This document shows positions 1-64,000 of a DNA stretch of 64,000 nt, in pieces. The stretch covers positions 3,753 through 67,752 of the forward strand of contig DCVQ01000027.1 of the NCBI GenBank assembly GCA_002328745.1, in the 5' to 3' direction. A model generated the notes under the pieces. It was given only the letters and a program-made list of their open reading frames with translations. It was not told the origin of the DNA and searched no databases. The number at the start of each line of letters is the position of its first letter. Within the stretch, counting starts at the first letter, position 1. Position numbers and translations under genes: made by a program. The stretch comes from Actinobacteria bacterium UBA2184 (GTDB lineage: Bacteria; Actinomycetota; Coriobacteriia; Anaerosomatales; Anaerosomataceae).

Positions 1-1
1 G

Positions 2-277
2 AGCGCGATCGTCTCCGAGATGACAGAGGCGCACGGTGCCGTGCTGACCGATGCCGAGAAGGCCGCGGTCGTCGAGTTCCTCGGCAGCCGTGAGCTTACC
101 GAGGGCGAGAAGGTGGTCGCCGGCAAGTGTGGCGACTGCCACGATGCACAGCGCATCTACGAACAGGGAGACGCGGCCGACTGGGCCGCCATCGTCCAGC
201 AGATGACCGAAGTCCACGGTGCCGTGCTGACCGAAGCGGAGAAAGCGGCCGCTGTCGAGTTCCTCGAGGGACTGTAA
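2..277 (+). CDS. c-type cytochrome-like protein, C-terminal fragment (5' end outside window)
   Basis: Frame is open to the window edge. One CGDCH (CxxCH) haem-binding motif is flanked by two copies of MTE[AV]HGAVLT[DE]AEKAA.VEFL. TAA stop at 275-277 is followed by a hairpin. Confidence 0.6.
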   Translation, partial: SAIVSEMTEAHGAVLTDAEKAAVVEFLGSRELTEGEKVVAGKCGDCHDAQRIYEQGDAADWAAIVQQMTEVHGAVLTEAEKAAAVEFLEGL

Positions 278-284
278 GCAAGTC

Positions 285-324
285 GGCCGGATGGCGGCGC
301 CCGTGCGGGTGCCACCATCCGGCC
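285..324 (+). terminator. GC-rich imperfect hairpin after the edge gene
   Basis: GGCCGGATGG (285-294) pairs with CCATCCGGCC (315-324), with inner GCCCG/CGGGT pairing. It starts 8 nt after the stop. No clear U-tract. Confidence 0.4.
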
Positions 325-521
325 ATAGAAGTCGGGCCGATACCGCGTCGGCGGTCCGCGACGTGACCGGACCCGTCCAGGAGCCACCTCGCCCTGAAGT
401 CGCGACCCGGAAGCCGAGTGCCATCGAACACGAACTCATGCCGGAGAGCGTGTACATCTCCTTGGGGCACTCGGGCCACACCCCTTACCCGCGTGATGGG
501 TCTGCCGACGAGGGCATGTGG

Positions 522-549
522 GGGGCCGGGCCTATTCAGGCCCGGCCCC
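522..549. terminator. perfect 11-bp hairpin GGGGCCGGGCC-tattca-GGCCCGGCCCC
   Basis: Read directly. It lies about 90 nt downstream of the stop of the minus-strand gene 637..837. No U-tract on either strand. Confidence 0.3.
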
Positions 550-636
550 GCTTATCAGTGCTTCAGGTGCCCGGGCGGTTCGCTGCGATGAGAAGCATCA
601 GGCGGGATGCCGCACCACCATGCGCGGACACCGGCC

Positions 637-837
637 CTAGCCCACGCCGTGCTTCTTGGCATGTGCCCGGCCGCCGACGATCAGGCGGTCGTTGCGGAGG
701 TGCTCCTTCTGGGAGGCACGCGCTATCGCCCGGGCGTTCTTGCGCTCGAGCGCAGCACGAAACTTCGCAGCCTGGTCATCTCCGCCGGTGCCTTGCTGGA
801 ACGGCCAATGGCCGGACGTCTCCTTCTTGTCTGACAT
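637..837 (-). CDS. small basic conserved protein, DUF5302-like
   Basis: 66 aa. MSDKKETSG...AKFRAALERKNA...HAKKHGVG resembles small actinobacterial DUF5302 proteins (from memory, not searched). AAGGAGG lies 8 nt upstream of ATG 837. Confidence 0.6.
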   Translation of the reverse strand: MSDKKETSGHWPFQQGTGGDDQAAKFRAALERKNARAIARASQKEHLRNDRLIVGGRAHAKKHGVG

Positions 838-951
838 GACACTCGCCTCCTTGTCGTGGCGCGTGCTACGCCGGTACCGGGTATGTACCCGCCCTCGGGG
901 CGGGCCCTCGCTTCGGCCGTGTTCACGCGGGGCAGGAGGGTGCCTGCGGTT

Positions 952-1110
952 CTAGCCGAACACCACGCCCAGGTAGTACGGCCACACGAGCAGGCCGAGC
1001 ACGCCCTGCCAGAAGCCGAGGTTCGCGAACCCGATGGTGAACAGCCAGCCGATGAACCAGATGATGCCCATGCCGGTGTCGACCTTGACCTGCGTGCTCT
1101 GCGGTGCCAT
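952..1110 (-). CDS. 52-aa hydrophobic membrane peptide (below the ORF-track size cutoff)
   Basis: Own translation: MAPQSTQVKVDTGMGIIWFIGWLFTIGFANLGFWQGVLGLLVWPYYLGVVFG*. GGGAGGA lies just upstream of ATG 1110. Two hydrophobic helices. Confidence 0.55.
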   Translation of the reverse strand: MAPQSTQVKVDTGMGIIWFIGWLFTIGFANLGFWQGVLGLLVWPYYLGVVFG

Positions 1111-1179
1111 GGAATCCTCCCTCGATCGGTCAGTACACCCATACCCCGCAGCCCCCGAACCCGGGGGCGCGTCGTCCTC

Positions 1180-1611
1180 TCAGGCGCAGAACACCCGGAC
1201 GTTGTCGCCGTTTGCCGCCTGAACGTTGACCTCCATCTCCCGGAGGCTCGTGATGATCTCCTCGATGTCTTCCGGCTTGAGGTTGTTGAAGTCGATGGAC
1301 ATCCCGTGCTCGCTCATGGACCTGTTGATCTCGTCCATCGCCTGCGACGGGATGAGCGACGTGAGCTTGAGCCCCGCCCGAAGAAGGGAGAGCGGCACCT
1401 TCACGTCCACCGTGTCCTTGCCGGTGACTTTCACGTACATGAACTTCGGCGCGCCGCTCGCCGAGGGCCCCTTCGGCCAGCTTGCGCCGGGCGCCGGTGC
1501 CGTTGACGGCTCCTCGGCCGACCCGAGCGCATCGAGCAGCGTCTCGGCGTCGGCCGGCGTGATCTTGCCGTCGGCCAGCATCTCGAGGATGCGCTTGCGT
1601 TCCTCACCCAT
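1180..1611 (-). CDS. SHOCT-like domain protein (third gene of the DUF2089 operon)
   Basis: 143 aa from ATG 1611 (GAGAGGAG SD). N-terminal ERKRILEMLADGKITPADAETLLDAL is a SHOCT-like helical motif, followed by a P/A/S linker and a C-terminal globular domain. The track start 1749 is an artefactual extension overlapping the previous gene. Confidence 0.65.
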   Translation of the reverse strand: MGEERKRILEMLADGKITPADAETLLDALGSAEEPSTAPAPGASWPKGPSASGAPKFMYVKVTGKDTVDVKVPLSLLRAGLKLTSLIPSQAMDEINRSMSEHGMSIDFNNLKPEDIEEIITSLREMEVNVQAANGDNVRVFCA

Positions 1612-1627
1612 CGTCGGGCTCCTCTCT

Positions 1628-1912
1628 CTAGTGGATCTCGATGTCGACGAGCTTCCGGTTCCTGTTGATGCGCGCGCTCGTCCCGCGAACGTCGGCGAGC
1701 AGGCGGAGCGAGTGGAGCAGCAGCAGGGAGAAGCGGTGATAGCGCGCACCCGCCAGCAGGAGCACGAAGTCGGCGAGCAGCGTGAAGAGCAGGGCGAGCA
1801 GGGCGAGTACGAGCAGCAGCGGCCACAACAGGAAGAGCGGCAGCGGCACGTGCACGTCGGGGGTTTCGGCGCTGCGAACGCGCACGTTGATGAAGGCCGG
1901 TGGCAGTACCAT
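1628..1912 (-). CDS. small Leu-rich membrane protein
   Basis: 94 aa. ATG 1912 lies 1 nt after the DUF2089 stop (TGACATG). Central hydrophobic hairpin LPLFLLWPLLLVLALLALLFTLLADFVLLLA. Confidence 0.6.
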   Translation of the reverse strand: MVLPPAFINVRVRSAETPDVHVPLPLFLLWPLLLVLALLALLFTLLADFVLLLAGARYHRFSLLLLHSLRLLADVRGTSARINRNRKLVDIEIH

Positions 1913-1913
1913 G

Positions 1914-2285
1914 TCAGCCCCTCAGTCTCTCTGCGGCCTCTGCGGCGGTGATGTCGCCGGACTCGAGCAGGTCGAGGATCGCCGACGGGTCCTCGGGTGT
2001 GGGCTCCACCTCGATCTGCACCACCTGAAGCTGGTCTGCGATGCGGTTGAGACGGTTCTTGATCGTGGGGTAGCTCACGCCGAACGCCTTCTCCATGTGC
2101 TTGATGGAGCCATGGCAGCGGACGAACTCACCCACGAAGATCTGGTCCTCGGAACGAAGCCCGGCGAGGAAGGGGAGTTCGAACTCGCCCTCGATGGCCA
2201 CGTCGCTCTCCTTCAGGCGGACTCTCGTGACCACGAACTCACGGTCTCCCGTGAGGTCGGTGAGGTTGTGCCACTCATGCGTCAT
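1914..2285 (-). CDS. DUF2089 family HTH protein
   Basis: 123 aa from ATG 2285 (AAGGAGG SD). FVGEFVRCHGSIKHMEKAFGVSYPTIKNRLNRIADQL matches the DUF2089 HTH signature. The track start 2375 runs into the AT-rich promoter. Confidence 0.75.
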   Translation of the reverse strand: MTHEWHNLTDLTGDREFVVTRVRLKESDVAIEGEFELPFLAGLRSEDQIFVGEFVRCHGSIKHMEKAFGVSYPTIKNRLNRIADQLQVVQIEVEPTPEDPSAILDLLESGDITAAEAAERLRG

Positions 2286-2326
2286 GTGAACCTCCTTCTT
2301 GATTCTGACGAACATGATGTACCCAG

Positions 2327-2366
2327 AAATCAAGAAAATCAATACGTCAATCAAATAAGTCAAGAG
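2327..2366 (-). promoter_or_regulatory. AT-rich promoter region with iterated TTGAYT motifs upstream of the DUF2089 operon
   Basis: Minus strand reads CTTGACTTATTTGATTGACGTATTGATTTTCTTGATTT, with five TTGA(C/T/T) repeats. This is the only AT-rich patch for kilobases. The exact -35/-10 boxes are not resolved. Confidence 0.4.
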
Positions 2367-2414
2367 CGGGGGCATGCTCGCCGATTCGAGAGCGGTCGTC
2401 GCGGTGACCGGACT

Positions 2415-2466
2415 GATGCGGCGGGGGGCGGGGCGGATGCGGCGGACCGTCCGCGGGCCCTATACT
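2415..2466 (+). promoter_or_regulatory. candidate promoter: two GATGCGGCGG direct repeats plus TATACT -10
   Basis: GATGCGGCGG at 2415-2424 and 2436-2445 (21-nt period). TATACT at 2461-2466, about 50 nt upstream of GTG 2515. Confidence 0.3.
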
Positions 2467-2514
2467 CGGGCGTAGGCGGGACGGTCACGGTCGGACTCGC
2501 GGAGGGCGGTCACA

Positions 2515-2859
2515 GTGCAGAGCGCGGATGCGGCGTCTCCGGTCAAGGCGAAGGCGCTCATCGTGGATCCGGAGTCGATGACGGTGCTGTGGATGAACGA
2601 AGCGGTCGCGCAGTCGCAGGCGGGCGCCGGGAGCGGTCCCTCCGTCGGCGCGGCGCTCACGGAAGTGCTCCCGGTCGCGGTGACGCTGGGCGTCCCCGAT
2701 GCCGTTCGGGCGGTCGCGGCTACGGGGAGCGCGCGGCACCTGCGCGCCGACCTCGTCTCGACCTCGGAAGGGAGCATGGCGCTTGCGGCCTCGGTCTATG
2801 CCCTGCCCGACGGCACCGTGCTCGTGCTGATGGAGAACTCCTGGCGTTCGGGCCGCTGA
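2515..2859 (+). CDS. small PAS-like hypothetical protein
   Basis: 114 aa. GTG start with GGAGGG 8 nt upstream. PAS-like pattern (ALIVDPESMTVLWMNEA ... LPDGTVLVLMEN). No cofactor motif recognised. Confidence 0.55.
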   Translation: MQSADAASPVKAKALIVDPESMTVLWMNEAVAQSQAGAGSGPSVGAALTEVLPVAVTLGVPDAVRAVAATGSARHLRADLVSTSEGSMALAASVYALPDGTVLVLMENSWRSGR

Positions 2860-2967
2860 GGGACGGGTATAGATAGGTGGTTGCCCGCGAGCGATCTCGC
2901 GGGTCAGCGAGGGTGCCATGAAACGCCGGGCTGAATCGGTCACCTGATGACCCGGCGCGGAGCGAAC

Positions 2968-2997
2968 GGTGAGACCGGCCTCAGGGCCGGTCTCACC
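2968..2997 (+). terminator. perfect 13-bp hairpin GGTGAGACCGGCC-tcag-GGCCGGTCTCACC followed by TCGTTTCGGG
   Basis: Read directly. It lies 109 nt after the 2859 stop, has a partial T-tract, and abuts the SD of the next gene. Confidence 0.45.
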
Positions 2998-3022
2998 TCG
3001 TTTCGGGAGGGAGCGTGCAGCG

Positions 3023-3403
3023 ATGAAGGCCGCTGCGATCGTGGTGTTCGTGTTCGTGGTGCTGTTGGCGGGCGTCGCCATCGGACAGGAGTACGTGCCG
3101 TGGGAGACCGGGGGCCAGATCTGCCCCGACCGGGTGCTCGCGGAGCGTCTGAGGTGCGGACTCGTGGTGGACGGGTCGTACCTTCCGTACTCGCCCGACG
3201 CCGAGTACGCGTTCGGCTGCATGATCGGCCAGATCTGCCCCGAGCGGGCGCTCGCCAGCCGGCTTGCCGCGGGCCCGGAGTACTTCGCCGAGTACCTGCC
3301 GTACACCGCGTACACCCACTACGCGCCGGATTGCGTGACGGGGCAGGTGTGCCCGGAGCGTGCGCTCGCCGAGCGCGTGGCGTGCGGGATGTGTGGACAC
3401 TAG
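3023..3403 (+). CDS. secreted Cys-rich repeat protein (hypothetical)
   Basis: 126 aa from ATG 3023 (GGGAGGGAG SD). Signal-like MKAAAIVVFVFVVLLAGVAIG. Three copies of GQ[IV]CP[DE]R.LA.R[LV]. 8 Cys in total. Confidence 0.6.
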   Translation: MKAAAIVVFVFVVLLAGVAIGQEYVPWETGGQICPDRVLAERLRCGLVVDGSYLPYSPDAEYAFGCMIGQICPERALASRLAAGPEYFAEYLPYTAYTHYAPDCVTGQVCPERALAERVACGMCGH

Positions 3404-3428
3404 GCCGTGAGAGCGACCGGAGCATGCG

Positions 3429-4634
3429 TTACGGGATGACGCCCATGCGCTTCCCGACGCGCGTGAACGCGTCCACGGCGAGGTCGAGCTGCTCGTCGGT
3501 GTGCGCCGCCGAGATCTGCACGCGGATGCGCGCCGCTCCCTTCGGCACGACCGGGTAGCTGAAGCCGATGACGTAGATGCCCTCGGCAAGCAGCTCGTCG
3601 GCCATGCGGTGCGCGAGCGCCTCCTGGTAGAGCATCACCGGCACGATCGGGTGCTCGCCGGGACGGATGTCGAAGCCCGCCGCGGTCATCCGGTCGCGGA
3701 ACGAGCGCGTGCTCGTCTCGAGCCGGTCCCGGAGTTCCGTCGTCTCCGACAACAGGTCGATCACCGCGACCGTCGTGGCCGCGACGACCGGCGCGAGCGT
3801 GTTGGAGAACAGGTACGGCCGGCTCTTCTGGCGCAGCCACTCCACGATCTCGGCCCGGCCGCTGAGGCACCCGCCCGACGCACCGCCGAGCGCCTTGCCG
3901 AACGTGGTGGTGATGACGTCCACGCGGTCGGCGACGCCGCAGAGCTCGGGCGTGCCGCGGCCGGTGGGCCCCACGAAGCCGGTGGCGTGCGAGTCGTCCA
4001 CCATCACGAGGGCGCCGTACTCGTCGGCCAGGTCGCAGATCGCCGCGAGGTCGGCGATGTCGCCATCCATCGAGAAGACGCCGTCGGTGGCGATCACCCG
4101 GAAGCGGGCGTCGCGGGCCTCCGCGAGCTTGGCGCGCAGGTCGTCCATGTCCGAGTGCGCGTAGATGAGGCGCTTCGCCTTGGTGAGCCGCACGCCGTCG
4201 ATCACCGAAGCATGGTTGAGCGCGTCGGCCACGATCGCGTCCTCGGGACCGAAGAACGGCTCGAAGAAGCCGCCGTTCGCGTCGAAGCACGACGAGTAGA
4301 GGATCGTGTCCTCCATGCCGAGGAACTCGCTCATGCGCCGCTCGAGTTCTTTGTGCACGCCGAATGTGCCGCAGATGAACCTCACCGAGGACGTGCCGAA
4401 TCCCCAGCGATCGAGCGCCTCGTGCGCCGCCGCGACCACGCGCGGGTCGGCGGCCAGGCCCAGGTAGTTGTTCGCGCAGAAGTTGACCACCTCGCGTGGC
4501 GCCCCGGCGCCCGGCACATCGACGTGGATGTCCGGTCCCTGCGGCGAGACGATGACTCGCTCGGCTTTGTAGAGGCTCGCCTCGTGGAGCGCGTCGATCT
4601 CGGCACGGAGCGTCTCTCTCATGTCGCGAAACAT
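3429..4634 (-). CDS. kbl: 2-amino-3-ketobutyrate CoA ligase (glycine C-acetyltransferase)
   Basis: 401 aa, collinear with E. coli Kbl ([43 protein letters not shown]-Lys, SRPYLFSN). GGAGG SD before ATG 4634. Confidence 0.93.
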
Positions 4635-4665
4635 CACTGGCCTCCGATTCGTGCGGTCACGCGTG

Positions 4666-5709
4666 TCAGTCGTCCGGCGCAAGCTCCAGCAACACCTTGC
4701 CGCTTTGCCCGCTGATCATCGCCTCGAAACCGGCCTCGTACTCGTCGAACGGCAGCTCGTGAGTGATCACGGGCGAGATGTCGAGACCGCTTTGCAGCAT
4801 GGTCTGCATCTTGTACCAGGTCTCCCAGATCTCCCGGCCGTAGATGCCTTTGATGGTGAGGCCGCGGAAGACCACCTCGTCCCAGTCGATGCGCACCGGG
4901 CCGGGCGCGATGCCGAGCAGCGCGATGCGGCCGCCGTTGTACATGCTCTCGAGCATCGTCTCGAACGCGTCGCCGTTGCCGCTCATCTCGAGTCCGACGT
5001 CGAAGCCGATCATGCCGAGCTCGTGCATCACGTCGGCCACGGACTCGCGCGTGACGTTCACCGTTCGGGTCGCGCCCATGCGGGCGGCAAGGCCGAGGCG
5101 GTAGTCGTTGACGTCGCTGATCACGATGTTGCGCGCCCCGACATGCCGGGCGATGGCCGCCGCTATGATGCCGATCGGCCCGGCTCCGGTGATGAGCACG
5201 TCCTCGCCGACGAGATCGAAGGAGAGTGCGGCGTGGGTGGCGTTGCCGTACGGGTCGAAGATCGCCGCGATCCGCGAGGGAATCGAGTCCGTGATGTGCC
5301 ACGCGTTGGCGGCGGGTATCGCCAGGTACTCGGCGAAGCAGCCGTCGCGGTTCACGCCCACGCCGATCGTGTTGGTGCACAGGTGGCGGCGTCCCGCCCG
5401 GCAGCTGCGGCATACCCCGCACACGATGTGGCCCTCGCCCGAGACGCGCTCGCCGAGCGCGAAGCCGCTCACGCCCTCGCCTATGCGGGCGATGCGGCCC
5501 ACGAACTCGTGGCCGAGGATCTGCGGGGGCCTGACGGTGTGCTGCGCCCATTGGTTCCACTCGTAGATATGGACGTCGGTGCCGCAGATGGCGACCGTGT
5601 CGATGGCGATGAGCAACTCGCCGGGACCGATACGCGGCACCGGCACCTCGAGGAGCGAGACGCCGGGCGCTGCGGTACTCTTCACCAGGGCCTTCATCGT
5701 GTCGCGCAT
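4666..5709 (-). CDS. tdh: L-threonine 3-dehydrogenase
   Basis: Collinear with E. coli Tdh ([43 protein letters not shown]). Homologues begin at MKAL, so the true start may be ATG 5697. Confidence 0.93.
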
Positions 5710-5833
5710 CGCACCATCCGTTCCGGGAGCATGCAGGGCCTGCGACAGTGAGATACCCGGAACGCCCCATCAGGCGACGGCCGTTGTGGGCATAACCATC
5801 TGGGACGTCAACATCGGATGCGGGGGAGACGCC

Positions 5834-6556
5834 GTGGCAGCGGTACCGTCCGACATGCCGGTCGTGAGGATCCGCGACCTCGTCAAGGTCTACGACACAG
5901 GAGAAGTGCCGTTCACCGCGCTCAAGGGCGTGGACCTCGACGTGTACTCGGGTGAGTTCATCGGCATCATCGGCAAGTCGGGGAGCGGCAAGACCACGCT
6001 CATCAACATGATCACCGGCATCGACCACCCCACCTCGGGCGAGGTCGTCATCGGCGACACGCCGGTTCACGCGCTCGGCGAGAACGCGCTCGCCAAGTGG
6101 CGCGGGCTCAACGTGGGCGTCGTGTTCCAGTTCTTCCAGCTGCTGCCTACGCTCACCATCCTCGAGAACGTGCTGCTCCCGATGGACTTCTGCTCCACGT
6201 ACCCGATGCGCGAGCGGGTTCCGCGTGCGATGGCCCTCCTCGAGGCCGTGGAGCTGGCCGATCAGGCCAACAAGTTGCCGGCGGCCCTCTCCGGCGGCCA
6301 GCAGCAGCGCGCGGCCATCGCGCGAGCGCTTGCCAACGACCCGCCGATACTCGCGGCCGACGAACCCACGGGCAACCTCGACTCGAAGACCGCCGAGGCG
6401 GTGTTCGGCCTGTTCGAGCGCCTGGTCGAGCAGCATAAGACCATCATCATGGTCACCCACGACAACGACCTCGCGTCGCGCGTGCGGCGGGCGCTCCACG
6501 TGGCCGACGGCGAGATCATCGAGGAGCGCGTGCACCGCGAACGGCATACGGGCTGA
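5834..6556 (+). CDS. ABC transporter ATP-binding protein (MacB/LolD-type)
   Basis: Walker [10 protein letters not shown], signature LSGGQQQR, Walker [10 protein letters not shown]-loop VTHD. GTG 5834 has GGGGGAG 5 nt upstream; the alternative is ATG 5855. The track start 5579 is an extension. Confidence 0.88.
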
Positions 6557-6560
6557 TGGC

Positions 6561-8945
6561 ATGAGACCGCGCTGGCGCAAGGTCTTCCGCGACCTCTTCT
6601 CGCACCGGTTCCGCACGATGCTGGTGGTGCTCTCGATCGCCATCGGCATCTTCGCGGTCGGCGTCGTGCTGGGCACGCGAGAGGTCCTGGTGCGCGAGTT
6701 CGATGTCGACTACCGATCGTCCTTCGCCGCGAACGTCACGTACTTCTCGGAGGACTTCGACGAGGACCTCGTCCGCCGGGCGGAGGCATCGCCCGGGGTG
6801 GCGGCGGCGCAGGCGCGCCGAAGCGCGACCGTGCGCTACCGATGGAACGGGAGCGCCGAGGATCGCACGCTCTCGCTCGAGGCGTTCAGGGACTACGACG
6901 ACATCAGGGTGGACAAGGTAGTCCCCGTCGGGAACGCCCAGTGGCCGCCCGGGCGTGGTGAGGTCGTGCTGGAGGCGGCGGCGAAGCAGGTCGGCGACTA
7001 CGCCGTCGGCGACGTGCTTCGAGTCGAGCGGGCCGATGGCGAGACCGTCGAGCTCCGCGTGGCGGGTTTCGCGCATGACATCAACGCGGTGCCAGCCCAG
7101 TTCGTGGGCTACGAGACGGGCTACGTCTCCTTCGACACGCTCGGGGATCTCGGCGAGGAGCCGGTGTACAACAGGCTCTCGCTGGTCTTTGCGGACGAGG
7201 ACATCTCCTGGGGCGACGCATCGCGCAAGGCGAGCGCGCTGCGGGAGGATCTTTTCGAGTCGGAGGGGCTGCTCGTTCGCTACACGAACGTTCCGGAGCC
7301 GGGCAGTCACTTCCTCGGCGACATCTTCAAGGCGGTCTCGCTTCTCCTGCTGGCCCTCGGCGTGCTCGCGCTGGGTCTCTCGGCATTCCTGGTGGTCAAC
7401 ACCATCTCGGCGATCATGGCGCAGCAGGTTCGCCAGGTCGGGATCATGAAGGCCGTTGGAGCGAGCGCGCTGCAGCTTGACTGGCTCTACGTGTTCACGG
7501 TTGCGGTGTACGGTGCGGCCGCAGTCGCGGTGGGCCTGCCGGCAGCCGCCGCGGGCGCTCGCTGGTTCACCGACTATGCCGCCGAGATACTCAACTTCCG
7601 GGTGAGCAGCTACTGGCTGCCGTGGTGGGTGGTGATCGTCGAGATCACGGTCGGGCTGCTCGTACCGCTCCTTGCCGCGGCCGGCCCGATCCGGCGGGGC
7701 GTGCGCATGAGCGTGGTGCGAGCGCTGAACGCAAGCGGCATGAGCGAAGGGAAGTTCGGCAACCGGCTTGCGGACAGGGTGCTGGGCGCGATTCGCGGTC
7801 TTCCGCGGCCTGTCGCGCTGTCACTGCGCAACACGTTCCGGCGCAAGGGGCGTCTCGCCCTCACGCTTTCCACGCTCACGCTCGCCTCGGCGGTGGTGAT
7901 ATCGGTCTGGAGCGTCCAGACGTCGATCGAGCGCACGGTCGACGATCTCGAATCGTGGTGGCAGTACAACGTGCAGATCTCGTTCGCGCTTCCGCTCGAT
8001 GCCGGGGCGGTCGAGGCCGAGGTTGCGGACGTGGCCGGGGTGGCCGAGACCGAGACCTGGCTGGGGGTGGGCGCGACCGTCATCCGGTCGGACGGCAGCG
8101 AGAACGAGTCGTTCAGCATGGTCGGGATGGATCCGGCAAGCGAGTTCGTCGGGCCGATCGTGGTGGAAGGGCGTTGGCTCGAGCCGGGCGACACCGATGC
8201 GGTCGTCGTGAACACCGACGCGCAGAACGAGGAGCCGTCACTCCGGGTCGGCAGTGTCGTCACATTCGACGTTCAGGGTGTCAGAGATACCTGGAAGGTC
8301 GTCGGTGTGGTGAAGGGCCAGCTCGGCGGCCCCGCCGTCTTCTGCGACGCCGGGCAGCTCGGCTCGCTGCTTGGCAATCCGGGCATCACCCGGCTTGTCG
8401 TGCGGGGCACGGACCCCGACCCCGACGCCGAGCAGGCCCTTCTGGAGGCGGTCGAGGACAGGCTCGTGGAGGGTGGTTACCAGGTCACCAACGCGCGAAC
8501 GCGCAGCGGTCTGTCCGATCAGCTGCGCGAGCAGCTCGGGATCCTGGTGGCGTTCCTGGTCATCATGGCGGTTCTGCTCTCGGCCGTCGGCGTGATCGGC
8601 CTCACCGGCACCATGACCATCAACGTGCTCGAGAGCACGCGCGAGATCGGCGTCATGCGCGCGACCGGCGCCCAGCATCGCTCCATCTACCAGATCTTCG
8701 TGACAGAGGGCATCGTCGTCGGAGCGATCGCGTGGGCGGCCGGGTCGGTGCTTTCGTATCCGTTGAGCCTCGGTCTGGTCCGCATCCTCGCGGAGGCCAT
8801 CGGGCTCCCTTTGAGCTATGGATTCTCGTGGGTCGGCGTGGCGGCGTGGCTCGGGATGATGCTGGCGATCTCGGGGATGGCGAGCATCGCTCCGGCCTTC
8901 CGCGCGTCGCAAGTGAGCGTGCGCGACGCCATCGCGTACGAGTGA
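6561..8945 (+). CDS. ABC transporter permease, FtsX/MacB-type (duplicated FtsX domain)
   Basis: 794 aa from ATG 6561, 4 nt after the ATPase stop. N-terminal [28 protein letters not shown], two 4-TM FtsX blocks and large extracytoplasmic loops. Confidence 0.85.
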
Positions 8946-8995
8946 GGCATCGTTCGGGAGATCGGCCGCCGGACCGCGCTTCCGACACAGCGAAA

Positions 8996-9028
8996 GACCC
9001 GCCGGGGGCGCTGGGCTCCCGGCGGGTC
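8996..9028. terminator. bidirectional hairpin between convergent genes
   Basis: GACCCGCCGGG (8996-9006) pairs with CCCGGCGGGTC (9018-9028). Flanked by AAA on the left and CTTT on the right, giving U-tracts on both strands. Confidence 0.6.
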
Positions 9029-9044
9029 CTTTCCTAGCGGTAGG

Positions 9045-9764
9045 CTAGGCGTCGGTGCTCTTGAGGCTCGCCAGCCGCGCTTCCACCTCGACGTCGGTCT
9101 CCGCCGACTCCAGGTCCTCGAACTGCGCATCCAGCGAGGACGCCGCAAGCTCGGCCGCACCGCGTGCGCGGGCCTCCTCGCGACGGATCTTGTCCTCGAA
9201 ACGGCCGATCTCGCTCGTGGGATCCGTGAGGTCGACGGCCTTGATCGCGTCCTGCACCTGATTCTGCGCGTCGGCTACGCGCGCACGGGCGACCAGCTCG
9301 TCGCGCTTCGACTTCAGCTCGTCAAGCTTGCCCTTCATGCCGTCGAGACCGGCGCGAAGCTTGTCGACGACCACCGTCTGAGAATCGACCGTCGGCTTGA
9401 GCGACGCCTTCTCGTTTTCGAAGTCGATCTGCTTCTTGATCGCAAGGCGCGCGAGATTGTCGAACTTCTCCGCCTCGACGGTCTGCCCGCTCGCGCGCAT
9501 CTCGTCGGCCTTCGCGCTCGCCGCCTTGGCCTTGCTGCCCCACTCGGCCGCCGCGCGCTCGTCCTCACGCATGTCCTCTTCCATGAGGCGGAGTCCGCCG
9601 AGGGTCTGCGCCACCGCAGCTTCGGCTTCCCGGATGCTCTCGGTGTAGTCCCGGATCATCTGGTCGAGCATGATCTGCGGGTCCTCCGCAGCGTCGATCA
9701 GGTTGTGGATGTTGGCCCGCGCAAGTTGCGCGATCCTGCCGAGAATGGATTGCTGCGATGCCAT
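9045..9764 (-). CDS. pspA: PspA/IM30 family protein
   Basis: 239 aa from ATG 9764 (GGAGGGG SD). MASQQSILGRIAQLARANIHNLIDAAEDPQIMLDQMIRDY is the canonical PspA N-terminus, followed by coiled coil throughout. Confidence 0.88.
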   Translation of the reverse strand: MASQQSILGRIAQLARANIHNLIDAAEDPQIMLDQMIRDYTESIREAEAAVAQTLGGLRLMEEDMREDERAAAEWGSKAKAASAKADEMRASGQTVEAEKFDNLARLAIKKQIDFENEKASLKPTVDSQTVVVDKLRAGLDGMKGKLDELKSKRDELVARARVADAQNQVQDAIKAVDLTDPTSEIGRFEDKIRREEARARGAAELAASSLDAQFEDLESAETDVEVEARLASLKSTDA

Positions 9765-9810
9765 CGTGTCCCCTCCGTTTCGTGTCGCGGGGCTGGTGCC
9801 CCGTGATCTC

Positions 9811-11904
9811 CTAGAATCGGCCCTTCCCGCCTCGTCGTCCGCTCGAGGAGCGATTGCTGCTCGTTCTTCTCGAGCCCGACGAACTGCTCGTCGAGCGGCT
9901 GGAACCCGACGACCCGCCACCGGTCCGGCGGGACGAGGAACCTCCGAAGCTCGATCCGGCGGACGCGCCGCCGCTCATCCACGCCGCTGGTGGACGGTGC
10001 GAGGACTCGGCCCTGCCCGCCGCGGGGGCTACGGTCCCGCCCGACGCCGCGACGTCGCCCCGCGCGTAGCGGAGCGCGGACTCCGCGTACTGCTGAGCGG
10101 CCTGCGCCGCTGCGAGCGCGGCGGCCGGATCCGCAGCGATCAGCTGCACCGCCTGAGCCAGTCGCGACCTAGATTCAACCAGGCTCGAGCGCGCCTGGGC
10201 GTCCACGGCGCGAGCGCGTGTCGAGATGAACGACTCCGCCGTGACGATGCGGTCGCGCGCCGTCGACATCGTCGCATTCGCCGAGGAACGGGCGGCTGCG
10301 GCGCGCTCGGCCTCGTCGCGGGCCTCTGCGAGCACAACATCCACCTTGCCGGCGACCTCTCGGATCTTCGCGAGGTGCGCGGGCGGATCGAGCGGCGGCG
10401 ACGCGAGCGCGGCGCGGGCCGCGGCGACCGCCTCGCGGGCGCTCGCGACGAGGTCGGCGTGCGCTCCGCCACCGACCTGCGAGGCGGCGGCCTCGAGCTT
10501 CGCGGCCTCATCGGCTAGCGCCGTCTGTGCCGCCTTGAGCTGGTCGCCGGTCGTCGCGACCGCTGTGAGCAGCTGCTCCGCGGTGGCGGCGCCCTCCTCG
10601 GCGGCGCGGGCCGAGAGCGCCGCGGCGTTGCGGTCGCCCTTCGCGATCGCGTCGGTGCCCTTCGCGACGGCCTCGCGCGCGGCCGCCACGAGTGCGGCCG
10701 CCTCCTCGTCGTCATCGGCGACCTCGCCGAGCGCGTCGGCGAGGTACGCCTTCTTGAGCGCAGCGAGCGCATCGCGGGTCTTGGGGACCTCGGCTTCGAT
10801 CCGGTCAAGGCGCGTGGTTACCGCCGCGAGCACCTCATCCGCGCGGCCGGCGAGGTTGCGCAACCGGGAGAAGTTCTCGGCCTTCTCGTCGAGCCGCGCG
10901 TCCGCGGCGCCTGCGAGTTCGATGATCTTCTTGAGCAGGTTCCGACGATCGGCATCGGACTTCGGCTCGGAGTCGTAGAGCTTATGCTGCAGCCGGAAGG
11001 CCCCGGCGGCGTCGCGCCGGGACTCCTCCAACGCCGAGCGGAACTCGCCGATGGCCGCCGCGCCGAACTCGGCCTCGGCGAAGCCGAGCTCCTGCTCCGA
11101 CGTGCGCAGCGCGTCGTCGATTTCCACGAGGAGCTTCCCGGCGGTGGTCTCGAGCTCCTTGGTGCTCGGCTCGCCGGCCGGACCCGCGCCGCCGCCGCGC
11201 TTCTTGCGGCGCGAAGCGAAGAAGGCGGCCACGCCGCCGCCCGCGGCGAGAAGCCCGCCGGGGATCAGGCAGCTCCAGGGCGAGGAGCCGCCCGAGCCGT
11301 CCGACGTGGAGGCACCGGCACCCTCATCGGCCGCCTCGTCGAGCGCCGTGCGGAAGCCGTCTGCCGCGGCGGTCACCGCACCGGCCCACTCCTCATCGCG
11401 GAGCTTCGGTTCGATATCATCGCTCGCGATCGCCGCAAGCTGGCTGTCGGTGAGCGGGAAGTCACCGTCGACCGACCACGCGTACTGCCCGTCTCCCACG
11501 GCGACGGCGATCAGCACGTCCTTCACGCCGAGGCCATTGATGGAGGCGGCCTCGTCGGCCCAGTCGTTGGAGTCCATCCCGTCGAACGACCGCACGAACA
11601 CGACGAAGAGCTGCACGCCGTGCTCGCCCTCCAGGCGTTCGAGCGCCTCGTCCATCGCCTCGGTGTCGCTGCCGAGCACGCCGGCGTCATCGGTCACGAG
11701 GCCCGGGTCGAGGGACAACGGAGGCGCCGCGAGGGCCGCGCCGAAGGAGGACGTCCACACGATCGCCGCGCCGCACGCGACCAGGAAGACACGTAGCAGG
11801 GCCGCGCGGTGCGGAAGAGCACGCCGTAGCTGCTCCAATTCGAGCCACCTCCGTTGCAGTGAGCGAGGATCACGCGCGGACCGCGTTGTTCGCTTTGTAC
11901 CCAT
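9811..11904 (-). CDS. TPM-domain membrane protein with long Ala-rich coiled-coil and Ser/Gly/Arg tail
   Basis: Signal/TM, then a TPM phosphatase-like domain (VTDDAGVL...GVQLFVVFV...DVLIAVAVGDGQYAW), a TM segment, about 330 aa of helical repeats and an S/G/R-rich C-terminus. An alternative TTG start at 11838 is preceded by GGAGG. Confidence 0.75.
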   Translation of the reverse strand: MGTKRTTRSARDPRSLQRRWLELEQLRRALPHRAALLRVFLVACGAAIVWTSSFGAALAAPPLSLDPGLVTDDAGVLGSDTEAMDEALERLEGEHGVQLFVVFVRSFDGMDSNDWADEAASINGLGVKDVLIAVAVGDGQYAWSVDGDFPLTDSQLAAIASDDIEPKLRDEEWAGAVTAAADGFRTALDEAADEGAGASTSDGSGGSSPWSCLIPGGLLAAGGGVAAFFASRRKKRGGGAGPAGEPSTKELETTAGKLLVEIDDALRTSEQELGFAEAEFGAAAIGEFRSALEESRRDAAGAFRLQHKLYDSEPKSDADRRNLLKKIIELAGAADARLDEKAENFSRLRNLAGRADEVLAAVTTRLDRIEAEVPKTRDALAALKKAYLADALGEVADDDEEAAALVAAAREAVAKGTDAIAKGDRNAAALSARAAEEGAATAEQLLTAVATTGDQLKAAQTALADEAAKLEAAASQVGGGAHADLVASAREAVAAARAALASPPLDPPAHLAKIREVAGKVDVVLAEARDEAERAAAARSSANATMSTARDRIVTAESFISTRARAVDAQARSSLVESRSRLAQAVQLIAADPAAALAAAQAAQQYAESALRYARGDVAASGGTVAPAAGRAESSHRPPAAWMSGGASAGSSFGGSSSRRTGGGSSGSSRSTSSSSGSRRTSSNRSSSGRRGGKGRF

Positions 11905-12042
11905 ACGCGCGCTCGCGCGGGCGCGCTCTCGGCCGCGGGCGCGGCACGCACTCGGATTCTGGGCGCGGGGCGATGTTCCCTGCGTCTGGTCGCGTGCTTG
12001 TCATGGACCCAAGTCGGGTAACTAGGCGCCGGAGGGATATGC

Positions 12043-12741
12043 GTGCGACAGGGGGAGGCGATGATGCGTACCTTTCGTACGTTCGCGGTTCTCGTCGTGC
12101 TCGGGGGCGTGCTGTTGTTGCCGGCAGCGACCGCCTTCGGCGAGGACGCCGACGGAGCCGGACCGGCGGGCCGGTACAGCGGCTCCGCGGTCGGTGGCAA
12201 GGGCAAGCCGTTCGCGGTCACCGTCTACGTCAGCGAGGCAGGTGGTGATGACGTCGAAGTCACCGTCGTCACGCCCAAGGTGCCCATACCGATCAGCGTG
12301 ACGTCGGAGGCCAAGGTCGTGCCCGGCGGGTTCGATATCCCGGTGAGCATCTCGATCGATGCGGTCAAGCTCTCGGGTGACGGCGTGATCAGGCTGCGCC
12401 AGCGTGATGGCGGCGACTGGGTGCTCTACGGCAGCGGCTCCGGAAGCTTCGAGGGCAAGAGCGGCAAGGGAACCGCTTCGGCCAAGCGGACGGGCGCGTC
12501 GGCGAGCACGGGCGAGCAGGTGATCGGCGCGATCGAGGGGTTCTTGAGCTTCGGGGAGCCTGCGGCCGAGACCGTCAGGCGTCCAGAGCCCTACGACGAA
12601 GCCGACTGGGTCCGGACCGATGACGGCGCGGGCGAGTCGGAAGTGGGAGCCACCGAAGAATCCCAGCCGGTCGATCTCGTCGAACTCGGCATGATCATCG
12701 CCAGTCTGATCCTGCTCCTGGTCATCTTCTCTCTCCTGTAA
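12043..12741 (+). CDS. secreted, C-terminally membrane-anchored hypothetical protein
   Basis: 232 aa. GTG 12043 with GGAGGG 6 nt upstream (alternative ATG 12061/12064). Signal-like FAVLVVLGGVLLLPAATAFG and a terminal TM segment LGMIIASLILLLVIFSLL. Confidence 0.6.
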   Translation: MRQGEAMMRTFRTFAVLVVLGGVLLLPAATAFGEDADGAGPAGRYSGSAVGGKGKPFAVTVYVSEAGGDDVEVTVVTPKVPIPISVTSEAKVVPGGFDIPVSISIDAVKLSGDGVIRLRQRDGGDWVLYGSGSGSFEGKSGKGTASAKRTGASASTGEQVIGAIEGFLSFGEPAAETVRRPEPYDEADWVRTDDGAGESEVGATEESQPVDLVELGMIIASLILLLVIFSLL

Positions 12742-12752
12742 GGAGGTCAGCC

Positions 12753-13334
12753 GTGGACAACGCTGCAGTCATCTTGTACTGGGTGCGGTTCGGCATCGTC
12801 ATGCTCGTGCTGCTGTCGGCGCTGATCTCGCTGTTCAGGAGATCGCGCCGCAAGGCCGCCCGCCACGATCTCGTCGTGGGCCTCATCGGCGTTCTGCTCG
12901 TCGGCGGCGCCACGTACGTGGGTCGCGCTTCCGCGGACTACGTGCTGTCGGGCATCGGCGCCGGCGTCGGTCTGGTGATCGGGCTCGGGCTTGGCCGGAT
13001 GCGGCCGGTCGCCGCGCTGCTTGCGGCGCTCGCGTCTGTCTTCGCCGCGATCATGATCCTGTTCGGAGAGCCGGAGGCGGTCGGCGTCGGGCTGGCGGCG
13101 CTGGCGATCGCGGCCGTGATACCGCTCGGGCAGGGCATCCGAGGCACCGGCGTGAAGGAGCCGCAGCCACAGCCCGCCCCGCAGCCCGTGCCGCAGCCGC
13201 AACCCGCGCCACAGCCCGCCCCGCAGCCCGCCCCGCAGCCGGAACCCGCCCCGCAGCCCGCCCCGCAGCCGGAACCCGCGCCGGAGCCTGTGGCGGAGCC
13301 GACGCCGCAGCCGGTGCCGCCGCCTGTGGAGTGA
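12753..13334 (+). CDS. polytopic membrane protein with C-terminal (P-Q/A/E)n repeat tail
   Basis: 193 aa. GTG 12753 preceded by AAGGAGG. About 4 hydrophobic helices, then EPQPQPAPQPVPQPQPAPQPAPQPAPQPEPAPQPAPQPEPAPEP. Confidence 0.6.
   Translation: MDNAAVILYWVRFGIVMLVLLSALISLFRRSRRKAARHDLVVGLIGVLLVGGATYVGRASADYVLSGIGAGVGLVIGLGLGRMRPVAALLAALASVFAAIMILFGEPEAVGVGLAALAIAAVIPLGQGIRGTGVKEPQPQPAPQPVPQPQPAPQPAPQPAPQPEPAPQPAPQPEPAPEPVAEPTPQPVPPPVE
13161..13325 (+). repeat. coding low-complexity CCG-CAG-CCN tandem repeat (PQ/PA tail)
   Basis: Iterated ccgcagcccgcc / ccgcagccggaacccgcc units, read directly, inside CDS 12753..13334. Confidence 0.8.
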
Positions 13335-13463
13335 CGCCCTCGGGGCGATCCGGGCCGTCCTGCGTCCGTTCGCGGGCACATCCGCCGCTGACAGTCTGCC
13401 CTGGCGTGTGGGAGAATATGCGCGGTCGTCCGTCTGCCGTCTGACCCGGGGTTCCCATCGCCG

Positions 13464-14876
13464 ATGCTGTTCCCGACTGCTTCGTTTGCGGTGTTCTTCC
13501 TCGCCGTGTTCGTCGGCGGGTGGCTGCTCTTCTCCGGCAGGTCCTCCTGGCGCCTCTTCATGCTCGCGGCCAGCTACCTCTTCTGCGGCCTGTTCGACTG
13601 GGACTTCCTGTGGCTCTTCGCCGCCATCACCCTCGTCGGCTGGCTGTGCATCGTCGCGATCGAGACGCTCGGACCGCGCTCGCGCGGGGCGAGCGCGGTC
13701 GTCACGCTCGGCGTCGTTCTGCATGTGGGCGTGCTCGTCTACTTCAAGCAGCTCGGCTTCTTCGTGAACTCCGCGACCTCGCTCATGAAGACGCTCGGCG
13801 TCGAGACCGGCTGGACCGCGGTGCAGGTCGCTATCCCGGTGGGCATCTCGTATCTCACCTTCCGCGGCATATCGGCGATGGTGGATGTCTACCGCGGCGA
13901 CGCCCCGGCGCCCTCGCTGATCGACCACGCGCTGTTCATGGTCTTCTTCCCGTACGTCGCCGCCGGTCCGGTCGTCCGGCTCCGGGAGGTCGTGCCGCAG
14001 TGGCTCAAGCAGCGCTCCCCGTCGCGCATCCTCGCGACGCAGGGGTTCCTGCTGATCGCCGGCGGCCTCGTGAAGAAGATGCTCATAGCCGACTACCTCG
14101 CGCGGGTGGCGGTCGATGAGGTCTTCGCGATGCCGACGCTGTTCGGGTCGGTGGACGTGCTCGCCGGCGTCTACGCCTACGCGGCCCAGATCTACTGCGA
14201 CTTCTCGGGTTACACCGACATGGCGATCGGTATCGCGCTGCTGCTCGGCATCTCGCTGCCCCAGAACTTCGACGCGCCGTACGCGGCGCTCTCCATCCAG
14301 TCGTTCTGGCGGAAGTGGCATATCACGCTGTCGAGCTTCATCCGCGACTACATCTACATCCCGTTGGGCGGCAGTCGGAAGGGCGAGGCCCGCACGTACG
14401 TGAACCAGGTGGCCGCGATGGTCGTCGCAGGGTTGTGGCACGGCGCCGGTCTCACGTTCGCGATATGGGGCCTTCTGCACGGGGTCGGCCTGGCCACGGA
14501 GCGGTGGCTGCGCGTGCGCTTCGGCTCGAAGGACCGCCCGCTGTTGCCGGGGCCGGTCGCGTGGTTCGTGACGCTGCAGTTCGTCTGCCTGGGATGGATC
14601 TTCTTCCGGGCCGATTCGGTAGGGACGGCGTTTGCGGTGATCGGACGGATCTTCACGGCGTGGGACACCCCTGCCCGGCTGCCGGTAGCGGTCTGGGTGT
14701 TCGTTCTCGGCGTGGTCGCGGTCCAATTCATCCCCAAGGCTGCGCGTGCGCTTGGGCGCGAAGCGTTCTGGACGATCCGGCCCGCATGGCAAGGACTCGC
14801 GCTTGCGGTGGTACTGTTCGTGGTGTCCGCACTCGGTCCCGAAGGCCCGACTGCCTTCATCTACGCGGGGTTCTGA
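13464..14876 (+). CDS. MBOAT family O-acyltransferase (AlgI/PatA/DltB-like)
   Basis: 470 aa, polytopic. Signature FWRKWHITLSSFIRDYIYIPLGGSRKG ... GLWHGAG contains the catalytic His region. Confidence 0.88.
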   Translation: MLFPTASFAVFFLAVFVGGWLLFSGRSSWRLFMLAASYLFCGLFDWDFLWLFAAITLVGWLCIVAIETLGPRSRGASAVVTLGVVLHVGVLVYFKQLGFFVNSATSLMKTLGVETGWTAVQVAIPVGISYLTFRGISAMVDVYRGDAPAPSLIDHALFMVFFPYVAAGPVVRLREVVPQWLKQRSPSRILATQGFLLIAGGLVKKMLIADYLARVAVDEVFAMPTLFGSVDVLAGVYAYAAQIYCDFSGYTDMAIGIALLLGISLPQNFDAPYAALSIQSFWRKWHITLSSFIRDYIYIPLGGSRKGEARTYVNQVAAMVVAGLWHGAGLTFAIWGLLHGVGLATERWLRVRFGSKDRPLLPGPVAWFVTLQFVCLGWIFFRADSVGTAFAVIGRIFTAWDTPARLPVAVWVFVLGVVAVQFIPKAARALGREAFWTIRPAWQGLALAVVLFVVSALGPEGPTAFIYAGF

Positions 14877-14878
14877 GC

Positions 14879-15985
14879 ATGCCAGAGAGAATGCCATACT
14901 CGCGCGAGCCGGTCCCTTCTCCCGGGCCGCGGTCGGCGCGCCGATCGCACAAGACACCCGGCGAGCAGTCGCTCGGCATCGTGCTGAGGATCGTTCTGGT
15001 GGCGCTGATCGTGGGCGCGGTGCTCACCGGTGACCGCCTCGGGGCCACTGCCAGGGCGATGGAGTTCGGCCCCGCGCGTACCGTCGCGATGGTGGTGGCC
15101 GCTCCGGCCGAGTGGCTGAACCATCTGCTCGGTATCGACCGCATCCGCGTGGCGATCCGCGAGATCGCGACCGCCAGGCTCGAGCCGCAGCAGTCGCTCG
15201 GCGGCCGCCAGCCCGGGTCGGCCGAGACGACCGGAACGCCCTCGGGCGAGACCACAGGCACCGCGGGGGACACGGTTCCCGGCGAGACCCCGGCGGCGCC
15301 TCCGGTCGTGCCCGCCGGGCCCACGGTCCGCAACCCGAAGCCGACTGCGGAGTACCCGCTGACCGTCATGATTCATGGCGACTCCATGACCGAGGCGTTC
15401 GGCAAGTACCTCAAGAACGATCTCATCGCGACCGGGCTCGCGCAGGCGGTGCACGACTTCCGCTATTCGTCGGGGCTCGCGCGGCCGGACTTCTTCGACT
15501 GGCCGGGCTACCTCACCCAGACGATGGCCGAGCAGAACCCCGACGTGGTGGTGATGATGATCGGTGCCAACGACGGCCAGGACCTCAAGGTGAACGGCGT
15601 GTTCATGGCCTTCGGATCGCCCGAGTGGACCGAGCTGTATTCGACGCGCGTCGGGCAGGCGATGGACATCATGGCGGTGGAGGGCCGGCGCGTGTACTGG
15701 ATAGGCCTGCCGATCGCACGCTCGGAGACGTACTCGGCCAAGATGAAGACCCTCGACGCGGTGTACAAGGCAGAGGCCGACAAGCGGGACCTCGTCGAGT
15801 ACATCGACACCTGGGCGCTCTTCTCCACCGCGAGCGGGCAGTATACGGCCTATCTGCCGGACAGCAGCGGCGCGTCTCAGCTGATGCGTCGGGACGACGG
15901 CATCCACCTCACCGTGGCGGGGGCGACCTTCCTCACCGAGCACGTGATGGGGATCATCGCCGAGGACTACGACCTCACGCCGTAG
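14879..15985 (+). CDS. membrane-anchored SGNH/GDSL-type hydrolase (DUF459-like MBOAT partner)
   Basis: 368 aa from ATG 14879, 2 nt after the MBOAT stop. TM anchor, then SGNH blocks MIHGDSM, MMIGANDG, YWIGLP, DDGIHLT. The track start 14315 is read-through. Confidence 0.8.
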   Translation: MPERMPYSREPVPSPGPRSARRSHKTPGEQSLGIVLRIVLVALIVGAVLTGDRLGATARAMEFGPARTVAMVVAAPAEWLNHLLGIDRIRVAIREIATARLEPQQSLGGRQPGSAETTGTPSGETTGTAGDTVPGETPAAPPVVPAGPTVRNPKPTAEYPLTVMIHGDSMTEAFGKYLKNDLIATGLAQAVHDFRYSSGLARPDFFDWPGYLTQTMAEQNPDVVVMMIGANDGQDLKVNGVFMAFGSPEWTELYSTRVGQAMDIMAVEGRRVYWIGLPIARSETYSAKMKTLDAVYKAEADKRDLVEYIDTWALFSTASGQYTAYLPDSSGASQLMRRDDGIHLTVAGATFLTEHVMGIIAEDYDLTP

Positions 15986-16039
15986 GGCGACTCTCGTCAG
16001 CGGTGCCGGCAGCGTACGCGCCGGCGCCAGGTCACGTCG

Positions 16040-16426
16040 TCAGGCGACCGCCACCTGCACGTACGGGCGCAGGTTCTGGAGCAGCATGTGTCCGGGCTGG
16101 TCTTTCATGATGTAGCCGTCGGCGCCGCAGCTGCGCGTGATCTCGGCGAGGAACGGCTCCGGTTCGGACGAGTAGATGACGATCTTCATGTTCTGGTTGA
16201 TGACGTTGCGCTTCAGGATCGCGCACAGGTCATCGCCCTTGAGAGCGGGCATGTTGTAGTCGAGTAGCACGACGTCGGGCTCCTCGTTGCGTACGGTCGT
16301 GGCCACGCCGGCCCACTGCTCGCACGTGTGCACCTCGTGGCCCGCGTCGCGGAGCACGCGAGCGGTTGCGGCGAGGATGAAGGGCTCGTCGTCAACGAGA
16401 AGGATCTTCGCTTTACCGTTGCGCAT
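16040..16426 (-). CDS. stand-alone CheY-like receiver protein
   Basis: 128 aa from ATG 16426 (GGAGGG SD). KILLVDDEP, VVLLDYNMP (phospho-Asp), IVIYSS, YIMKD. Confidence 0.85.
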   Translation of the reverse strand: MRNGKAKILLVDDEPFILAATARVLRDAGHEVHTCEQWAGVATTVRNEEPDVVLLDYNMPALKGDDLCAILKRNVINQNMKIVIYSSEPEPFLAEITRSCGADGYIMKDQPGHMLLQNLRPYVQVAVA

Positions 16427-16650
16427 TGCAGCCCTCCGTACATCGTCATCGCACGCCGGTCGATGATCGGCTGTCCTATTCTTCGCTCGAAGCATGCCGT
16501 CTGCGCATCGGGGTTTCCCTGATTCGGGGGTGAGGGTTTTCCGACATTCGGAGGCAGGTATGCGCGAGCGGACTGCCGAACCGCCCGAGTGTGTTTCTGA
16601 GCGCACGCGCTATGCTGTGTCGTGGAGGACGGTGCGGACGCCGTGCGAAG

Positions 16651-17316
16651 ATGAGCATCAGGGTAGTGCTGGCCGACGATCACAAGATCATGCGCGACGG
16701 GCTGAAGAGCATGCTCGTCCGCCAGATGGACATCGAAGTCGTGGGCGAGGCGGAGACCGGCCGGGAAGCCCTCGACAAGGCGCGCGAGCTGTCGCCCGAC
16801 GTCGTTGTGATGGACATCGGCATGCGGGAGCTCAACGGCATCGATGCCACCAAGATCATGACTCGCGACCTGCCGAACGTGCGCGTCGTCGCTCTCTCCA
16901 TGCACTCCGACAGGCGTTACGTCTCCGAGATGCTCGCGGCCGGAGCAGCCGCGTACCTGCTCAAGGACAGCGCTTTCGACGAGCTCACCGTAGCCATCCG
17001 TGCTGTAGCGGCCGGGAGAACGTATCTGTCGGCAGGCATCACCGGCGTGGTGGTGGAAGACTACCTGCGACGACTCTCGGGCTCGGAGGGGAGTGTTGCG
17101 CCCGCGGCCGCCCGGGGGCTGTCCGCCCGGGAGCGCGAGGTGCTCCAGCTGATCGCGGAGGGGCTCTCCACCAAGGAGATCGCGGCCAAACTCCACCTGA
17201 GCGTCAAGACCGTCGAGACGCACCGGCGACAGATGATGGACAAGCTCGGCATCTTCAACATCGCGGGCCTCATCAAGTTCGCCGTTCGTGAAGGCCTCGC
17301 GTCCCTTGAAGACTGA
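16651..17316 (+). CDS. NarL/LuxR-family response regulator
   Basis: 221 aa. REC domain (VVLADDH, VVVMDIGM, ALSMHSD, YLLKD) plus LuxR HTH (EREVLQLIAEGLSTKEIAAKLHLSVKTVETHRRQMMDKLG). Confidence 0.9.
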   Translation: MSIRVVLADDHKIMRDGLKSMLVRQMDIEVVGEAETGREALDKARELSPDVVVMDIGMRELNGIDATKIMTRDLPNVRVVALSMHSDRRYVSEMLAAGAAAYLLKDSAFDELTVAIRAVAAGRTYLSAGITGVVVEDYLRRLSGSEGSVAPAAARGLSAREREVLQLIAEGLSTKEIAAKLHLSVKTVETHRRQMMDKLGIFNIAGLIKFAVREGLASLED

Positions 17317-18232
17317 TCCTTCCTGCGCAGCAGCGCCCTCCGTCGGCTGGCGTGCGTGCCTCCAGCGCGCGCGTGCTGCCGCGCTGCACCCGCTTGCCCC
17401 GTTGGCGGTGGTCGCTCCGCTGATCGTGATCTTCTGGATGACCGAATCCTTCGTGCATGTGGTGTTGTTCGACGCGGACTTCTGGGGCCAGGTCTTCCAT
17501 CCGGCGCCGCACGAGTTGTGGATGCGCGGACTGATGACTCTGGTGATGTTGCTGCTTGCGCTTGCGGGAAGTGCTCTCTCGCGGGAGCGCGCGCGGCGCA
17601 TCGAGCAGCTGGAATCGTACCAGCAGCGCCTCCGCGAGCTGACCGCACGTCTGGCGTACGCTGACGGCGACGAGCGTAGGGACCTCGCGAGCAGGCTCCA
17701 CGAAGGGGTGAGCCAGCAGCTTGCGGCGGCCCGCGTCTACCTCGGGAGCGTCGAGGCGACCGATGGCGAAGGACGCGAGGCGCTCGACCGGGCGGGCACG
17801 ATCCTGGAGTCCTCCCTCGCCGAGTGTCGCGAACTGGCCGGTGAGATCGCGCCTCCCGGTCTCGAGCACTACGGTCTGGGGGCCGCCCTCGAAGCGCTTT
17901 CGGCGCGGGTGAGACGCCGGACCGGAGCACGGGTGGAGATCACGGGAGCGGAGTCCGCGTTCCCGCTTGCGGCGGACGTTCAGCGGGTGGCGTTCCAGGT
18001 GATCGCCGAGATCATCGAATCCGCTGTGGCCGACCGGACCGTCCGGGCGCTCGCGCTCGAGTTCCGGCGCGAAGACGGCGCTCTCGCGGTGGGATTCCAC
18101 TGGGACGCACGAGGGCTCACGGACTACTTCTCGGTGCAGGAGCGCATCGGTGCGGTCGGCGGTCGTCTGTGCCTGGAGCCGTCGGGCCCGGACTCGCGCC
18201 TCACGCTGAGGGTGCCGCTCCCGGCCGCCTGA
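17288..18232 (+). CDS. HisKA_3-type sensor kinase homologue with degenerate ATP-binding domain
   Basis: Two N-terminal TM helices. H-box DERRDLASRLHEGVSQQL. The C-terminal domain lacks the N-box Asn and the DxGxG/GxG motifs (reads EIIESAV, FHWDARGL, FSVQERIGAVGG). The start is uncertain; GTG 17288 overlaps the RR gene by 29 nt. Confidence 0.6.
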   Translation: MKASRPLKTDPSCAAAPSVGWRACLQRARAAALHPLAPLAVVAPLIVIFWMTESFVHVVLFDADFWGQVFHPAPHELWMRGLMTLVMLLLALAGSALSRERARRIEQLESYQQRLRELTARLAYADGDERRDLASRLHEGVSQQLAAARVYLGSVEATDGEGREALDRAGTILESSLAECRELAGEIAPPGLEHYGLGAALEALSARVRRRTGARVEITGAESAFPLAADVQRVAFQVIAEIIESAVADRTVRALALEFRREDGALAVGFHWDARGLTDYFSVQERIGAVGGRLCLEPSGPDSRLTLRVPLPAA

Positions 18233-18380
18233 GTCCCGGGCGCGCCTTTCCTTACCACCTCTCGGGGATTCCCTGACGGGGTCGGGGCGTTTTCCGATGC
18301 ACCGCGCCCGGCCGGGCGCCGACCATCGTAGCGGGGAGACTCACTGCCGGCGTGCCGGCACCGCACACGATTGGACCCGG

Positions 18381-20357
18381 ATGTCCGACCGCACAGCCAA
18401 GACGAATGCCTCGCAGCCCGGCGTGTTGCTCGATGCTGCGGCCGAGGCGCTGATCCTTCTCGATACCGGCGACGTCTCGAGCGTGGCCGAGCTCATCGAG
18501 CGCGTGGGCGCGGTCGCGTGTGCGTTCGGCGATACCCTTCCATCCGATCATCCTGCCGAACGCGCACGTGCCGCAGCCGCCGCCCTCGCCGACGGAGACC
18601 TGTCCGCGCTGGCGCCGCTCGAGGCGGCGCTGATCGCGATCAAGGGCGAGATCGACCGGGCGGCTTCCGGCAAGGGCCGGCCCCGCGCCACGAAGCCCCC
18701 TCCGGCGGCCCCGGCCGAACAGGGTGCATCCGCGGCCGATGCCGCGACCGCGGCGACCGAAGCCGGGGCCATGCCGCTCGCCGGCGACGAGGAGCTGCTC
18801 CGTGACTTCGGCGTGCGTGCGGCGGAGCATCTCGACGATGCGGACGAGCGACTCCTCAGGCTCGACGCCGATCCGACCGACCGAGAGTCCATCGACGCGG
18901 TCTTCCGCGCGTTCCATACGATCAAGGGCATGGCCGGCTTCCTCGCGCTCGACGCAATCTCGCACGTTGCCCACGAGGCCGAGGGGATACTCGCCGCCGT
19001 CCGGGCAGAGGGGAACGGTCTCACCGAGCAGGCGGTGCGCGGCCTGCTCATCTCGGTGGACACCATGCGTATCCTCGTCGCCGAGACGAGCGGCGTGGGT
19101 CATACGCGGCCCGACGACGCCCCGGCGACCGGCACGGTCCCCGGCGGCGGGAGCGCTTCCGGGGCGCCCGTCCGCTCGGCAACCGGGGGCACGGTGCGCG
19201 TTGGAGAGGAGCGGCTGGACGCGCTTCTCGACGCGATCGGGGAGCTCGTCATCGGTGAGTCGATGGTCTCGGCGTCGGTTCGCGGCGGTGCGAGCGTGGC
19301 CGAACTCGGGACGCGCCTCGACCAGCTCGACAAGATCACGCGCGAGCTGCAGCAGATGGCCACGTCGCTTCGGATGGTGCCGTTGCGGGCGGTGTTCCGG
19401 CGCATGGCGCGGCTGGTGCACGACGTGTCGGACAAGTCAGGCAAGCGCATCGAGCTGGTCACGACCGGCGAGGACACCGAGCTCGACAAGACCGTGGTCG
19501 ACCGCATCGAGGACCCGCTCGTCCACGCGCTGCGAAACGCCATCGACCACGGCGTCGAGACCGCCGAGGAGCGGCGCGCGGCGGGCAAGCCCGAGGTCGC
19601 CCGCATCGAGCTTCGCGCGTTCCACTCGGCGGGATCCATCCACATCGAAGTCGCCGACGACGGGCGCGGTCTCGACGCCGAGCGCATCCGCGAGCGCGCG
19701 GTGACCGCCGGCGCCATCTCCCCCGACGACGCCCTCGACGGCAGGTCGCTGCTCGACGTGCTGTGCATGCCGGGCTTCTCCACCGCCGAGGTGGTCACCG
19801 ACGTCTCCGGCCGCGGCGTGGGCATGGACGTGGTGCGCCGCACCGTCGAGGAACTGCGTGGCCGCCTCGAGGTGGCCAGCGCTCCGGGCCGGGGCACCAC
19901 GTTCAGCATCCGGCTGCCCGTGACCCTTGCGATCATCGACGGCATGGTGCTGCGCGTCGGCGTCGACCGGTTCATCGTCCCGCTGCTCGCCATCGAGCGC
20001 TCCATCCGGCCGACCGCCGCGCAGATCACCACGATCGCGGGTCGCGGCGAGATGGTCGCCGCCGAGGGCGAGCCGCTGCTCCCGCTGGTGCGCCTGCACC
20101 GGCTCTTCAGCATCCCCGACGCCGAAGAGGACCCGTCCTCGGCCGTTGTGGTGATCGTCAGCGATGGCGGCGTGCGCGCCGGGCTGCTCGCATGCGAGCT
20201 GCTCGGCCAGCAGCAGACCGTCATCAAACCGCTCGGCGACGGGCTTCCGGACATGCCCGGGATCGCCGGCGGTGCCGTCATGCCGGACGGACGCGTGGGG
20301 CTGATCCTCGACGCGGCCGGGATCGTGAGATCCGCCAACGATGGAGGAGGTGAGTGA
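18381..20357 (+). CDS. cheA: chemotaxis histidine kinase CheA
   Basis: Hpt motif FRAFHTIKGMAGF. Dimerisation and HATPase domains (HALRNAIDHG, DDGRGLD, GRGVGMDVV). C-terminal CheW-like domain. About 140 aa of N-terminal extension precede Hpt. The start at ATG 18381 is plausible but not proven. Confidence 0.88.
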   Translation: MSDRTAKTNASQPGVLLDAAAEALILLDTGDVSSVAELIERVGAVACAFGDTLPSDHPAERARAAAAALADGDLSALAPLEAALIAIKGEIDRAASGKGRPRATKPPPAAPAEQGASAADAATAATEAGAMPLAGDEELLRDFGVRAAEHLDDADERLLRLDADPTDRESIDAVFRAFHTIKGMAGFLALDAISHVAHEAEGILAAVRAEGNGLTEQAVRGLLISVDTMRILVAETSGVGHTRPDDAPATGTVPGGGSASGAPVRSATGGTVRVGEERLDALLDAIGELVIGESMVSASVRGGASVAELGTRLDQLDKITRELQQMATSLRMVPLRAVFRRMARLVHDVSDKSGKRIELVTTGEDTELDKTVVDRIEDPLVHALRNAIDHGVETAEERRAAGKPEVARIELRAFHSAGSIHIEVADDGRGLDAERIRERAVTAGAISPDDALDGRSLLDVLCMPGFSTAEVVTDVSGRGVGMDVVRRTVEELRGRLEVASAPGRGTTFSIRLPVTLAIIDGMVLRVGVDRFIVPLLAIERSIRPTAAQITTIAGRGEMVAAEGEPLLPLVRLHRLFSIPDAEEDPSSAVVVIVSDGGVRAGLLACELLGQQQTVIKPLGDGLPDMPGIAGGAVMPDGRVGLILDAAGIVRSANDGGGE

Positions 20358-20890
20358 GCGTGATCCAAACGGAGACGGAGACGGGAGCCCTGGCAGGCAA
20401 GTACCTGACCTTCGCGCTCGCCGATGAGCACTACGGCATCGAGATCCTGCGCGTGCAGGAGATCGTCGGGCTGCTCCCGATCACGCGCGTGCCGCGACTG
20501 CCCGATTTCGTGGCGGGTGTGGTGAATCTGAGAGGCAAGGTCATCCCCGTGGTCGACCTGCGGCAGGCCTTCGGGATGCCCCCGGTCGAGCTCAACGACC
20601 GGACGTGCATCGTCATCGTCCGCACGACGCGGTCTGACGGCCGCACTACCGTCATGGGCGCGCTCGTCGACGAGGTCTCGGAGGTCGCCGACCTGCCGTC
20701 GTCCGCGATCGAGGAGACACCCGAGTTCGGCGTCGGCGTCGATACGTCATTCGTGAAAGCCATCGGACGGCTGGAGGACCGTGTCGTGCTGCTGCTCGAT
20801 GTGGACCTCGTACTGTCCGGTCAGCAACTGGAGATCGTCGAGCGCGCCGCAGCGGCCGCCGAACGAGCGCGTACTGAAGGGGGTTCGTGA
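20354..20890 (+). CDS. cheW: chemotaxis coupling protein CheW
   Basis: 178 aa. [22 protein letters not shown]...[20 protein letters not shown] overlap with the cheA stop, with GGAGGAGG upstream. Confidence 0.9.
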
Positions 20891-22545
20891 TGATCAAGAA
20901 CTGGAGTCTTGGGCTCAAACTGGCAGGCGGGTTCGGCATCGTTGCGCTGCTGCTCGTCATCGTCGGCGGCGCCGCGATGCTCGACATGCGCACGATGAGC
21001 GGCCTCGCGGCCGAGATCACCGAGGATGTCGACATCGCCGACAACATCATGGAGGCGAAGTTCGAGGTGGAGAAGCAGCGGCTGCTGCTGATGGAGGTCA
21101 TCCAGTCGTCGGACGCGGCCGAGATCGAGGCGCTCGCGAGCGATCTCGAGGATTCGAACAAGGTGTTCGACGAGCTGATCGATGCGGCCGTCGCGTCGCT
21201 CGAAGAGGATGCCAGGGGCGATGAGGTGGCCGCCGATGTGCTCCCGCAGGCGCGCGAGGCGGCAGCGGTGCATGACGACGAGCTCGAACCCGTGATCGCG
21301 GAAGCCGTCACGCTCGCGGCGAGCGCCACCACGGAGGAAGCGCGCGACGCTATCGGGGAGCAGCTCGCGGAGCTGGACGAGACGGCCGACGCAGCGGGCG
21401 AGCACATGGTCGGCCTGATGGAGGAAGTCGAGCTCGGCACGGACACGATGGTGGACAACGCGTCCGTCGCGCTCAAGGCGACCACGTCCCGCGCGCTTGC
21501 GCAGTCCATCATCCTGCTCGTGGCCGGCGTTCTTGTCGCCGCAGGTGCCGCGTGGTTCAACACCCGGGCCATCACCTTGCCGATCAACCGCATCATCGCG
21601 GGCCTCACCGCCGGCGCCGAGCAGGTCTCGAGCGCGAGCAATCAGGTGGCCTCCGCAAGCCAGCAGCTGGCCGAAGGCGCGAGCGAGCAGGCCGCCAACC
21701 TCGAGGAGACGTCCTCTTCGCTCGAGGAGATGTCGGGCATGACGCGTCAGAACGCCGACAACTCCCGTCAGGCGGACGCCATCAGCCGCGAGGCGCAGGG
21801 CGCCGCGCAGCGCGGCGTGGACGCGATGAGCCAGATGTCCGCCGCCATCAAGGGCATCAAGGACAGCTCGGACGCCACCGCACGCGTCATCAAGACGATC
21901 GACGAGATCGCCTTCCAGACCAACCTCCTGGCCCTGAATGCGGCCGTTGAGGCCGCTCGCGCCGGAGACGCCGGCAAGGGCTTCGCCGTCGTGGCCGAAG
22001 AGGTCCGCTCGCTCGCGCAGCGCTCGGCAGAGGCCGCCAAGAACACCGCGGTGCTCATCGAAGGCTCGCAGGCAAGCGCCGAGCAGGGCGTCAACGTGAC
22101 CGCCGAGGTCCAGAAGACGCTCGAGCAGATCGTCTCCACCGTCGACCGGGTCACGATGCTCGTGGGCGAGATCGCTGCCGCGAGCCAGGAGCAGGCCCAG
22201 GGCATCGACCAGGTGAACATCGCGGTCGCGCAGATGGACCGGGTGACGCAGGCCAACGCTGCCAACGCCGAGGAGTCCGCCTCCGCGAGCGAGGAACTCT
22301 CGGCCCAGGCTCGCGAGCTCGGCGAGATGGTGACGCTGCTCATCAAGACGGTCCGGGGCGCCAACGCCGCGGTCGGCACGGGGTCCGCGCGGGTTGCCGC
22401 CAGCCCCTCGGCCGGCACGCTCAACCGTGTTCACGCAGCGAGCGCCGGTGCACGCGTGCATGCGGCGGCTGTGGCGCGCAACGCCCGGGCGGTCGACCCC
22501 GAAGAGGTCATCCCGCTCGACGATGAGGACCTGGCCGACTTCTAG
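20887..22545 (+). CDS. methyl-accepting chemotaxis protein (4-helix-bundle sensor)
   Basis: Two TM segments. Hallmark hairpin [43 protein letters not shown]-terminus ...[11 protein letters not shown]. The start overlaps the cheW stop. Confidence 0.9.
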
Positions 22546-22566
22546 GCCGGTGGAAGCGACGAGACA

Positions 22567-23382
22567 GTGCCTGCGATGATGGACATACGGAAGAAGACGT
22601 TCGACCGCCTGGTCGAGATCGTGTACGAGACGAGCGGCATCTCGCTCGGCCCGCGCAAGCAGGCGCTCGTGTGCGCGCGCGTGAGCAAGCGCATGCGGGT
22701 GCTCGGCATCGGCTGCTTCGACGAGTACCTCGCGTATCTCGAGGAACATCGTGGCGAAGTCGTGGGCCTGCTCGACGCGATCTCGACCAACGTGACGAGC
22801 TTCTTCCGCGAGCCGCACCACTTCGACTTCATCGCCGAAGCTGCGGGGCTGTGGTACGAGTCGGGTCAGCGGCGCTTCAGATTCTGGAGCGCCGCGAGCT
22901 CGACCGGCGAGGAGCCGTACTCGCTCGCGATGGTGGTGAAGGAGGCGCTGCCGTTCCCGGATGTGGACCTGCGCATCCTGGCGACCGACATCTCCACCGA
23001 GGCCCTGGCCGTCTGCGAGGACGCCGCCTACGATCTCGGCAGGATGGAACCGGTGCCTGCCGCGCTTCGGGACCGCTGGTTCTCGCCGGTACGCGGCACC
23101 GCGCAGTCGCTGTGGCAGGCGAAGCCCGCGCTGCGCGACGCCGTCGTCTTCCGGCGCATGAACCTCTCGACGCCGCCGTTCCCGATGACGGGGCCGCTCG
23201 ACGCCATCTTCTGTCGCAACGTGATGATCTACTTCGACGACGTGGTGCGGCGCCGCCTCCTCGAGGAGTGCAACCGGCTGCTCAAGCCCGGTGGGTTCCT
23301 CGTCGTGGGACACGCGGAATCGCTTGCGGGCATGATCGCCGACTTCAAGTACGTTCGGCCTTCGATCTATCGCAAGGCATGA
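22567..23382 (+). CDS. cheR: chemotaxis protein methyltransferase CheR
   Basis: 271 aa. TNVTSFFREPHHF, FWSAASSTGEEPYSLAM, IFCRNVMIYF. Confidence 0.9.
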   Translation: MPAMMDIRKKTFDRLVEIVYETSGISLGPRKQALVCARVSKRMRVLGIGCFDEYLAYLEEHRGEVVGLLDAISTNVTSFFREPHHFDFIAEAAGLWYESGQRRFRFWSAASSTGEEPYSLAMVVKEALPFPDVDLRILATDISTEALAVCEDAAYDLGRMEPVPAALRDRWFSPVRGTAQSLWQAKPALRDAVVFRRMNLSTPPFPMTGPLDAIFCRNVMIYFDDVVRRRLLEECNRLLKPGGFLVVGHAESLAGMIADFKYVRPSIYRKA

Positions 23383-23383
23383 A

Positions 23384-23878
23384 GTGGACGTCGTCGTCGG
23401 CATCTCGGAGTACGCGGTGTCGTCCGATCCGGACGACACGCTCATCACGTACTCCCTGGGCAGCTGTGTCGGTCTCGTGCTGCACGATCCCGTGGCGGGC
23501 ATCGGCGGGCTGCTGCACGCGATGATGCCCGTCTCGACCGCCGATCCCGGGAAGGCCGCGATGACGCCGGCGATGTACGTCGACACCGGTGCCGCCCGCA
23601 TGCTGCAGGAGATGTTCGACCGGGGCGCGACGCGGCCGAACCTGTCCGCGTGGGTCGTCGGGGCGGCGAACCAGCTCGATTCCGACAACCTGTTCCGTAT
23701 CGGCGCGCGCAACCACGCCATCGTGCGCAAGGTGCTCTGGAAGAACGGGATCCTCATCGCTGACGAGGAGACCGGTGGGTCGATATCGCGAACGGTCACC
23801 CTCGAGGTGGGGGACGGTCGCGCGTTCGTGAAGTCAAGCGGAGGCGTCCGCGAGCTGCGGCCGCCGAGGACGAGATAG
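23384..23878 (+). CDS. cheD: chemoreceptor glutamine deamidase CheD
   Basis: 164 aa. TYSLGSCVGLVLHD (catalytic Cys), GGLLHAMMP, NIGARN-like FRIGARN. GTG lies 1 nt after the cheR stop. Confidence 0.85.
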   Translation: MDVVVGISEYAVSSDPDDTLITYSLGSCVGLVLHDPVAGIGGLLHAMMPVSTADPGKAAMTPAMYVDTGAARMLQEMFDRGATRPNLSAWVVGAANQLDSDNLFRIGARNHAIVRKVLWKNGILIADEETGGSISRTVTLEVGDGRAFVKSSGGVRELRPPRTR

Positions 23879-23886
23879 GAACGGCG

Positions 23887-25787
<1,901 letters not shown>

Positions 25788-25854
25788 TGCCTCGCGTTCC
25801 CCGCGAGCCTGTTACTCTGGAAGGTAGTCTCGCGCTGATGCGCTAGGAGCGGCC

Positions 25855-27687
25855 ATGGGCCTGAGCGACAAGAAACGCCTCGAGCATCTCGAGTCCATCG
25901 TCAATGCGCTCGACGGCGTCGTCTGGGAGTTCGACTGGTCGACGGGGGCGTTCACCTGGGTGAGCGCAGGGGCGGAGCGTCTGCTCGGCTATCCGCTCGC
26001 CGACTGGCTGGTACCCGGCTTCTGGACCGGGCATCTCCATGATGAGGACCGCGACTTCGCGGTCTCGTACTGCATCGCGGCCACGGAAGACGGGCTCGAT
26101 CACGAATTCGAGTACCGCATGTTCCACGCGGATGGCACCATACGGTGGCTGCGGGATGTGGTGTCGGTAGACCCCGTGCTGCGCATGGACGGCCCGCTAC
26201 GCGGAGTGCTCGTCGACATCACGGCTCAGAAGACCGCCGAGGAGTCGGCGCGGCAGTCGCAAGAGGTCTACCAAACGCTCGTGGAGCTCTCCCCGTACGC
26301 GATCTTCGTGATCGACGCGGGCGAGCGCTTCGTGTACGCAAACGACGCGGCGGCAGAGATGCTGTCCGCGCCCGCGCCCGAGGCGCTCCGGGGTATGCGC
26401 ATCTCGGCGCTCTTCCCCCGCGATGACGAAGGGGCTGCGGCGCTCGAAGAGGCGCGTACCGCCGCTGCGGCGCTGCTTCGGCACACCCCGGGCGACGCGA
26501 CTTCCCGCTCGAAGACGACGCGTGCGCCGATCCTCACGCTCGCCGGCCGCCGGATCGAGATGCAGCGCACGGCGGCCACCATCACCTTCGCAGGCGAGCC
26601 GGCGCTGCTCGTGATCGCACGCGACATCACTCGCGAGCTCGAGGCGGAGCGCGCGCTTCGCGAACAGCACGACTTCCTCGGTCACCTTCTGACGATGCTC
26701 GATTCTGGCGTCGTGGTGCTCTCCGGCGAACCACCGCTCGTCGTGCAGATCAACGAGCCTGCCGAGCGGCTGCTCGGCTGGGAGCCGGGCGAGCTCGTCG
26801 GCGAGAGCGCGCGGGTCCTGTTCAGCGGCGATGACGACTGGCGCGACTTCAACGAAAGGCTCCGACACGATGACCTGCCCGTGGGCGGCATCGCGGCTGA
26901 GACGCCGATGGCGCGCCAGGACGGCTCGTGTTTCGATGCCGAGATCGCGGTGCGCCCGCTCGGGATCAGGCCGGGAGAGTACATCGCCATCTTCCGTGAC
27001 GTGACCGAGAGGCTCGCGATGGAGCGGGAGGAGCGCGAGCACCAGAAGCGCCTGAGCGCGCTCATGGCCGAGGTGACCGATGCCGAGGACCGGCAGAGAC
27101 GTCAGCTGGCCGAGGAGCTGCACGATAGGGTAAGTCAACCGCTCGCCGTCTCGCGCCTGCACCTGGCGGGAGCCGTGAAGGACGACGGGTCCGCTGATCC
27201 GGCCGCCATCGAAGCGGCATCCGAGATGCTCGAAGAAGCGATCAGTCAGGCGCGCGCACTGACCACGGCTCTCTACCCGCCCGTTCTTCGCGAGCTGGGT
27301 CTTGGGCCTGCGCTGGGGTGGCTTGCCGAGGAGCTCGAGCGGACCTACCGGCTGCAGGTGGAGGTGGCCCTGCCCGAGAAGGAGCCACGGCTCGAGGAGG
27401 AGGCAGCGTCGGTCCTCTTCCGTACCGCGCGGGAGCTGCTTGTGAACGTGGCGAAGCACGCGGGCGCCACACAGGCGTGGATGAGCCTCGACGTGGTCGC
27501 CGGATCGGTGGTCCTCACGGTCGCTGACAACGGCCACGGGTTCGAGTCCGGCGCCGAGACGGGCTTCGGCCTGTTCAGCATCCGGGAACGCCTGCCGCAC
27601 CTCGGCGGCAGCGTCGAGATCGAGAGCGAGCTCGGTTCGGGCGCACGGATCACGGTGTCGGTGCCCGAGCAGGCTCGGGACGCCTGA
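25855..27687 (+). CDS. cytoplasmic triple-PAS sensor histidine kinase (HisKA_3 + HATPase_c)
   Basis: 610 aa with no TM segment. Three PAS-like blocks. H-box LAEELHDRVSQPL. Intact ATPase domain (ELLVNVAKHA, ADNGHGF, GFGLFSIRERL). AGGAG SD. Confidence 0.88.
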   Translation: MGLSDKKRLEHLESIVNALDGVVWEFDWSTGAFTWVSAGAERLLGYPLADWLVPGFWTGHLHDEDRDFAVSYCIAATEDGLDHEFEYRMFHADGTIRWLRDVVSVDPVLRMDGPLRGVLVDITAQKTAEESARQSQEVYQTLVELSPYAIFVIDAGERFVYANDAAAEMLSAPAPEALRGMRISALFPRDDEGAAALEEARTAAAALLRHTPGDATSRSKTTRAPILTLAGRRIEMQRTAATITFAGEPALLVIARDITRELEAERALREQHDFLGHLLTMLDSGVVVLSGEPPLVVQINEPAERLLGWEPGELVGESARVLFSGDDDWRDFNERLRHDDLPVGGIAAETPMARQDGSCFDAEIAVRPLGIRPGEYIAIFRDVTERLAMEREEREHQKRLSALMAEVTDAEDRQRRQLAEELHDRVSQPLAVSRLHLAGAVKDDGSADPAAIEAASEMLEEAISQARALTTALYPPVLRELGLGPALGWLAEELERTYRLQVEVALPEKEPRLEEEAASVLFRTARELLVNVAKHAGATQAWMSLDVVAGSVVLTVADNGHGFESGAETGFGLFSIRERLPHLGGSVEIESELGSGARITVSVPEQARDA

Positions 27688-27703
27688 CGGGACGCAGCCC
27701 GTC

Positions 27704-28006
27704 TCAGTGCCGGATGCGGAAGCCCTGCAGCCCTCCCGGCGCCTCCCACCGCACCTCGACGCTCTCCACGACCGCGTGAGGCGGACCCTCGTGGCACCAG
27801 GCGATGGCGGATTCGACCGCCGCCGCCGGGCCCTCGAACACGGCCTCGACGCCCTGCGCGGTGTTGCGGACCCAACCGGCCAGACCCCGCGAGCTTGCTT
27901 CTCGCGAAGCGCTCGCGCGGAAGTAGACACCCTGCACGCGACCGCCGATATGCACGCGGGCGCGCACTGTCTCGCTGCCCGAAGGACCGCGCTCCGTCTG
28001 TGGCAC
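27704..28006 (-). CDS. acyP: acylphosphatase
   Basis: 100 aa. VHIGGRVQGVYFRASASREASSRGLAGWVRNTAQGVEAVFEG is the acylphosphatase signature. GTG start with GGGAG SD. Confidence 0.85.
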   Translation of the reverse strand: MPQTERGPSGSETVRARVHIGGRVQGVYFRASASREASSRGLAGWVRNTAQGVEAVFEGPAAAVESAIAWCHEGPPHAVVESVEVRWEAPGGLQGFRIRH

Positions 28007-28071
28007 GATGGCTCCCGCGTCCGAATTGGATATCTACTTCCATGTCTACCCGTCAGCGAAGGAGCGCCGCC

Positions 28072-29538
28072 ATGCAGATCACACCGGACACCAGGATCCA
28101 CGACCTTCTGCAGGAGTACCCGTCGATCAAAGCATGGCTGATCGCGTACGCTCCCGCATTCGAGAAGCTCGGCAACCCGGTGGTGTACAACACGGTGGGG
28201 CGCGTGGCCACGCTTGAAGCCGCCGCGAAGATGGGCGACGTCGACGTCGCCGTCTTGATCGACGCGGTCCGCGAGCGGGTGGCTATGGCATCGATCGCCG
28301 CCGAGGAGACCGCGGGCGCGGCCCCGCGACTCGACGACGACGAGCGGGCCCGCCGCCAGCAGGTCCTGAAGGGCCTCATCCGGGAGCTGCACGCGGGCGC
28401 CAGCATCGAGTCGGTCAAGGCGCGCTTCGACGAGCTCGTGCGCGATATCGATGCGGCCGAGGTGGCGATGATGGAGCAAGCGCTGATCGCGGAGGGCATG
28501 CCTGTGAGCGAGGTGCAGCGCCTGTGCGACGTGCACGTCACCGTCTTCAAGGAGTCGCTTGACGCGGGTGAGGCTGCGCCGGTCGCCGCATCGCATCCGA
28601 TCGACGCCTACCTGCGCGAGAACGAGGTCGCCTCGGCCGTCGCCGGTGAGCTGCGGGCGGAGCTGGCCGCACTCGCCGCCGAGCCTGGCGCGCTCGCGCG
28701 TATCGCCGATGGGCTCGTGCGCCTCTCGGAGATCGCGGTCCACTACCGTCGTAAGGAGATGCAGCTGTTCCCGCTGCTCGAGCATCACGGCATCGAAGGG
28801 CCGACCAAGGTGATGTGGGCGCTCGACGACGACATCCTGGCGATGATCGGCCGCGACCGCGAGGCCGCGGAGTCGGGGGACGCGGCTGCCGTCGTGGAGT
28901 CGCTGCCCGCAACGCTCACCGCCGTGGACGACATGGTGTACAAGGAAGAGAAGATCCTCTTTCCGGCCGCCCTGCAAGCGCTCACGGAGGCCGAGTGGGA
29001 GGGGATCGCGGCGGGAGACGGGGAGATCGGCTACGCCTGGATCTCCGGCCCCGAGCGTGGGGAGGCGACGGTCGCGGGAGCGCGCGCGGTGGCGGCCGCG
29101 GCGGCGGGTGACGCGTCGGCGCTGCCGGCGGGTGACGCTCCGATCGTCCTTACCACGGGCGCTCTCACAAGAGAACAGGTCGATCTGATGCTCGGCGTGC
29201 TTCCCTTCGACTTGAGCTACGTGGATGAGAACGACCGGGTGCGGTTCTACTCGGAGGGGGAGCGCATCTTCCCGCGGTCGCCGGCGGTGATCGGGCGCGA
29301 GGTCCGCAACTGCCACCCGCCGGCGAGCGTGCATAAGGTGGAGGAGATCCTCGCCGCGTTCAAGGCAGGCGAGAAGGATACCGCCGATTTCTGGATCCAG
29401 ATGCGTGGTGCGTTCCTGCACATCCGCTACTTCGCGATGCGGGATGCCGACGGCACGTACCGCGGGTGCCTCGAGGTGGTGCAGGACGTCACGCGTATCC
29501 GCGCGCTCGAGGGCGAGCGCCGCATCGTCGATTGGTAG
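28072..29538 (+). CDS. DUF438 protein (DUF1858 + hemerythrin-like + PAS)
   Basis: 488 aa from ATG 28072 (AAGGAG SD). N-terminal ITPDTRIHDLLQEYP (DUF1858/ScdA_N-like). Hemerythrin-like His/Glu-rich helices. C-terminal FYSEGERIFPRSP...RNCHPP...YRGCLEVVQDVT PAS. Confidence 0.8.
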   Translation: MQITPDTRIHDLLQEYPSIKAWLIAYAPAFEKLGNPVVYNTVGRVATLEAAAKMGDVDVAVLIDAVRERVAMASIAAEETAGAAPRLDDDERARRQQVLKGLIRELHAGASIESVKARFDELVRDIDAAEVAMMEQALIAEGMPVSEVQRLCDVHVTVFKESLDAGEAAPVAASHPIDAYLRENEVASAVAGELRAELAALAAEPGALARIADGLVRLSEIAVHYRRKEMQLFPLLEHHGIEGPTKVMWALDDDILAMIGRDREAAESGDAAAVVESLPATLTAVDDMVYKEEKILFPAALQALTEAEWEGIAAGDGEIGYAWISGPERGEATVAGARAVAAAAAGDASALPAGDAPIVLTTGALTREQVDLMLGVLPFDLSYVDENDRVRFYSEGERIFPRSPAVIGREVRNCHPPASVHKVEEILAAFKAGEKDTADFWIQMRGAFLHIRYFAMRDADGTYRGCLEVVQDVTRIRALEGERRIVDW

Positions 29539-29575
29539 GCGCCGGGGTGTCGAGGCGCGCGCCCGGCCCGAAGAA

Positions 29576-29611
29576 GCAGGCACCCGCCCCGAAGCGGGGA
29601 CGGGTGCCTGC
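29576..29611. terminator. bidirectional hairpin between convergent genes
   Basis: GCAGGCACCCG (29576-29586) pairs with CGGGTGCCTGC (29601-29611), with inner CCC/GGG pairing. No strong U-tract. Confidence 0.5.
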
Positions 29612-29652
29612 GGTGTCACGCGTGACCTGAACGCCGGCCGCGCGGCGTGGCG

Positions 29653-32183
29653 CTACTCGTAGCGAAGCGCCCTGATCACGTCGAGCCTGGCCGCCTGTCT
29701 CGCCGGGATGATCGCGGCGAGCACCGCGAACAGCAACCCGACGATCACGGTCACCACGAGGCCGGTCGTGGGCCAGACGAAGTCGAACTCGAGGCCGACC
29801 GCGCCGATCGACCTGACGATCACGTAACCGAGCGGCACGCCGGCCACCAGCCCGGCAGCGGTTCCGACCGCGGCGAGCAGGAACGACTCGGCGACCACGA
29901 GACGCTTCACCTGGCGCCGGGTCGCCCCCACGGCGCGGAGCATGCCGATCTCGCGCGTGCGGGCGAGCACGCCGATGGCCAGCGTGTTCAGAAGCGCGAG
30001 CAGCGACGGGATCGCGAGCACCACCGCGAGCGTGTAGTACACGATCTCCAGCTGGCCGAACAGGTCGTTCTGCACCTGTTGCCAGGCCAGCGCATCGTAG
30101 AGCTTGAAGGACGGGAATCCGTCGATCGTCGCGCCCAGCGACTGGAGCACGGCGGCCTTGTCGGCACCCTCGGTGGCGTTGGCGAGCACCATCACATCGG
30201 CGGTCACTCCCCAGAGGTCGGCGAGTGCCTCTTGCGACACGTACACCGTGGGGAGCTTTGCGTTGATGTAGTCGTTGCCCCCGCCCGCGATGGTGAAGGT
30301 CCTGGCGCCCTCTGGCGTCATGACCTCGACCGTGTCGCCCTTCGCGGTCTTGGTCTGCGCGCGGAAGGACGCGTTCGCGAGGACCATGTCGGGGTCGGCG
30401 AGCTTCGCGAGGTCGGCGTCGGAGCTGCCCTCGCTGTAGCGGAAGCTCGCCACCTTCGCGTACTCCTCGGCATCGATGCCAACCACCTGCACGGTGAGGT
30501 CGCCGACCACAGCTGGCGCGTATCGCAGCGTGGCGACATCGCCCACGCCCTCGGTGGACCGCACGGCCTCGGCCATCTCGGGCCCGGCGCCGACCATGCC
30601 GCCGCTCAGCATGAGGCCCTGGGGGATGACGAGGTAGTCGGTGCCGGTGGCCTTCTCGGCATACTCGGCGTATCCGCCCACCACCGCGGCGGTCATCGTC
30701 ATGATGCCGGTGACGAGTGCGAGGCTGATCATGACGGCCGAGACCGTCACTCCCGCACGGCCCGGGTTGCGCTGCAGGTTCGCGCGGGCGAGCGCTCCCT
30801 CGCGACGGTACACGAGCTCGATCCCCCGTGAGAAGAAGTCGGTGATCGGCTTGACGGCGGCAGACGCGCCGAGCGACATGCCGACGAGCAACAGCAGCCC
30901 GCCCAGGCCGATGAGCCCGTCGTTGCCGGAAAGCAGCATCCCCGCGGCGATCGCCACGAGGGCCAGGCCCACCCAACCGCGCTTCGTCGCGGCCTTCTCG
31001 TACACGTCTCCCAGCTGCGGCCGCATCGCATCGAGCGGCGTGATGCGCGAGGCGGCGATCGCCGGCAGTATCGCCGAGAGCACCGTAGCGCCCATGCCGA
31101 GCGTGATCGCGAGCACCCAGGTGCTCACGCTGAACGAGGTCTCGAACGACTCGATGCGCATCAGGTCGCCGACGAGCTCGCTCATGCCCGCGGCGGTCAC
31201 CGTGGCGAAGCCCCAGCCGGCCAGCAGTCCGAGGCCGGTGCCGAGCACGCCCTGCACCAGGCTCTCGGTGAGGAACAGGCCGAGGATCTGGCGACGCGAT
31301 GCGCCGATGGCCCGCAGCATGCCGATGTCGTGCCGCCGCTCAGCGACGATGGTGCGGAACGTGTTCAGGATGATGAACCCGCCCATGGCGAGCGCGAAGA
31401 GGCCGAGCACGTTGAAGATGGTCCCCGCCACCTCGAAGCCGGCGGCGAGCGTGGAGTCCGCCGTCACGCTGCCGATGACGTAGCCGTCGCCGACCGCGTC
31501 GCCGACCGCCTCCTGCACCGTCTCCTCGTCGGCGCCGCCCTCGAACGCCGCCTCGATCGCCGAAGCGCGCCCGGGTGCGGCGAACATGTCCTGGGCGAGC
31601 GGGAGGCTCACGTAGACTTCGTCGGTTGCGGGCGGGACCGGCGAGTCGAGCGTGCCGACGACCTCGAACGTCATGGCGCCGGAGGCCGCCGGGACCACCA
31701 GCTCATCGCCGACGGCGAGCCCCATCTTCTCGGCGGTCGAGGCGGGGATGACCGCCACCGGGCGTGCGTTCGTGTCGTCGTCGGATGCGGCGAGCATCCT
31801 GCCCTCCGCCACGGGGTAGCTTCGGACGTCAGGCGAGACCACCGGGTCGATGCCGATCACCGTGATCCCGGTGGTGTGGTAGTCGGGCTTCTCGGGCAGC
31901 GTCACGTTGCGGCGCAGGACCGGTGTGGCGGCCGCCACACCGTCCACGGCGGCGACCTTGTCGGCGACACGCTGGTCGAACAGCGCGGAGGACGCGCTCT
32001 GCACGTTCAGGTCGACTTCACCCACCGATGCCAGCATCGACTTGCGCATCCACTCCATCATGCCCGGCAGCGTGCCGTTGAAGCCGAAGATGAGCATCAC
32101 GCCGAGCACGATAGCGAGTGTCGTGAGCGCCGTCCGGAGCTTGCGGCCCGCCATGTAGCGGCGAGCGAGCGTGAACGAGATGC

Positions 32184-32187
<4 letters not shown>
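29653..32187 (-). CDS. ABC transporter permease, FtsX/MacB-type (duplicated)
   Basis: 844 aa from GTG 32187 (GTGA overlap with the ATPase stop). VSISFTLARRYMAGRKLRTALTTLAIVLGVM, two FtsX 4-TM blocks. The track ORF 29653..33237 fuses three genes. Confidence 0.85.
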
Positions 32188-32902
<715 letters not shown>

Positions 32903-32915
<13 letters not shown>

Positions 32916-33544
32916 GTCGGGGTTCCCTTTCGGTTCTCTTCGGGTTGACGTGTTTGTGCGCCGCCTCGCTCCGGGGCGGTCCGTGGAGGACGTCCGCGCC
33001 GCGGTGGCGGGATGTCGGTGGCGGGCAGTCGGCGCATCTCGTGCAGCCGGGCCTCGACCATCTCCAGCCAGCGCAGGTCGGCCTCGATGTGCATGATCGC
33101 CTTGTCGAGCAGCAGCGCCTGGGCGAGCACCTGGACATCGTTGCGGCGGGTGGTGAGTTCGTGCAGGTCGCGGTAGAGGGTCGCGCGCTGCACCCGGACG
33201 ATCGACCCGGCATCTGCGCGCTCGTCGGCGAGCGCAAGCGCGATCTTGAGGAAGACCTCGTCGCGCTGGTGGGTGCTGTGCACGCCCTCGGCGTACCAGC
33301 GGTCCAGTTCGTCGCGGCCCGTGCCGGTGAGTTCGAAGATGTGCTGGTCGGGTCCGCCCATCCGGCGGATGGCGGTCTTCACGACCATGCCAGCCTCCTC
33401 GAGGCGGCCGAGGGTGGTGTAGATCTGCGCCGGGTTAAGCGGCCAGAGGCTGCCGCCGACGATGGCCTGGAACGCGCCGTGCAGCTCGTAGCCATGGCGC
33501 GGCTGCTGTGCGAGCAATCCGAGTATCGCGTGACGTACGGACAC
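32903..33544 (-). CDS. PadR family transcriptional regulator
   Basis: 213 aa. ILGLLAQQPRHGYEL...IYTTLGRLEEAGMV winged helix. GTG start with AGGAGG SD. The 3' end overlaps the ATPase start by 13 nt. Confidence 0.85.
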
Positions 33545-33710
33545 CGTCCGGCCTCCTGTCGTGGTCTACCGACCGAGCATAGCGAAAACTAGAACACAAG
33601 TGAATAGATTTCTGATCGGGCGGCATCTGAGCGACCGTGCGCGACGCGTCGCGCGACGAAGGCGGCCCCCGGACGCCGCCAACGGGGGACCGACCTGCTA
33701 TCCTCGGCGC

Positions 33711-34280
33711 GTGACCCGCGATCGCTTCATCGTGTGCGACGGCGAGCGCATCCCCGTGGAGGTGGTGCGTTCGGATCGACGCACGCTCGCGCTTGTCGTG
33801 GCGCGCGACGGGCGAGTGACCGTGCGGGCTCCGCGCCGCGTTCCGGAGGCCGCGATCGAGGGGCTTCTCGAGGGGCGAGAGGCGTGGGTCGCCGGGAAGC
33901 GGGCGGAGGCGATCGCGCGCTCCGAGGCGCACGCGCGTCTGGCCCTCGGCCCCGCCGAGCTCGCCGCGGCGAGGCGCCTGTTCGCCGAACGTCTCGATGC
34001 TTGCTGGCCGGTCTTCGCGCGGCCCGGCGAGACCAAACCGCAGCTTCGCGTGCGCGTGATGCGCACGCGGTGGGGCAGCCTATCGCCGTCGGGCCGCATC
34101 TGCCTCAACGCCACGCTGCTCCACGCGCCGCGCGCCTGCCTCGACTACGTCATCTTCCACGAGCTCGCGCATCTGCGCGCGCGCGGGCACGGGCCGCGAT
34201 TCTACGCCGAGCTTGCACGGTACGTGCCCGACTGGCGCGAGCGTCGGCGCGAGCTCCACGCATTCCCCGCAGGCGACTGA
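33711..34280 (+). CDS. YgjP-like (DUF45) HExxH metallopeptidase-fold protein
   Basis: RTRWGSLSPSGRICLNATLLHAP...DYVIFHELAHL. GTG 33711 sits 6 nt after a TATCCT -10-like box, so the start may be leaderless. The track start 33561 has no SD and sits in a low-GC spacer. Confidence 0.7.
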   Translation: MTRDRFIVCDGERIPVEVVRSDRRTLALVVARDGRVTVRAPRRVPEAAIEGLLEGREAWVAGKRAEAIARSEAHARLALGPAELAAARRLFAERLDACWPVFARPGETKPQLRVRVMRTRWGSLSPSGRICLNATLLHAPRACLDYVIFHELAHLRARGHGPRFYAELARYVPDWRERRRELHAFPAGD

Positions 34281-34293
34281 GCCCCGCCGGCGC

Positions 34294-36357
34294 CTACACC
34301 GCCTCGTCGAGCGCCTCGGAGAACTGGCTGTTGTAGAGGTCGGCGTAGAAGCCGCCCCGCGCCATGAGCTCCGCGTGCGTGCCCTGCTCGATGATCGCGC
34401 CTTCGTTCATCACGAGGATGAGACCGGCGTCCCGGATGGTCGACAGCCGGTGAGCGATCACGAAGCTCGTGCGCCCCTGCATCAGGCGGGCCATCGCCGC
34501 CTGGATGAGCGCCTCGGTGCGTGTGTCGACCGAGCTCGTCGCCTCATCGAGGATGAGGATCGGCGGGTCGGCCACGAACGCGCGCGCGATCGTCAGCAGC
34601 TGTCGCTGTCCCTGCGAGATGTTGGAGCTGTCGTCGTTGAGCTCGGTCTCGTACGCCTCGGGGAGCGTGCGCACGAAGTGGTCCACGTGCGCCGCGCGCG
34701 CCGCCTCCATGATCTCGTCATCGCCGGCGTCCTCCCGGCCGTACGCGAGGTTCTCGCGGATCGTGCCCTTGAACAGCCACGTGTCCTGCAGCACCATGCC
34801 GAAGGTGCGGCGCAGCTCGTCGCGGGTCATGTCGCGCGTGTCGACGCCGTCGATCAGGATCGCGCCGCCGTCGAGCTCGTAGAACCGCATGAGCAGGTTC
34901 ACGAGCGTGGTCTTGCCCGCGCCGGTGGGGCCGACGATCGCGACGGTCTGCCCCGGCCGGGCCTCGAGATCGAGACCCGCGATGAGCGGCCGATCGGGCG
35001 AGTAGCTGAAGGTGACGTCGCGGAACTCGACGTGGCCCTCGGCGGCGGGAAGGTGCACGGGAGCGGTGGTCTCGGGCACCTCCTCCCCGGCGTCGAGCAG
35101 CTCGAAGACGCGCTCGGCCGAGGCAGCCGCCGACTGCAGGATGTTCGCGGCCGAGGCGGTCTGCACGATCGGCTGCGTGAACTGCCGCGAGTACTGGATG
35201 AACGCCTGGACGTCGCCGAGCGTGAGCGTGCCGCTCGCGACCTTCAGGCCGCCGATGACCGCGACGCCGACGTAGTTGAGGTTGTTGAGGAAGCCGAGCG
35301 ACGGCTGGATGGTGCCCGAGATGAACTGCGCGCGGAACGACGCGTCGTAGAGCCCCTCGTTCTGGGCGTCGAACACCTCGACGGCCTCGTCCTGCCGGCC
35401 GAAGACCTTGACCACGCTGTGGCCCGTGAACATCTCCTCGACATGGCCGTTGAGCGTGCCTGTCCGCTCCCACTGCGCCGCGAACTGCTTCTGCGAACGC
35501 TTCGCGATGAACATCGTCACCACGACCGAGAGCGGTATCACCAGCAGCGAGATGCCCGCGAGCAGCGGGCTGATCCAGAACATCATGCCGAGCACGCCGA
35601 TGATGGTGAGCACCGCCGTGATCACCTGCGTGGCCGACTGCTGGAGGGTCTGCGCGATGTTGTCGATGTCGTTGGTGACGCGCGACAGGGTATCGCCACG
35701 GGCGTTGTCGTCGAAGTACTTGAGGGGCAGCCGGGCGAGCTTCTCGTCCACCTGCTTGCGCAGGCCGTAGATGGTCTTCTGCGTGATACCCGCCATGATG
35801 TAGCCCTGCGCCCAGCCGAAGACCGCTGCGAGGACGTACACGCCGGCGAGGAGCAGCAGCCACCGCGCGATCTCGTCGAAGTCGACGCCCTCGCCGACGG
35901 TGACATCCATGCCCGAGAGCATGTCGGCGAACTGCTCGGCTTTCGCCGCCTCGCCTTCGGCACCCTCGGCCCGCTGCTGTTCGGCGGCGCCCCGCAGCAT
36001 CTCGATCGCCTGCTCCTGCGTGGTGCCGGGCGGGAACTGCTCGCCCATCTGCTGGCCGATGACGCCCTCGAACAGGAGGTTGGTGGCCGTGCCGAGGATG
36101 CGCGGGCCGGCGACGCTCGCCGCGACGCTCGCCACGGTGAGGACGATCACAAGCGCGAGCATGGCCGTGTGCGGCTTGAGGTAGCCGCCGAGGCGCTTGA
36201 GCGATCCCTTGAAGTCCTTGCTCTTGGCGCCGCCGCTCATCAGTCCGTGGCCGCCGGGACCCAGCATCGGGCCGCCGCCACCCGGACCGCGGCCGGGACC
36301 GCCGGGAGGGCCGAAGCCGCGGCCGGGACCGGTGGAGGTGGTGGTCTTCTCGCTCAT
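34294..36357 (-). CDS. ABC exporter, fused TMD-NBD subunit B (MdlB-like)
   Basis: 687 aa from ATG 36357 (ATGA overlap). Gly/Pro-rich N-terminus and 6 TM segments. GPTGAGKTT, ISQGQRQLLTIARA, ILILDEATS. Confidence 0.88.
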   Translation of the reverse strand: MSEKTTTSTGPGRGFGPPGGPGRGPGGGGPMLGPGGHGLMSGGAKSKDFKGSLKRLGGYLKPHTAMLALVIVLTVASVAASVAGPRILGTATNLLFEGVIGQQMGEQFPPGTTQEQAIEMLRGAAEQQRAEGAEGEAAKAEQFADMLSGMDVTVGEGVDFDEIARWLLLLAGVYVLAAVFGWAQGYIMAGITQKTIYGLRKQVDEKLARLPLKYFDDNARGDTLSRVTNDIDNIAQTLQQSATQVITAVLTIIGVLGMMFWISPLLAGISLLVIPLSVVVTMFIAKRSQKQFAAQWERTGTLNGHVEEMFTGHSVVKVFGRQDEAVEVFDAQNEGLYDASFRAQFISGTIQPSLGFLNNLNYVGVAVIGGLKVASGTLTLGDVQAFIQYSRQFTQPIVQTASAANILQSAAASAERVFELLDAGEEVPETTAPVHLPAAEGHVEFRDVTFSYSPDRPLIAGLDLEARPGQTVAIVGPTGAGKTTLVNLLMRFYELDGGAILIDGVDTRDMTRDELRRTFGMVLQDTWLFKGTIRENLAYGREDAGDDEIMEAARAAHVDHFVRTLPEAYETELNDDSSNISQGQRQLLTIARAFVADPPILILDEATSSVDTRTEALIQAAMARLMQGRTSFVIAHRLSTIRDAGLILVMNEGAIIEQGTHAELMARGGFYADLYNSQFSEALDEAV

Positions 36358-38081
36358 GCGACCTCCTCCTCGGTCAGCTGGCTTCTGACGATCTCCCGGT
36401 AGGTCTCGCACGTCCGCATGAGCTCCTCGTGCGTGCCAGAGCCCACGATCGTGCCCTCGTCGAGGACGATGATGGTGTCCGCGCGCATGATCGTGCTCAC
36501 GCGCTGCGCCACGATGATCACCGTGGCGTTGTCGGTGTCCCGCGCGAGAGCCGCACGCAGCGCAGCGTCGGTCTTGAAGTCGAGGGCGGAGAAGCTGTCG
36601 TCGAACACGTAGATCTCCGGACGCTTCACGAGCGCGCGAGCGATGGCGAGCCGCTGGCGCTGACCGCCGGAGACGTTCGCGCCTCCCTGGGCGATGGGCG
36701 CCTCGAGCTGGCCCTCCATGGCCGACACGAACGACTTCCCTTGTGCGATCTCGAGGGCGCGCCACACCTCCTCGTCGGTCGCGCCCGCGCGGCCGTAGCG
36801 GAGGTTGCTCCCCACCGTGCCGCTGAACAGGAACGCTTTCTGCGGGATGAAGCCGATGCGGCTCCAGAGCTCGTCCTGCGTCATATCGCGGACATCCACG
36901 CCGTCGACCAGCAGCGAGCCGCCCGTCACGTCGTAGAAGCGCGGGATGAGGTTGATGAGCGTCGACTTGCCGCTGCCTGTGCTGCCGACGACGGCCGTGG
37001 TCTCTCCGGGCCGGGCGACGAAGGAGACCCCGCACAGCACGGGCTCCTGGGCGCCGGGGTAGCGGAACTCGACGTCACGGAATTCCACCACGCCCCGTGT
37101 CTGCGACGGCGTGATGGGCTCGGACGGGTCGGCGATCTTGGGCTCGATGTCGAGCACCTCGTTGATGCGGTTGGCCGAGGCGGCCGCTCGCGGCACCATC
37201 ACGAACATGAGCGTCGCCATCATCACCGACATGAGGATCTGCATGATGTAGGTGAGGAAGGCGGTGAGGTTGCCTATGGGCATCGCGCCGCTCTCGATGC
37301 GCAGACCGCCGAACCACATCGTCGCGACCAGCGTGAGGTTGAAGATGGCCATGACGGTGGGCATCATGACCGCGAACAGGCGGCCGACGCCGAGCATCGT
37401 CTCCGAGAGCTCCCGGTTGGCAACGTCGAAGCGCCGCTCCTCGTAGTCGCTGCGCACGAACGCGCGGATGACGCGGATGCCGGCGAGTTTCTCGCGCATG
37501 ACCTGGTTCACCCGGTCGATGCGCTTCTGCATGCTCGTGAACAGCGGCATGGCGCGGCGCATGAGCAGCCCGATGATCACCGCGAGCAGCGGGATGACCA
37601 CGGCTATGAGCGTCGAGAGCGGCAGGTCCTGGCGGAGGGCCATGATGATGCCGCCGACGGCCATGAACGGCGCCAGCACCATGATGTTGAGGCCCATCAC
37701 GACCACCATCTGCACCTGCTGCACGTCGTTGGTGGTGCGGGTGATCAGCGATGGCGCACCGAAGGTGTTGAGTTCGGCGAGCGAGAAGCGCTGCACGCGG
37801 TGGAAGATGGCGTGCCGCACGTCGCGCCCGAACGCCATGGCGGTCTTCGATCCCCAGTACACCGAGACGATGGAGACGACACCGAGGCCGAGCGCCACGC
37901 CGAGCATCAGCAGCCCGGAGCGCACGATGTAGTCCGTATCGCCTTTGGCCACGCCTTCGTTGATGATGTCGGCGTTCAGGTCCGGCAGGTAGAGGTTGCC
38001 GATCGCCTGGGCGAGCATGAGCACCATCACGAGCGCCAGCTGTTTCTTGTACGGCGCGAGGTAGCGCAGGATCTTCATCAT
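36354..38081 (-). CDS. ABC exporter, fused TMD-NBD subunit A (MdlA-like)
   Basis: 575 aa from ATG 38081 (ATGA overlap with the marR stop). GSTGSGKST, VSGGQRQRLAIARA, IYVFDDSFS. Confidence 0.88.
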   Translation of the reverse strand: MMKILRYLAPYKKQLALVMVLMLAQAIGNLYLPDLNADIINEGVAKGDTDYIVRSGLLMLGVALGLGVVSIVSVYWGSKTAMAFGRDVRHAIFHRVQRFSLAELNTFGAPSLITRTTNDVQQVQMVVVMGLNIMVLAPFMAVGGIIMALRQDLPLSTLIAVVIPLLAVIIGLLMRRAMPLFTSMQKRIDRVNQVMREKLAGIRVIRAFVRSDYEERRFDVANRELSETMLGVGRLFAVMMPTVMAIFNLTLVATMWFGGLRIESGAMPIGNLTAFLTYIMQILMSVMMATLMFVMVPRAAASANRINEVLDIEPKIADPSEPITPSQTRGVVEFRDVEFRYPGAQEPVLCGVSFVARPGETTAVVGSTGSGKSTLINLIPRFYDVTGGSLLVDGVDVRDMTQDELWSRIGFIPQKAFLFSGTVGSNLRYGRAGATDEEVWRALEIAQGKSFVSAMEGQLEAPIAQGGANVSGGQRQRLAIARALVKRPEIYVFDDSFSALDFKTDAALRAALARDTDNATVIIVAQRVSTIMRADTIIVLDEGTIVGSGTHEELMRTCETYREIVRSQLTEEEVA

Positions 38082-38593
38082 CGGGCGTCCTCCGTCCCGC
38101 GCAGCGTCTCGGCCGCCCGCTCGTTCAGCGCTTCGAGGAGCCGAAGCAGCTCCCTGCGGTCGCTCTCCGGCATGCCGCCGATGGTGGCCGAGATGACGTC
38201 CGCGTGCACCGCGCGCATGCGCCGGGCAAGGTCGTGGCCCTTGGGCGTGAGGTAGAGCCTCGTCACGCGCTGGTCGTGCTCGTCGCTGCGGCGCTCGACC
38301 GTGCCGGCCGCCTCCATCTTCTGGAGCATGGAGGTGACGGTGGGCTTGGACACGTGCAGCATCCCGGCAAGGTCGCTCTGGCTCAGCCCGTCGGTGTGAG
38401 AGAGCACGAGCAGGCACCCCGCCTGCGCGGGATGCGTGTCCTCGGTGGTGAGCCTCGCCATCATCAGGTGGCGATTGAGGATCATCGAGCGCTTGAACGC
38501 ACGAAAGACATCGACCGAGAGGGGGTCGACGCCTTCGAGGACGGGCTCGAAGGGATCGTGGTGCGGGTGCGTGCCCGACGGATGATGCATCAT
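38078..38593 (-). CDS. MarR family transcriptional regulator
   Basis: 171 aa. LSQSDLAGMLHVSKPTVTSMLQKMEAAGTVERRSDEHDQRV winged HTH. First gene of the marR-ABC-ABC operon. Confidence 0.88.
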   Translation of the reverse strand: MMHHPSGTHPHHDPFEPVLEGVDPLSVDVFRAFKRSMILNRHLMMARLTTEDTHPAQAGCLLVLSHTDGLSQSDLAGMLHVSKPTVTSMLQKMEAAGTVERRSDEHDQRVTRLYLTPKGHDLARRMRAVHADVISATIGGMPESDRRELLRLLEALNERAAETLRGTEDAR

Positions 38594-38634
38594 GCGGTCT
38601 CCCGGGTCCCGAGGTGTATACGCGCGCTTTCGAA

Positions 38635-38665
38635 GATTAGCTGGCTAACGGTTAGGTAGCTAATC
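38635..38665. promoter_or_regulatory. 31-nt near-perfect palindrome, candidate MarR operator
   Basis: GATTAGCTggCTAACgGTTAGgtAGCTAATC, read directly. It lies 42-72 nt upstream of the marR start, in the divergent spacer shared with the yqeY-like gene. Confidence 0.55.
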
Positions 38666-38757
38666 TAACGGGTCCGACGAACGCGCGCAAGCCCTTTCGG
38701 CAACGGCTGCGCTACACTCGGACGTGCTGTCCGGTGTCGTCACGGGAGGCGGTCGCC

Positions 38758-39201
38758 ATGAACAAGGAGTTCATCGTGTCGGAGATCACCGCGGCCATGC
38801 GCGCGCATGACAAGCCGCGGCTCTCGATCCTGCGCCAGGTGAAGAACGAGATCGACATCAAGGAGAAGGACGCGAAGCGCGACGTCACCGACGAGGAGGT
38901 CGTCGCGGCGCTGAAGAAGGTGCTGAAGCAGACGGGCGAGACGCTCGAGGGCTCGATCGCGGTCGGCACGAGCGCGGAGCGCACGGCGCTTCTGACCGAA
39001 CAGGTGGCGATGCTCGAGGGCTACCTGCCCGCGCAGGTCGCGGGAGAGGCGCTCGCCGCCGTTGTGGATCGCGTCGTCTCCGCCGGGGGGTTCTCCTCGA
39101 AGCGCGACATGGGTGCGGTCATCGCGCAGGTCACGGCCGAGTGCGGCGGCAACTGCGACAAGGCCGAGGTGGCGCGCCTGGCCGGCGCCCGCCTCGCGTG
39201 A
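38758..39201 (+). CDS. GatB/YqeY domain protein
   Basis: 147 aa. ITAAMRAHDKPRLSILRQVKNEI...MLEGYLP...KRDMGAVIAQV. GGGAGG SD. Confidence 0.8.
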   Translation: MNKEFIVSEITAAMRAHDKPRLSILRQVKNEIDIKEKDAKRDVTDEEVVAALKKVLKQTGETLEGSIAVGTSAERTALLTEQVAMLEGYLPAQVAGEALAAVVDRVVSAGGFSSKRDMGAVIAQVTAECGGNCDKAEVARLAGARLA

Positions 39202-39212
39202 GAGGCGGCGAC

Positions 39213-39590
39213 GTGGATCTGAGGCCACACCACATCGGCATCATCTGCGGGGATCTCGAACGCTCGAAGGCGTTCTACGCCGCCCTCGGCTTCGAGCCCG
39301 TAAGCGAGATGCGGCTTCCGGACAAGACGCTGGTCTTCATGCGTCTCGGCGAGCTGCAGGTGGAGCTCTTCGGCTACCACGCGCCGGTCGCGGAAGCCCC
39401 GGCCGTGGAGAGGGCGCGCGGCTTCAAGCATCTCGCCCTCGAGTGCGAGGACATCGATGCCGCCTATCGCGACCTGCGGGAGGCGGGCGTCATAGGGCCG
39501 GAGATCGAGATGACGATCACGCCGTCGGGCTGGCGCCTGCTGTTCTTCCCCGATCCGGACGGCATGGAGATCGAGATCAAGGAACGCTAG
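39213..39590 (+). CDS. VOC (glyoxalase/bleomycin-resistance) family protein
   Basis: 125 aa. HHIGIICGDLERSKAFY...FKHLALECEDIDAAY...FFPDPDGMEIEI. GTG start. Confidence 0.8.
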   Translation: MDLRPHHIGIICGDLERSKAFYAALGFEPVSEMRLPDKTLVFMRLGELQVELFGYHAPVAEAPAVERARGFKHLALECEDIDAAYRDLREAGVIGPEIEMTITPSGWRLLFFPDPDGMEIEIKER

Positions 39591-39627
39591 GCTGGCCCCC
39601 CGGGCCGGCGAGACGACGGGAGTCGCC

Positions 39628-40419
39628 GTGATGGACATCTCGCAACCCGGCCCGCTTCGCAACGCGACGCTCGATCTTATCGCGCGCCGGCGCTCGACCC
39701 GGACCTACGATGACGCGCCGATCACGCCGGAGGAGAAGCAGGCCGTCCTGCACGCCGCGCTGCGGGCGCCCACGGGCGGCAACATGGTCCTGTACTCGAT
39801 CATCGAGATCGAGGACCCCGCGCTGAAGGAGCGCCTCTCGCACACGTGCGACGAGCAGCCATTCATCGCTCGCGCGCCCTGGGTGCTCGTCTTCGTCGCC
39901 GACTGGCAGAAGTGGACCGACCTGTTCGAGGCGTGCGACGCCCACGACATGCCGGACGTCGCGCACCGGCGCCAGGCCGGCACGGGCGACCTGTTGCTCG
40001 CATGCTGCGACGCGCTGATCGCCGCCCAAACGGCGGTGATAGCGGCCGAGTCGCTCGGCATCGGCTCCTGCTACATCGGCGACGTGCTCGAGAACGGCGA
40101 GACGCACGCCGAGCTGCTCGGGCTGCCTCCTCACACGCTTCCGATCGCGATGCTGTGCTTCGGACGGCCGCGGAAGGCGCAGGAGCCTATCGGGCGCTAC
40201 GGCACGCGCGTGCTGCACACCGACCGGTACGCGCGCATGACGGCGGCCGAGCTGTCGGATGCCGCCGGGGACCTCGCGCTCCTGCATGCGCCGAACGGGC
40301 TGCCCGAGGGCGTGGACAACTACCCGCAGGCCGTCTACCGGCGCAAGTTCGCTTCGGACTTCATGCATGAGATGAACCGGTCGGCGGACTGGTGGATCGA
40401 CCGGTGGCGGCGCGGGTAG
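39628..40419 (+). CDS. nitroreductase family protein
   Basis: 263 aa. RRSTRTYDDAPITPEEKQAVLHAALRAPTGGN, SLGIGSCYIG. Confidence 0.82.
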   Translation: MMDISQPGPLRNATLDLIARRRSTRTYDDAPITPEEKQAVLHAALRAPTGGNMVLYSIIEIEDPALKERLSHTCDEQPFIARAPWVLVFVADWQKWTDLFEACDAHDMPDVAHRRQAGTGDLLLACCDALIAAQTAVIAAESLGIGSCYIGDVLENGETHAELLGLPPHTLPIAMLCFGRPRKAQEPIGRYGTRVLHTDRYARMTAAELSDAAGDLALLHAPNGLPEGVDNYPQAVYRRKFASDFMHEMNRSADWWIDRWRRG

Positions 40420-40428
40420 CGGATCCGT

Positions 40429-41079
40429 CTACTCGACGATGATCCCGATCTCCCAGCGGTCGGCGGAGTCCACGATCGCGTACTGACCCGCGGTCGGTAC
40501 AGCGAGCGTGAGGGTCCCGCCTGCCGAGATGTCCTGCTCCATCTCTTGCCCGGTCTCGAGGGTCACCAGGGTGACGATCGTGCGGGTGCCCTTGCCCGGA
40601 CCGAAGACGAGGTCGAGCGGGATGCCCTCGGCCGCCAGGATGAACGTCGGCTCGAGGCTCACGCCCGAGTCGCTGATCTCCACCGACTGCCGGTCGCCGG
40701 CAGAAGACAGCGTGGCCCGCGTGGCGTACGAGTCGTCCCACAGCAGGTAGCCGTAGAAGACGAGATCGCGCCGTATGGAGGCCTCGGATGCCAGCGCCGA
40801 GTCGTAGCGGATCTCGAGCGTCAGGTCATCGGTGTCGAAGGTCGCCTCGACCGTGCCGGGGATGGCGCCAAGGGTCTCGAAGATGTGGTCCGCCTCGTGT
40901 GCGGCGTCATCACCCTCGAGCAGGACGATGGTCACGGACATCTCCGAGTCGGACTCGCCGGTCGCCAGGACACGCGTGATCTTCGAGGGGTCCTGCAGCA
41001 GCGACTGCGAGACGACCCAGGCGACGACGACGACGAGCACGGCGATGATGATGAGGAGATGTTTGGGCTGGAGCTTCAT
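40429..41079 (-). CDS. membrane-anchored protein with HMA-like and cupredoxin-like folds but no metal ligands
   Basis: 216 aa from ATG 41079. N-terminal TM segment, a ferredoxin-like block (MSVTIVLLEG...IPGTVEATFDTDDLTLEIRY) and a beta-sandwich-like block (EPTFILAAEGIPLDLVF...GQYAIV). No CxxC or His/Cys ligand set. Confidence 0.5.
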   Translation of the reverse strand: MKLQPKHLLIIIAVLVVVVAWVVSQSLLQDPSKITRVLATGESDSEMSVTIVLLEGDDAAHEADHIFETLGAIPGTVEATFDTDDLTLEIRYDSALASEASIRRDLVFYGYLLWDDSYATRATLSSAGDRQSVEISDSGVSLEPTFILAAEGIPLDLVFGPGKGTRTIVTLVTLETGQEMEQDISAGGTLTLAVPTAGQYAIVDSADRWEIGIIVE

Positions 41080-41218
41080 GTAGTCCCCGATCGTGATGAT
41101 GTGGTTCCGGTAGGCAACAGTGTGCCACAGGTGGCACGGTGATGCCTGCGGGAATCGTTGTAGCCCGGCCTGAACGACCGTAGTATGAGCGTACGGACAT
41201 CCGAAGGAGGGGATCGCG

Positions 41219-41920
41219 ATGGGCACGGCAGCATGGTGCGGCGTCTGTCAGCAGTTCGTGTGGGTCGATCCGTCGGGAGCCTGCGTCAACGGGCACCCCG
41301 GGACTGCGCTTTCAGGTCATTACGACACCGACACCGGCCAGCCGATCGTGCCGCCGGTAGCGGTGGCTCCCGCTCCTGCGCCGGTGGCCTCGGCGGAGCC
41401 CGTCGCCACACCCGCACCGCAGGTGGCGGCACAGCCCGCAGCACAGGTGGCGGCACAGCCCGCAGCACAGCCTGCGGCCACACCCGGCACGCGCCTCGGC
41501 CTGCTCGCCGACGTCCTCGAGACCTTCGCGCAGTACCCGGACTACACCGTCGGGTACGGCACTGACACCGACGTCCTCATCCACAACGAGATCGCACGCG
41601 CGAACTGGGGCATCGGCAAGAAGAAGGTCGAGTATCGGGCGATGATGAAGGCCGTCGAGGCCGAGCGCGTCCTCTACTTCTGGGAGATGCTCAAGGAAGA
41701 GGGCGCCGGTTTGAGCTTCGGGGGCGTGGAGACCGAGAACACGACGACCTTCGGCGGGAAGCGCTGGGGCGTCACCAAGGAGAAGATCATCGCTCCGGGC
41801 GGCACGGTCGTCGACTACACCTGGGACTACGCGCAGACACGGCGCATCGTAGAGGCGATCGCCGCCAAGCACGGCTTCGCGGTCAAAGTGGTGCTGCGCA
41901 AGAAGAACGTCACGTACTGA
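41219..41920 (+). CDS. hypothetical protein: N-terminal Cys4/His zinc-ribbon-like motif, Pro/Ala repeat linker, conserved C-terminal domain
   Basis: 233 aa. GGAGGGGA SD. WCGVCQQFVWVDPSGACVNGH, then the linker APQVAAQPAAQVAAQPAAQPAA. The C-terminal domain is not recognised. Confidence 0.6.
   Translation: MGTAAWCGVCQQFVWVDPSGACVNGHPGTALSGHYDTDTGQPIVPPVAVAPAPAPVASAEPVATPAPQVAAQPAAQVAAQPAAQPAATPGTRLGLLADVLETFAQYPDYTVGYGTDTDVLIHNEIARANWGIGKKKVEYRAMMKAVEAERVLYFWEMLKEEGAGLSFGGVETENTTTFGGKRWGVTKEKIIAPGGTVVDYTWDYAQTRRIVEAIAAKHGFAVKVVLRKKNVTY
41420..41467 (+). repeat. exact 24-nt tandem duplication (caggtggcggcacagcccgcagca x2) inside a CDS
   Basis: Read directly. Encodes QVAAQPAA twice. Confidence 0.85.
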
Positions 41921-41962
41921 CGGCGTCTCGTCGGGCGAAGTGGCGGCGGGGAGGCGAGTGCG

Positions 41963-42871
41963 GTGCCGGGGCTTCGGCGCACGGGGTCTCGCATCGGGGC
42001 CATCGCGTGCATGGCGTGCCTGTTGGCGATGCAGGTGGCCTGCGCCGCCGACGGTTCCGGCCGGCAACCCGCCGGCTCGCTCGAGCCGACCTCGTCGGTC
42101 TCCGCCACGGACGTTCCCGGCTCCGTGCCGGTGCCCGGGGGGACACCGCTGGAACCGACCCCCGAGACTCCCGCCACCCCTGAGCCCGCCGACAACACCC
42201 TCCGCAGCTGGTACTACACCCCGAACGCGGGCCACCGCGTGCCGGTCGTGCCTGCCGATGCGGCGGCGCTTCTCGGCGCGCACGGCGGCCGCTACGTGGG
42301 TCCCGACCCTTCAAAGGTGTACCTGACGTTCGACCGGGGTTACGAGAACGGCAACACGCCCGAGATACTCGACGCTCTTGCACGCAACGGCGTGCACGCC
42401 ACATTCTTCGTCACCGCGTCGTACATCAGGGCCAATCCGGCGCTGGTGCGGCGGATGGCCGACGAAGGACACGTCATCGGCAATCACACGAGCACGCACC
42501 CGTCGCTGCCGTCCGTCGCCCGGGACGCCGCGGCGTTCGCCGAGGAGCTGGCCGCAACGGAGCGGGCCTTCGCCGAGACGACCGGCCGGTCGCTCGATCC
42601 GGTCATGCGCCCGCCGATGGGCGAGTACAGCGCGCTCTCGCTGTGGAGAACGCAGCAGCTTGGCTACACGAGCGTGTTCTGGGGGTTCGCGCACCGCGAC
42701 TGGCTCACAGACGATCAGCCGCCGGTGGACGTGACGATCGACCGGATCCTCTCGGGCAGCCACCCCGGCGCCATCTACCTGCTTCACGGCGTATCGACGA
42801 GCGACACGCAGGCGCTCGACGAGGCGATCGCCGGACTCCGCGCGCAAGGGTACGGCTTCGGGACGCTGTGA
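41963..42871 (+). CDS. polysaccharide deacetylase (PdaA-like NodB domain), probable lipoprotein
   Basis: 302 aa. Lipobox-like LLAMQVAC. NodB motifs YLTFDRGYENG, ATFFV, VIGNHTSTHP, RPPMGEY, YLLHG. Confidence 0.82.
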   Translation: MPGLRRTGSRIGAIACMACLLAMQVACAADGSGRQPAGSLEPTSSVSATDVPGSVPVPGGTPLEPTPETPATPEPADNTLRSWYYTPNAGHRVPVVPADAAALLGAHGGRYVGPDPSKVYLTFDRGYENGNTPEILDALARNGVHATFFVTASYIRANPALVRRMADEGHVIGNHTSTHPSLPSVARDAAAFAEELAATERAFAETTGRSLDPVMRPPMGEYSALSLWRTQQLGYTSVFWGFAHRDWLTDDQPPVDVTIDRILSGSHPGAIYLLHGVSTSDTQALDEAIAGLRAQGYGFGTL

Positions 42872-43155
42872 GGATGCACGTCCGTGCGGCGGCCGACCGC
42901 TTCGTCCGTACGATCACTCAGACTCTGTGACGGCGCGATTCCTTCGCACGGGTGTCGCGCGCGTGTCCGCTCGGCTCCGGAGAGCGGCCGCTTGTCGGAA
43001 GGGGCGGGCGAGCGCCCCCGGCACCGGGCCCGGCCCGGGCGCGTCGGGGTATGGACTTCCTAGCGTTCGTGATGCCGTGGACGGACCGGCGCGGCCGCAG
43101 AGCATCTGACGTAGTGGACGGACCGCGAGCGGTCCCTGATCGCAAGGAGGCGCGC

Positions 43156-43740
43156 ATGAGCGTCATGGTCGGGCACGAGGCCCCGGACTTCGAGGCCCCC
43201 GGGCTCCAGAACGGCAAGTTCGGCAAGTTCAAGCTGTCGGACTACAAGGGCAAGTGGGTCGTCATCTGCTTCTACCCGGGCGACTTCACCTTCGTTTGAC
43301 CGACCGAGCTCTCGGCGGTCGCCAGGAGGTACCCGGAGCTTCAGGGTCTCGGTGTCGAGGTCCTGTCCTTCAGCGTCGACAGCGTTCACTCCCATAAGGT
43401 GTGGCAGGAGACCGAGCTCTCCAAGATGGTGGACGGCGGCGTGCCGTTCCCGATGCTCTCCGATGCGGGCGGGAAGATCGGCGAGCTCTACGGCGTGTAC
43501 AACGGCGCCGTGGACGTGCGCGGGCGCTTCCTCATCGACCCGAGCGGCGTCATCCAGGCCATGGAGGTGCTCACGCCTCCGGTCGGCCGCAACCCCGATG
43601 AGCTGATCCGCCAGATCAAGGCGTACCAGCACCAGCAGGCAACCGGCGAGGTCATGCCATCCGGCTGGCAGCCGGGCGATCCGACGCTCAAGCCCACCGA
43701 CGATCTCACCGGGCACGTGTGGGAGGTCTGGAAACCGTAG
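43156..43740 (+). CDS. peroxiredoxin (AhpC/Prx1-type) with in-frame TGA at the peroxidatic-Cys codon, read here as selenocysteine
   Basis: ATG 43156 with [21 protein letters not shown](43297-43299)-PTELS. Both halves are in the same frame and conserved (track ORFs 42952..43299 and 43399..43740). 194 codons. Confidence 0.7.
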
Positions 43741-43786
43741 GTTCCCTTGCTGGCCGCACGAGGCTCCCGTGGCGGAAGGAGACACG

Positions 43787-43966
43787 ATGGATGTGGTCAA
43801 GGAGGTGCTCGACGCGATGAAGGCGGCGGGCGAGCCGGTGGGCGCGGGCAGGATCGCCGAGATGACGGGCCTGGACCGCAAGGACGTGGACAAGGCGTTC
43901 GACGCGCTCAAGAAGTCCGGCACGATCGAGTCGCCGGTGCGCTGCAAGTGGCAGCCGAAGGTCTAG
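43787..43966 (+). CDS. 59-aa winged-helix-like small protein
   Basis: MDVVKEVLDAMKAAGEPVGAGRIAEMTGLDRKDVDKAFDALKKSGTIESPVRCKWQPK. GGAAGGAG SD 5 nt before ATG 43787. Confidence 0.6.
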   Translation: MDVVKEVLDAMKAAGEPVGAGRIAEMTGLDRKDVDKAFDALKKSGTIESPVRCKWQPKV

Positions 43967-44034
43967 CGCCGCAGGAGCGAGAGCCGTCCCGCGTGCGGGA
44001 CGTCACGGGCGGCCGTCCCTACCGGGGCGGCCGC

Positions 44035-44529
44035 TCAGTCTATGGAGGGCGGGAGCGGCCGCTCGTCGGCGAACCACTCGGCCTCGAAATCGCCCTCGGC
44101 GATCGTACCGATCGGCAGACGGAGGTAGCGGCCTTTGGCCTCGACGGCCACGCTGCCGTCGTCGAGCAGTATCTCGCCGCTGCCCTCGAAGATGCGTCCC
44201 GAGTCCTTCGTGATGCGTCCATGTGCGACGATCTCGCCATCGAGCGGCACCGGCTTGCGGTAGCGCACCGTGAGCTCGATGGTGACCCCCCAGGCGTCGG
44301 TGTCGGAGGTGTTGATGGCCCGGCCGATGGTCTCGTCGAGGATGGTCGACGCGATGCCGCCGTGCAGACGGCCCGGGTAGCCCTGGTGCTGTTCGCGTGG
44401 CGTGAAGACGCCGACGAGCTCCCCGTCCTCCAGTTCGAAGAACCGGGCGTGCAGCCCGGCATCGTTCTCCACGCCGCAGACCATGCACATGCGGCTGACG
44501 TTCTGTGCCGAGCGGATCGCGCGCGTCAC
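44035..44529 (-). CDS. PaaI/hotdog-fold thioesterase
   Basis: 164 aa. CMVCG N-terminal motif, GRLHGGIASTILDETIG, hotdog core. GTG start with AAAGGAAAG SD. Confidence 0.8.
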   Translation of the reverse strand: MTRAIRSAQNVSRMCMVCGVENDAGLHARFFELEDGELVGVFTPREQHQGYPGRLHGGIASTILDETIGRAINTSDTDAWGVTIELTVRYRKPVPLDGEIVAHGRITKDSGRIFEGSGEILLDDGSVAVEAKGRYLRLPIGTIAEGDFEAEWFADERPLPPSID

Positions 44530-44642
44530 GGCTTTCCTTTCGTCCGGAGTGCGACCATTGTACGCCGAGGGGGACCGCAGGGCGGGAGCCGCGGCCCTCG
44601 CTCGGGGACAATCCGGGTGACACGCGTTCGAGAGGGGGCCGG

Positions 44643-45113
44643 GTGGGCCACGAGGAACACATGCGGCGCGCGATCGCGCTCAGCCGGGAGAAGATGCGCG
44701 ACGATGAGGGCGGGCCGTTCGGCGCCGTGATCGTGCGCGACGGTGTGATCATCGCCGAGGGCTGGAACCAGGTGACGGGGCACAACGACCCCACGGCGCA
44801 CGGCGAGATCGTCGCGATCCGCGAAGCGTGCCGCGCGCTCGGCACCTTCTCGCTCGAGGGCTGCACCATCTACACCAGTTGCGAGCCGTGCCCGATGTGT
44901 CTCGCCGCCATCTACTGGTCGCGCATCGATCGCGTGTTCTACGCCAACACCGCCGCCGACGCCGCGACGATCGGCTTCGACGACGAGCGGCTCTACCGTG
45001 AGCTGGCGCTGCCGCCCGACGCGCGCAGCCTGCCGTCCGAGCGGCTGCTGGCTGCCGAGGCGCGGGCGGTGTTCGACGAGTGGCTTGCCGACCCCGACCG
45101 GGTGCCGTACTGA
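44643..45113 (+). CDS. CDA-fold nucleoside/guanine deaminase
   Basis: 156 aa. GPFGAVIV, HGEIVAIREA (HAE-type), TSCEPCPMCLAAIYWS (PCxxC). Confidence 0.85.
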   Translation: MGHEEHMRRAIALSREKMRDDEGGPFGAVIVRDGVIIAEGWNQVTGHNDPTAHGEIVAIREACRALGTFSLEGCTIYTSCEPCPMCLAAIYWSRIDRVFYANTAADAATIGFDDERLYRELALPPDARSLPSERLLAAEARAVFDEWLADPDRVPY

Positions 45114-45955
45114 TGGCCATCCCCGACGGCCTGCTGGTCTGTCCGCAGTGTCGCGCCCCGCTCGTCGCCGCCGGCGCCACGATGCGCTGCGCAGCGGGCC
45201 ACGCGTTCGATATCGCACGGCAGGGCTACGTGAACCTGCTGCCGGGCGACGCCCGTCCGGGCACCGCGGACACGCCGGCGATGGTGGCCGCGCGCGCGGC
45301 GTTCCTGTCGTCGGGGCACTTCGGTCCGATCGCGGACGCGGTTGCCGACGCGGTTGCCGCATCGCTCGGCGAGACGCCCGGCTGCATCGCTGATGTCGGA
45401 GCGGGGACCGGCTACTACCTCGCCACGGTCCTCGAGCGGGCGAGCGACCGCACGGGCGTGGCGGTCGACATCTCGAAGCATGCCGCCAGGCGCGCCGCGG
45501 CGGCGCACCCGCGGATCGCTGCGGTCGTCTGCGACGCGTGGGCCTCGCTGCCGCTTCCCGACGCCGCCGCAGCGGTGGTGATGGACATCTTCGCGCCGCG
45601 CAACACGTCCGAGTTCGCGCGGGTGCTGCACCCGGACGGAGCGCTGGTGGTGGTGACTCCGACGGCCGACCACCTGCGCGAGCTCGTGCAAGCGCTCGAC
45701 CTCGTGACGGTCGATCCCGAGAAGGAGGACCGCCTCGAGCGTTCGCTCGGCACGGCCTTCGTACGAACGGGAACCGATTCGGTGGAGGCTCCGCTTGTGC
45801 TTGCCCCGGCCGATATCGCGACAGTGGTCGCGATGGGGCCGAGCGCCCGTCACGTGTCGCCCGACGCCCTCGCTCGTGGCGTCGCGGACCTCGGGGACTG
45901 GATCGAGACCCGGATCGCGGTACGCGTGCGCGTGTGGCGCCGCCGGAACCGATGA
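45113..45955 (+). CDS. RlmA/RrmA-like 23S rRNA (guanine-N1) methyltransferase
   Basis: 280 aa. Zn-ribbon CPQCRAPL...CAAGHAFDIARQGYVNLLP collinear with E. coli RrmA. SAM motif DVGAGTGYY. TGATG overlap with the upstream stop. Confidence 0.8.
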   Translation: MAIPDGLLVCPQCRAPLVAAGATMRCAAGHAFDIARQGYVNLLPGDARPGTADTPAMVAARAAFLSSGHFGPIADAVADAVAASLGETPGCIADVGAGTGYYLATVLERASDRTGVAVDISKHAARRAAAAHPRIAAVVCDAWASLPLPDAAAAVVMDIFAPRNTSEFARVLHPDGALVVVTPTADHLRELVQALDLVTVDPEKEDRLERSLGTAFVRTGTDSVEAPLVLAPADIATVVAMGPSARHVSPDALARGVADLGDWIETRIAVRVRVWRRRNR

Positions 45956-46092
45956 GCGTCGCGGTCTCCACGCGGCACGCTTTCTGCAACGCGTGCAGGG
46001 TGCCCTGCAGACATGCCGTTCGTTCGCCGGATGGTGTCTTGGTCACACAGACGCGATGACGCGACCGTTCGTCGGAAAGAACCGTCCCGGCG

Positions 46093-46121
46093 TTGGGTGA
46101 ACTATCGATTCTTGGTACTAT
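46093..46121 (+). promoter_or_regulatory. candidate sigma70-type promoter (TTGGGT-17 nt-TACTAT)
   Basis: Read directly, in a lower-GC spacer about 50 nt upstream of ATG 46174. Confidence 0.35.
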
Positions 46122-46173
46122 CCGTGCGTTGTCCAGGTGGACTTCCTGCATCCTTCCGGCAAAGGAGCACTCA

Positions 46174-46731
46174 ATGGCGGCATGTCCCCGTGGGGCCGAC
46201 TGTGTCTTTCACCAGACCATCGAGCCCAGTGTCATCAAACGTGTCCGGTACGCGAGCGCGTACGTCTACTGCCGCGGGGGGCGGCACGAGGAGTGCGCGA
46301 TCCATAGCTGCCTCGTACGGGGCGAGCAGGTGTCCCGCAACCTGATGCCCGATGGAGCGATAGGAGACTACATGGATGAGCAGGCCGGCGCAGCGAAGCG
46401 TCGCTTCCTCGTGATCGAAGACTCTCCCGTGTTCGCTGCCCTTGCGGCGAGCACGCTCGCGTCCCACTTCGCCGGCGCCGAGATCGTGCGCCACTCGTCG
46501 TTCACGGCCGCGGCTGAAGATCTTCGCAGCGGCGATCACACCGCCGTGGTCTGCGGCTTCGGCCTTGGCGATGGCAAGACCGCCCATCACGTGCGCGAGC
46601 TCACCAGCGCTCCGATCGTCGTGCTCACCGGTCGCCCGGGCGAGATCGATGCGCCGCGCCGCTCGCAGGTGGTAGCGAAGAGCGCCGGGCCTGAAGCTCT
46701 GGCCGCGGCGCTCCGCGCAGTGCTCGCCTAG
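46174..46731 (+). CDS. Cys/His-rich N-terminal domain fused to a receiver-like domain lacking the phospho-acceptor Asp
   Basis: 185 aa from ATG 46174 (AAGGAG SD). CPRGADCVFH...YCRGGRHEECAIHSC, then FLVIEDS...AVVCGFGLGDG...VVLTG...VAKSAGP. Confidence 0.65.
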   Translation: MAACPRGADCVFHQTIEPSVIKRVRYASAYVYCRGGRHEECAIHSCLVRGEQVSRNLMPDGAIGDYMDEQAGAAKRRFLVIEDSPVFAALAASTLASHFAGAEIVRHSSFTAAAEDLRSGDHTAVVCGFGLGDGKTAHHVRELTSAPIVVLTGRPGEIDAPRRSQVVAKSAGPEALAAALRAVLA

Positions 46732-46738
46732 GCGGTTC

Positions 46739-47953
46739 CTAGCGGCGGCGTCTGCCGCGGCCCCTGCTCGAGCTGTATACCGTCCGCGCAGGGCGCGATG
46801 CCGCGCGTTCCGGATTCGGCACGAGCCGGGCGTCCGAGTAGTCGAAGCCCTCTGCGTCGTGCGTGTGAAGCACGCTGCCGATCTTCACTTCGATCTCGCG
46901 AAGCAGCTCGTGCTCCTCGGGTGCCAGCAGCGACACCGCGGTGCCTGCCTTGCCGGCCCGCGCCGTGCGGCCGATGCGGTGGACGTAGTCCTCGGGCGTA
47001 TGCGGCAGGTCGTAGTTCACGACATGGCTCACGTCATCGATGTCGATGCCGCGTGCCACGACGTCGGTCGCCACGAGCACGCGGCATCGGCCGGCCTTGA
47101 GGTTGTCCAGCGCGCTCTGGCGCTGCGATTGCGAGCGATCACCGTGGATCGCCGCGCTCTTGATGCCGGCCTGATGCAGCACCTTGGCGACGCGATCGGC
47201 GCGGTGCTTGGTGCGGGTGAAGACTATGACCCGGTCGAGGCTCTGCTCGTTGATGAGGTGGACGAGCAGCTGGCCCTTCTGCTGGCCGCCGACCGGATAG
47301 ACGCGCTGGTCGATCAGTTCGATCGGCGTGGCCGCCGGTGCCACTTCGACCCGCACCGGGTCGTGAAGTGTCGAGGCCACGATGCGCATCACCTCGGACG
47401 ACATCGTAGCGGAGAAGAGCAGGTTCTGACGGGCTGCAGGTATCGTCGCGATGATCTTGCGGACCTGCGGCCAGAAGCCCATGTCCAGCATGCGGTCGGC
47501 TTCGTCGAGCACGAGCACCTCGACATTGGAGAGGTTGGCGACCTTGCGCTCCATCAGATCGAGCAGGCGGCCCGGTGTGGCCACCAGCACATCGACTCCG
47601 CGCTTGAGGGCCTTGATCTGCGGCTCGTAGCCCACGCCGCCGTACACCACGGCAACGCGGTGCTTGGTGGACTTGGCCACCTGTGCAGCGACCTCTTCGA
47701 TCTGTTGTGCGAGTTCGCGCGTAGGGGTGACGACCAGCGCACGCGGTCCTCCGGGAGCGGCGGCGATGCGCTGCATCAGGGGGAGGACGAACGCGGCCGT
47801 CTTGCCGGTGCCCGTCTGGGCGCAGCCCACGACGTCACGGCCCTCGAGGACCATAGGGATAGCGTCACGCTGGATGGGGGTCGGGCTGGAGTAGCCCATC
47901 GCGGCCACCGCCTCAAGCAGGCGGGGTGCAAGACCCAGATTGTCGAAACTCAA
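46739..47953 (-). CDS. DEAD-box ATP-dependent RNA helicase (RhlE-like)
   Basis: 404 aa. Q-motif PTPIQ, AQTGTGKT, DEAD, SAT, HGD, HRIGRTARAG. TTG start at 47953 with GGAAGGAG 7 nt upstream. Confidence 0.92.
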   Translation of the reverse strand: MSFDNLGLAPRLLEAVAAMGYSSPTPIQRDAIPMVLEGRDVVGCAQTGTGKTAAFVLPLMQRIAAAPGGPRALVVTPTRELAQQIEEVAAQVAKSTKHRVAVVYGGVGYEPQIKALKRGVDVLVATPGRLLDLMERKVANLSNVEVLVLDEADRMLDMGFWPQVRKIIATIPAARQNLLFSATMSSEVMRIVASTLHDPVRVEVAPAATPIELIDQRVYPVGGQQKGQLLVHLINEQSLDRVIVFTRTKHRADRVAKVLHQAGIKSAAIHGDRSQSQRQSALDNLKAGRCRVLVATDVVARGIDIDDVSHVVNYDLPHTPEDYVHRIGRTARAGKAGTAVSLLAPEEHELLREIEVKIGSVLHTHDAEGFDYSDARLVPNPERAASRPARTVYSSSRGRGRRRR

Positions 47954-48135
47954 GTGGAGTCTCCTTCCTCGTGCGCCATATCAGGTCGCACTGCGGGCAG
48001 ACGCAGCAGTCCCGACACATCACGAGGAGAGCGAAGGACAACCGAGTCTTGGGTGGGCGCCCTTGGTCAAGGGCGCTGTGCTCGGTGCAGTATACGCTAC
48101 CGGCCGATAGAACGCGAATCTCATACAAGCATGCG

Positions 48136-48164
48136 AAGGGGAGGGACCCTCGGGCCCTCCCCTT
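48136..48164 (-). terminator. hairpin AAGGGGAGGG-(a)CCCtcGGG-CCCTCCCCTT after the HAMP gene
   Basis: Read directly. It lies about 50-80 nt downstream of the TGA-TAA double stop at 48215. A second hairpin GGCCGACG-gggcgaag-CGTCGGCC is at 48175-48198. Confidence 0.5.
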
Positions 48165-48214
48165 GTTCGCACGCGGCCGACGGGGCGAAGCGTCGGCCCT
48201 CATCCGTACGGTTA

Positions 48215-49126
48215 TCAGCTGCCTGAGAGCTGCTTCAGCGTGGTCGAAACCACGTGGATGAAGTCCGAGAAGAACTTCTCGAAGGAGCCGATCTCGTCGT
48301 TCGTGCCGTCGGACACGAACTCCGCGCTGAAGTCGCCACCGGCGACCCGCATGGAGATGTCCTGCATGCTCTCGGTCATCCGGCGAAGGCGCCGTAGTAC
48401 GAGCAGGTCCATCATCATGCCGATGATCAGCGTCGAGACCAGCAGTGTGACACCCACCACGGCGAGCGTCGACAGCATCGACCTGTTCGCTCCGTCGGCC
48501 TGGGCCGACACGTCCTCGATGACGTACACAACGCCCAGGGCCTCATCGTCGGCGCCGTACACGGGGAAGACCGCATGCCCCTTGCTCGATGAGTCGGTGC
48601 TCCACTTGATGGTCCAGAAGTCACCCTCGCCGGTCATGCCCTCGTGACAGGTCTTCGTGCACGAACCGATCTCCACACCGATGGCCTGGCTGTTCTCCGA
48701 GACCTCGGTAGCGGGGCGCTCGAACTGCATCTTGTCCGCGGCCGCATCATCTGTCGCGAAGAGGAGGGCGTAGTTCTCGCGCTCTGCCCACGCCGAGCTC
48801 TCGCCGAGCTCCTCGCGCGCTGCCGCGTACGTGCCCTCGTCGGCAACGGCCTTGTCGAGCAGGAAGCCGTACTCGTCGCCGGTGACAGCCTTCATGCCCT
48901 CAAGGATGCGCTGCACTTCCCCGGGGTTCCCGACCGGATCGACCGCTACGCCCTCACCCTTGATCTGCTCCCATGCCGCGAGGCTTTCGACTCCGGCCTC
49001 CGCAGCCGTGGAGTCGATGCTCTTGGAGTACGACTGGTGAAGGTACACCACCACGGCTATCGCGCCCAGAAGATTCACGATAACCACCGTCGCCAGGATG
49101 CGCGTTCTCACTGACATGTTCTTCAT
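48215..49126 (-). CDS. membrane protein: extracytoplasmic CxxCH (haem c) sensor-like domain + TM + HAMP, no output domain
   Basis: 303 aa from ATG 49126 (alternatives 49180 and 49117). TM1, about 190 aa outside with the single motif CTKTCH (48644-48661), TM2, then a HAMP domain (RRLRRMTESMQDISMRVAGGDFSAEF...DEIGSFEKFF). Ends in a double stop. Confidence 0.75.
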   Translation of the reverse strand: MKNMSVRTRILATVVIVNLLGAIAVVVYLHQSYSKSIDSTAAEAGVESLAAWEQIKGEGVAVDPVGNPGEVQRILEGMKAVTGDEYGFLLDKAVADEGTYAAAREELGESSAWAERENYALLFATDDAAADKMQFERPATEVSENSQAIGVEIGSCTKTCHEGMTGEGDFWTIKWSTDSSSKGHAVFPVYGADDEALGVVYVIEDVSAQADGANRSMLSTLAVVGVTLLVSTLIIGMMMDLLVLRRLRRMTESMQDISMRVAGGDFSAEFVSDGTNDEIGSFEKFFSDFIHVVSTTLKQLSGS

Positions 49127-49196
49127 ACGTGCATTCGCCCCCTTGTTCTCGTTCCAACGCCGAATGGCGTGTTTGCCCAACTCTGTTGATGCGACT

Positions 49197-52184
49197 CTAC
49201 GGTGCCAATGTGTGACAACTCAGGCAGATGGATGGCTCGGGCACCGGGCTGCTGTCAGCGCTGCAGGCCGGAGACGTTGACGGCTGCTCGGTATCATCGG
49301 ATTGAGTCGCATCGCTCAGGACAGGTGCTGCTGTCCCTGAGATCTCCGTAGAAACCGCAGAACCGGCCTGCGTATCGGGGGGTGTGTTCGCTGCGATCGA
49401 TGCCGACAGGGTAGGCACGGGTCCTGCGGGGATCACGCACGAAGCCGACCGGCTCGCCGCAGTGCTGTGGCAGTTCGCGACGGATCCGTCGGTGCCGCCG
49501 CATGAGACGGTGAGATGTCCGCCAACGGTGTGACAGCCCGCCTCGGTGCATGCATGCGCGTCGACGGTCGTGGGCGTGTCCGGCGTCGGATCGGGGATGC
49601 TGCGGACATCGAGCGCGGAATAGCCTGGGGGCGGCGATGGGTTGTCATGACAACCGCAGGCACCCTCCTGGGGCAGTCCATCGTTGCCGATCTCAACGCC
49701 CGTGTGGACCGTGGCACTGTCGGGGTGGTAGGTGTCCGGAGGATCGGCCGTCGCCATGTGGCAACTGAGCGTCGGGTCGTTGCCGCCGCATCCGATGATC
49801 ATCGACGGTCCGCCGGCGACATGGCAGCCCGGCGTGCCGTAGCAGCCGCCCACGCCGCTATGGAGCGTCGACAGGCGCGTCGTGGTGTGGCAGCCGGCGG
49901 TGACACAGGTGCCGGGCGTCGGCACGTTGTCGGCGCTGTACTCCACGCCTATGTGGTGGTTCGGGTTCTTCGTGTGGTAGCTGATGCTGCGCAGGTGGCA
50001 GCTGAGTGCCGGGTCGGTGCCGCCGCATCCGATGATCATCGACGGTCCGCCGGCGACATGGCAGCCCGGCGTGCCGTAGCAGCCGCCCACGCCGCTATGG
50101 AGCGTCGACAGGCGCGTCGTGGTGTGGCAGCCGTCCTTCACGCAGGAGCCCGGCGTCGGCACGTTGGCCGTGCTGTACTCCACGCCTATGTGGTGGTTCG
50201 GGTTCTTCGTGTGGTAGCTGATGTTGCGCAGGTGACAGCTTAGGGCAGCGTTATCGGCGTTACCGCCGCAGCCCAGTACGCCGGTCGGCCCGCCCTCGAC
50301 GTGGCAGCCCGGGATCGCGCATCCGACCTCGTGGTGCGTTTCGTAGACGTTGACCGTGACATGACAGCCGTCTTTCACGCAGGAGCCCGGCGTCGGCACG
50401 TTGGCCGTGCTGTACTCCACGCCTACGTGCACGGTCGCGAAGTCGTCGTGCTTGTTGGCATCGCTCGCGGTGTGGCACGCCGGCGTCCCCGCGCCACCGC
50501 CGCACGTCATGTAGGTCGGACCTCCCGCAACGTGGCAGCCCGCCGTGTAGCAGACTCCGACCTCTTCGTGCAGATCGCGCACATCGGCGGTGGCGTGGCA
50601 TCCCGGTCTCACGCATCCGGTCTCAGATACCTGTCCGTCGTGGCCGATCTGCGTGGCTATGTGCGCCGCGTCAGCGGTCGCGTGGCGCGAACTCGCGGTG
50701 TGACACGAGGTGCCCGACTGGTCGTCGGTGCCGCCGCACGTCATCGTGCGCGATCCTCTGATGTCACCCGTGTTCGAGTGGCAGCCGCTGATGGTACAGC
50801 CGATCTCGGCGTGCAGGACGCGCACGTCCGCGGTCGTGTGGCAGCCCGGCTTCGCACAGCCCGTGGACGAGACGTGCCCCTCGTGGTCGATCTGAGTGGC
50901 CACGTGTGCACTGCCGATGGCACCGTGGATCGAGTCCCCGTGGCACGTCGCGCATGCCGCGGCGGTGTCGCTCGCTGGCCAGTCGCCCATGACTGCGGCG
51001 ACGGTCGTCTCGTTCTTGTTGTGGCAGCCGAGGCAGGTATCGCCAGCGATGACCGAGTTCCGCCGGGCGTGCTCGATCCCGATGTCCGTCGTGTGGCACG
51101 ATCCGCACGTCACGCTCACACCGCTCGTGCGATCGGTGTAGGTCGCCGATGCCTGCGAGCGGCTCTCCGGCGCATGCACGACATCGTCGTCGGTGTGGCT
51201 GTATTCGTCGTTGAGATAGTCCGGATGGCAGTTGCCCTCGCCGGTGCCGCACGCGGTGACGACCGGGGTCTTTGGCTCGGCCTCGAAGTCGTGGCATGCG
51301 GGCTCGCCCTCGGCCGCCGAACCCGAGCATGTGGCGGGCTTGTCCGGGTGGAGCGCGTGCAGGTCGTTGCCATCGTGGCATCCTGCGCCGGTCGTGCCGC
51401 AGCTTGCGGTGCCGCTTGCCTCGACCGAGCCGGAGATCACGTCGGAGGCGTGCATCGGCGCGCGCACCGTCTCTTGGTGGCAGTCCTCGCAGCGGTGGTC
51501 CTCCCAGTCGGAGAGGACCTGGTCGAGCGCCCCCGACTGCTCGTCGTTGTGGCACTCGACGCACCCGATCTCGGTGCCGTAGTCGCCTCCGTCGACCTCG
51601 TTCACCACGGAGTGCGCGGTCTTGAGATCGCGCGAGTGGCAATCGGCGCAGGTCGCCTTTGCTTCGCCGTCGGCCGCCGTCCTCACTACCTGTTCGAAGT
51701 CCGTGCCGAGGGCGGTGTGCAGCGATTCGCGGTAGTGTCCCTTGGGCCACGCGTCGGCGAGCGTCACGCAATCGGAGACGCCCTCCATACTGCCGTCGTG
51801 GCACCCGGTGCACTCGTGCTGATTCGGGGCGTGGCAGGGGATGCATCCGACGCCCGTGTAGTCGTGGCACACAGTGCACGCGGTGTCGGGATGGTACTTG
51901 TTGAAGTCGCTCAGGCCCTCATCGAACCCGTGGCAGCCGTCGCCCGAGTTCGTGCAGCCGCTCTCGCGACGCGCGCTGTAGTCGCTGGCGGAGGTGAAGG
52001 TGTGGACGGTCTCGGTGGGAGGGTTCCAGCCTGCGGCAAACGCAAGACCGCCGATCAGGACCACAGCGATCCCGATCTTGCCCTTGCGGGCCCTGATCCA
52101 CTGTGCGAGTCCCTCGCGAGCCGGCTGCGGCGTTCCGGCGCCGTAGGACGCCGTTCCGCCGCTGGGATGCTTCGTGCCCCTCAT
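49197..52184 (-). CDS. N-terminally anchored giant multihaem c-type cytochrome (10 CxxCH + 21 C-x(4-10)-CH motifs)
   Basis: 995 aa. TM anchor KIGIAVVLIGGLAFAAGW. Canonical motifs: CTVCH, CIPCH, CTGCH, CADCH, CVECH, CEDCH, CGSCH, CLGCH, CATCH, CLSCH. The C-terminal half consists of tandem modules. GGGGGG SD before ATG 52184. Confidence 0.85.
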   Translation of the reverse strand: MRGTKHPSGGTASYGAGTPQPAREGLAQWIRARKGKIGIAVVLIGGLAFAAGWNPPTETVHTFTSASDYSARRESGCTNSGDGCHGFDEGLSDFNKYHPDTACTVCHDYTGVGCIPCHAPNQHECTGCHDGSMEGVSDCVTLADAWPKGHYRESLHTALGTDFEQVVRTAADGEAKATCADCHSRDLKTAHSVVNEVDGGDYGTEIGCVECHNDEQSGALDQVLSDWEDHRCEDCHQETVRAPMHASDVISGSVEASGTASCGTTGAGCHDGNDLHALHPDKPATCSGSAAEGEPACHDFEAEPKTPVVTACGTGEGNCHPDYLNDEYSHTDDDVVHAPESRSQASATYTDRTSGVSVTCGSCHTTDIGIEHARRNSVIAGDTCLGCHNKNETTVAAVMGDWPASDTAAACATCHGDSIHGAIGSAHVATQIDHEGHVSSTGCAKPGCHTTADVRVLHAEIGCTISGCHSNTGDIRGSRTMTCGGTDDQSGTSCHTASSRHATADAAHIATQIGHDGQVSETGCVRPGCHATADVRDLHEEVGVCYTAGCHVAGGPTYMTCGGGAGTPACHTASDANKHDDFATVHVGVEYSTANVPTPGSCVKDGCHVTVNVYETHHEVGCAIPGCHVEGGPTGVLGCGGNADNAALSCHLRNISYHTKNPNHHIGVEYSTANVPTPGSCVKDGCHTTTRLSTLHSGVGGCYGTPGCHVAGGPSMIIGCGGTDPALSCHLRSISYHTKNPNHHIGVEYSADNVPTPGTCVTAGCHTTTRLSTLHSGVGGCYGTPGCHVAGGPSMIIGCGGNDPTLSCHMATADPPDTYHPDSATVHTGVEIGNDGLPQEGACGCHDNPSPPPGYSALDVRSIPDPTPDTPTTVDAHACTEAGCHTVGGHLTVSCGGTDGSVANCHSTAASRSASCVIPAGPVPTLSASIAANTPPDTQAGSAVSTEISGTAAPVLSDATQSDDTEQPSTSPACSADSSPVPEPSICLSCHTLAP
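49749..50222 (-). repeat. two tandem 237-nt (79-aa) coding repeat units inside the cytochrome gene
   Basis: 49782-49895 is identical to 50019-50132 (114 nt, compared by eye). The rest of the unit is near-identical. More diverged copies continue to about 50906. Confidence 0.85.
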
Positions 52185-52211
52185 GATGGCCCCCCGGAAG
52201 TTCGGCGACGC

Positions 52212-52415
52212 CTAGTCGAGTCTCAGTCCGAGTATGTCCTGGGCCGCCTGCTGCAGATTCCGAAGCTTCTCGGCGTCATCGGGATCTTCAGGCTTGATGA
52301 GCGTCACGATGAAACCTACGCGCATGGCGATGGCGCCGCGCGTCTTGAACACATCGAGGTTGTTGCGCTGAATGTGCTCCTCGATGCGTTGCGCGTAGTC
52401 GTAGAGCTTCCCCAT
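52212..52415 (-). CDS. 67-aa hypothetical protein, first gene of the cytochrome operon
   Basis: MGKLYDYAQRIEEHIQRNNLDVFKTRGAIAMRVGFIVTLIKPEDPDDAEKLRNLQQAAQDILGLRLD. GGAGGTGGGGA SD before ATG 52415. The stop lies 27 nt before the cytochrome start. Confidence 0.6.
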   Translation of the reverse strand: MGKLYDYAQRIEEHIQRNNLDVFKTRGAIAMRVGFIVTLIKPEDPDDAEKLRNLQQAAQDILGLRLD

Positions 52416-52635
52416 CGATCCCCACCTCCGCAGACCGGATGCATACATGTTCGGCATTCGGGCCCAAAATATTTAGCGAAACGCGCCAGCGCTGCATGCC
52501 GGAGCGCGTGCCTCCCCCGTACCCGCTAATAATCACCGAATCTCGGTCCCAGCGCTAGTGTGGGTGTTCACAAAGCCGAACCGTGGGGAGAAACGGCCCG
52601 GTGTGTGCGCGTGACCGCCGTGATACCGTGCTGCT

Positions 52636-54828
52636 ATGACCATTCGCCACCGCTATGCCGCCCCCTGCCCCAAAGGGGTCGAGCACCTGCTCGCCACGGA
52701 GATCGGTCTCCTCGGCGCCGCCGATGTCCGGGCCGGACGCGCCGTCGTCACGTTCAGCGGCGACCGTGCGGTCGGCTATCGCGTGTGCCTCTGGTCCCGC
52801 ATCGCGAGCCGTGTGCTCCTCACGCTCGCGGAGTTTCCCGCCGCGACGGCCGAGGATCTGTACGCTGGCGTCGCGGCAGTCGCGTGGGAGGACCATATCG
52901 CGCCGGACGGCACGCTCGCGATCGACGTGACGGGCACGACCCCGGGACTCGTCAACACGAAGTTCACCGCGATGAAGGCGAAGGACGCCGTCGTCGATCG
53001 CATGCGCGAGCTCACGGGGACCCGGCCGTCGGTGGAGCTCGACCGGCCTGACGTGCGCCTTTCGGTCCGCCTGCTCCGCGAGCGGGCCACGCTCTCGCTC
53101 GACCTCTCGGGCGAGCCGCTTCACCGTCGGGGATACCGCACGCCGGGCGAGCAGGCCGAGGCTCCGCTCAAGGAGAACCTTGCCGCGGCGATGCTCGTGC
53201 GCGCAGGCTGGCCGGACGTGGCCGCGCGGGGAGGTTCGCTCGTCGACCCGATGTGCGGGTCGGGCACGCTGCTCGTCGAGGGCGCGCTCATCGCATCCGA
53301 CCAGGCGCCGGGACTCCTGCGCGATCATTGGGGCTTCAGCGGATGGCGAGGTCACGACGCGCAGGTGTGGGAGGCGCTGATCGCCGAGGCGGACGACCGC
53401 GCTGAGGCCGGCCGCGAGCGGCTGCCGCGGATCGCGGGGAGCGACGCCGACGCCGCCGCGATCGAACTTGCCAGGACCTGCGCGAAGCGGGCGGGCTTCG
53501 GCACCGCCATCACGCTCGAGGTTGCGGCGCTCGACGCGCTCGAGGCGCCCGACGATGCGGCCCCCGGGCTCGTCGTCACGAACCCGCCGTACGGCGTGCG
53601 GCTCACCGGCGAGCTGCCCGCGCTGTACGCGTCGCTCGGTGAGCGTCTGCTCGCCGGTTTCACCGGGTGGTCGGCGGCCGTGCTCACGCCCGACGCCGAG
53701 CTGGCCCGGTCGACCGGCTTGCGGTCGGATTGGGCGCACACCTTCTATAACGGAGCGATCGAGACGCGTTTGTACCACTTCACCGTCGCGGCCGACCGCG
53801 TCAAGCACGCTGTGGTCGCGGCGCCGGAGCCACGCTCGCCGGGCGCGGAGATCTTCGCCAACCGGCTGCGCAAGAACGCCCGGCACATCGGCACCTGGGC
53901 GCGGCGCGAAGGCGTGACGTGCTACCGCGTGTACGACGCCGATCTGCCCGACTACGCGGTCGCGATCGACCTGTACCGGGGGTCGGGGCCGGATGAGGGA
54001 CGCACCATCGTCCACGTCGCGGAGTACGCGCCGCCGCCCGAGATCGATCCCGCGCGCGCCGAGGCGCGGCTCGCCGAGGCGGTGGAGGTCGCCGCCGAGG
54101 TGCTCGGCGTGGCTCCCGACGACGTCGCGGTGAAGGTGCGAAGGCGCCAGCGCGGGACCTCCCAGTACGAGCGCCAGGCGGAGCGCGGGGAGTTCGTGGA
54201 GGTCGCCGAGGGCGGGTTGCGCTTCCTGGTGAACCCCTACGACTACCTGGACTGCGGGCTCTTCCTCGACCACCGGCCCGTGCGCGAGCTCGTACGCGAG
54301 CTGGCTGCGGGCAGGACCGTCTGCAACCTGTTCGCCTACACCGGGACCGCCAGCGTGTATGCCGCCGCAGGCGGCGCCAGCCGCGTGAACACCGTGGACC
54401 TCTCGGCCACGTACCTCGAGTGGGCGAAACGGAACATGGCGCTCAACGGGTTCGATGGTCCGGCGCACCGCTTCTTCCGAACCGACGCGCTGCGCTGGCT
54501 TGCCGAGGAGCGGGAGCGCGTCGCGGACGGCCGTGCCCGACCGTACGGCCTGGTGTTCTGCGACCCGCCGACGTTCTCCTCGAGCAACGCGATGGGCGAG
54601 CGCACCCTCGACGTGCAACGCGATCACGTCGGGCTCATCACCGACGCGGGTGCGCTCCTCGCGCCCGACGGCGTGCTCGTCTTCTCGACGAACCTGCGCA
54701 CGTTCCGGCTCGACGCCGGGGCGCTGGCCGAGTTCCGCATCGAGGACGTGACGGCCCGCACGATCCCGAAGGACTTCGCGCGCACGCCCCGGGTGCACCA
54801 CTGCTTCCTCGTTCGACGGCGGGCGTAG
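52636..54828 (+). CDS. rlmL: bifunctional 23S rRNA m2G2445/m7G2069 methyltransferase RlmKL
   Basis: 730 aa, collinear with E. coli RlmL (SRIASRVLL, DPMCGSGTLLVEGA, VTNPPYGVRL, YRVYDADLPDY, LDCGLFLDHR, CDPPTFS, DVQRDH). Confidence 0.92.
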   Translation: MTIRHRYAAPCPKGVEHLLATEIGLLGAADVRAGRAVVTFSGDRAVGYRVCLWSRIASRVLLTLAEFPAATAEDLYAGVAAVAWEDHIAPDGTLAIDVTGTTPGLVNTKFTAMKAKDAVVDRMRELTGTRPSVELDRPDVRLSVRLLRERATLSLDLSGEPLHRRGYRTPGEQAEAPLKENLAAAMLVRAGWPDVAARGGSLVDPMCGSGTLLVEGALIASDQAPGLLRDHWGFSGWRGHDAQVWEALIAEADDRAEAGRERLPRIAGSDADAAAIELARTCAKRAGFGTAITLEVAALDALEAPDDAAPGLVVTNPPYGVRLTGELPALYASLGERLLAGFTGWSAAVLTPDAELARSTGLRSDWAHTFYNGAIETRLYHFTVAADRVKHAVVAAPEPRSPGAEIFANRLRKNARHIGTWARREGVTCYRVYDADLPDYAVAIDLYRGSGPDEGRTIVHVAEYAPPPEIDPARAEARLAEAVEVAAEVLGVAPDDVAVKVRRRQRGTSQYERQAERGEFVEVAEGGLRFLVNPYDYLDCGLFLDHRPVRELVRELAAGRTVCNLFAYTGTASVYAAAGGASRVNTVDLSATYLEWAKRNMALNGFDGPAHRFFRTDALRWLAEERERVADGRARPYGLVFCDPPTFSSSNAMGERTLDVQRDHVGLITDAGALLAPDGVLVFSTNLRTFRLDAGALAEFRIEDVTARTIPKDFARTPRVHHCFLVRRRA

Positions 54829-54842
54829 CGGCCGGGCGATCG

Positions 54843-54867
54843 GCGTCTCCGGTCTGCCCGGAGACGC
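54843..54867 (+). terminator. perfect 10-bp hairpin GCGTCTCCGG-tctgc-CCGGAGACGC after rlmKL
   Basis: Read directly. It lies 15 nt after the stop. No U-tract. Confidence 0.45.
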
Positions 54868-55015
54868 GAAGCACTAGCGCGCGCGCGAAGCGTTCGCTTA
54901 CACTCATCGTGGGCCAGAGGAGGCCCGATCGGTCTTGCGGCCCGACACCTGCATGTAGCGGGGGACGAGTCGGTCCGCACAGGTTCTGCCCCGCGGGGCG
55001 AAAGGATGGGTCTGC

Positions 55016-55219
55016 ATGGCAACAGGTACCGTGAAGTGGTTCAACCCGGACAAGGGCTATGGCTTCATCTCGCGTGAGGATGGCGACGATCTGTTCGTCC
55101 ACTTCTCCGAGATCCAGGGCGAGGGTTTCAAGACCCTCGATGAGGGCCAGACCGTCGAGTTCGACGTCACCACCGGGCAGAACGGCAAGATGCAGGCGAG
55201 CAACGTCCGCAAGGTCTAG
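55016..55219 (+). CDS. cspA: cold-shock protein (CspA family)
   Basis: 67 aa. [15 protein letters not shown] (RNP1), DLFVHFS (RNP2). About 150-nt 5' UTR. Confidence 0.95.
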
Positions 55220-55243
55220 GCTCCGAGCGCATACGCCAATCAG

Positions 55244-55271
55244 AGAGGGGCGGCCACATGGCCGCCCCTCT
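55244..55271 (+). terminator. perfect 12-bp hairpin AGAGGGGCGGCC-acat-GGCCGCCCCTCT followed by TGTCTGTCGT
   Basis: Read directly. It lies 25 nt after the csp stop. Confidence 0.65.
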
Positions 55272-55418
55272 TGTCTGTCGTGCAAGGATGCCACCGGTCA
55301 CGAGCGCCATGATGCCTCCCCGCAGGACCCTTCGCGGACCTACGTCCCCGGAGGGAGACTGTCACGCGCGCATGATGGTATCGTGTGCGGACGAACGCTC
55401 GTGTCGAGAGAGGCAGTC

Positions 55419-55784
55419 ATGAACGGTCTACTGGCGGTAGCGGCGGGCGGTGCGATCGGGGCCTCGCTGCGCTACGGCGCGGGCCTGGCTTTCGCGGTGT
55501 CCGGGGCGGTGCCGTGGCACACCCTCGCCGTGAACATCTCCGGATCGTTCGCGCTCGGCCTGCTGATGGCGAAGATGCCGCCCGGCGGGTCTGCCGAGCA
55601 GTGGCGCACGTTCCTCGGCGTGGGCGTGCTCGGCGGCTTCACGACGTTCTCGACCTTCAGCTACGAAGCAGCAGGGCTCATCGAGCGTGGCATGATCGGT
55701 CACGGCGTCGCTTACGCCGTGGGGACTACCGTCGCGTGCGTGATCGCCGCCGGCGCCGGATACGCGCTCGGGCGGGCGCTCTAG
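55419..55784 (+). CDS. crcB: fluoride ion channel CrcB/FluC
   Basis: 121 aa. GGAIGASLRY, GVLGGFTTFSTFS. The track start 55059 is an extension. Confidence 0.88.
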   Translation: MNGLLAVAAGGAIGASLRYGAGLAFAVSGAVPWHTLAVNISGSFALGLLMAKMPPGGSAEQWRTFLGVGVLGGFTTFSTFSYEAAGLIERGMIGHGVAYAVGTTVACVIAAGAGYALGRAL

Positions 55785-55825
55785 CCTCGAGCACCCGCCC
55801 GCGGTCGTGGCCTTGCGCGCTAGGC

Positions 55826-56632
55826 CTACATCTGGCGTGCGGCGTTCGCGAGGATCGCGTCGTGCCAGTAGCGCGCCATGCCTGTGCGCATCTTCTCGTA
55901 GGTCGCCGTGAAGCGCGGATCGGCTATGTACATCTCGGCGAGGTTCACGTGCATGGCGTGCGAGCACGGGTAGAACCACGTGTCGATCTGCAGGCGGGCC
56001 CGCTCCGCGAGGTCCATCACCCGCGGATCGTCGGCCGGCACTCCGGCGTCCATGAGCGCGATCGTGTCCGAGCCGATCTGCTCGCTCTCGGCCTTGAAGC
56101 GCTCCCAGTCCGCCTTCGTGTAGCGCGCGGTGCGGCGGGCCGACTCCTTGTAGGCGTCGGTCTCGCCCCAGCGCTCCTTGACCTCGTCCTCGTGCTCCGA
56201 GGGATCGAAGTCGCCGAAGACCTCGAACATCTCTTCCTTCGTCATGCGGACTCCCGTCCTTTCGGCGTTGATGGCCCGGTCCACCGAAGCGAGGAGCGCC
56301 TCGGTGCGGGCCGCCTTCTGATGAAGCATCTCGCGCTGTAGCTCGAGCGCCGCCTGGCGGTCGAACGCGCCACCCGAAAGCAGCACGGCGATGTCCTCGA
56401 GCGGGATCTCGAGCTCCCGGAACAAGAGGATCTCCTGCAGGCGAGAGAGGTCGTCGGGGCCGTAGAGCCGGTAGCCCGCATCGCTGCGGGCGGAGGGCTC
56501 GAGCAGTCCGATCTCGTCGTAGTGGTGCAGCGTGCGCACGCTTACGCCCGCCAGCCGGGCGACCTCGCTTACCGTGTGTGTCGCCGCGTTTCCGTGCCGG
56601 TGCCCGCTCTTGCGTGTGCTCGTCATCGTCAT
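55826..56632 (-). CDS. MerR family regulator with TipAS-like C-terminal domain
   Basis: 268 aa from ATG 56632 (GGAGG SD). VSEVARLAGVSVRTLHHYDEIGLL, coiled coil, then the C-terminal TipAS-like domain (DPSEHEDEVKERWGETDAY...ADPRF). Confidence 0.85.
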   Translation of the reverse strand: MTMTSTRKSGHRHGNAATHTVSEVARLAGVSVRTLHHYDEIGLLEPSARSDAGYRLYGPDDLSRLQEILLFRELEIPLEDIAVLLSGGAFDRQAALELQREMLHQKAARTEALLASVDRAINAERTGVRMTKEEMFEVFGDFDPSEHEDEVKERWGETDAYKESARRTARYTKADWERFKAESEQIGSDTIALMDAGVPADDPRVMDLAERARLQIDTWFYPCSHAMHVNLAEMYIADPRFTATYEKMRTGMARYWHDAILANAARQM

Positions 56633-56647
56633 CGACCTCCGGCGAGC

Positions 56648-56678
56648 AGCGTAAACCCTCACGTTACGTGAGGGTCAA
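56648..56678 (-). promoter_or_regulatory. MerR-type promoter: TTGACC - 19-nt spacer containing the palindrome CCCTCACGT-N-ACGTGAGGG - TACGCT
   Basis: Read directly on the minus strand. The palindrome is at 56656-56674. The 19-nt spacing is the MerR/TipA hallmark. It lies immediately upstream of the regulator gene. Confidence 0.6.
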
Positions 56679-56833
56679 GCCCTGATCCGCTCCGGCGCGA
56701 AACCGTCCGGGCATGGCCGCGTCGGTTCGCTCGAGGTGGGTATACGTTGTGTCAGCGGTCGCGTTCCCGACTGCTGGCACCGTGCGCGAGCACGACCCGT
56801 GGGGCGGTCGGGCGTCCGGTGCGGGAGGAGGAC

Positions 56834-58195
56834 ATGATGGGCGCGAAGGAAGAGATCATCACGCTCGAGCAGGCGCTCGATCTGGAGCGCGACGACAGCG
56901 TGGCGCTCTACAAGCGACACGTGAACCCGGGGCTGTGCACGCTGCTCGGCATCATCGGGTTCGACCGGCGGTTCGTCGAGGCACACGGCATGACGGTGCG
57001 CGACGACCACGGGAGGGAGTACCTGGACTTCCTCGGGGGGTACGGGGCGCTGAACTTCGGTCACAACCACCCGGAGATCGTCGAGGCGGTGCGCCGGGTG
57101 GAATCCATGCCCAACATCCTCCAGGCCTCCATCGGGTGCCTGGTCGGACCGCTCGGCGCGAGCCTCGCGGCCATCCTGCCCGGCGAGGTGCGCAGGAGCT
57201 TCTTCTGCAGCAGCGGGGCCGAGGCGGTGGAGGGCGCGCTGAAGCTCGCGCGTATCGCCACCGGCCGGACGGACCTGGTGTACGCCGAGGGCTCGTTCCA
57301 CGGCAAGTCGTTCGGCGCCCTGTCGGTCACCGGGCGCGCGAAGTACCAGACGCCCTTCGAGCCGCTGGTGCCCGGGTGCCACATGGTCCCCTATGGCGAC
57401 ATCGAGGCGCTCGAGGCCGCGCTCGCCGCTCGCGAATGCGCCGCGTTCATCATCGAGCCGATCCAGGGTGAGGGCGGCATCGTCGTTCCGCCCGACGGCT
57501 ACTTGAGCGCGGCGGCCGCGGCGTGTCGTGCGACGGGGACGCTGCTCATCGTCGACGAGATCCAGACAGGCCTGGGCAGGACCGGCGCCGTGTTCGCGTC
57601 CGAGCACGAGGATGTCGCGCCCGATATCGTGGCCACCGCGAAGAGTCTCGGCGGGGGCGTGATGCCGGCCGGGGCGTTCTCGGCGACTGCCGAGGTATGG
57701 GACAAGGGGTTCGGCGGCACCGAGAAGTGCACGCTGCACACGTCGACCTTCGGCGGGAACGCGCGGGCGATGGCGGCCGGGCTCAAGTCGATCGAGATCC
57801 TGATGCGCGACGATCTCTCCTCGGCGGCGCGCGAGAAGGGCGAGCGGCTGATGGCCGGGCTCGAGCGCATAGCGTCCGGGAGCGGGCTCATCAAGGAGGT
57901 GCGCGGACGCGGACTGATGATCGGCGTCGAGTTCTACGAGCCGCGCGTGGCCAAGAAGCTCTCCGCGGAGTACCTGGCGGCGTCGGTCGCCGGCCTGCTG
58001 CTGCAAGACCACGGCGTCATCACGGCGTACACCCTCAACAACCCCAACGTGATCCGCCTCGAGCCGCCGCTCATCGTCACCGATGCGCAGATCGACCACC
58101 TGCTCGACGCGTTCGAGCAGGTGGTCAGCAAGCACCACGGGTTCCTCGGCGTGATGGCAGGGCTCGGAAGGACGATGGTCTCCCGGCGCCGGTAG
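56834..58195 (+). CDS. class-III (ornithine/putrescine/GABA-type) PLP aminotransferase
   Basis: 453 aa. GGGAGGAGG SD. FLGGYGALNFGHNHP, DEIQTGLGRTG, ATAKSLGGG (PLP Lys), STFGGN. Confidence 0.85.
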   Translation: MMGAKEEIITLEQALDLERDDSVALYKRHVNPGLCTLLGIIGFDRRFVEAHGMTVRDDHGREYLDFLGGYGALNFGHNHPEIVEAVRRVESMPNILQASIGCLVGPLGASLAAILPGEVRRSFFCSSGAEAVEGALKLARIATGRTDLVYAEGSFHGKSFGALSVTGRAKYQTPFEPLVPGCHMVPYGDIEALEAALAARECAAFIIEPIQGEGGIVVPPDGYLSAAAAACRATGTLLIVDEIQTGLGRTGAVFASEHEDVAPDIVATAKSLGGGVMPAGAFSATAEVWDKGFGGTEKCTLHTSTFGGNARAMAAGLKSIEILMRDDLSSAAREKGERLMAGLERIASGSGLIKEVRGRGLMIGVEFYEPRVAKKLSAEYLAASVAGLLLQDHGVITAYTLNNPNVIRLEPPLIVTDAQIDHLLDAFEQVVSKHHGFLGVMAGLGRTMVSRRR

Positions 58196-58289
58196 GTCCG
58201 CCCGAGATCCGTCGGCCCCGCCCTCGCGGTCGTGGGGCCGGACCGGCCGCCGCGGCATGCGGCGCGCCACCTGCGCTATCCTGAGCGGT

Positions 58290-59150
58290 ATGACCGCCAC
58301 CGTCCTTCTCGCGCTCTCCACTTCGCTGCTCTTCGGAGTCGGCGACTTCCTCGGCGGCGTCGCCACCCGCCGCGACACGCCGTATGCGGTGACGGGCACG
58401 TCGCATCTCGTGGCGATGGGGCTTCTCGTCCTGGCGGTCCTGTTCGTGCTCCCGCCGGCGCATGCTACGGAGCTCGACATCGCGTGGGGCATGCTGTCGG
58501 GCCTGTCGGGGGTCGCCGGCGTGATCTCGCTGTTCACGGCGCTGTCGGTCGGGCGCATGAGCATCGTCGCGCCGATATCCGCGGCGCTCTCGGCGGCGCT
58601 GCCGGCCGTCTACGACCTGGCGAGCGGTACCCGGCTTCCGACGCACACCCTTGCCGGCATCGGGCTCGCGCTCGTCGCCATCGTGATCGTGAGCATCGCC
58701 CCGGACGAGCAGCTGCACGAGCCCGCGCACCCGTACCGGCCGCGGCTCGCGCTCGTGCTCGCGATGCTGTCGGGGGTCGGCTTCTCGGGCGCCTTCATCG
58801 CGTTCTCGCACACCGCGGACGCGAGCGGGCTCGTGCCGGTGCTCGCGGCGCGCGCGGTGTCGATCGCGGTCGCCGTGCTGCTGTCGGTGCGCTTCGGCCA
58901 CGGTTTCCCGGTGGACCGCACCGCGCTCGCGCCGAGTGCCGGAGCCGGACTCACGGACTTTCTCGCCAACATCACGATGATCACCGCCATCAGGCTCGGC
59001 CCGCTCGCCATCGCATCCGTCCTTGGCTCGCTGTTCCCGGTGGTCGTCGTGTTCCTCGCGCGCGTCTTCCTGGGAGAGCGGCTCCACGCGTGGCAGCGCG
59101 TCGGGGTCGTGCTTGCTGTGGCCGCGGTGCTGCTCGCGGCGCTTCCGTAG
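58290..59150 (+). CDS. EamA/DMT family transporter
   Basis: About 10 TM segments and two EamA-like halves. ATG 58290 lies 9 nt after a TATCCT box, so the leader may be very short. The track start is 58257. Confidence 0.75.
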   Translation: MTATVLLALSTSLLFGVGDFLGGVATRRDTPYAVTGTSHLVAMGLLVLAVLFVLPPAHATELDIAWGMLSGLSGVAGVISLFTALSVGRMSIVAPISAALSAALPAVYDLASGTRLPTHTLAGIGLALVAIVIVSIAPDEQLHEPAHPYRPRLALVLAMLSGVGFSGAFIAFSHTADASGLVPVLAARAVSIAVAVLLSVRFGHGFPVDRTALAPSAGAGLTDFLANITMITAIRLGPLAIASVLGSLFPVVVVFLARVFLGERLHAWQRVGVVLAVAAVLLAALP

Positions 59151-59240
59151 CCAGCGGCGGTCCGGGCGGCAGGTAACGGCGACGTTCCCGCGGGCGTGGT
59201 TCGGGTACGCTTATCCCGACGGCGAGCCGAAGGAGACCTC

Positions 59241-59711
59241 ATGCTTCGCGTGGACATTCCGGGGCGCAGGGCGTACGAGTTCGAGAACCTCGTACTCGAC
59301 GTGAATGGCACGATCGCTGAGGGCGGAGCGCTTCTCCCCGGACTCGCAGGGGCGCTCGCGCCCCTGCGCGACACGCTCACGATAGTCGGCGTCACCGCCG
59401 ATGCTCACGGCACCGCCGCCTCGCTTGGCGCCGAACTCGGCATCGAGGTCCGGGTGATCTCGCCCGGCGGGGAGGCCGACCAGAAGCTCGCAGTCATCGA
59501 ATCGCTCGGCGCCGACGCCACGGTGGCGATCGGCAACGGCGCGAACGACGCACTGATGCTCGCCGCCGCGGGGATCGGTATCGCGGTCATCGGTCCCGAG
59601 GGAGCCGCGCGTATCGCGCTCGAGGCGGCCGACGTGGTCGTGACCGATGTCCGTCACGCGCTCGCGATGCTCGCGGACCCGGCCCGGCTCGCCGCGACGC
59701 TGCGCGGTTGA
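59241..59711 (+). CDS. HAD-superfamily hydrolase (soluble P-type-ATPase-like, COG4087-type)
   Basis: 156 aa. AAGGAGA SD. VLDVNGTI, IGNGANDALML. Confidence 0.75.
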   Translation: MLRVDIPGRRAYEFENLVLDVNGTIAEGGALLPGLAGALAPLRDTLTIVGVTADAHGTAASLGAELGIEVRVISPGGEADQKLAVIESLGADATVAIGNGANDALMLAAAGIGIAVIGPEGAARIALEAADVVVTDVRHALAMLADPARLAATLRG

Positions 59712-59721
59712 GGTGGGAGCG

Positions 59722-60627
59722 ATGAGGCCGAGGATCACGGTAGCAGGCGGGGCGAACGGCGACCTGGTCGGCATCCCCGACGGCGGATTCGTGCCGCGCG
59801 ACTCCAATCCGGGGCACGTGAAGGTGAGCGCCGGCGGCGTGGGGCGCAACATCGCCGAGAACCTCGCGCGTCTGGGCGCCGACGTGCGGCTGGTGACGGC
59901 GTTCGGCGATGACGACGGGGCGGCGTCGCTCGCGGAGGGATGCACGGCTGTGGGGATCGACGTCCGTCACAGCATCAGAGCCATCGGCACGCCGTGCTCC
60001 CGCTATCTCGCCGTGCTCGACGAGGCGGGCGATCTTGCCGCCGCGGTCAACGACATGCGCGCGCTCGAAGCGCTCACCCCGACCCGGCTCGACCCGGCGG
60101 CGTTCGAGGGGGCCGAGGTGGTGGTTCTCGACTGCAACCTCTCCCCGGACACGCTCGTACGCGCCGTCGAGCTCGCCGGCACCACGCCGGTCGTGCTCGA
60201 TCCGGTCTCCGTCCCCAAGGCGGCCGGTGCCCTGCCGGTGCTTGAGGGTCTCACGGCGCTCAAGGCCAACGTGAAGGAAGCCGAGGCGCTCACCGGCACG
60301 ACGGGTGCGGAGGCCGCCGCAGACCGGCTGCTGCGGGCAGGGGTGAGACGCGCGTTCATCTCCCTCGGGCCCGATGGTCTGTGGTGCGCGTCCGCCGAAG
60401 GGTCCTTCGCGGTGCCGGCGGTGCCCTCGGCGGTCGCGAACGTCACGGGTGCCGGCGACGCGCTCGCGGCGGGCATCGCCTGGGGGATCGCGACGGGCCT
60501 GGGGATGCGGGAGACCGCACTGGCCGGGGTCGTGCTTGCGGCCATCGCGCTCGAGAGCGAGCGCACCGTGAGCGAACGCGTGAGCCTCGAGGCGCTTCGC
60601 TCGAGGATGAAGGAGGCACAGGCATGA
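59722..60627 (+). CDS. psuK: PfkB-family kinase, pseudouridine kinase-like
   Basis: 301 aa. GGVGRNIAENLARLG, NVTGAGDALAAG. ATGA overlap with psuG. Confidence 0.8.
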   Translation: MRPRITVAGGANGDLVGIPDGGFVPRDSNPGHVKVSAGGVGRNIAENLARLGADVRLVTAFGDDDGAASLAEGCTAVGIDVRHSIRAIGTPCSRYLAVLDEAGDLAAAVNDMRALEALTPTRLDPAAFEGAEVVVLDCNLSPDTLVRAVELAGTTPVVLDPVSVPKAAGALPVLEGLTALKANVKEAEALTGTTGAEAAADRLLRAGVRRAFISLGPDGLWCASAEGSFAVPAVPSAVANVTGAGDALAAGIAWGIATGLGMRETALAGVVLAAIALESERTVSERVSLEALRSRMKEAQA

Positions 60628-61571
60628 GACCGCACCTGAGGGTAGCCCCGGTGGTGGCCGATGCGCTCGCGGCCGGACGTCCGGTGGTGGCGCTGGAGTC
60701 GACCATCATCTCGCACGGCTTCCCGTATCCCGCGAACCTCGAGTGCGCCATCGAGAGCGAGCGCGTGTGTCGCGAGGAGGGGGCGGTCCCGGCCACCATC
60801 GCGGTCATCGGCGGGAAGCTTGCGGTAGGCCTGAGCGACGTCGAGCTCGAACGTCTGGCGGCGGCCCGCGAGACGCCCAAGGCGAGCCGACGCGATCTGC
60901 CGCTGCTCATCGCGCGCGAGAGCGACGGGGCGACCACGGTCGCCGGGACGATGGCGATCGCGGCCATGGCGGGCATCAGCCTGTTCGCGACCGGCGGTAT
61001 CGGCGGCGTGCACCGCGGCGCGGAGCGCTCCTTCGACGTGTCGGCCGACCTCGAGGAGCTTGCCCGCACGAGCGTCGCGGTGGTCTCGGCAGGCGCCAAG
61101 TCAGTGCTCGACCTCGGCCTCACGCTCGAGTACCTGGAGACCCGCGGCGTGCCGGTGATCGGTTATCGCACAGACGCGTTCCCGGCCTTCTACACGCGCG
61201 AGAGCGGGTTCGGCGTGGATGCGCGCCTCGACACCCCCGCCGAGATCGCGGCCGTCTTGAAGGCGAAGTGGGAGACCGGCCTCCCGGGCGGCGTGGTGAT
61301 CGCGAACCCCATCGATGAGGCGCACGCGCTCGACCCTGCCGTCATCGACGACATCATCGATCGCGCCCTCGCCGAGGCGCGCGAGACAGGCGTGCGCGGC
61401 AAGAGCGTCACGCCGTTTTTGCTCGCCCGCATCCACGAGCTCACCGGCGGCCAGAGCGAGGACGCGAACAAGGCGCTCGTGTGGTCCAACGTTCGACTGG
61501 CGGCGCGGATCGCCTCCGCGCTCGGCTCGCGTGGCGGCGCCACGGCCACCTATCCCGGGAGGGAATCATGA
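60624..61571 (+). CDS. psuG: pseudouridine-5'-phosphate glycosidase
   Basis: 315 aa, collinear with E. coli YeiN/PsuG (VVALESTIISHG, ATIAVIGG, GATTVAGTM, FATGGIGGVHRGAE, SAGAKSVLDL). Confidence 0.92.
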   Translation: MRPHLRVAPVVADALAAGRPVVALESTIISHGFPYPANLECAIESERVCREEGAVPATIAVIGGKLAVGLSDVELERLAAARETPKASRRDLPLLIARESDGATTVAGTMAIAAMAGISLFATGGIGGVHRGAERSFDVSADLEELARTSVAVVSAGAKSVLDLGLTLEYLETRGVPVIGYRTDAFPAFYTRESGFGVDARLDTPAEIAAVLKAKWETGLPGGVVIANPIDEAHALDPAVIDDIIDRALAEARETGVRGKSVTPFLLARIHELTGGQSEDANKALVWSNVRLAARIASALGSRGGATATYPGRES

Positions 61572-62299
61572 CCGAGGCTCACAACGGAAAGCGCGCCTGG
61601 GACGACTCGCTGCTCGACATGGTGAACGGCGCCGAGACCGACTTCCTCGCCGGCAAGCGCGGCCATCACGAGAACGTCGAGGGCGCGGTGAGGATCTTCC
61701 TCGAGTTCCTGCGCGGCTTCGAGTTCATGAAGATCGATCGCCCCTGCGTCACCGTGTTCGGGTCGGCGCGCTTTCGCGAGGGGCACCCGCACTACGAGAT
61801 GGCGCGCGCGATGGGGCGCGCGCTTGCGGAGGCGGGCTTCTGCGTGATGACGGGTGGCGGGCCGGGCATCATGGAGGCCGCCAACCGGGGCGCCAAGGAG
61901 GCCGGGGGCCTGTCTCTCGGCGTGAATATCCACCTGCCGCACGAGCAGGAGCCCAACGACTACATCGACCGCTTCATGGAGTTCGAGCACTTCTTCGTGC
62001 GCAAGGTGATGATGGTGAAGTACTCGTGCGCCTTCGTGGTGTGCCCGGGCGGCTTCGGCACGCTCGACGAGGTCTTCGAGACGCTCACCCTCATGCAGAC
62101 CAAGAAGATCGAGGGCTTCCCCGTGGTCACGCTCGGCTCGGCGTTCTGGGAGCCGATGCTCGACTTCTTCCAGAAGCGCATGGTGGCTGAGGGGACGATC
62201 GCGCCCGACGATCTCGACCTGCTGCACGTCACCGACTCGGTCGACGACGCGGTGGAGTTCATCAAGAGCCACCCGTACGGCTGCAAGCACCCGCGGTAG
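61568..62299 (+). CDS. LOG/TIGR00730 family Rossmann-fold nucleotide-binding protein
   Basis: 243 aa. VFGSAR, MTGGGPGIMEAANRGA, PGGFGTLDE. ATGA overlap with psuG. Confidence 0.85.
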   Translation: MTEAHNGKRAWDDSLLDMVNGAETDFLAGKRGHHENVEGAVRIFLEFLRGFEFMKIDRPCVTVFGSARFREGHPHYEMARAMGRALAEAGFCVMTGGGPGIMEAANRGAKEAGGLSLGVNIHLPHEQEPNDYIDRFMEFEHFFVRKVMMVKYSCAFVVCPGGFGTLDEVFETLTLMQTKKIEGFPVVTLGSAFWEPMLDFFQKRMVAEGTIAPDDLDLLHVTDSVDDAVEFIKSHPYGCKHPR

Positions 62300-62346
62300 C
62301 GCTGTTCGCGCTGCGTTCGAGCCGGCCCGCCGGTGCGGTCACGCCC

Positions 62347-63282
62347 TCATCGCCGCTTCAGGTCGCGCGAGACGGCCATCGCCGCGCGAGCACCCTCGCC
62401 CGCTGCGATGATGATCTGCTTGCCGAGCCCGTCGGTCACGTCACCGGCGGCGTAGATGCCGGGCGCCGACGTGGCGCAACGCTTGTCGGTGACGATCTCG
62501 CCCTTCTCGTTGGTCTCCACGAGACCGCCGGTGTACTCGGAGACGGGGATGGAGCCGGTCTCGATGAACACGCCGGTGACCGACAACACCTCTTCGGCGC
62601 CCGTCTTCACGTCTTTGACGGCAAGGCCGGTCACGCGCTCGGCGCCCTCGATCGCGGTGACCTTGAGTCCCTCGCGTACGGTGATCGCGCCGGAAGCGGC
62701 GACCTTCTCGAGCACGGCGCCGTGCGCCTTGAGCGGCGTCTGCGTGACGATCGTGACGGTCGCGTCGAGATCGGCGAGTTCGAGGGCGGCGTCGCAGGCC
62801 GACTCGGTGGAGCCCACCACCGCGACGGGCTGGCCGCGAAAGAACGAGCCGTCGCACGTGGCGCAGTACGAGACGCCCCGGCCGATCATCTCGGTCTCGC
62901 CGGGAACGGCGAGGCGGTTGGGCGCGCGGCCCGTAGCGATGATCACGGCGCGCGTGGGCAAGTGCGTCCCCTCGCGCGTGTAGACGTCGAAGCCGTCTTC
63001 GGCGGGCACGAGGGCGTTCACCAGCTGTCCCTCGAAGCACTTCACGTCGAACTGCGAGACGTGGTCGCGGAACGCCTGCACGAGATCCGCGCCGGTGACG
63101 AGGCGCCAGCCGAGGTAGTTCTCGACCTCGCTCGCCCAGGCGGCCTGGCCACCGACCTCGCCGCCGACGATGGCGGTGGCGAGCCCCTGTCGCGCGGCGT
63201 ACATGCCTGCGGTGAGTCCCGCGGGGCCGGCGCCGATCACGACGACGTCGTAGCGTTCGGGTGAGTGCGTCTCGTCTGCCAT
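62347..63282 (-). CDS. thioredoxin-reductase-like flavoprotein (CATC disulfide) lacking NADPH-binding motifs
   Basis: 311 aa. FAD motif VVVIGAGPAG. Redox centre YCATCDG. It has GSTESA where TrxB has GGGNTA, and VTQTPLKA where TrxB has HRRDxxRA. GAGGAGG SD. Confidence 0.8.
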   Translation of the reverse strand: MADETHSPERYDVVVIGAGPAGLTAGMYAARQGLATAIVGGEVGGQAAWASEVENYLGWRLVTGADLVQAFRDHVSQFDVKCFEGQLVNALVPAEDGFDVYTREGTHLPTRAVIIATGRAPNRLAVPGETEMIGRGVSYCATCDGSFFRGQPVAVVGSTESACDAALELADLDATVTIVTQTPLKAHGAVLEKVAASGAITVREGLKVTAIEGAERVTGLAVKDVKTGAEEVLSVTGVFIETGSIPVSEYTGGLVETNEKGEIVTDKRCATSAPGIYAAGDVTDGLGKQIIIAAGEGARAAMAVSRDLKRR

Positions 63283-63377
63283 CGGGAGCCTCCTCGGGGC
63301 GGCGGTGTGTGAGCACCGCGGACTGTCACCTTTGAATCGTACCCCGCACGGTGATGCCTGAGCTCTTCGAGCGCTGC

Positions 63378-63914
63378 TCAGATCCGGCTTCGGCGGTAGG
63401 CGAATGCGGCGCCCGTCGCCGCGGCGAACAGCGCGGCGGCCGCGAGCAGCGCGAGCTTCCAGGTCTCCGGCGGGTCTTCCACAGCGGCCCCGGGCCTGAT
63501 CACGCGGAGCGCCGTCACGTGGATGTCCATGTCACCGCCGTGCTCGGCGCATGCGGCGTTGAAGGTCCCGCTGACCTCGACCAGGTCGCCACGATGACGG
63601 TAATCGCCGAACACGGTCACCGCTCGGGCCAGCTCCGGGCTCACGACGGCCGCCTGGCCCGAGTTGTAGCCCGAAAGCGCCGCGCCCTCCTCGGTCGTTT
63701 CGCCGGCGTACGCGTCGTCGTTGAGATGCAGCCAGACCTCATCGCCCCGAGTCATCGCTTCGCCGATCGCTTCCCCGGTGAACGTGATCGAGTGCCCGTC
63801 CCACAGCGCAGGGGCCTCGATCAGCCGGGTGCTGGACACAGCCTCCGCCATGGCGGAGGCGGGCAGCGCGAACACGGCGACGGTGAGCGCAAGAGCGAAT
63901 GCCAGACGTCTCAC
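63378..63914 (-). CDS. secreted, C-terminally anchored hypothetical protein (OB/beta-barrel-like)
   Basis: 178 aa from GTG 63914 (GTGA overlap with the upstream stop). Signal LAFALALTVAVFALPASAMA. Terminal TM segment LALLAAAALFAAATGAAFAY. Confidence 0.55.
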   Translation of the reverse strand: MRRLAFALALTVAVFALPASAMAEAVSSTRLIEAPALWDGHSITFTGEAIGEAMTRGDEVWLHLNDDAYAGETTEEGAALSGYNSGQAAVVSPELARAVTVFGDYRHRGDLVEVSGTFNAACAEHGGDMDIHVTALRVIRPGAAVEDPPETWKLALLAAAALFAAATGAAFAYRRSRI

Positions 63915-64000
63915 TGTCCCTTCACCACCGACCACAGCCAGCCGAAGAGCGCGAACACGGCGACGAACTCCATGCGCCCGAGCCACATCGCGAGTACGTA
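63911..64000 (-). CDS. membrane protein, C-terminal 29 codons only (rest outside window)
   Basis: Own translation ...YVLAMWLGRMEFVAVFALFGWLWSVVKGQ*. The stop overlaps the next start. Confidence 0.4.
   Translation of the reverse strand, partial: YVLAMWLGRMEFVAVFALFGWLWSVVKGQ

Follow-up and report, generated by a model that had tools for sequence, protein, structure and literature searches.

The minus-strand gene at positions 49197–52184 of the analysed window, a 64,000-nucleotide stretch of DNA from Actinobacteria bacterium UBA2184 (Anaerosomatales, Coriobacteriia), encodes 995 residues followed by a stop codon and contains 32 Cx(n)CH motifs. The gene is real and conserved, and its product is a very large haem protein that is predicted to be exported and in which most of the predicted haem-attachment sites are not of the CxxCH type. 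The protein and its genomic neighbours are best interpreted as an exported electron conduit of about 32 haems paired with a sensor of redox state or ligands that has its own haem c; the probability of this interpretation is about 0.6. It builds on the attachment motifs, their conservation and stoichiometry with histidines, a series of tandem modules, a conserved gene cassette, the fold of the sensor-like protein, and System II maturation genes in sister genomes. Multihaem cytochromes of Gram-positive Coriobacteriia are already known; the variant with long-spaced motifs described here is new.

Motifs and domains of the cytochrome

The open reading frame starts with ATG, and its GC content at the three codon positions (0.61/0.58/0.84) is like that of real genes in the 68% GC window. 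Together with the conservation of the protein in homologues, this bears out the gene proposed in the initial annotation. The motifs include ten CxxCH sites (nine at residues 103–411 and one at 987), one CxCH at residue 843, and 21 Cx4–10CH sites. The initial annotation had these counts right, but its total of about 31 was one short of its own list. The 22 non-canonical sites (Cx1, Cx4–6, and Cx8–10) have cysteines separated by 1, 4, 5, 6, 8, 9, or 10 residues, and a spacing of 7 occurs only in homologues. Examples of long-spaced peptides are CTNSGDGCH, CSGSAAEGEPACH, and CGGTDPALSCH, and some of the motifs form glycine-rich loops of the types C-G-x-x-G-x-G-C-H and CGG...CH. Because two-thirds of the sites have a long spacing between the first cysteine and the Cys-His pair, scans for standard motifs would count 10 of the 32.

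The protein contains 67 cysteines and 71 histidines, with only three cysteines positioned outside the motifs. Shuffling its residues produces 4.7 ± 2.0 CH dipeptides (maximum 13), compared to the 32 observed, and 0.31 CxxCH motifs are expected, compared to ten. When the 32 CH units were held intact in 5,000 shuffles, 16.3 ± 2.7 of them (maximum 26) had a cysteine 1–10 residues upstream, whereas in the cytochrome all 32 do. In the best 60 homologues listed, cysteines are about twice as numerous as CH dipeptides, and every CH but three (one each in P0030, P0033, and P0047) is preceded by a cysteine 1–12 residues upstream.

Residues 34–53 (52026–52085, minus strand) constitute the putative export signal, which could be a signal-anchor helix or be cleaved off as a signal peptide. 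The Kyte–Doolittle maximum of the protein is at residues 35–53, the AF2 model places a helix at residues 34–52, and the helix is conserved among orthologues and preceded by basic residues. The cytochrome is thus predicted, from its sequence and model, to be exported by means of this hydrophobic segment, as expected of a cytochrome c. The hydrophobic helix that was initially described as a signal-anchor is real; however, it ends in the near-invariant sequence LAFAAGWNPP, which includes an AxA-type signal-peptidase site, and therefore membrane anchoring of the cytochrome is not established.

The conserved core of the family, residues 55–419 (50928–52022, minus strand), contains nine CxxCH motifs, three Cx6CH motifs (77–85, 262–270, and 312–320), and a Cx10CH motif (286–298). 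These 13 motifs, four of them long-spaced, are matched by 13 free histidines that are at least 90% conserved. The core is followed by six tandem modules of about 80 residues (420–505, 506–583, 584–662, 663–742, 743–824, and 825–912; together 49449–50927, minus strand). Each module contains Cx4CH (CxCH in the sixth), Cx4–5CH, and CGG-x6–8-CH, i.e. Cx8–10CH, and provides three to six free histidines for its three motifs. The alignment of the modules has 14 invariant columns, and modules 4 and 5 share 79% identity. The earlier proposal that histidines are sufficient for bis-His ligation is therefore upheld for both the core and the modules.

The tail, residues 913–995 (49200–49448, minus strand), is disordered and rich in P, T, S, and A, with 74% of its residues being P, T, S, A, E, D, or G. 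It contains conserved lone cysteines at positions 916 and 974 and ends, nine residues short of the C-terminus, in the motif ICLSCH, which resembles a haem on a string. A terminal [IVL]CLxCH located 8–33 residues from the C-terminus is present in 16 of 21 orthologues. The pLDDT of the AF2 model is 80–94 over the core and modules, 75–90 over modules 3–5, and below 50 over residues 902–995. Despite the high pLDDT, regular secondary structure is almost absent from the model, as expected of folds packed with haems.

Relatives and haem maturation

The cytochrome family is confined to uncultured Actinomycetota/Coriobacteriia. Orthologues are about 50% identical to the protein across more than 80% of its length, and contain 22–44 motifs, depending on the variable number of modules. 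At the Cx6CH and Cx10CH sites, the cysteines and histidines do not vary in alignments A1 and A2 of about 120 homologues, and the spacings of the core motifs are fixed in 114–119 of 120; the rare deviating homologues have 2, 3, or 9 residues between the cysteines of the same core site. Across module copies and orthologues, one equivalent position is CxCH, Cx3CH, or Cx4CH, and another is Cx8, Cx9, or Cx10.

No Pfam family matches the cytochrome itself, even at E ≤ 10, and its assignment to the multihaem cytochromes c of class III type (PF14522/PF09699) is derived from orthology. PF14522 (Cytochrome_C7) is matched by eight and PF09699 (Paired_CXXCH_1) by five of the 21 close homologues, in regions that map to residues ~179–236 and ~384–415 of the query. 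The matches of P0009, P0011, and P0017 in the region equivalent to residues 179–236 are above the Pfam gathering score. The identification of a very large multihaem c-type cytochrome in an actinobacterial host is thus supported. The initial annotation had also called for profile and structure searches; these provide Pfam cytochrome matches for some of the orthologues, whereas the query has neither a Pfam nor a Foldseek match. Because no solved cytochrome is matched by the family profile (nothing significant in the PDB) or by the AF2 model (0 Foldseek matches at E ≤ 10), a packed chain of haems is without confirmation from a known fold. Nevertheless, the pattern of an upstream cysteine and CH, its invariance, the matching number of free histidines, and the Pfam-matching orthologues together argue that the long-spaced motifs are additional haem sites, as initially suggested from the single sequence, although their occupancy by haem is deduced.

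Non-standard attachment sites occur in other cytochromes. The contracted motif CXCH is found in a cytochrome of anammox bacteria, the CX15CH of Wolinella MccA needs the dedicated System II lyase CcsA1, and haem is attached to a single cysteine (XXXCH) in the mitochondrial cytochromes c of euglenozoans. Documented haem c sites also include CX3CH and CX4CH in cytochromes c3, CX11CH, CX15CH (MccA), and CX17CH (PMC11492766). Spacings of 5, 6, 8, 9, and 10 residues are not among the motifs described in that work, and no mention of them was found in the papers searched. The sites of the cytochrome resemble the two-cysteine variants in having two cysteines and a histidine with a loop of non-standard length; however, the known proteins have one special site each, whereas here such sites are systematically repeated and make up 22 of 32.

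The polymeric c7-type ‘nanowire’ cytochromes of Geobacter, such as the dodecahaem GSU1996, likewise consist of tandem modules of ~70–80 residues, each with three haem sites, in which His and CH follow one another in a similar order, and orthologues match PF14522 in their canonical core. By contrast, the modules of the cytochrome are unrelated to c7 domains by profile and have Cx4, Cx4–5, and Cx8–10 spacings instead of CxxCH. A search of 1.84 billion proteins with the module profile retrieved only 27 clusters. Profile A4 of the modules has no match among PDB sequences at E ≤ 10, and its hhalign comparison to the PpcA sequence gives a probability of 0.4%. The module thus shows no profile similarity to the trihaem cytochrome c7 domain. 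OcwA and related cell-surface multihaem cytochromes of the Gram-positive Thermincola and Carboxydothermus, and the decahaem MtrC/OmcA/MtrF family (PF22113), share with the cytochrome a proposed role as an envelope or surface conduit; however, the cytochrome matches neither type by Pfam, PDB profile, or Foldseek, its close orthologues are likewise without a match, and PF22113 is matched only by the distant family members P0044 and P0025.

Cultured Anaerosomatales (OPB41, Coriobacteriia) provide the closest setting. Parvivirga hydrogeniphila and Anaerosoma tenue have genomes of 1.8–2.1 Mb with about 67% GC and encode 17–18 multihaem cytochromes, and Fe(III) reduction is obligate for one of the strains (PMC9686372). 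The initial view that multihaem cytochromes are rare in such organisms is therefore outdated. The cytochromes of the isolates are predicted to be at the membrane or surface, some are clustered with cytochrome c biogenesis genes, and they have been compared to MtrA, OmcH, OcwA, and others (PMC9686372). The Gram-positive Coriobacteriia setting is the same, since homologues of the cytochrome are labelled Coriobacteriia/Actinomycetota, but there are no isolate genomes among the family matches. That study describes no long-spaced motifs, 80-residue module, or p67/p303 cassette (PMC9686372). The window encodes CheA and an MCP (18297–22545), but the isolates are not motile.

Pfam searches of about 28 of the roughly 55 genes of the window identified no Ccm or CcsBA genes, and precomputed Pfam matches for the window from ~39.2 to 64 kb and about 8 kb past its right end include no maturation gene. 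A six-frame scan of the whole window for WWD motifs was also negative. Small or ResB-like genes could still be present in the part of the window outside the Pfam searches. Within this scope, the initial statement that the window lacks maturation genes is correct. A quinol dehydrogenase or another cytochrome is likewise absent from the window and from about 8 kb past its right end. However, the complete chromosome OW818687.1, which carries an orthologous cassette (L019), encodes ResB (PF05140) and CcsA (PF01578) directly downstream of a 3,068-residue paralogue with 91 motifs, 53 of them CxxCH and 38 other. WWD motifs are also present in the paralogue-bearing loci L043, L045, L046, L048, and L049 of metagenome-assembled genomes (MAGs). 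Paralogues in related MAGs have up to 92 motifs, and paralogues without p303 are larger than the cytochrome. System II genes located beside paralogues in cassette-bearing genomes further support the identification of the protein as a cytochrome.

A cassette with p67 and p303

The cytochrome gene is the second of three minus-strand genes in the conserved order p67, cytochrome, p303. Neither the cassette nor the sensor-like haem c neighbour had been recognized in the initial annotation. The cassette is set among housekeeping genes (RlmL and a DEAD-box helicase) rather than in a respiratory cluster.

The first gene, p67 (52212–52415), encodes a conserved 67-residue cytoplasmic protein; its ATG is preceded by the Shine–Dalgarno sequence GGAGGTGG, and 27 nucleotides separate it from the start of the cytochrome gene. 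In tblastn searches, about 32 MAG loci have p67 beside the gene of the cytochrome or of p303, with 50–79% identity. p67 has no Pfam match, and its family includes only 72 clusters, all labelled ‘hypothetical’, from Coriobacteriia/Actinomycetota. In GCA_001714665.1, p67 is present while the cytochrome and p303 are missing, which weakens the link of p67 to the cytochrome system.

The third gene, p303 (48215–49126), starts 70 nucleotides after the cytochrome stop codon and encodes 303 residues organized as a transmembrane helix, a Cache/PAS-like extracytoplasmic domain, a second transmembrane helix, and a HAMP domain without an output domain. About 30 MAG loci have it downstream of the cytochrome, with 38–64% identity (tblastn), and the two genes are gained and lost together. 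The p303 family includes 115 clusters, nearly all of about 303 residues and labelled ‘HAMP domain-containing’, and 114 close homologues are all ~226–329 residues long, most of them 302–308. The AF2 model has a pLDDT of 88.3 and a TM-α/β-TM-HAMP topology. Its best Foldseek match is the sensor half of WalK (E = 2.9e-8), followed by a chemoreceptor, DctB, and other Cache sensors. The HAMP match in Pfam (residues 243–280, E = 0.0023) is below the gathering score and is the only one at E ≤ 0.1. The motif CX3CH (C156-T-K-T-C160-H161; 48644–48661, minus strand) is a predicted covalent haem c site. All of 44 p303 sequences retain C156, C160, and H161, and H184 is at least 90% conserved among them; in the model, residues 158–161 form a short helix between strands of the Cache-like fold.

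The order of domains, including the absence of an output, is shared by p303 with sCache_haem (DUF3365/Tll0287) and Cache_heme-HAMP (CHH) receptors, which have a covalent haem c motif in the Cache fold (PMC12889525; bioRxiv 10.64898/2026.05.25.727664). However, p303 has CX3CH instead of CXXCH and no DUF3365 Pfam match, and its host belongs to Actinomycetota, where sCache_heme is reported as rare or absent. The CHH receptors neighbour a PknB-like Ser/Thr kinase that binds HAMP, whereas p303 neighbours the giant cytochrome; the genes around p303 are those of p67, the cytochrome, and a DEAD-box helicase, and three orthologous loci contain no kinase. The partner of the output-less HAMP of p303 may possibly be p67.

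A proposed electron conduit and its alternatives

About 32 haems, mostly with bis-His coordination, are most likely bound covalently to the cytochrome, where haem binding at the Cx5–10CH sites is what we infer from the motifs. There would be 13 haems in the N-terminal core, 18 in the six trihaem-like modules, and one at the tip of the tail, with free histidines matching the motifs one for one. The haems may be attached by System II (ResB/CcsA) encoded elsewhere in the genome. If closely packed, in a geometry that is presumed, they would form a long electron conduit across the cell envelope between a putative donor and a putative acceptor. Its role would be extracellular electron transfer, in either direction, with redox partners that are insoluble or extracellular, or else the storage of electrons. 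The cytochrome is probably co-transcribed with p303, the Cache-HAMP receptor with its own CX3CH haem c. This receptor probably detects either a small ligand or the redox state at the outer face. Its HAMP domain, which lacks an output, would pass the signal on to a separate protein, possibly p67. Counted against this interpretation are the missing Pfam match of the query, the missing match to any solved cytochrome, the spacings of 5, 6, 8, 9, and 10 residues outside the described motifs, the persistence of p67 in a genome that lacks its two partners, the housekeeping setting, the lack of maturation and quinol dehydrogenase genes nearby, and the fact that quinones were not detected in Anaerosoma (PMC9686372).

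A genuine ~32-haem cytochrome may serve purposes other than extracellular transfer, such as a capacitor-like electron store in the wall zone or a part of an enzyme, a reductase or oxidase, acting on soluble sulfur, nitrogen, or metal species. The absence of a porin, surface-anchoring motif, or terminal reductase domain, and of respiratory genes next to the cassette, fits such a function, as does Anaerosoma tenue, which has 18 multihaem cytochromes and no Fe(III) reduction (PMC9686372). The hexacoordinate-type stoichiometry suits storage and transfer equally. However, there is no candidate catalytic site, since CxxCK is absent and a conserved free histidine is available for every motif. Furthermore, the variable number of modules in the long chain and the Pro/Thr-rich tail of a wall-spanning type suggest a distance-spanning role. 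A purpose other than extracellular transfer is considered unlikely.

Distinctly unlikely is that only the ten CxxCH motifs, perhaps with CxCH and Cx4CH, bind haem. The protein would then have about 10–20 haems and Cys/His-rich spacer modules, in which the Cx5–10CH elements, derived from former haem sites, would be structural or would bind Zn, Fe, or Cu or form disulfides. The spacings of 5–10 residues, for which no precedent is documented, the modules that match no cytochrome model or structure, the lack of a multihaem fold in Foldseek, and the dedicated lyases that CX15CH-like spacings need, none of which was identified here, are consistent with fewer haems. By contrast, histidine directly follows the second cysteine in all 22 non-canonical units and is invariant, a hallmark of proximal haem ligands rather than of zinc sites or disulfides. 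The free histidines fit all motifs, including the four long-spaced ones of the core, and equivalent positions toggle between spacings that include 2. Moreover, with ~26 residues per motif, modules without haem would have almost no hydrophobic core.

The three genes might instead form a signalling device, in which the cytochrome, as a large redox antenna, poises the haem of p303, and p303 passes a signal through HAMP to p67 or to some other recipient, such as the chemotaxis system of the window. The joint gain and loss of cytochrome and p303, and the sensor fold of p303 with its invariant haem c motif, are in agreement with this, and output-less Cache_heme-HAMP receptors act through bound partners (bioRxiv 10.64898/2026.05.25.727664). 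However, 32 haems far exceed the needs of any known sensor, the number of modules varies freely, paralogues without p303 are even larger, and the cassette has no kinase or phosphatase neighbour, which makes a purely signalling function improbable. Least probable is attachment by a single thioether at the long-spaced sites, through the cysteine of CH, with the upstream cysteine in a disulfide, a persulfide, or as an axial ligand: single-cysteine attachment is known in nature and the glycine-rich loops could have other functions, but the upstream cysteine is as invariant as CH and always 1–10 residues away, and an exported protein would not usually have an odd free thiol beside each of its haems.

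The interpretation as a conduit paired with a sensor can be extended to a joint proposal that is possible but doubtful as a whole. A Gram-positive lineage of Coriobacteriia may build the electron wires of its envelope from a trihaem module that has not been described before, and the copy number of this module would tune the length of the wire. System II lyases might attach haem across loops of 4 to 10 residues between the cysteines. A dedicated, independently evolved CX3CH Cache-HAMP receptor could monitor the wire and signal through a small partner, and the haem on the Pro/Thr tether of the tail might be a swinging terminal contact or a link between subunits. If this proposal is true, two-thirds of the haems of such wires would be missed by surveys based on CxxCH.

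The cytochrome gene and its haem-type motifs

The open reading frame at 49197-52184 on the minus strand is intact, starts with ATG, and encodes a protein of 995 residues. The GC content of its three codon positions is 0.61, 0.58, and 0.84 (window GC 68%), and it is therefore a real gene, unlike the many antisense reading frames that overlap it. A 742-residue plus-strand frame (50301-52529) and other long frames overlapping the cytochrome gene fail the GC3 criterion and are antisense or out-of-frame artefacts of the high GC content. The protein contains 67 cysteines, 71 histidines, and 32 CH dipeptides. The count of haem-type motifs confirms the reading frame and motif list of the initial annotation: ten are canonical CxxCH (residues 103, 114, 125, 179, 208, 232, 360, 384, 411, and 987), one is CxCH (residue 843), and 21 have the form Cx4-10CH. 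Motif-bearing peptides include CTNSGDGCH, CSGSAAEGEPACH, CVKDGCH, and CGGTDPALSCH. Shuffling of the residues yields 4.7 ± 2.0 CH dipeptides and 0.31 CxxCH motifs. A cysteine is positioned 1-10 residues upstream of CH in 32 of 32 cases in the real protein, compared with 16.3 ± 2.7 (maximum 26) in 5,000 shuffles that kept the CH units intact. These statistics rule out chance as the origin of the motif pattern. Only three cysteines (139, 916, and 974) are located outside any motif. The density of approximately one motif per 26 residues is the same as that of cytochromes c3 and c7.

The variable, basic residues 1-33 are followed by a hydrophobic helix (residues 34-53), which is closed by a near-invariant LAFAAGWNPP segment (residues ~46-56; window 52020-52050, minus strand). 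Because this segment contains an AxA-type signal-peptidase I site, with putative cleavage at AFA|AG, the cytochrome may be released rather than membrane-anchored. Thus, the hydrophobic N-terminal helix of the membrane anchor proposed previously is present, but the anchoring itself is unproven. The conserved core (residues 55-419) includes 13 motifs and exactly 13 free histidines that are at least 90% conserved in both alignments of the family, which fits the requirement for bis-His ligation.

Residues 420-912 form six tandem modules of 78-88 residues each, the borders of which were set by eye and then confirmed with MAFFT; self-BLAST of the cytochrome returned nothing beyond the identity match. 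Each module contains Cx4CH (CxCH in the last one), Cx4-5CH, and CGG-x6-8-CH (equivalent to Cx8-10CH), with six cysteines and 3-6 free histidines. Modules 4 and 5 share 79% sequence identity, which indicates a recent duplication. The C-terminal tail (residues 913-995; window 49200-49448, minus strand) is disordered, with pLDDT below 50, and 74% of its residues are Pro, Thr, Ser, Ala, Glu, Asp, or Gly. Its last motif, ICLSCH, lies nine residues before the C-terminus, and 16 of 21 orthologues have a terminal [IVL]CLxCH motif within 8-33 residues of theirs. The tail also includes an invariant C916 and a conserved lone C974, positioned ~13-25 residues upstream of the terminal motif. Judged from the sequence, the CLxCH of the tail may provide a haem contact on a tether, a link between subunits, or the site of a His/Cys-ligated haem.

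Relatives and structural comparisons

A search of 5.8 billion proteins identified 138 relatives of the cytochrome, most of them 900-1,600 residues long. They originate from metagenomes and metagenome-assembled genomes (MAGs) labelled Coriobacteriia, Actinomycetota, or Actinobacteria, and their database names are no more specific than 'hypothetical protein' or 'cytochrome c3 family protein'. The identical protein also occurs in an NCBI record and in metagenome assemblies at ENA (contig k141_179147, ERZ27315071) and JGI (3300001580 and 3300002821); the longest of these contigs, at NCBI, has 136,750 bp. When one genome per GTDB species was scanned with the family alignment, 48 loci with homologues were identified, all from MAGs of the Coriobacteriia/Actinomycetota lineage; the single-protein query gave 25 pattern matches, none of which was confirmed. 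Several 'binchicken' and co-assembly MAGs (loci L014, L017, L020, L022, L023, L025, L037, L038, L042, and L044) carry the title 'uncultured Eubacteriales bacterium'. The title is probably a taxonomic mislabel, since all the other matches are labelled Coriobacteriia/Actinomycetota. Orthologues vary in the number of modules and have 22-44 motifs each. Related MAGs also encode giant paralogues of 2,000-3,400 residues with 52-92 Cx(n)CH motifs, ~30-40% of them non-canonical (L035, 7988-17194; L044, 6650-16837; L039, 6401-16642; and also L037, L043, L049, and L052). Several of the giant paralogues are directly followed by genes for ResB, CcsA, a TPR protein, and an NHL-repeat protein.

The profile search proposed in the initial annotation matched no cytochrome family of Pfam or NCBIfam to the protein itself, and its NCBIfam matches to XynC (E = 0.021) and DksA (E = 1.3) are noise. 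Among the 21 close relatives included in the Pfam scan, eight match PF14522 (Cytochrome_C7; best E = 3.5e-8) and five match PF09699. Three orthologues, ~50% identical to the query, exceed the Pfam gathering score over the stretch aligned to query residues 179-236, and more distant family members match the MtrC/MtrF domain PF22113. Therefore, the N-terminal core is homologous to recognised multihaem cytochromes.

The AF2 model of the cytochrome, calculated from 121 sequences, has a mean pLDDT of 69, with values of 80-94 in the core and modules 3-5, and is almost devoid of regular secondary structure. Such a combination of high pLDDT and little secondary structure is the usual appearance of haem-packed proteins. 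The structure search, also proposed previously, was negative: Foldseek comparison of the full-length model to the PDB produced no matches at E <= 10. PDB sequence searches with profiles of the family, the module, and p303 (the 303-residue product of a neighbouring gene) found no significant match, and a match to NrfB (E = 0.24) carries no weight. Comparison of the module to cytochrome c7 with hhalign gave a probability of 0.4%, which corresponds to no detectable relation, so that the similarity of the module array to a c7 polymer is left as an architectural analogy only. When the module profile was run exhaustively with HMMER against 1.84 billion representative proteins, it retrieved only 27 clusters, about half of which were already among the 138 relatives; on this evidence, the module seems to have been invented within the lineage of the cytochrome. 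The interpretation of the protein as a multihaem cytochrome holds, based on motif statistics, conservation, and the Pfam matches of its relatives.

Proposed haem attachment at the long-spaced sites

If the long-spaced sites were without haem, the protein would be an ordinary deca-haem cytochrome whose Cys/His spacers are unusual. In the two alignments (21 and 121 sequences), cysteines and histidines are no less invariant in the long-spaced motifs than in the canonical ones. Among the best 60 homologues, a cysteine is located 1-12 residues upstream of every CH except three (one each in P0030, P0033, and P0047), and there are approximately twice as many cysteines as CH dipeptides. The Cx6CH spacing is kept in 118 of 120 homologues at residues 77-85 and in 119 of 120 at residues 262-270. 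The Cx10CH spacing at residues 286-298 is retained in 114 of 120, with the rest having loops of 9, 3, or 2 residues, and the loop of the site at 312-320 ranges from 5 to 8 residues.

Four arguments favour the attachment of haem at the Cx5-10CH sites. An invariant histidine directly follows the second cysteine in all 22 non-canonical units. The number of conserved free histidines matches that of all the motifs, canonical or not. At equivalent positions the loop alternates between lengths (1/3/4, 4/5, or 8/9/10, rarely 2), while the cysteine and CH stay fixed. Documented haem sites include CX3, CX4, CX11, CX15, and CX17 spacings, and spacings of 5-10 are absent from the same list, which counts against haem at these sites (PMC11492766). 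A search of the accessible literature library for CX5CH to CX10CH found no mention of them, which also speaks against it. Furthermore, the CX15CH of MccA, a known long-loop site, requires a dedicated lyase, and this need likewise counts against haem at the long-spaced sites. On balance, haem attachment at these sites is the more probable reading of the sequences.

Gene cassette, predicted sensor partner, and proposed electron transfer

The cytochrome is encoded between p67 (67 residues; 52212-52415, minus strand) and p303 (48215-49126, minus strand). This p67-cytochrome-p303 cassette is positioned between the genes for RlmL and a DEAD-box helicase, and the order is the same in orthologous loci that are only 48-50% identical. 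The p303 gene is located downstream of the cytochrome in ~30 MAG loci, and p67 is present in ~32 (tblastn). The arrangement varies in some loci, which have a second cytochrome, of 9 haems, inserted or follow the order cytochrome-p67-p303; paralogous cytochromes (L035-L052) are without both p67 and p303. Genome GCA_001714665.1 (MCHG01000001.1, 212709-232912) has the synteny RlmL, p67, DEAD-box helicase, RlmA, and 4HBT; it keeps p67 and is without the cytochrome and p303, which represents a natural presence/absence polymorphism of a two-gene unit. Because this genome retains p67 alone, the cytochrome and p303 act as one unit, to which p67 is linked more loosely. A strong Shine-Dalgarno sequence precedes p67, the gaps within the cassette are 27 and 70 nt, and terminator-like sites, which occur at chance level in the window, are not found in these gaps; therefore, a single operon fits the cassette. 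A scan for sigma-70-like promoters returned no sites. A reading frame of 400-430 residues with 11 CxxCH and one other motif recurs within ~5-8 kb of the cassette in L012, L014, L017, L022, L023, L025, and L030, some of which also have a frame of 640-1,080 residues with nine CxxCH near the cassette; both are absent from the cassette locus of the window.

The p303 family comprises 115 clusters, of which the 114 close ones are ~226-329 residues long (most 302-308), and an output domain is not present in any of the 115. Residues C156, C160, and H161 are invariant and form CX3CH, not CxxCH as a first glance suggests; H184 is nearly invariant. The AF2 model (pLDDT 88.3) consists of a transmembrane helix, an alpha/beta Cache/PAS-like domain with the motif, a second transmembrane helix, and a two-helix HAMP, for which the Pfam match is weak (E = 0.0023). 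In the Foldseek comparison, the sensor half of WalK ranks first (E = 2.9e-8), ahead of chemoreceptor and Cache sensors. The architecture is that of the recently described Cache_heme-HAMP (CHH) receptor, in which an uncoupled HAMP signals via a bound Ser/Thr kinase (bioRxiv 10.64898/2026.05.25.727664). p303 is predicted to work like a CHH receptor, yet it lies outside that group: unlike CHH and sCache_heme proteins, it has no DUF3365 match and its haem motif is CX3CH, and unlike CHH receptors it has no kinase neighbour. It also differs from sCache_heme in that its host belongs to Actinomycetota, where sCache_heme is reported to be rare or absent (PMC12889525).

In agreement with the initial annotation, no Ccm/Ccs maturation genes were found in the window by Pfam searches of ~28 genes, precomputed Pfam matches for ~39-64 kb, and a six-frame WWD-motif scan of its whole length. 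The ~8 kb past its right end, where genes for K+ transport, an Fe-S protein, a nucleotidase, and a two-component system are located, likewise yielded none. An orthologous cassette is present in the complete 2.5-Mb chromosome OW818687.1. The same chromosome encodes a paralogue of 3,068 residues, with 53 motifs of the CxxCH type and 38 of other Cx(n)CH types, which is directly followed by ResB (PF05140, E = 4e-19) and CcsA (PF01578, E = 1.5e-35). The WWD signature of CcsA also adjoins paralogues in L043, L045, L046, L048, and L049. These matches indicate that the lineage possesses the ResB/CcsA maturation pathway (System II), so that the lack of a maturation system, which had been named as grounds for rejecting the cytochrome, does not apply at the level of the lineage.

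Elsewhere in the window, a chemotaxis cluster (17288-24735, plus strand) includes CheA-CheW (18297-20357) and an MCP with a 4HB sensor (20887-22545); cultured Anaerosomatales are described as non-motile (PMC9686372). A 547-residue protein with DUF1858, DUF438, hemerythrin, and PAS_10 domains (27895-29538, plus strand) adjoins a multi-PAS histidine kinase (25855-27687); as a pair, they might sense O2, NO, or iron. A c-di-GMP-II-GAG riboswitch aptamer (RF03169; 2902-2989, plus strand; 55.1 bits, gathering score 40, E = 3.7e-8) is located just upstream of a 144-residue frame (2969-3403) and overlaps its start. A peroxiredoxin at 43156-43740 (plus strand) was split by gene callers into pieces of 47 and 113 residues; however, it is one frame, broken by a single TGA (43297-43299) at the peroxidatic cysteine in the motif FYPGDFTFV[TGA]PTE, and is probably a selenocysteine peroxiredoxin of ~194 residues. 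A hairpin lies directly 3' of the TGA, with an energy indistinguishable from that of shuffles (z = -0.66) in the SECIS test. The window contains no tRNA genes, and tRNA-Sec or sel genes were not seen in it.

The comparisons establish an exported protein in which 32 conserved motifs of haem type have matching ligands and form a modular array of variable length, together with its conserved sensor partner and the presence of System II in sister genomes. With haem at all 32 sites, the protein would form a continuous chain long enough to span the Gram-positive envelope, by analogy with GSU1996, which has 12 haems in four modules and is ~12 nm long. Electrons would enter from a membrane donor and exit to extracellular acceptors or partners. 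Through its HAMP, p303 would inform a partner, possibly p67, of redox or ligand conditions at the outer face. We assign a probability of about 0.6 to this full explanation, an exported conduit of ~32 haems with p303 as its sensor, and hold the narrower claim of a genuine multihaem cytochrome with higher confidence. Isolates of Anaerosomatales are Gram-positive, with ~67% GC and 17-18 multihaem cytochromes, so the earlier view that such proteins are rare in organisms of this kind is outdated (PMC9686372). One isolate is an obligate Fe(III) reducer with thin appendages on ferrihydrite; in Anaerosoma, quinones were not detected and Fe(III) was not reduced (PMC9686372).

The features that the sequences suggest to be new are the systematic, conserved Cx4-10CH spacings, the trihaem-like and apparently lineage-restricted module, the putatively tethered C-terminal CxxCH, and the pairing of the cytochrome with a predicted haem-c Cache-HAMP protein of non-DUF3365 type. 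If the long-spaced sites bind haem, the set of haem c motifs would gain spacings of 5-10, used wholesale rather than at single special sites, and the substrate range of System II lyases would become directly testable. Surveys of CxxCH, or of CxxCH and CX3-4CH, would underestimate haem content, with CxxCH-only counts of 10 instead of 32 in the query and 53 instead of 91 in paralogues, and the same would hold for the electron-transfer potential of Actinomycetota from subsurface and hydrocarbon-associated settings. The cytochrome would then be a compact, modular, length-variable haem wire of a monoderm, physically linked to a haem-based sensor, and the two together would provide leads on how electrons are moved, and their movement regulated, across the thick Gram-positive wall.

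Follow-up and report, generated by a model that had tools for sequence, protein, structure and literature searches.

The window analysed here, a stretch of 64,000 nucleotides from an uncultured actinobacterium of the class Coriobacteriia, holds a complete coding sequence for a 995-residue protein, flanked by two conserved genes. The features of the locus are listed below, in the direction of transcription.

52212..52415, minus strand: conserved upstream gene for a 67-aa cytoplasmic protein (MGKLYDYAQRIEEHI...), from gene calls and synteny
49197..52184, minus strand: multihaem c-type cytochrome candidate, complete CDS, 995 aa, from motif scan, GC3 and gene calls
52029..52109, minus strand: basic residues, then a hydrophobic helix (KGKIGIAVVLIGGLAFAAGW), residues 26-52, from sequence, AF2 and family consensus
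50931..52022, minus strand: conserved N-terminal multihaem domain, residues 55-418, from invariant columns in a 49-sequence alignment
50688..50930, minus strand: unit 1, residues 419-499, H-x6-H...C-x4-CH...LH...C-x4-CH...CGG-x7-CH (C-x10-CH), from the unit profile
50454..50687, minus strand: unit 2, residues 500-577, spacings x4/x4/x8, from the unit profile
50217..50453, minus strand: unit 3, residues 578-656, spacings x4/x4/x10, from the unit profile
49980..50216, minus strand: unit 4, residues 657-735, spacings x4/x5/x8, from the unit profile and Tandem Repeats Finder (TRF)
49731..49979, minus strand: unit 5, residues 736-818, spacings x4/x5/x8, from the unit profile, TRF and codon comparison
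49443..49730, minus strand: unit 6, residues 819-914, degenerate, with CGCH (C-x1-CH), a Pro-rich insert of ~25 aa, then x4/x9, from the unit profile
49230..49442, minus strand: low-complexity linker rich in Ser/Thr/Pro/Ala/Asp, residues 915-985, from sequence and a pLDDT <50
49212..49226, minus strand: canonical CLSCH at the C terminus, residues 987-991, from sequence and the family alignment
48215..49126, minus strand: downstream partner gene, 303 aa in public calls (321 aa if read from its earliest start codon), from gene calls and ORF clustering

The reading frame of the cytochrome candidate is intact, with a GC3 of 0.84, as is usual for coding sequence in the window. It contains 32 C-xN-CH sites, ten of them CxxCH and 22 non-canonical, and 64 of its 67 cysteines lie inside such sites (the histidines number 71); in the homologues, too, the cysteine count is about twice the motif count. 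The protein thus carries the several C-xN-CH sites expected of a multihaem cytochrome, with cysteines and histidines that are 99-100% conserved in the repeated units and invariant in the N-terminal domain. Export is predicted from the N-terminal basic stretch and hydrophobic helix: AF2 placed helices at residues 26-32 and 34-52, the AFA motif of this region is retained in the family consensus, and residues 26-52 would serve as a Sec signal peptide or else anchor the N terminus in the membrane.

The first ~420 residues include nine CxxCH, three C-x6-CH and one C-x10-CH sites. Within them, residues 260-332 gave a weak match to the unit profile (E 0.003) as a diverged copy of the repeated unit (x6/x10/x6), and counterpart matches were obtained in P0061, P0068 and P0100. 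Pfam Cytochrome_C7 matches in homologues fell at about residues 176-239, inside this N-terminal CxxCH domain. At the opposite end of the protein, the histidine of CLSCH is conserved to at least 90% in the family alignment.

Between these two ends, residues 419-914 are made of six tandem units of ~79 aa, the sixth interrupted by an insert, each with the motif order C-x4-CH, C-x4/5-CH and C-GG-x5-7-CH. The preliminary description had placed five to six consecutive modules at residues 427-906 of the frame, which map exactly to window positions 49467-50906, and the unit profile recovered five complete copies (419-501, 500-580, 578-654, 657-734 and 736-812) and a sixth in two parts (819-847 and 872-911), with ~25 aa inserted between them. 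Three Cys...Cys-His sites had been attributed to each module; in agreement with this, a regex scan found 18 C-xN-CH sites in the segment from residue 443 to residue 905, with spacers of x4 (nine), x5 (two), x8 (three), x9 (one), x10 (two) and x1 (one, the contracted CGCH at residue 843). Composition-preserving shuffling of the segment (5000 times) gave a mean of 1.6 and a maximum of 8 sites. The same regex scan found no CxxCH between residues 443 and 905, so the proposal that only expanded motifs are used is correct for the repeat region of this protein, but extends neither to the whole protein, with its ten CxxCH, nor to the family, three members of which have CxxCH at motif 2. The AF2 model of a single unit (pLDDT 83.6, pTM 0.74) suggests a defined fold; the full-length model was poor (pLDDT 58.5 overall, 70-85 in the units) and of no use for the N-terminal domain.

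Homologues number 138, with between one and seven units each, and the motifs are kept in all 120 of those listed. The relatives found in genome collections all come from uncultured Coriobacteriia/Actinomycetota MAGs, to which the family is confined. When 242 unit copies from 118 homologues were compared, the six cysteines and the three histidines that follow them were 99-100% conserved, and in motif 3, whose spacing stays at 7-10 residues within the family, the cysteine and both glycines of CGG were 100% conserved. Loss of the first cysteine of a pair, which had been proposed as the observation to look for against haem attachment, occurs in a single exception, motif 1 of P0047. Each unit also has exactly three further conserved histidines (98-99%), where at least three spare ones had been noted. 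Two of these, at columns 7 and 38, are candidate distal ligands conserved to 98% each, and four of their eight replacements are methionine, the other common axial ligand of haem; the third lies 5-9 residues upstream (mostly 7) in 238 of 239 units. Three C..CH sites and three other conserved histidines per ~79 residues would be the stoichiometry of a bis-His trihaem domain, as had been suggested. Motif 2 is canonical in P0013, P0027 and P0034 (CAMCH, CTACH or CTDCH), in units that are otherwise typical.

The unit had been described as belonging to no recognisable family, and the database searches bear this out. Scanned at full length against Pfam (E up to 10) and NCBIfam, the protein gave no relevant match, Pfam did not match the unit-only protein P0121, and PDB sequence searches, whether with the complete protein or with the profiles of the unit and of the family, left the units without a significant match; the best PDB match of the family profile was NrfA (E 0.0013), within a C-terminal domain that is absent here. 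Nor did Pfam, NCBIfam or the PDB offer a known non-haem repeat family, another result that had been named as contrary. Foldseek searches of the PDB with the single-unit (E up to 10) and full-length models gave zero matches, small loop-rich models built in the absence of haem being poor queries, and we do not read this as evidence of a new fold.

A distant relative came from metagenomic multihaem proteins (P0135, P0136, P0139, P0143 and P0146, here the A3 set), which carry 3-7 tandem copies of a 62-64-residue repeat and are unannotated save for weak Cytochrome_C7 matches. Aligned with hhalign, the unit and this repeat matched with 94.9% probability (E 4.6e-8) over 54 columns, with the motifs in register. 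The order is shared, running from P-x-x-C-x4-CH through a hydrophobic stretch with His at its end to a second and a third site and then boundary His residues. In the A3 repeat the second and third sites are both canonical CxxCH, whereas in the unit site 2 is longer by 2-3 residues and the first cysteine of site 3, that of CGG, stands 5-7 residues further upstream. Together with the CxxCH found at motif 2 in three family members, this alignment shows the expanded sites to share ancestry with standard sites for haem c.

Of the comparison with c7-type cytochromes made in the preliminary description, a likeness in size and stoichiometry is what survives, and no kinship was detected. At the sequence level such kinship was rejected: hhalign gave 1% probability against PpcA, the c7 of Geobacter sulfurreducens, the protein had no Cytochrome_C7 match, and neither PF14522 nor PF02085 (c7/class III) matched it in Pfam at E up to 10. 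In their predicted composition the units resemble c7/c3 and the Geobacter proteins GSU1996 and GSU0592, with ~24-27 residues per haem and three putative bis-His haems per unit of ~70-80 residues, and, like polymerised c7-type proteins, they have very little secondary structure and are arranged head to tail in what would be a long haem chain. Tetrahaem c3 has C-x4-CH at two of its four sites; unlike in c7/c3, all three sites of the unit are expanded, the third with 7-10 intervening residues. The A3 repeat aligned with haems III-IV of PpcA c7 with 48% probability over 21 columns, a lead that is too weak to use as evidence. PF09698 (GSu_C4xC__C2xCH, also TIGR01904) describes a repeat of large extracellular Geobacter cytochromes in which C-x4-CH is paired with additional haem sites, and so shares with the unit a short repeated element combining C-x4-CH with other haem sites. 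Membership of that family was rejected, there being no match on the protein (E up to 10) or on the distant repeats (E up to 0.01).

The cytochrome gene belongs to a conserved trio with the genes for the 67-aa protein and for the 303-aa HAMP protein. The former, which had no family match, is syntenic upstream of the cytochrome in ~30 loci, and the latter follows the cytochrome gene in 19 of the 19 family loci with clustered ORFs. The HAMP protein consists of a TM helix, an outside domain of ~200 aa, a second TM helix and a HAMP tail, and its sole two cysteines form C-x3-CH in 27 of 28 orthologues. The loci of relatives also encode a cytochrome of the NapC/NirT type, along with a second multihaem one; in the window, no quinol dehydrogenase adjoins the cytochrome gene.

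The 64-kb window contains no ccs/res or other cytochrome c maturation genes. In related MAGs, ResB (PF05140) and CcsA (PF01578) genes flank giant paralogous cytochromes of 2.7-3.1 kaa, which abound in the same expanded motifs and have ~39-44 non-canonical sites (C-x3-C[HK] matches included), and the chromosome OW818687.1 has ResB/CcsA beside a giant cytochrome, plus one member of the family. Among the best 120 matches, this 2.5-Mb chromosome accounted for one CcsA at or above ~49% identity, which is the query's own locus. System II machinery is therefore present in the lineage, and haem is most likely attached by it.

Taken jointly, these results make it likely, in our judgement, that the protein has six trihaem c-type units within an exported electron conduit of ~32 haems, a reading drawn from sequence in which we infer haem occupancy, bis-His ligation, function as a wire, the direction of electron flow and the acting lyase. 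Each unit would bind three haems through thioethers at C-x4-CH, C-x4/5-CH and C-GG-x5-7-CH, with the histidine after the second cysteine as proximal ligand. The distal ligands would be the two histidines of the H-x6-H at the start of the unit and the histidine of the 'LH' that follows motif 1 and precedes motif 2; with these three other conserved histidines as distal ligands, all three haems would be bis-His, at ~27 residues per haem. The 13 sites of the N-terminal domain, the units and the terminal CLSCH would then place ~32 haems in a row on an exported protein, to which the System II (ResB/CcsA) of the lineage would attach haem. Electrons could pass outward from the cytoplasmic membrane and cross the monoderm Coriobacteriia wall, as extracellular electron transfer, with the number of units setting the reach of the haem chain. 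The protein is thus probably a variant of the multihaem cytochromes that conducts electrons outside the cell over an adjustable length.

A role in electron transfer is supported by the NapC/NirT-type and second multihaem cytochromes in relatives' loci, by the C-x3-CH of the partner protein and by reports that tie Coriobacteriia with multihaem cytochromes, both cultured and known from MAGs, to the reduction of Fe(III) or to uptake from electrodes (PMC9686372, PMC7943316). Like OcwA of Thermincola potens and OmhA/SmhB of Carboxydothermus, which are exported multihaem proteins of monoderms and proposed trans-wall electron carriers, our candidate would act across a wall with a single membrane; unlike in those proteins, for which tandem all-expanded units are not reported, its units are of this kind, and it had no significant match to any solved cytochrome.

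Cytochrome c biogenesis is centred on the CxxCH rule. To our knowledge, it has few accepted exceptions, each a single site, and those with long spacers need dedicated lyases: the sites of MccA and SirA require CcsA1 and SirEFGH, respectively, and in MccA both cysteines of CX15CH bind haem. In the OmcZ filament paper (PMC9473688) the term used is reportedly CX14CH. Motif 3 of the unit shares with the CX15CH of MccA and SirA, the CX11CH and CX17CH of Wolinella and the CX14CH of OmcZ the order of two cysteines, a long loop between them and a following histidine. In those proteins, however, the long-spacer site occurs once, at a special or catalytic haem, whereas the unit has a 7-10-residue spacer in every copy (six here, up to seven in homologues) in addition to twelve short expanded sites, and no dedicated lyase turned up in the window or among the CcsA matches above. 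The non-canonical motifs listed as validated in PMC11492766 are CXCK, CX2CK, CX3CH, CX4CH, CX11CH, CX15CH and CX17CH, and atypical haem sites and their lyases are among the subjects covered in PMC6976685. No paper was found in the open-access literature with the terms CX5CH, CX6CH, CX8CH or CX10CH, CX9CH matched one unrelated paper only, and no description of the unit or of Coriobacteriia cytochrome motifs like it was found in the open-access literature searched. The text of the in vitro CcsBA paper has no spacing-variant terms.

A bolder reading, which we advance tentatively and hold to be somewhat doubtful, is that the System II of this lineage routinely matures sites with 1-10 intervening residues, through a relaxed ResBC/CcsBA or a dedicated factor, and that the unit serves as a new minimal module, recently duplicated so as to adjust the length of a haem wire that spans the wall. 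On the trihaem reading, a conserved family whose sites mostly depart from the CxxCH rule would lend itself to testing which substrates System II accepts, and the electron wire would be of undescribed design, raising the question of how haem reaches such sites. Motif counters that consider only CxxCH undercount such proteins, scoring 10 haems here against a predicted ~32. With ~27 residues per haem and a variable copy number, the unit could also serve as a model for the wiring of monoderm walls and for haem-wire engineering, in a group, the Coriobacteriia/Actinomycetota, that more and more work connects with iron cycling in the subsurface and with electrode communities.

The trihaem reading has to be weighed against partial occupancy, in which the C-x4/5-CH sites bind haem but C-GG-x5-7-CH does not form both thioethers, its haem being held by a single cysteine (AxxCH-type) or absent and the CGG cysteine having a structural or redox role. 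We consider this unlikely. It would fit the register of motif 3, since in the distant canonical relatives its first cysteine is at -3, which leaves the CGG cysteine without a canonical counterpart column; the P0047 unit, which persists despite its lost first cysteine in motif 1, indicates that the family can tolerate sites with one Cys, and the rarity of CX8-10CH in the literature noted above points the same way. Against it, CGG is fully conserved across the 242 units with its spacing held to 7-10 residues, two-thioether sites with long spacers are known elsewhere (CX11/15/17CH, listed in PMC11492766), and the cysteine counts pair exactly with the CH sites, so no spare cysteine is left to form a disulfide.

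Much less probable is a Cys/His-rich stalk without haem, whose Zn/Cu-binding or disulfide-knotted spacers would hold the N-terminal cytochrome domain off the cell. The absence of a match between the unit and any haem-family profile, and a repeat region in which non-standard spacing is the sole motif type, are what such a stalk would predict; it is harder to reconcile with an invariant histidine right after the second cysteine, with the canonical CxxCH that replaces motif 2 in three homologues, with homology to a repeat bearing two canonical CxxCH, with His-to-Met swaps at the putative distal positions, and with six histidines per six cysteines, placed as three bis-His haems require.

Finally, although long spurious ORFs are common on both strands of this high-GC DNA and assemblers could miscount the near-identical units 4 and 5, a chance pattern, an assembly artefact or a decaying pseudogene is for practical purposes refuted by the identical 995-aa protein called on five metagenome contigs whose ENA and JGI samples are independent, the coding-like GC3, the motifs conserved throughout the listed homologues and the 18 sites observed against a maximum of 8 in shuffles.

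The exact number of units could vary with assembly. The arrays reported by TRF have a period of 237 nt (79 aa); one comprises 2.0 copies and has 93% identity, the other 2.8 copies and 84%. Unit 5 is a recent duplicate of unit 4: it shares 81% aa identity with unit 4, differs from it at 30 of 237 nt in the codon comparison and has a TRF array of its own with 93% matches. The pN/pS between these two units was 0.61, a value too thinly based to interpret, coming from few sites with the differences bunched at the unit boundary.

The tandem modules placed by the preliminary description at 49467-50906 map exactly to residues 427-906 of a single ORF:

49197..52184, minus strand: ORF of a 995-residue multihaem cytochrome candidate (67 Cys, 71 His)

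The GC content of the window is 64-73% and spurious antisense ORFs are many; the long Arg/Pro/Ala-rich ones, of up to 742 residues (44526-46151, minus strand; 50301-52529, plus strand; and others), lie antisense to, or out of frame over, real genes and were rejected as typical high-GC artefacts. The cytochrome frame has a GC3 of 0.84, the signature of a real gene, and the protein was called in identical form on five independent metagenome contigs.

A regular-expression scan of the whole cytochrome found 32 C-xN-CH sites. Nine CxxCH, three C-x6-CH and one C-x10-CH lie in the N-terminal 420 residues, and the final site, CLSCH, is at residue 987. As had been claimed for the repeat region, none of the 18 sites in residues 443-905 is canonical, their spacers being x4 (n = 9), x5 (n = 2), x8 (n = 3), x9 (n = 1) and x10 (n = 2), together with one contracted CGCH. 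When this segment was shuffled 5000 times the mean was 1.6 sites and the maximum 8, against the 18 observed.

The architecture is that of a regular repeat, with a 237-nt period in the gene (Tandem Repeats Finder) and, in profile searches, five complete 79-residue units followed by a split sixth. Each unit reads H-x6-H, ~15 residues, C-x4-CH (site 1), x8, H, x4-6, C-x4/5-CH (site 2), ~10 residues and C-G-G-x5-7-CH (site 3). Units 4 and 5 share 81% amino acid identity, with 30 differences in 237 nt, and the two-copy array of Tandem Repeats Finder's own delimitation has 93% matches; they are recent duplicates, and their near-identity shows that copy number is still changing. The sixth unit departs from the layout at two places:

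49644-49655, minus strand: residues 844-847, contracted C-x1-CH (CGCH) replacing C-x4-CH
49572-49643, minus strand: residues 848-871, Pro-rich insert of ~25 residues after CGCH

This same x1 site is present in eight homologous proteins (P0001, P0003, P0005, P0010, P0022, P0024, P0026 and P0028).

Searching 5.8 billion proteins gave 138 homologues which, where the source is named, come from uncultured Coriobacteriia/Actinomycetota MAGs and bear the label 'hypothetical' or 'cytochrome c3 family'. In all 120 homologues listed there are x4, x5, x6, x7/8 and x10 sites in addition to CxxCH, with about two Cys per motif, so that essentially all Cys belong to C...CH sites. The unit profile occurs in 118 of these 120, at one to seven copies per protein. 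Across 242 complete unit copies, conservation is 99-100% at all six Cys and at the three His that follow them, and the GG behind the fifth Cys never varies. Loss of the first Cys of each pair in homologues, named beforehand as the observation that would speak against these sites, was seen only once in the 242 units, in the P0047 unit at residues 593-671, whose motif 1 reads AANATCH and is a single-Cys site. Motif 2 is replaced by canonical CxxCH in three units. Columns 7 and 38 each hold His in 98% of copies; of the eight replacements at these two ligand columns, four are Met. A further His precedes column 7 by 5-9 residues, mostly 7, in 238 of 239 copies. The earlier count of at least three spare His per module was thus borne out, and three proximal plus three spare His match the need of three bis-His haems.

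The unit belongs to no family that we could recognise, in agreement with the preliminary description. Pfam and NCBIfam scans of the whole protein gave no family match, the Geobacter CxxxxCH...CXXCH family (PF09698) did not match, Pfam did not match P0121, a homologue built almost wholly of units, and no PDB sequence matched the unit. The canonical N-terminal domain, or C-terminal domains missing from the 995-residue protein, account for the Cytochrome_C7 and MtrC-domain matches in homologues. In P0004, Pfam 'DNA_ligase_IV' matches 13 residues where one unit begins (residues 695-707, E 2e-11); this short-motif match is almost certainly spurious. The confident AF2 model of a single unit (pLDDT 83.6, pTM 0.74) had no Foldseek neighbour in the PDB; neither did the full-length model, which is poor overall (58.5) with units at 70-85.

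The proposed likeness to c7 polymers such as GSU1996 holds for size, stoichiometry and tandem arrangement, but kinship was not demonstrable, hhalign of the unit giving 1% against an approximate sequence of the c7 cytochrome PpcA. Of 1.84 billion cluster representatives, an exhaustive profile search matched only 43 proteins, so the unit is rare; the distant matches include tandem 62-64-residue repeats with C-x4-CH, I/L-H, CxxCH and CxxCH. Compared profile to profile with 13 such repeats, the unit scored 94.9% probability (E 4.6e-8), all three sites aligning in register, so expanded sites 2 and 3 share ancestry with ordinary CxxCH. Within the unit, only the CGG Cys of site 3 lacks a canonical counterpart: in the relatives the Cys is at -3, and the CGG Cys is placed 5-7 residues upstream of that position. 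Giant cytochromes of 2-3 kaa from the same lineage have the unit as well. We file the protein as a putative multihaem cytochrome c made of a trihaem unit with every site expanded, not as a new category of system.

Searches of open-access literature found no description of the unit and no paper with the terms CX5CH, CX6CH, CX8CH or CX10CH; the OmcZ filament paper (PMC9473688) reportedly uses the term CX14CH. A 2024 survey accepts CXCK, CX2CK, CX3CH, CX4CH, CX11CH, CX15CH and CX17CH as non-canonical sites (PMC11492766). The unit is of note for the maturation of cytochromes and for surveys that count haems.

The synteny of the cytochrome gene is conserved, as it is the middle member of a trio:

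52212-52415, minus strand: strongly conserved 67-residue cytoplasmic protein directly upstream (MGKLYDYAQRIEEHIQRNNLDVFK...)
48215-49126 (ORF to 49180), minus strand: 303-residue partner downstream, with two TM helices, an outside domain of ~200 residues and a HAMP tail without output domain

The 67-residue protein, with no Pfam match, is encoded upstream of the cytochrome in ~30 loci, and the HAMP gene follows the cytochrome in all 19 family loci with clustered ORFs; the genes flanking the trio vary between loci. The partner family comprises 119 proteins, all of ~303 residues and co-distributed with the cytochrome. The partner's only two Cys form C-x3-CH in 27 of 28 orthologues, which probably makes it a sensor or docking protein with a single haem c, bound at another non-canonical site. 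Many relatives' loci add a second multihaem cytochrome of ~740 residues (between the cytochrome and HAMP genes), a NapC/NirT-type cytochrome (candidate quinol dehydrogenase), an FKBP-type isomerase and a MarR regulator; in the window the trio has none of the four next to it. Such accompanying genes lie in two relatives' loci:

L010 3692-5104
L010 11678-13900
L008 14839-15288

No maturation genes were found in the 64-kb window. In related MAGs ResB and CcsA genes stand beside giant paralogues of 2755-3068 residues, with 139-184 Cys and ~39-44 non-canonical C-xN-C[HK] sites each:

L035 7988-19370: giant paralogous cytochrome adjoining a CcsA gene
L047 1746-12901: the same
L061 3461-16120: the same

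ResB also occurs in L035 and L047, and TPR and NHL-repeat genes follow in L035. Chromosome OW818687.1 has ResB/CcsA beside a giant paralogue, plus its own family member. These arrangements hint that a maturation system is encoded alongside cytochromes in which non-canonical motifs abound.

The sequences show architecture, conservation, homology and synteny; haem occupancy, ligation, lyase and the direction of electron flow we infer as follows. Sec would export the protein by way of a basic stretch and a hydrophobic segment at its N-terminus, and ~32 haems would be attached by System II at the outer face of the membrane. A continuous haem chain would run from the 13-site N-terminal domain through the six trihaem units, at ~27 residues per haem, with a disordered Ser/Thr/Pro linker and the last haem site at the end. 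In a monoderm cell it would carry electrons between membrane and outside, the number of units (1-7 in the family) setting its reach, with the HAMP monohaem partner possibly sensing or docking the chain. Ecological plausibility comes from cultured Anaerosomatales and from an electrode-associated Coriobacteriaceae MAG (PMC9686372, PMC7943316).

Elsewhere in the window lie the following genes:

18297-24735, plus strand: complete chemotaxis cluster (CheA, CheW, MCP, CheR, CheD, CheY-CheX), preceded by a LuxR-type two-component pair (16591-18232)
27895-29538, plus strand: 547-residue protein with DUF1858, DUF438, hemerythrin and PAS_10, possibly a redox, O2 or NO sensor, adjoined by a triple-PAS histidine kinase (25855-27687)
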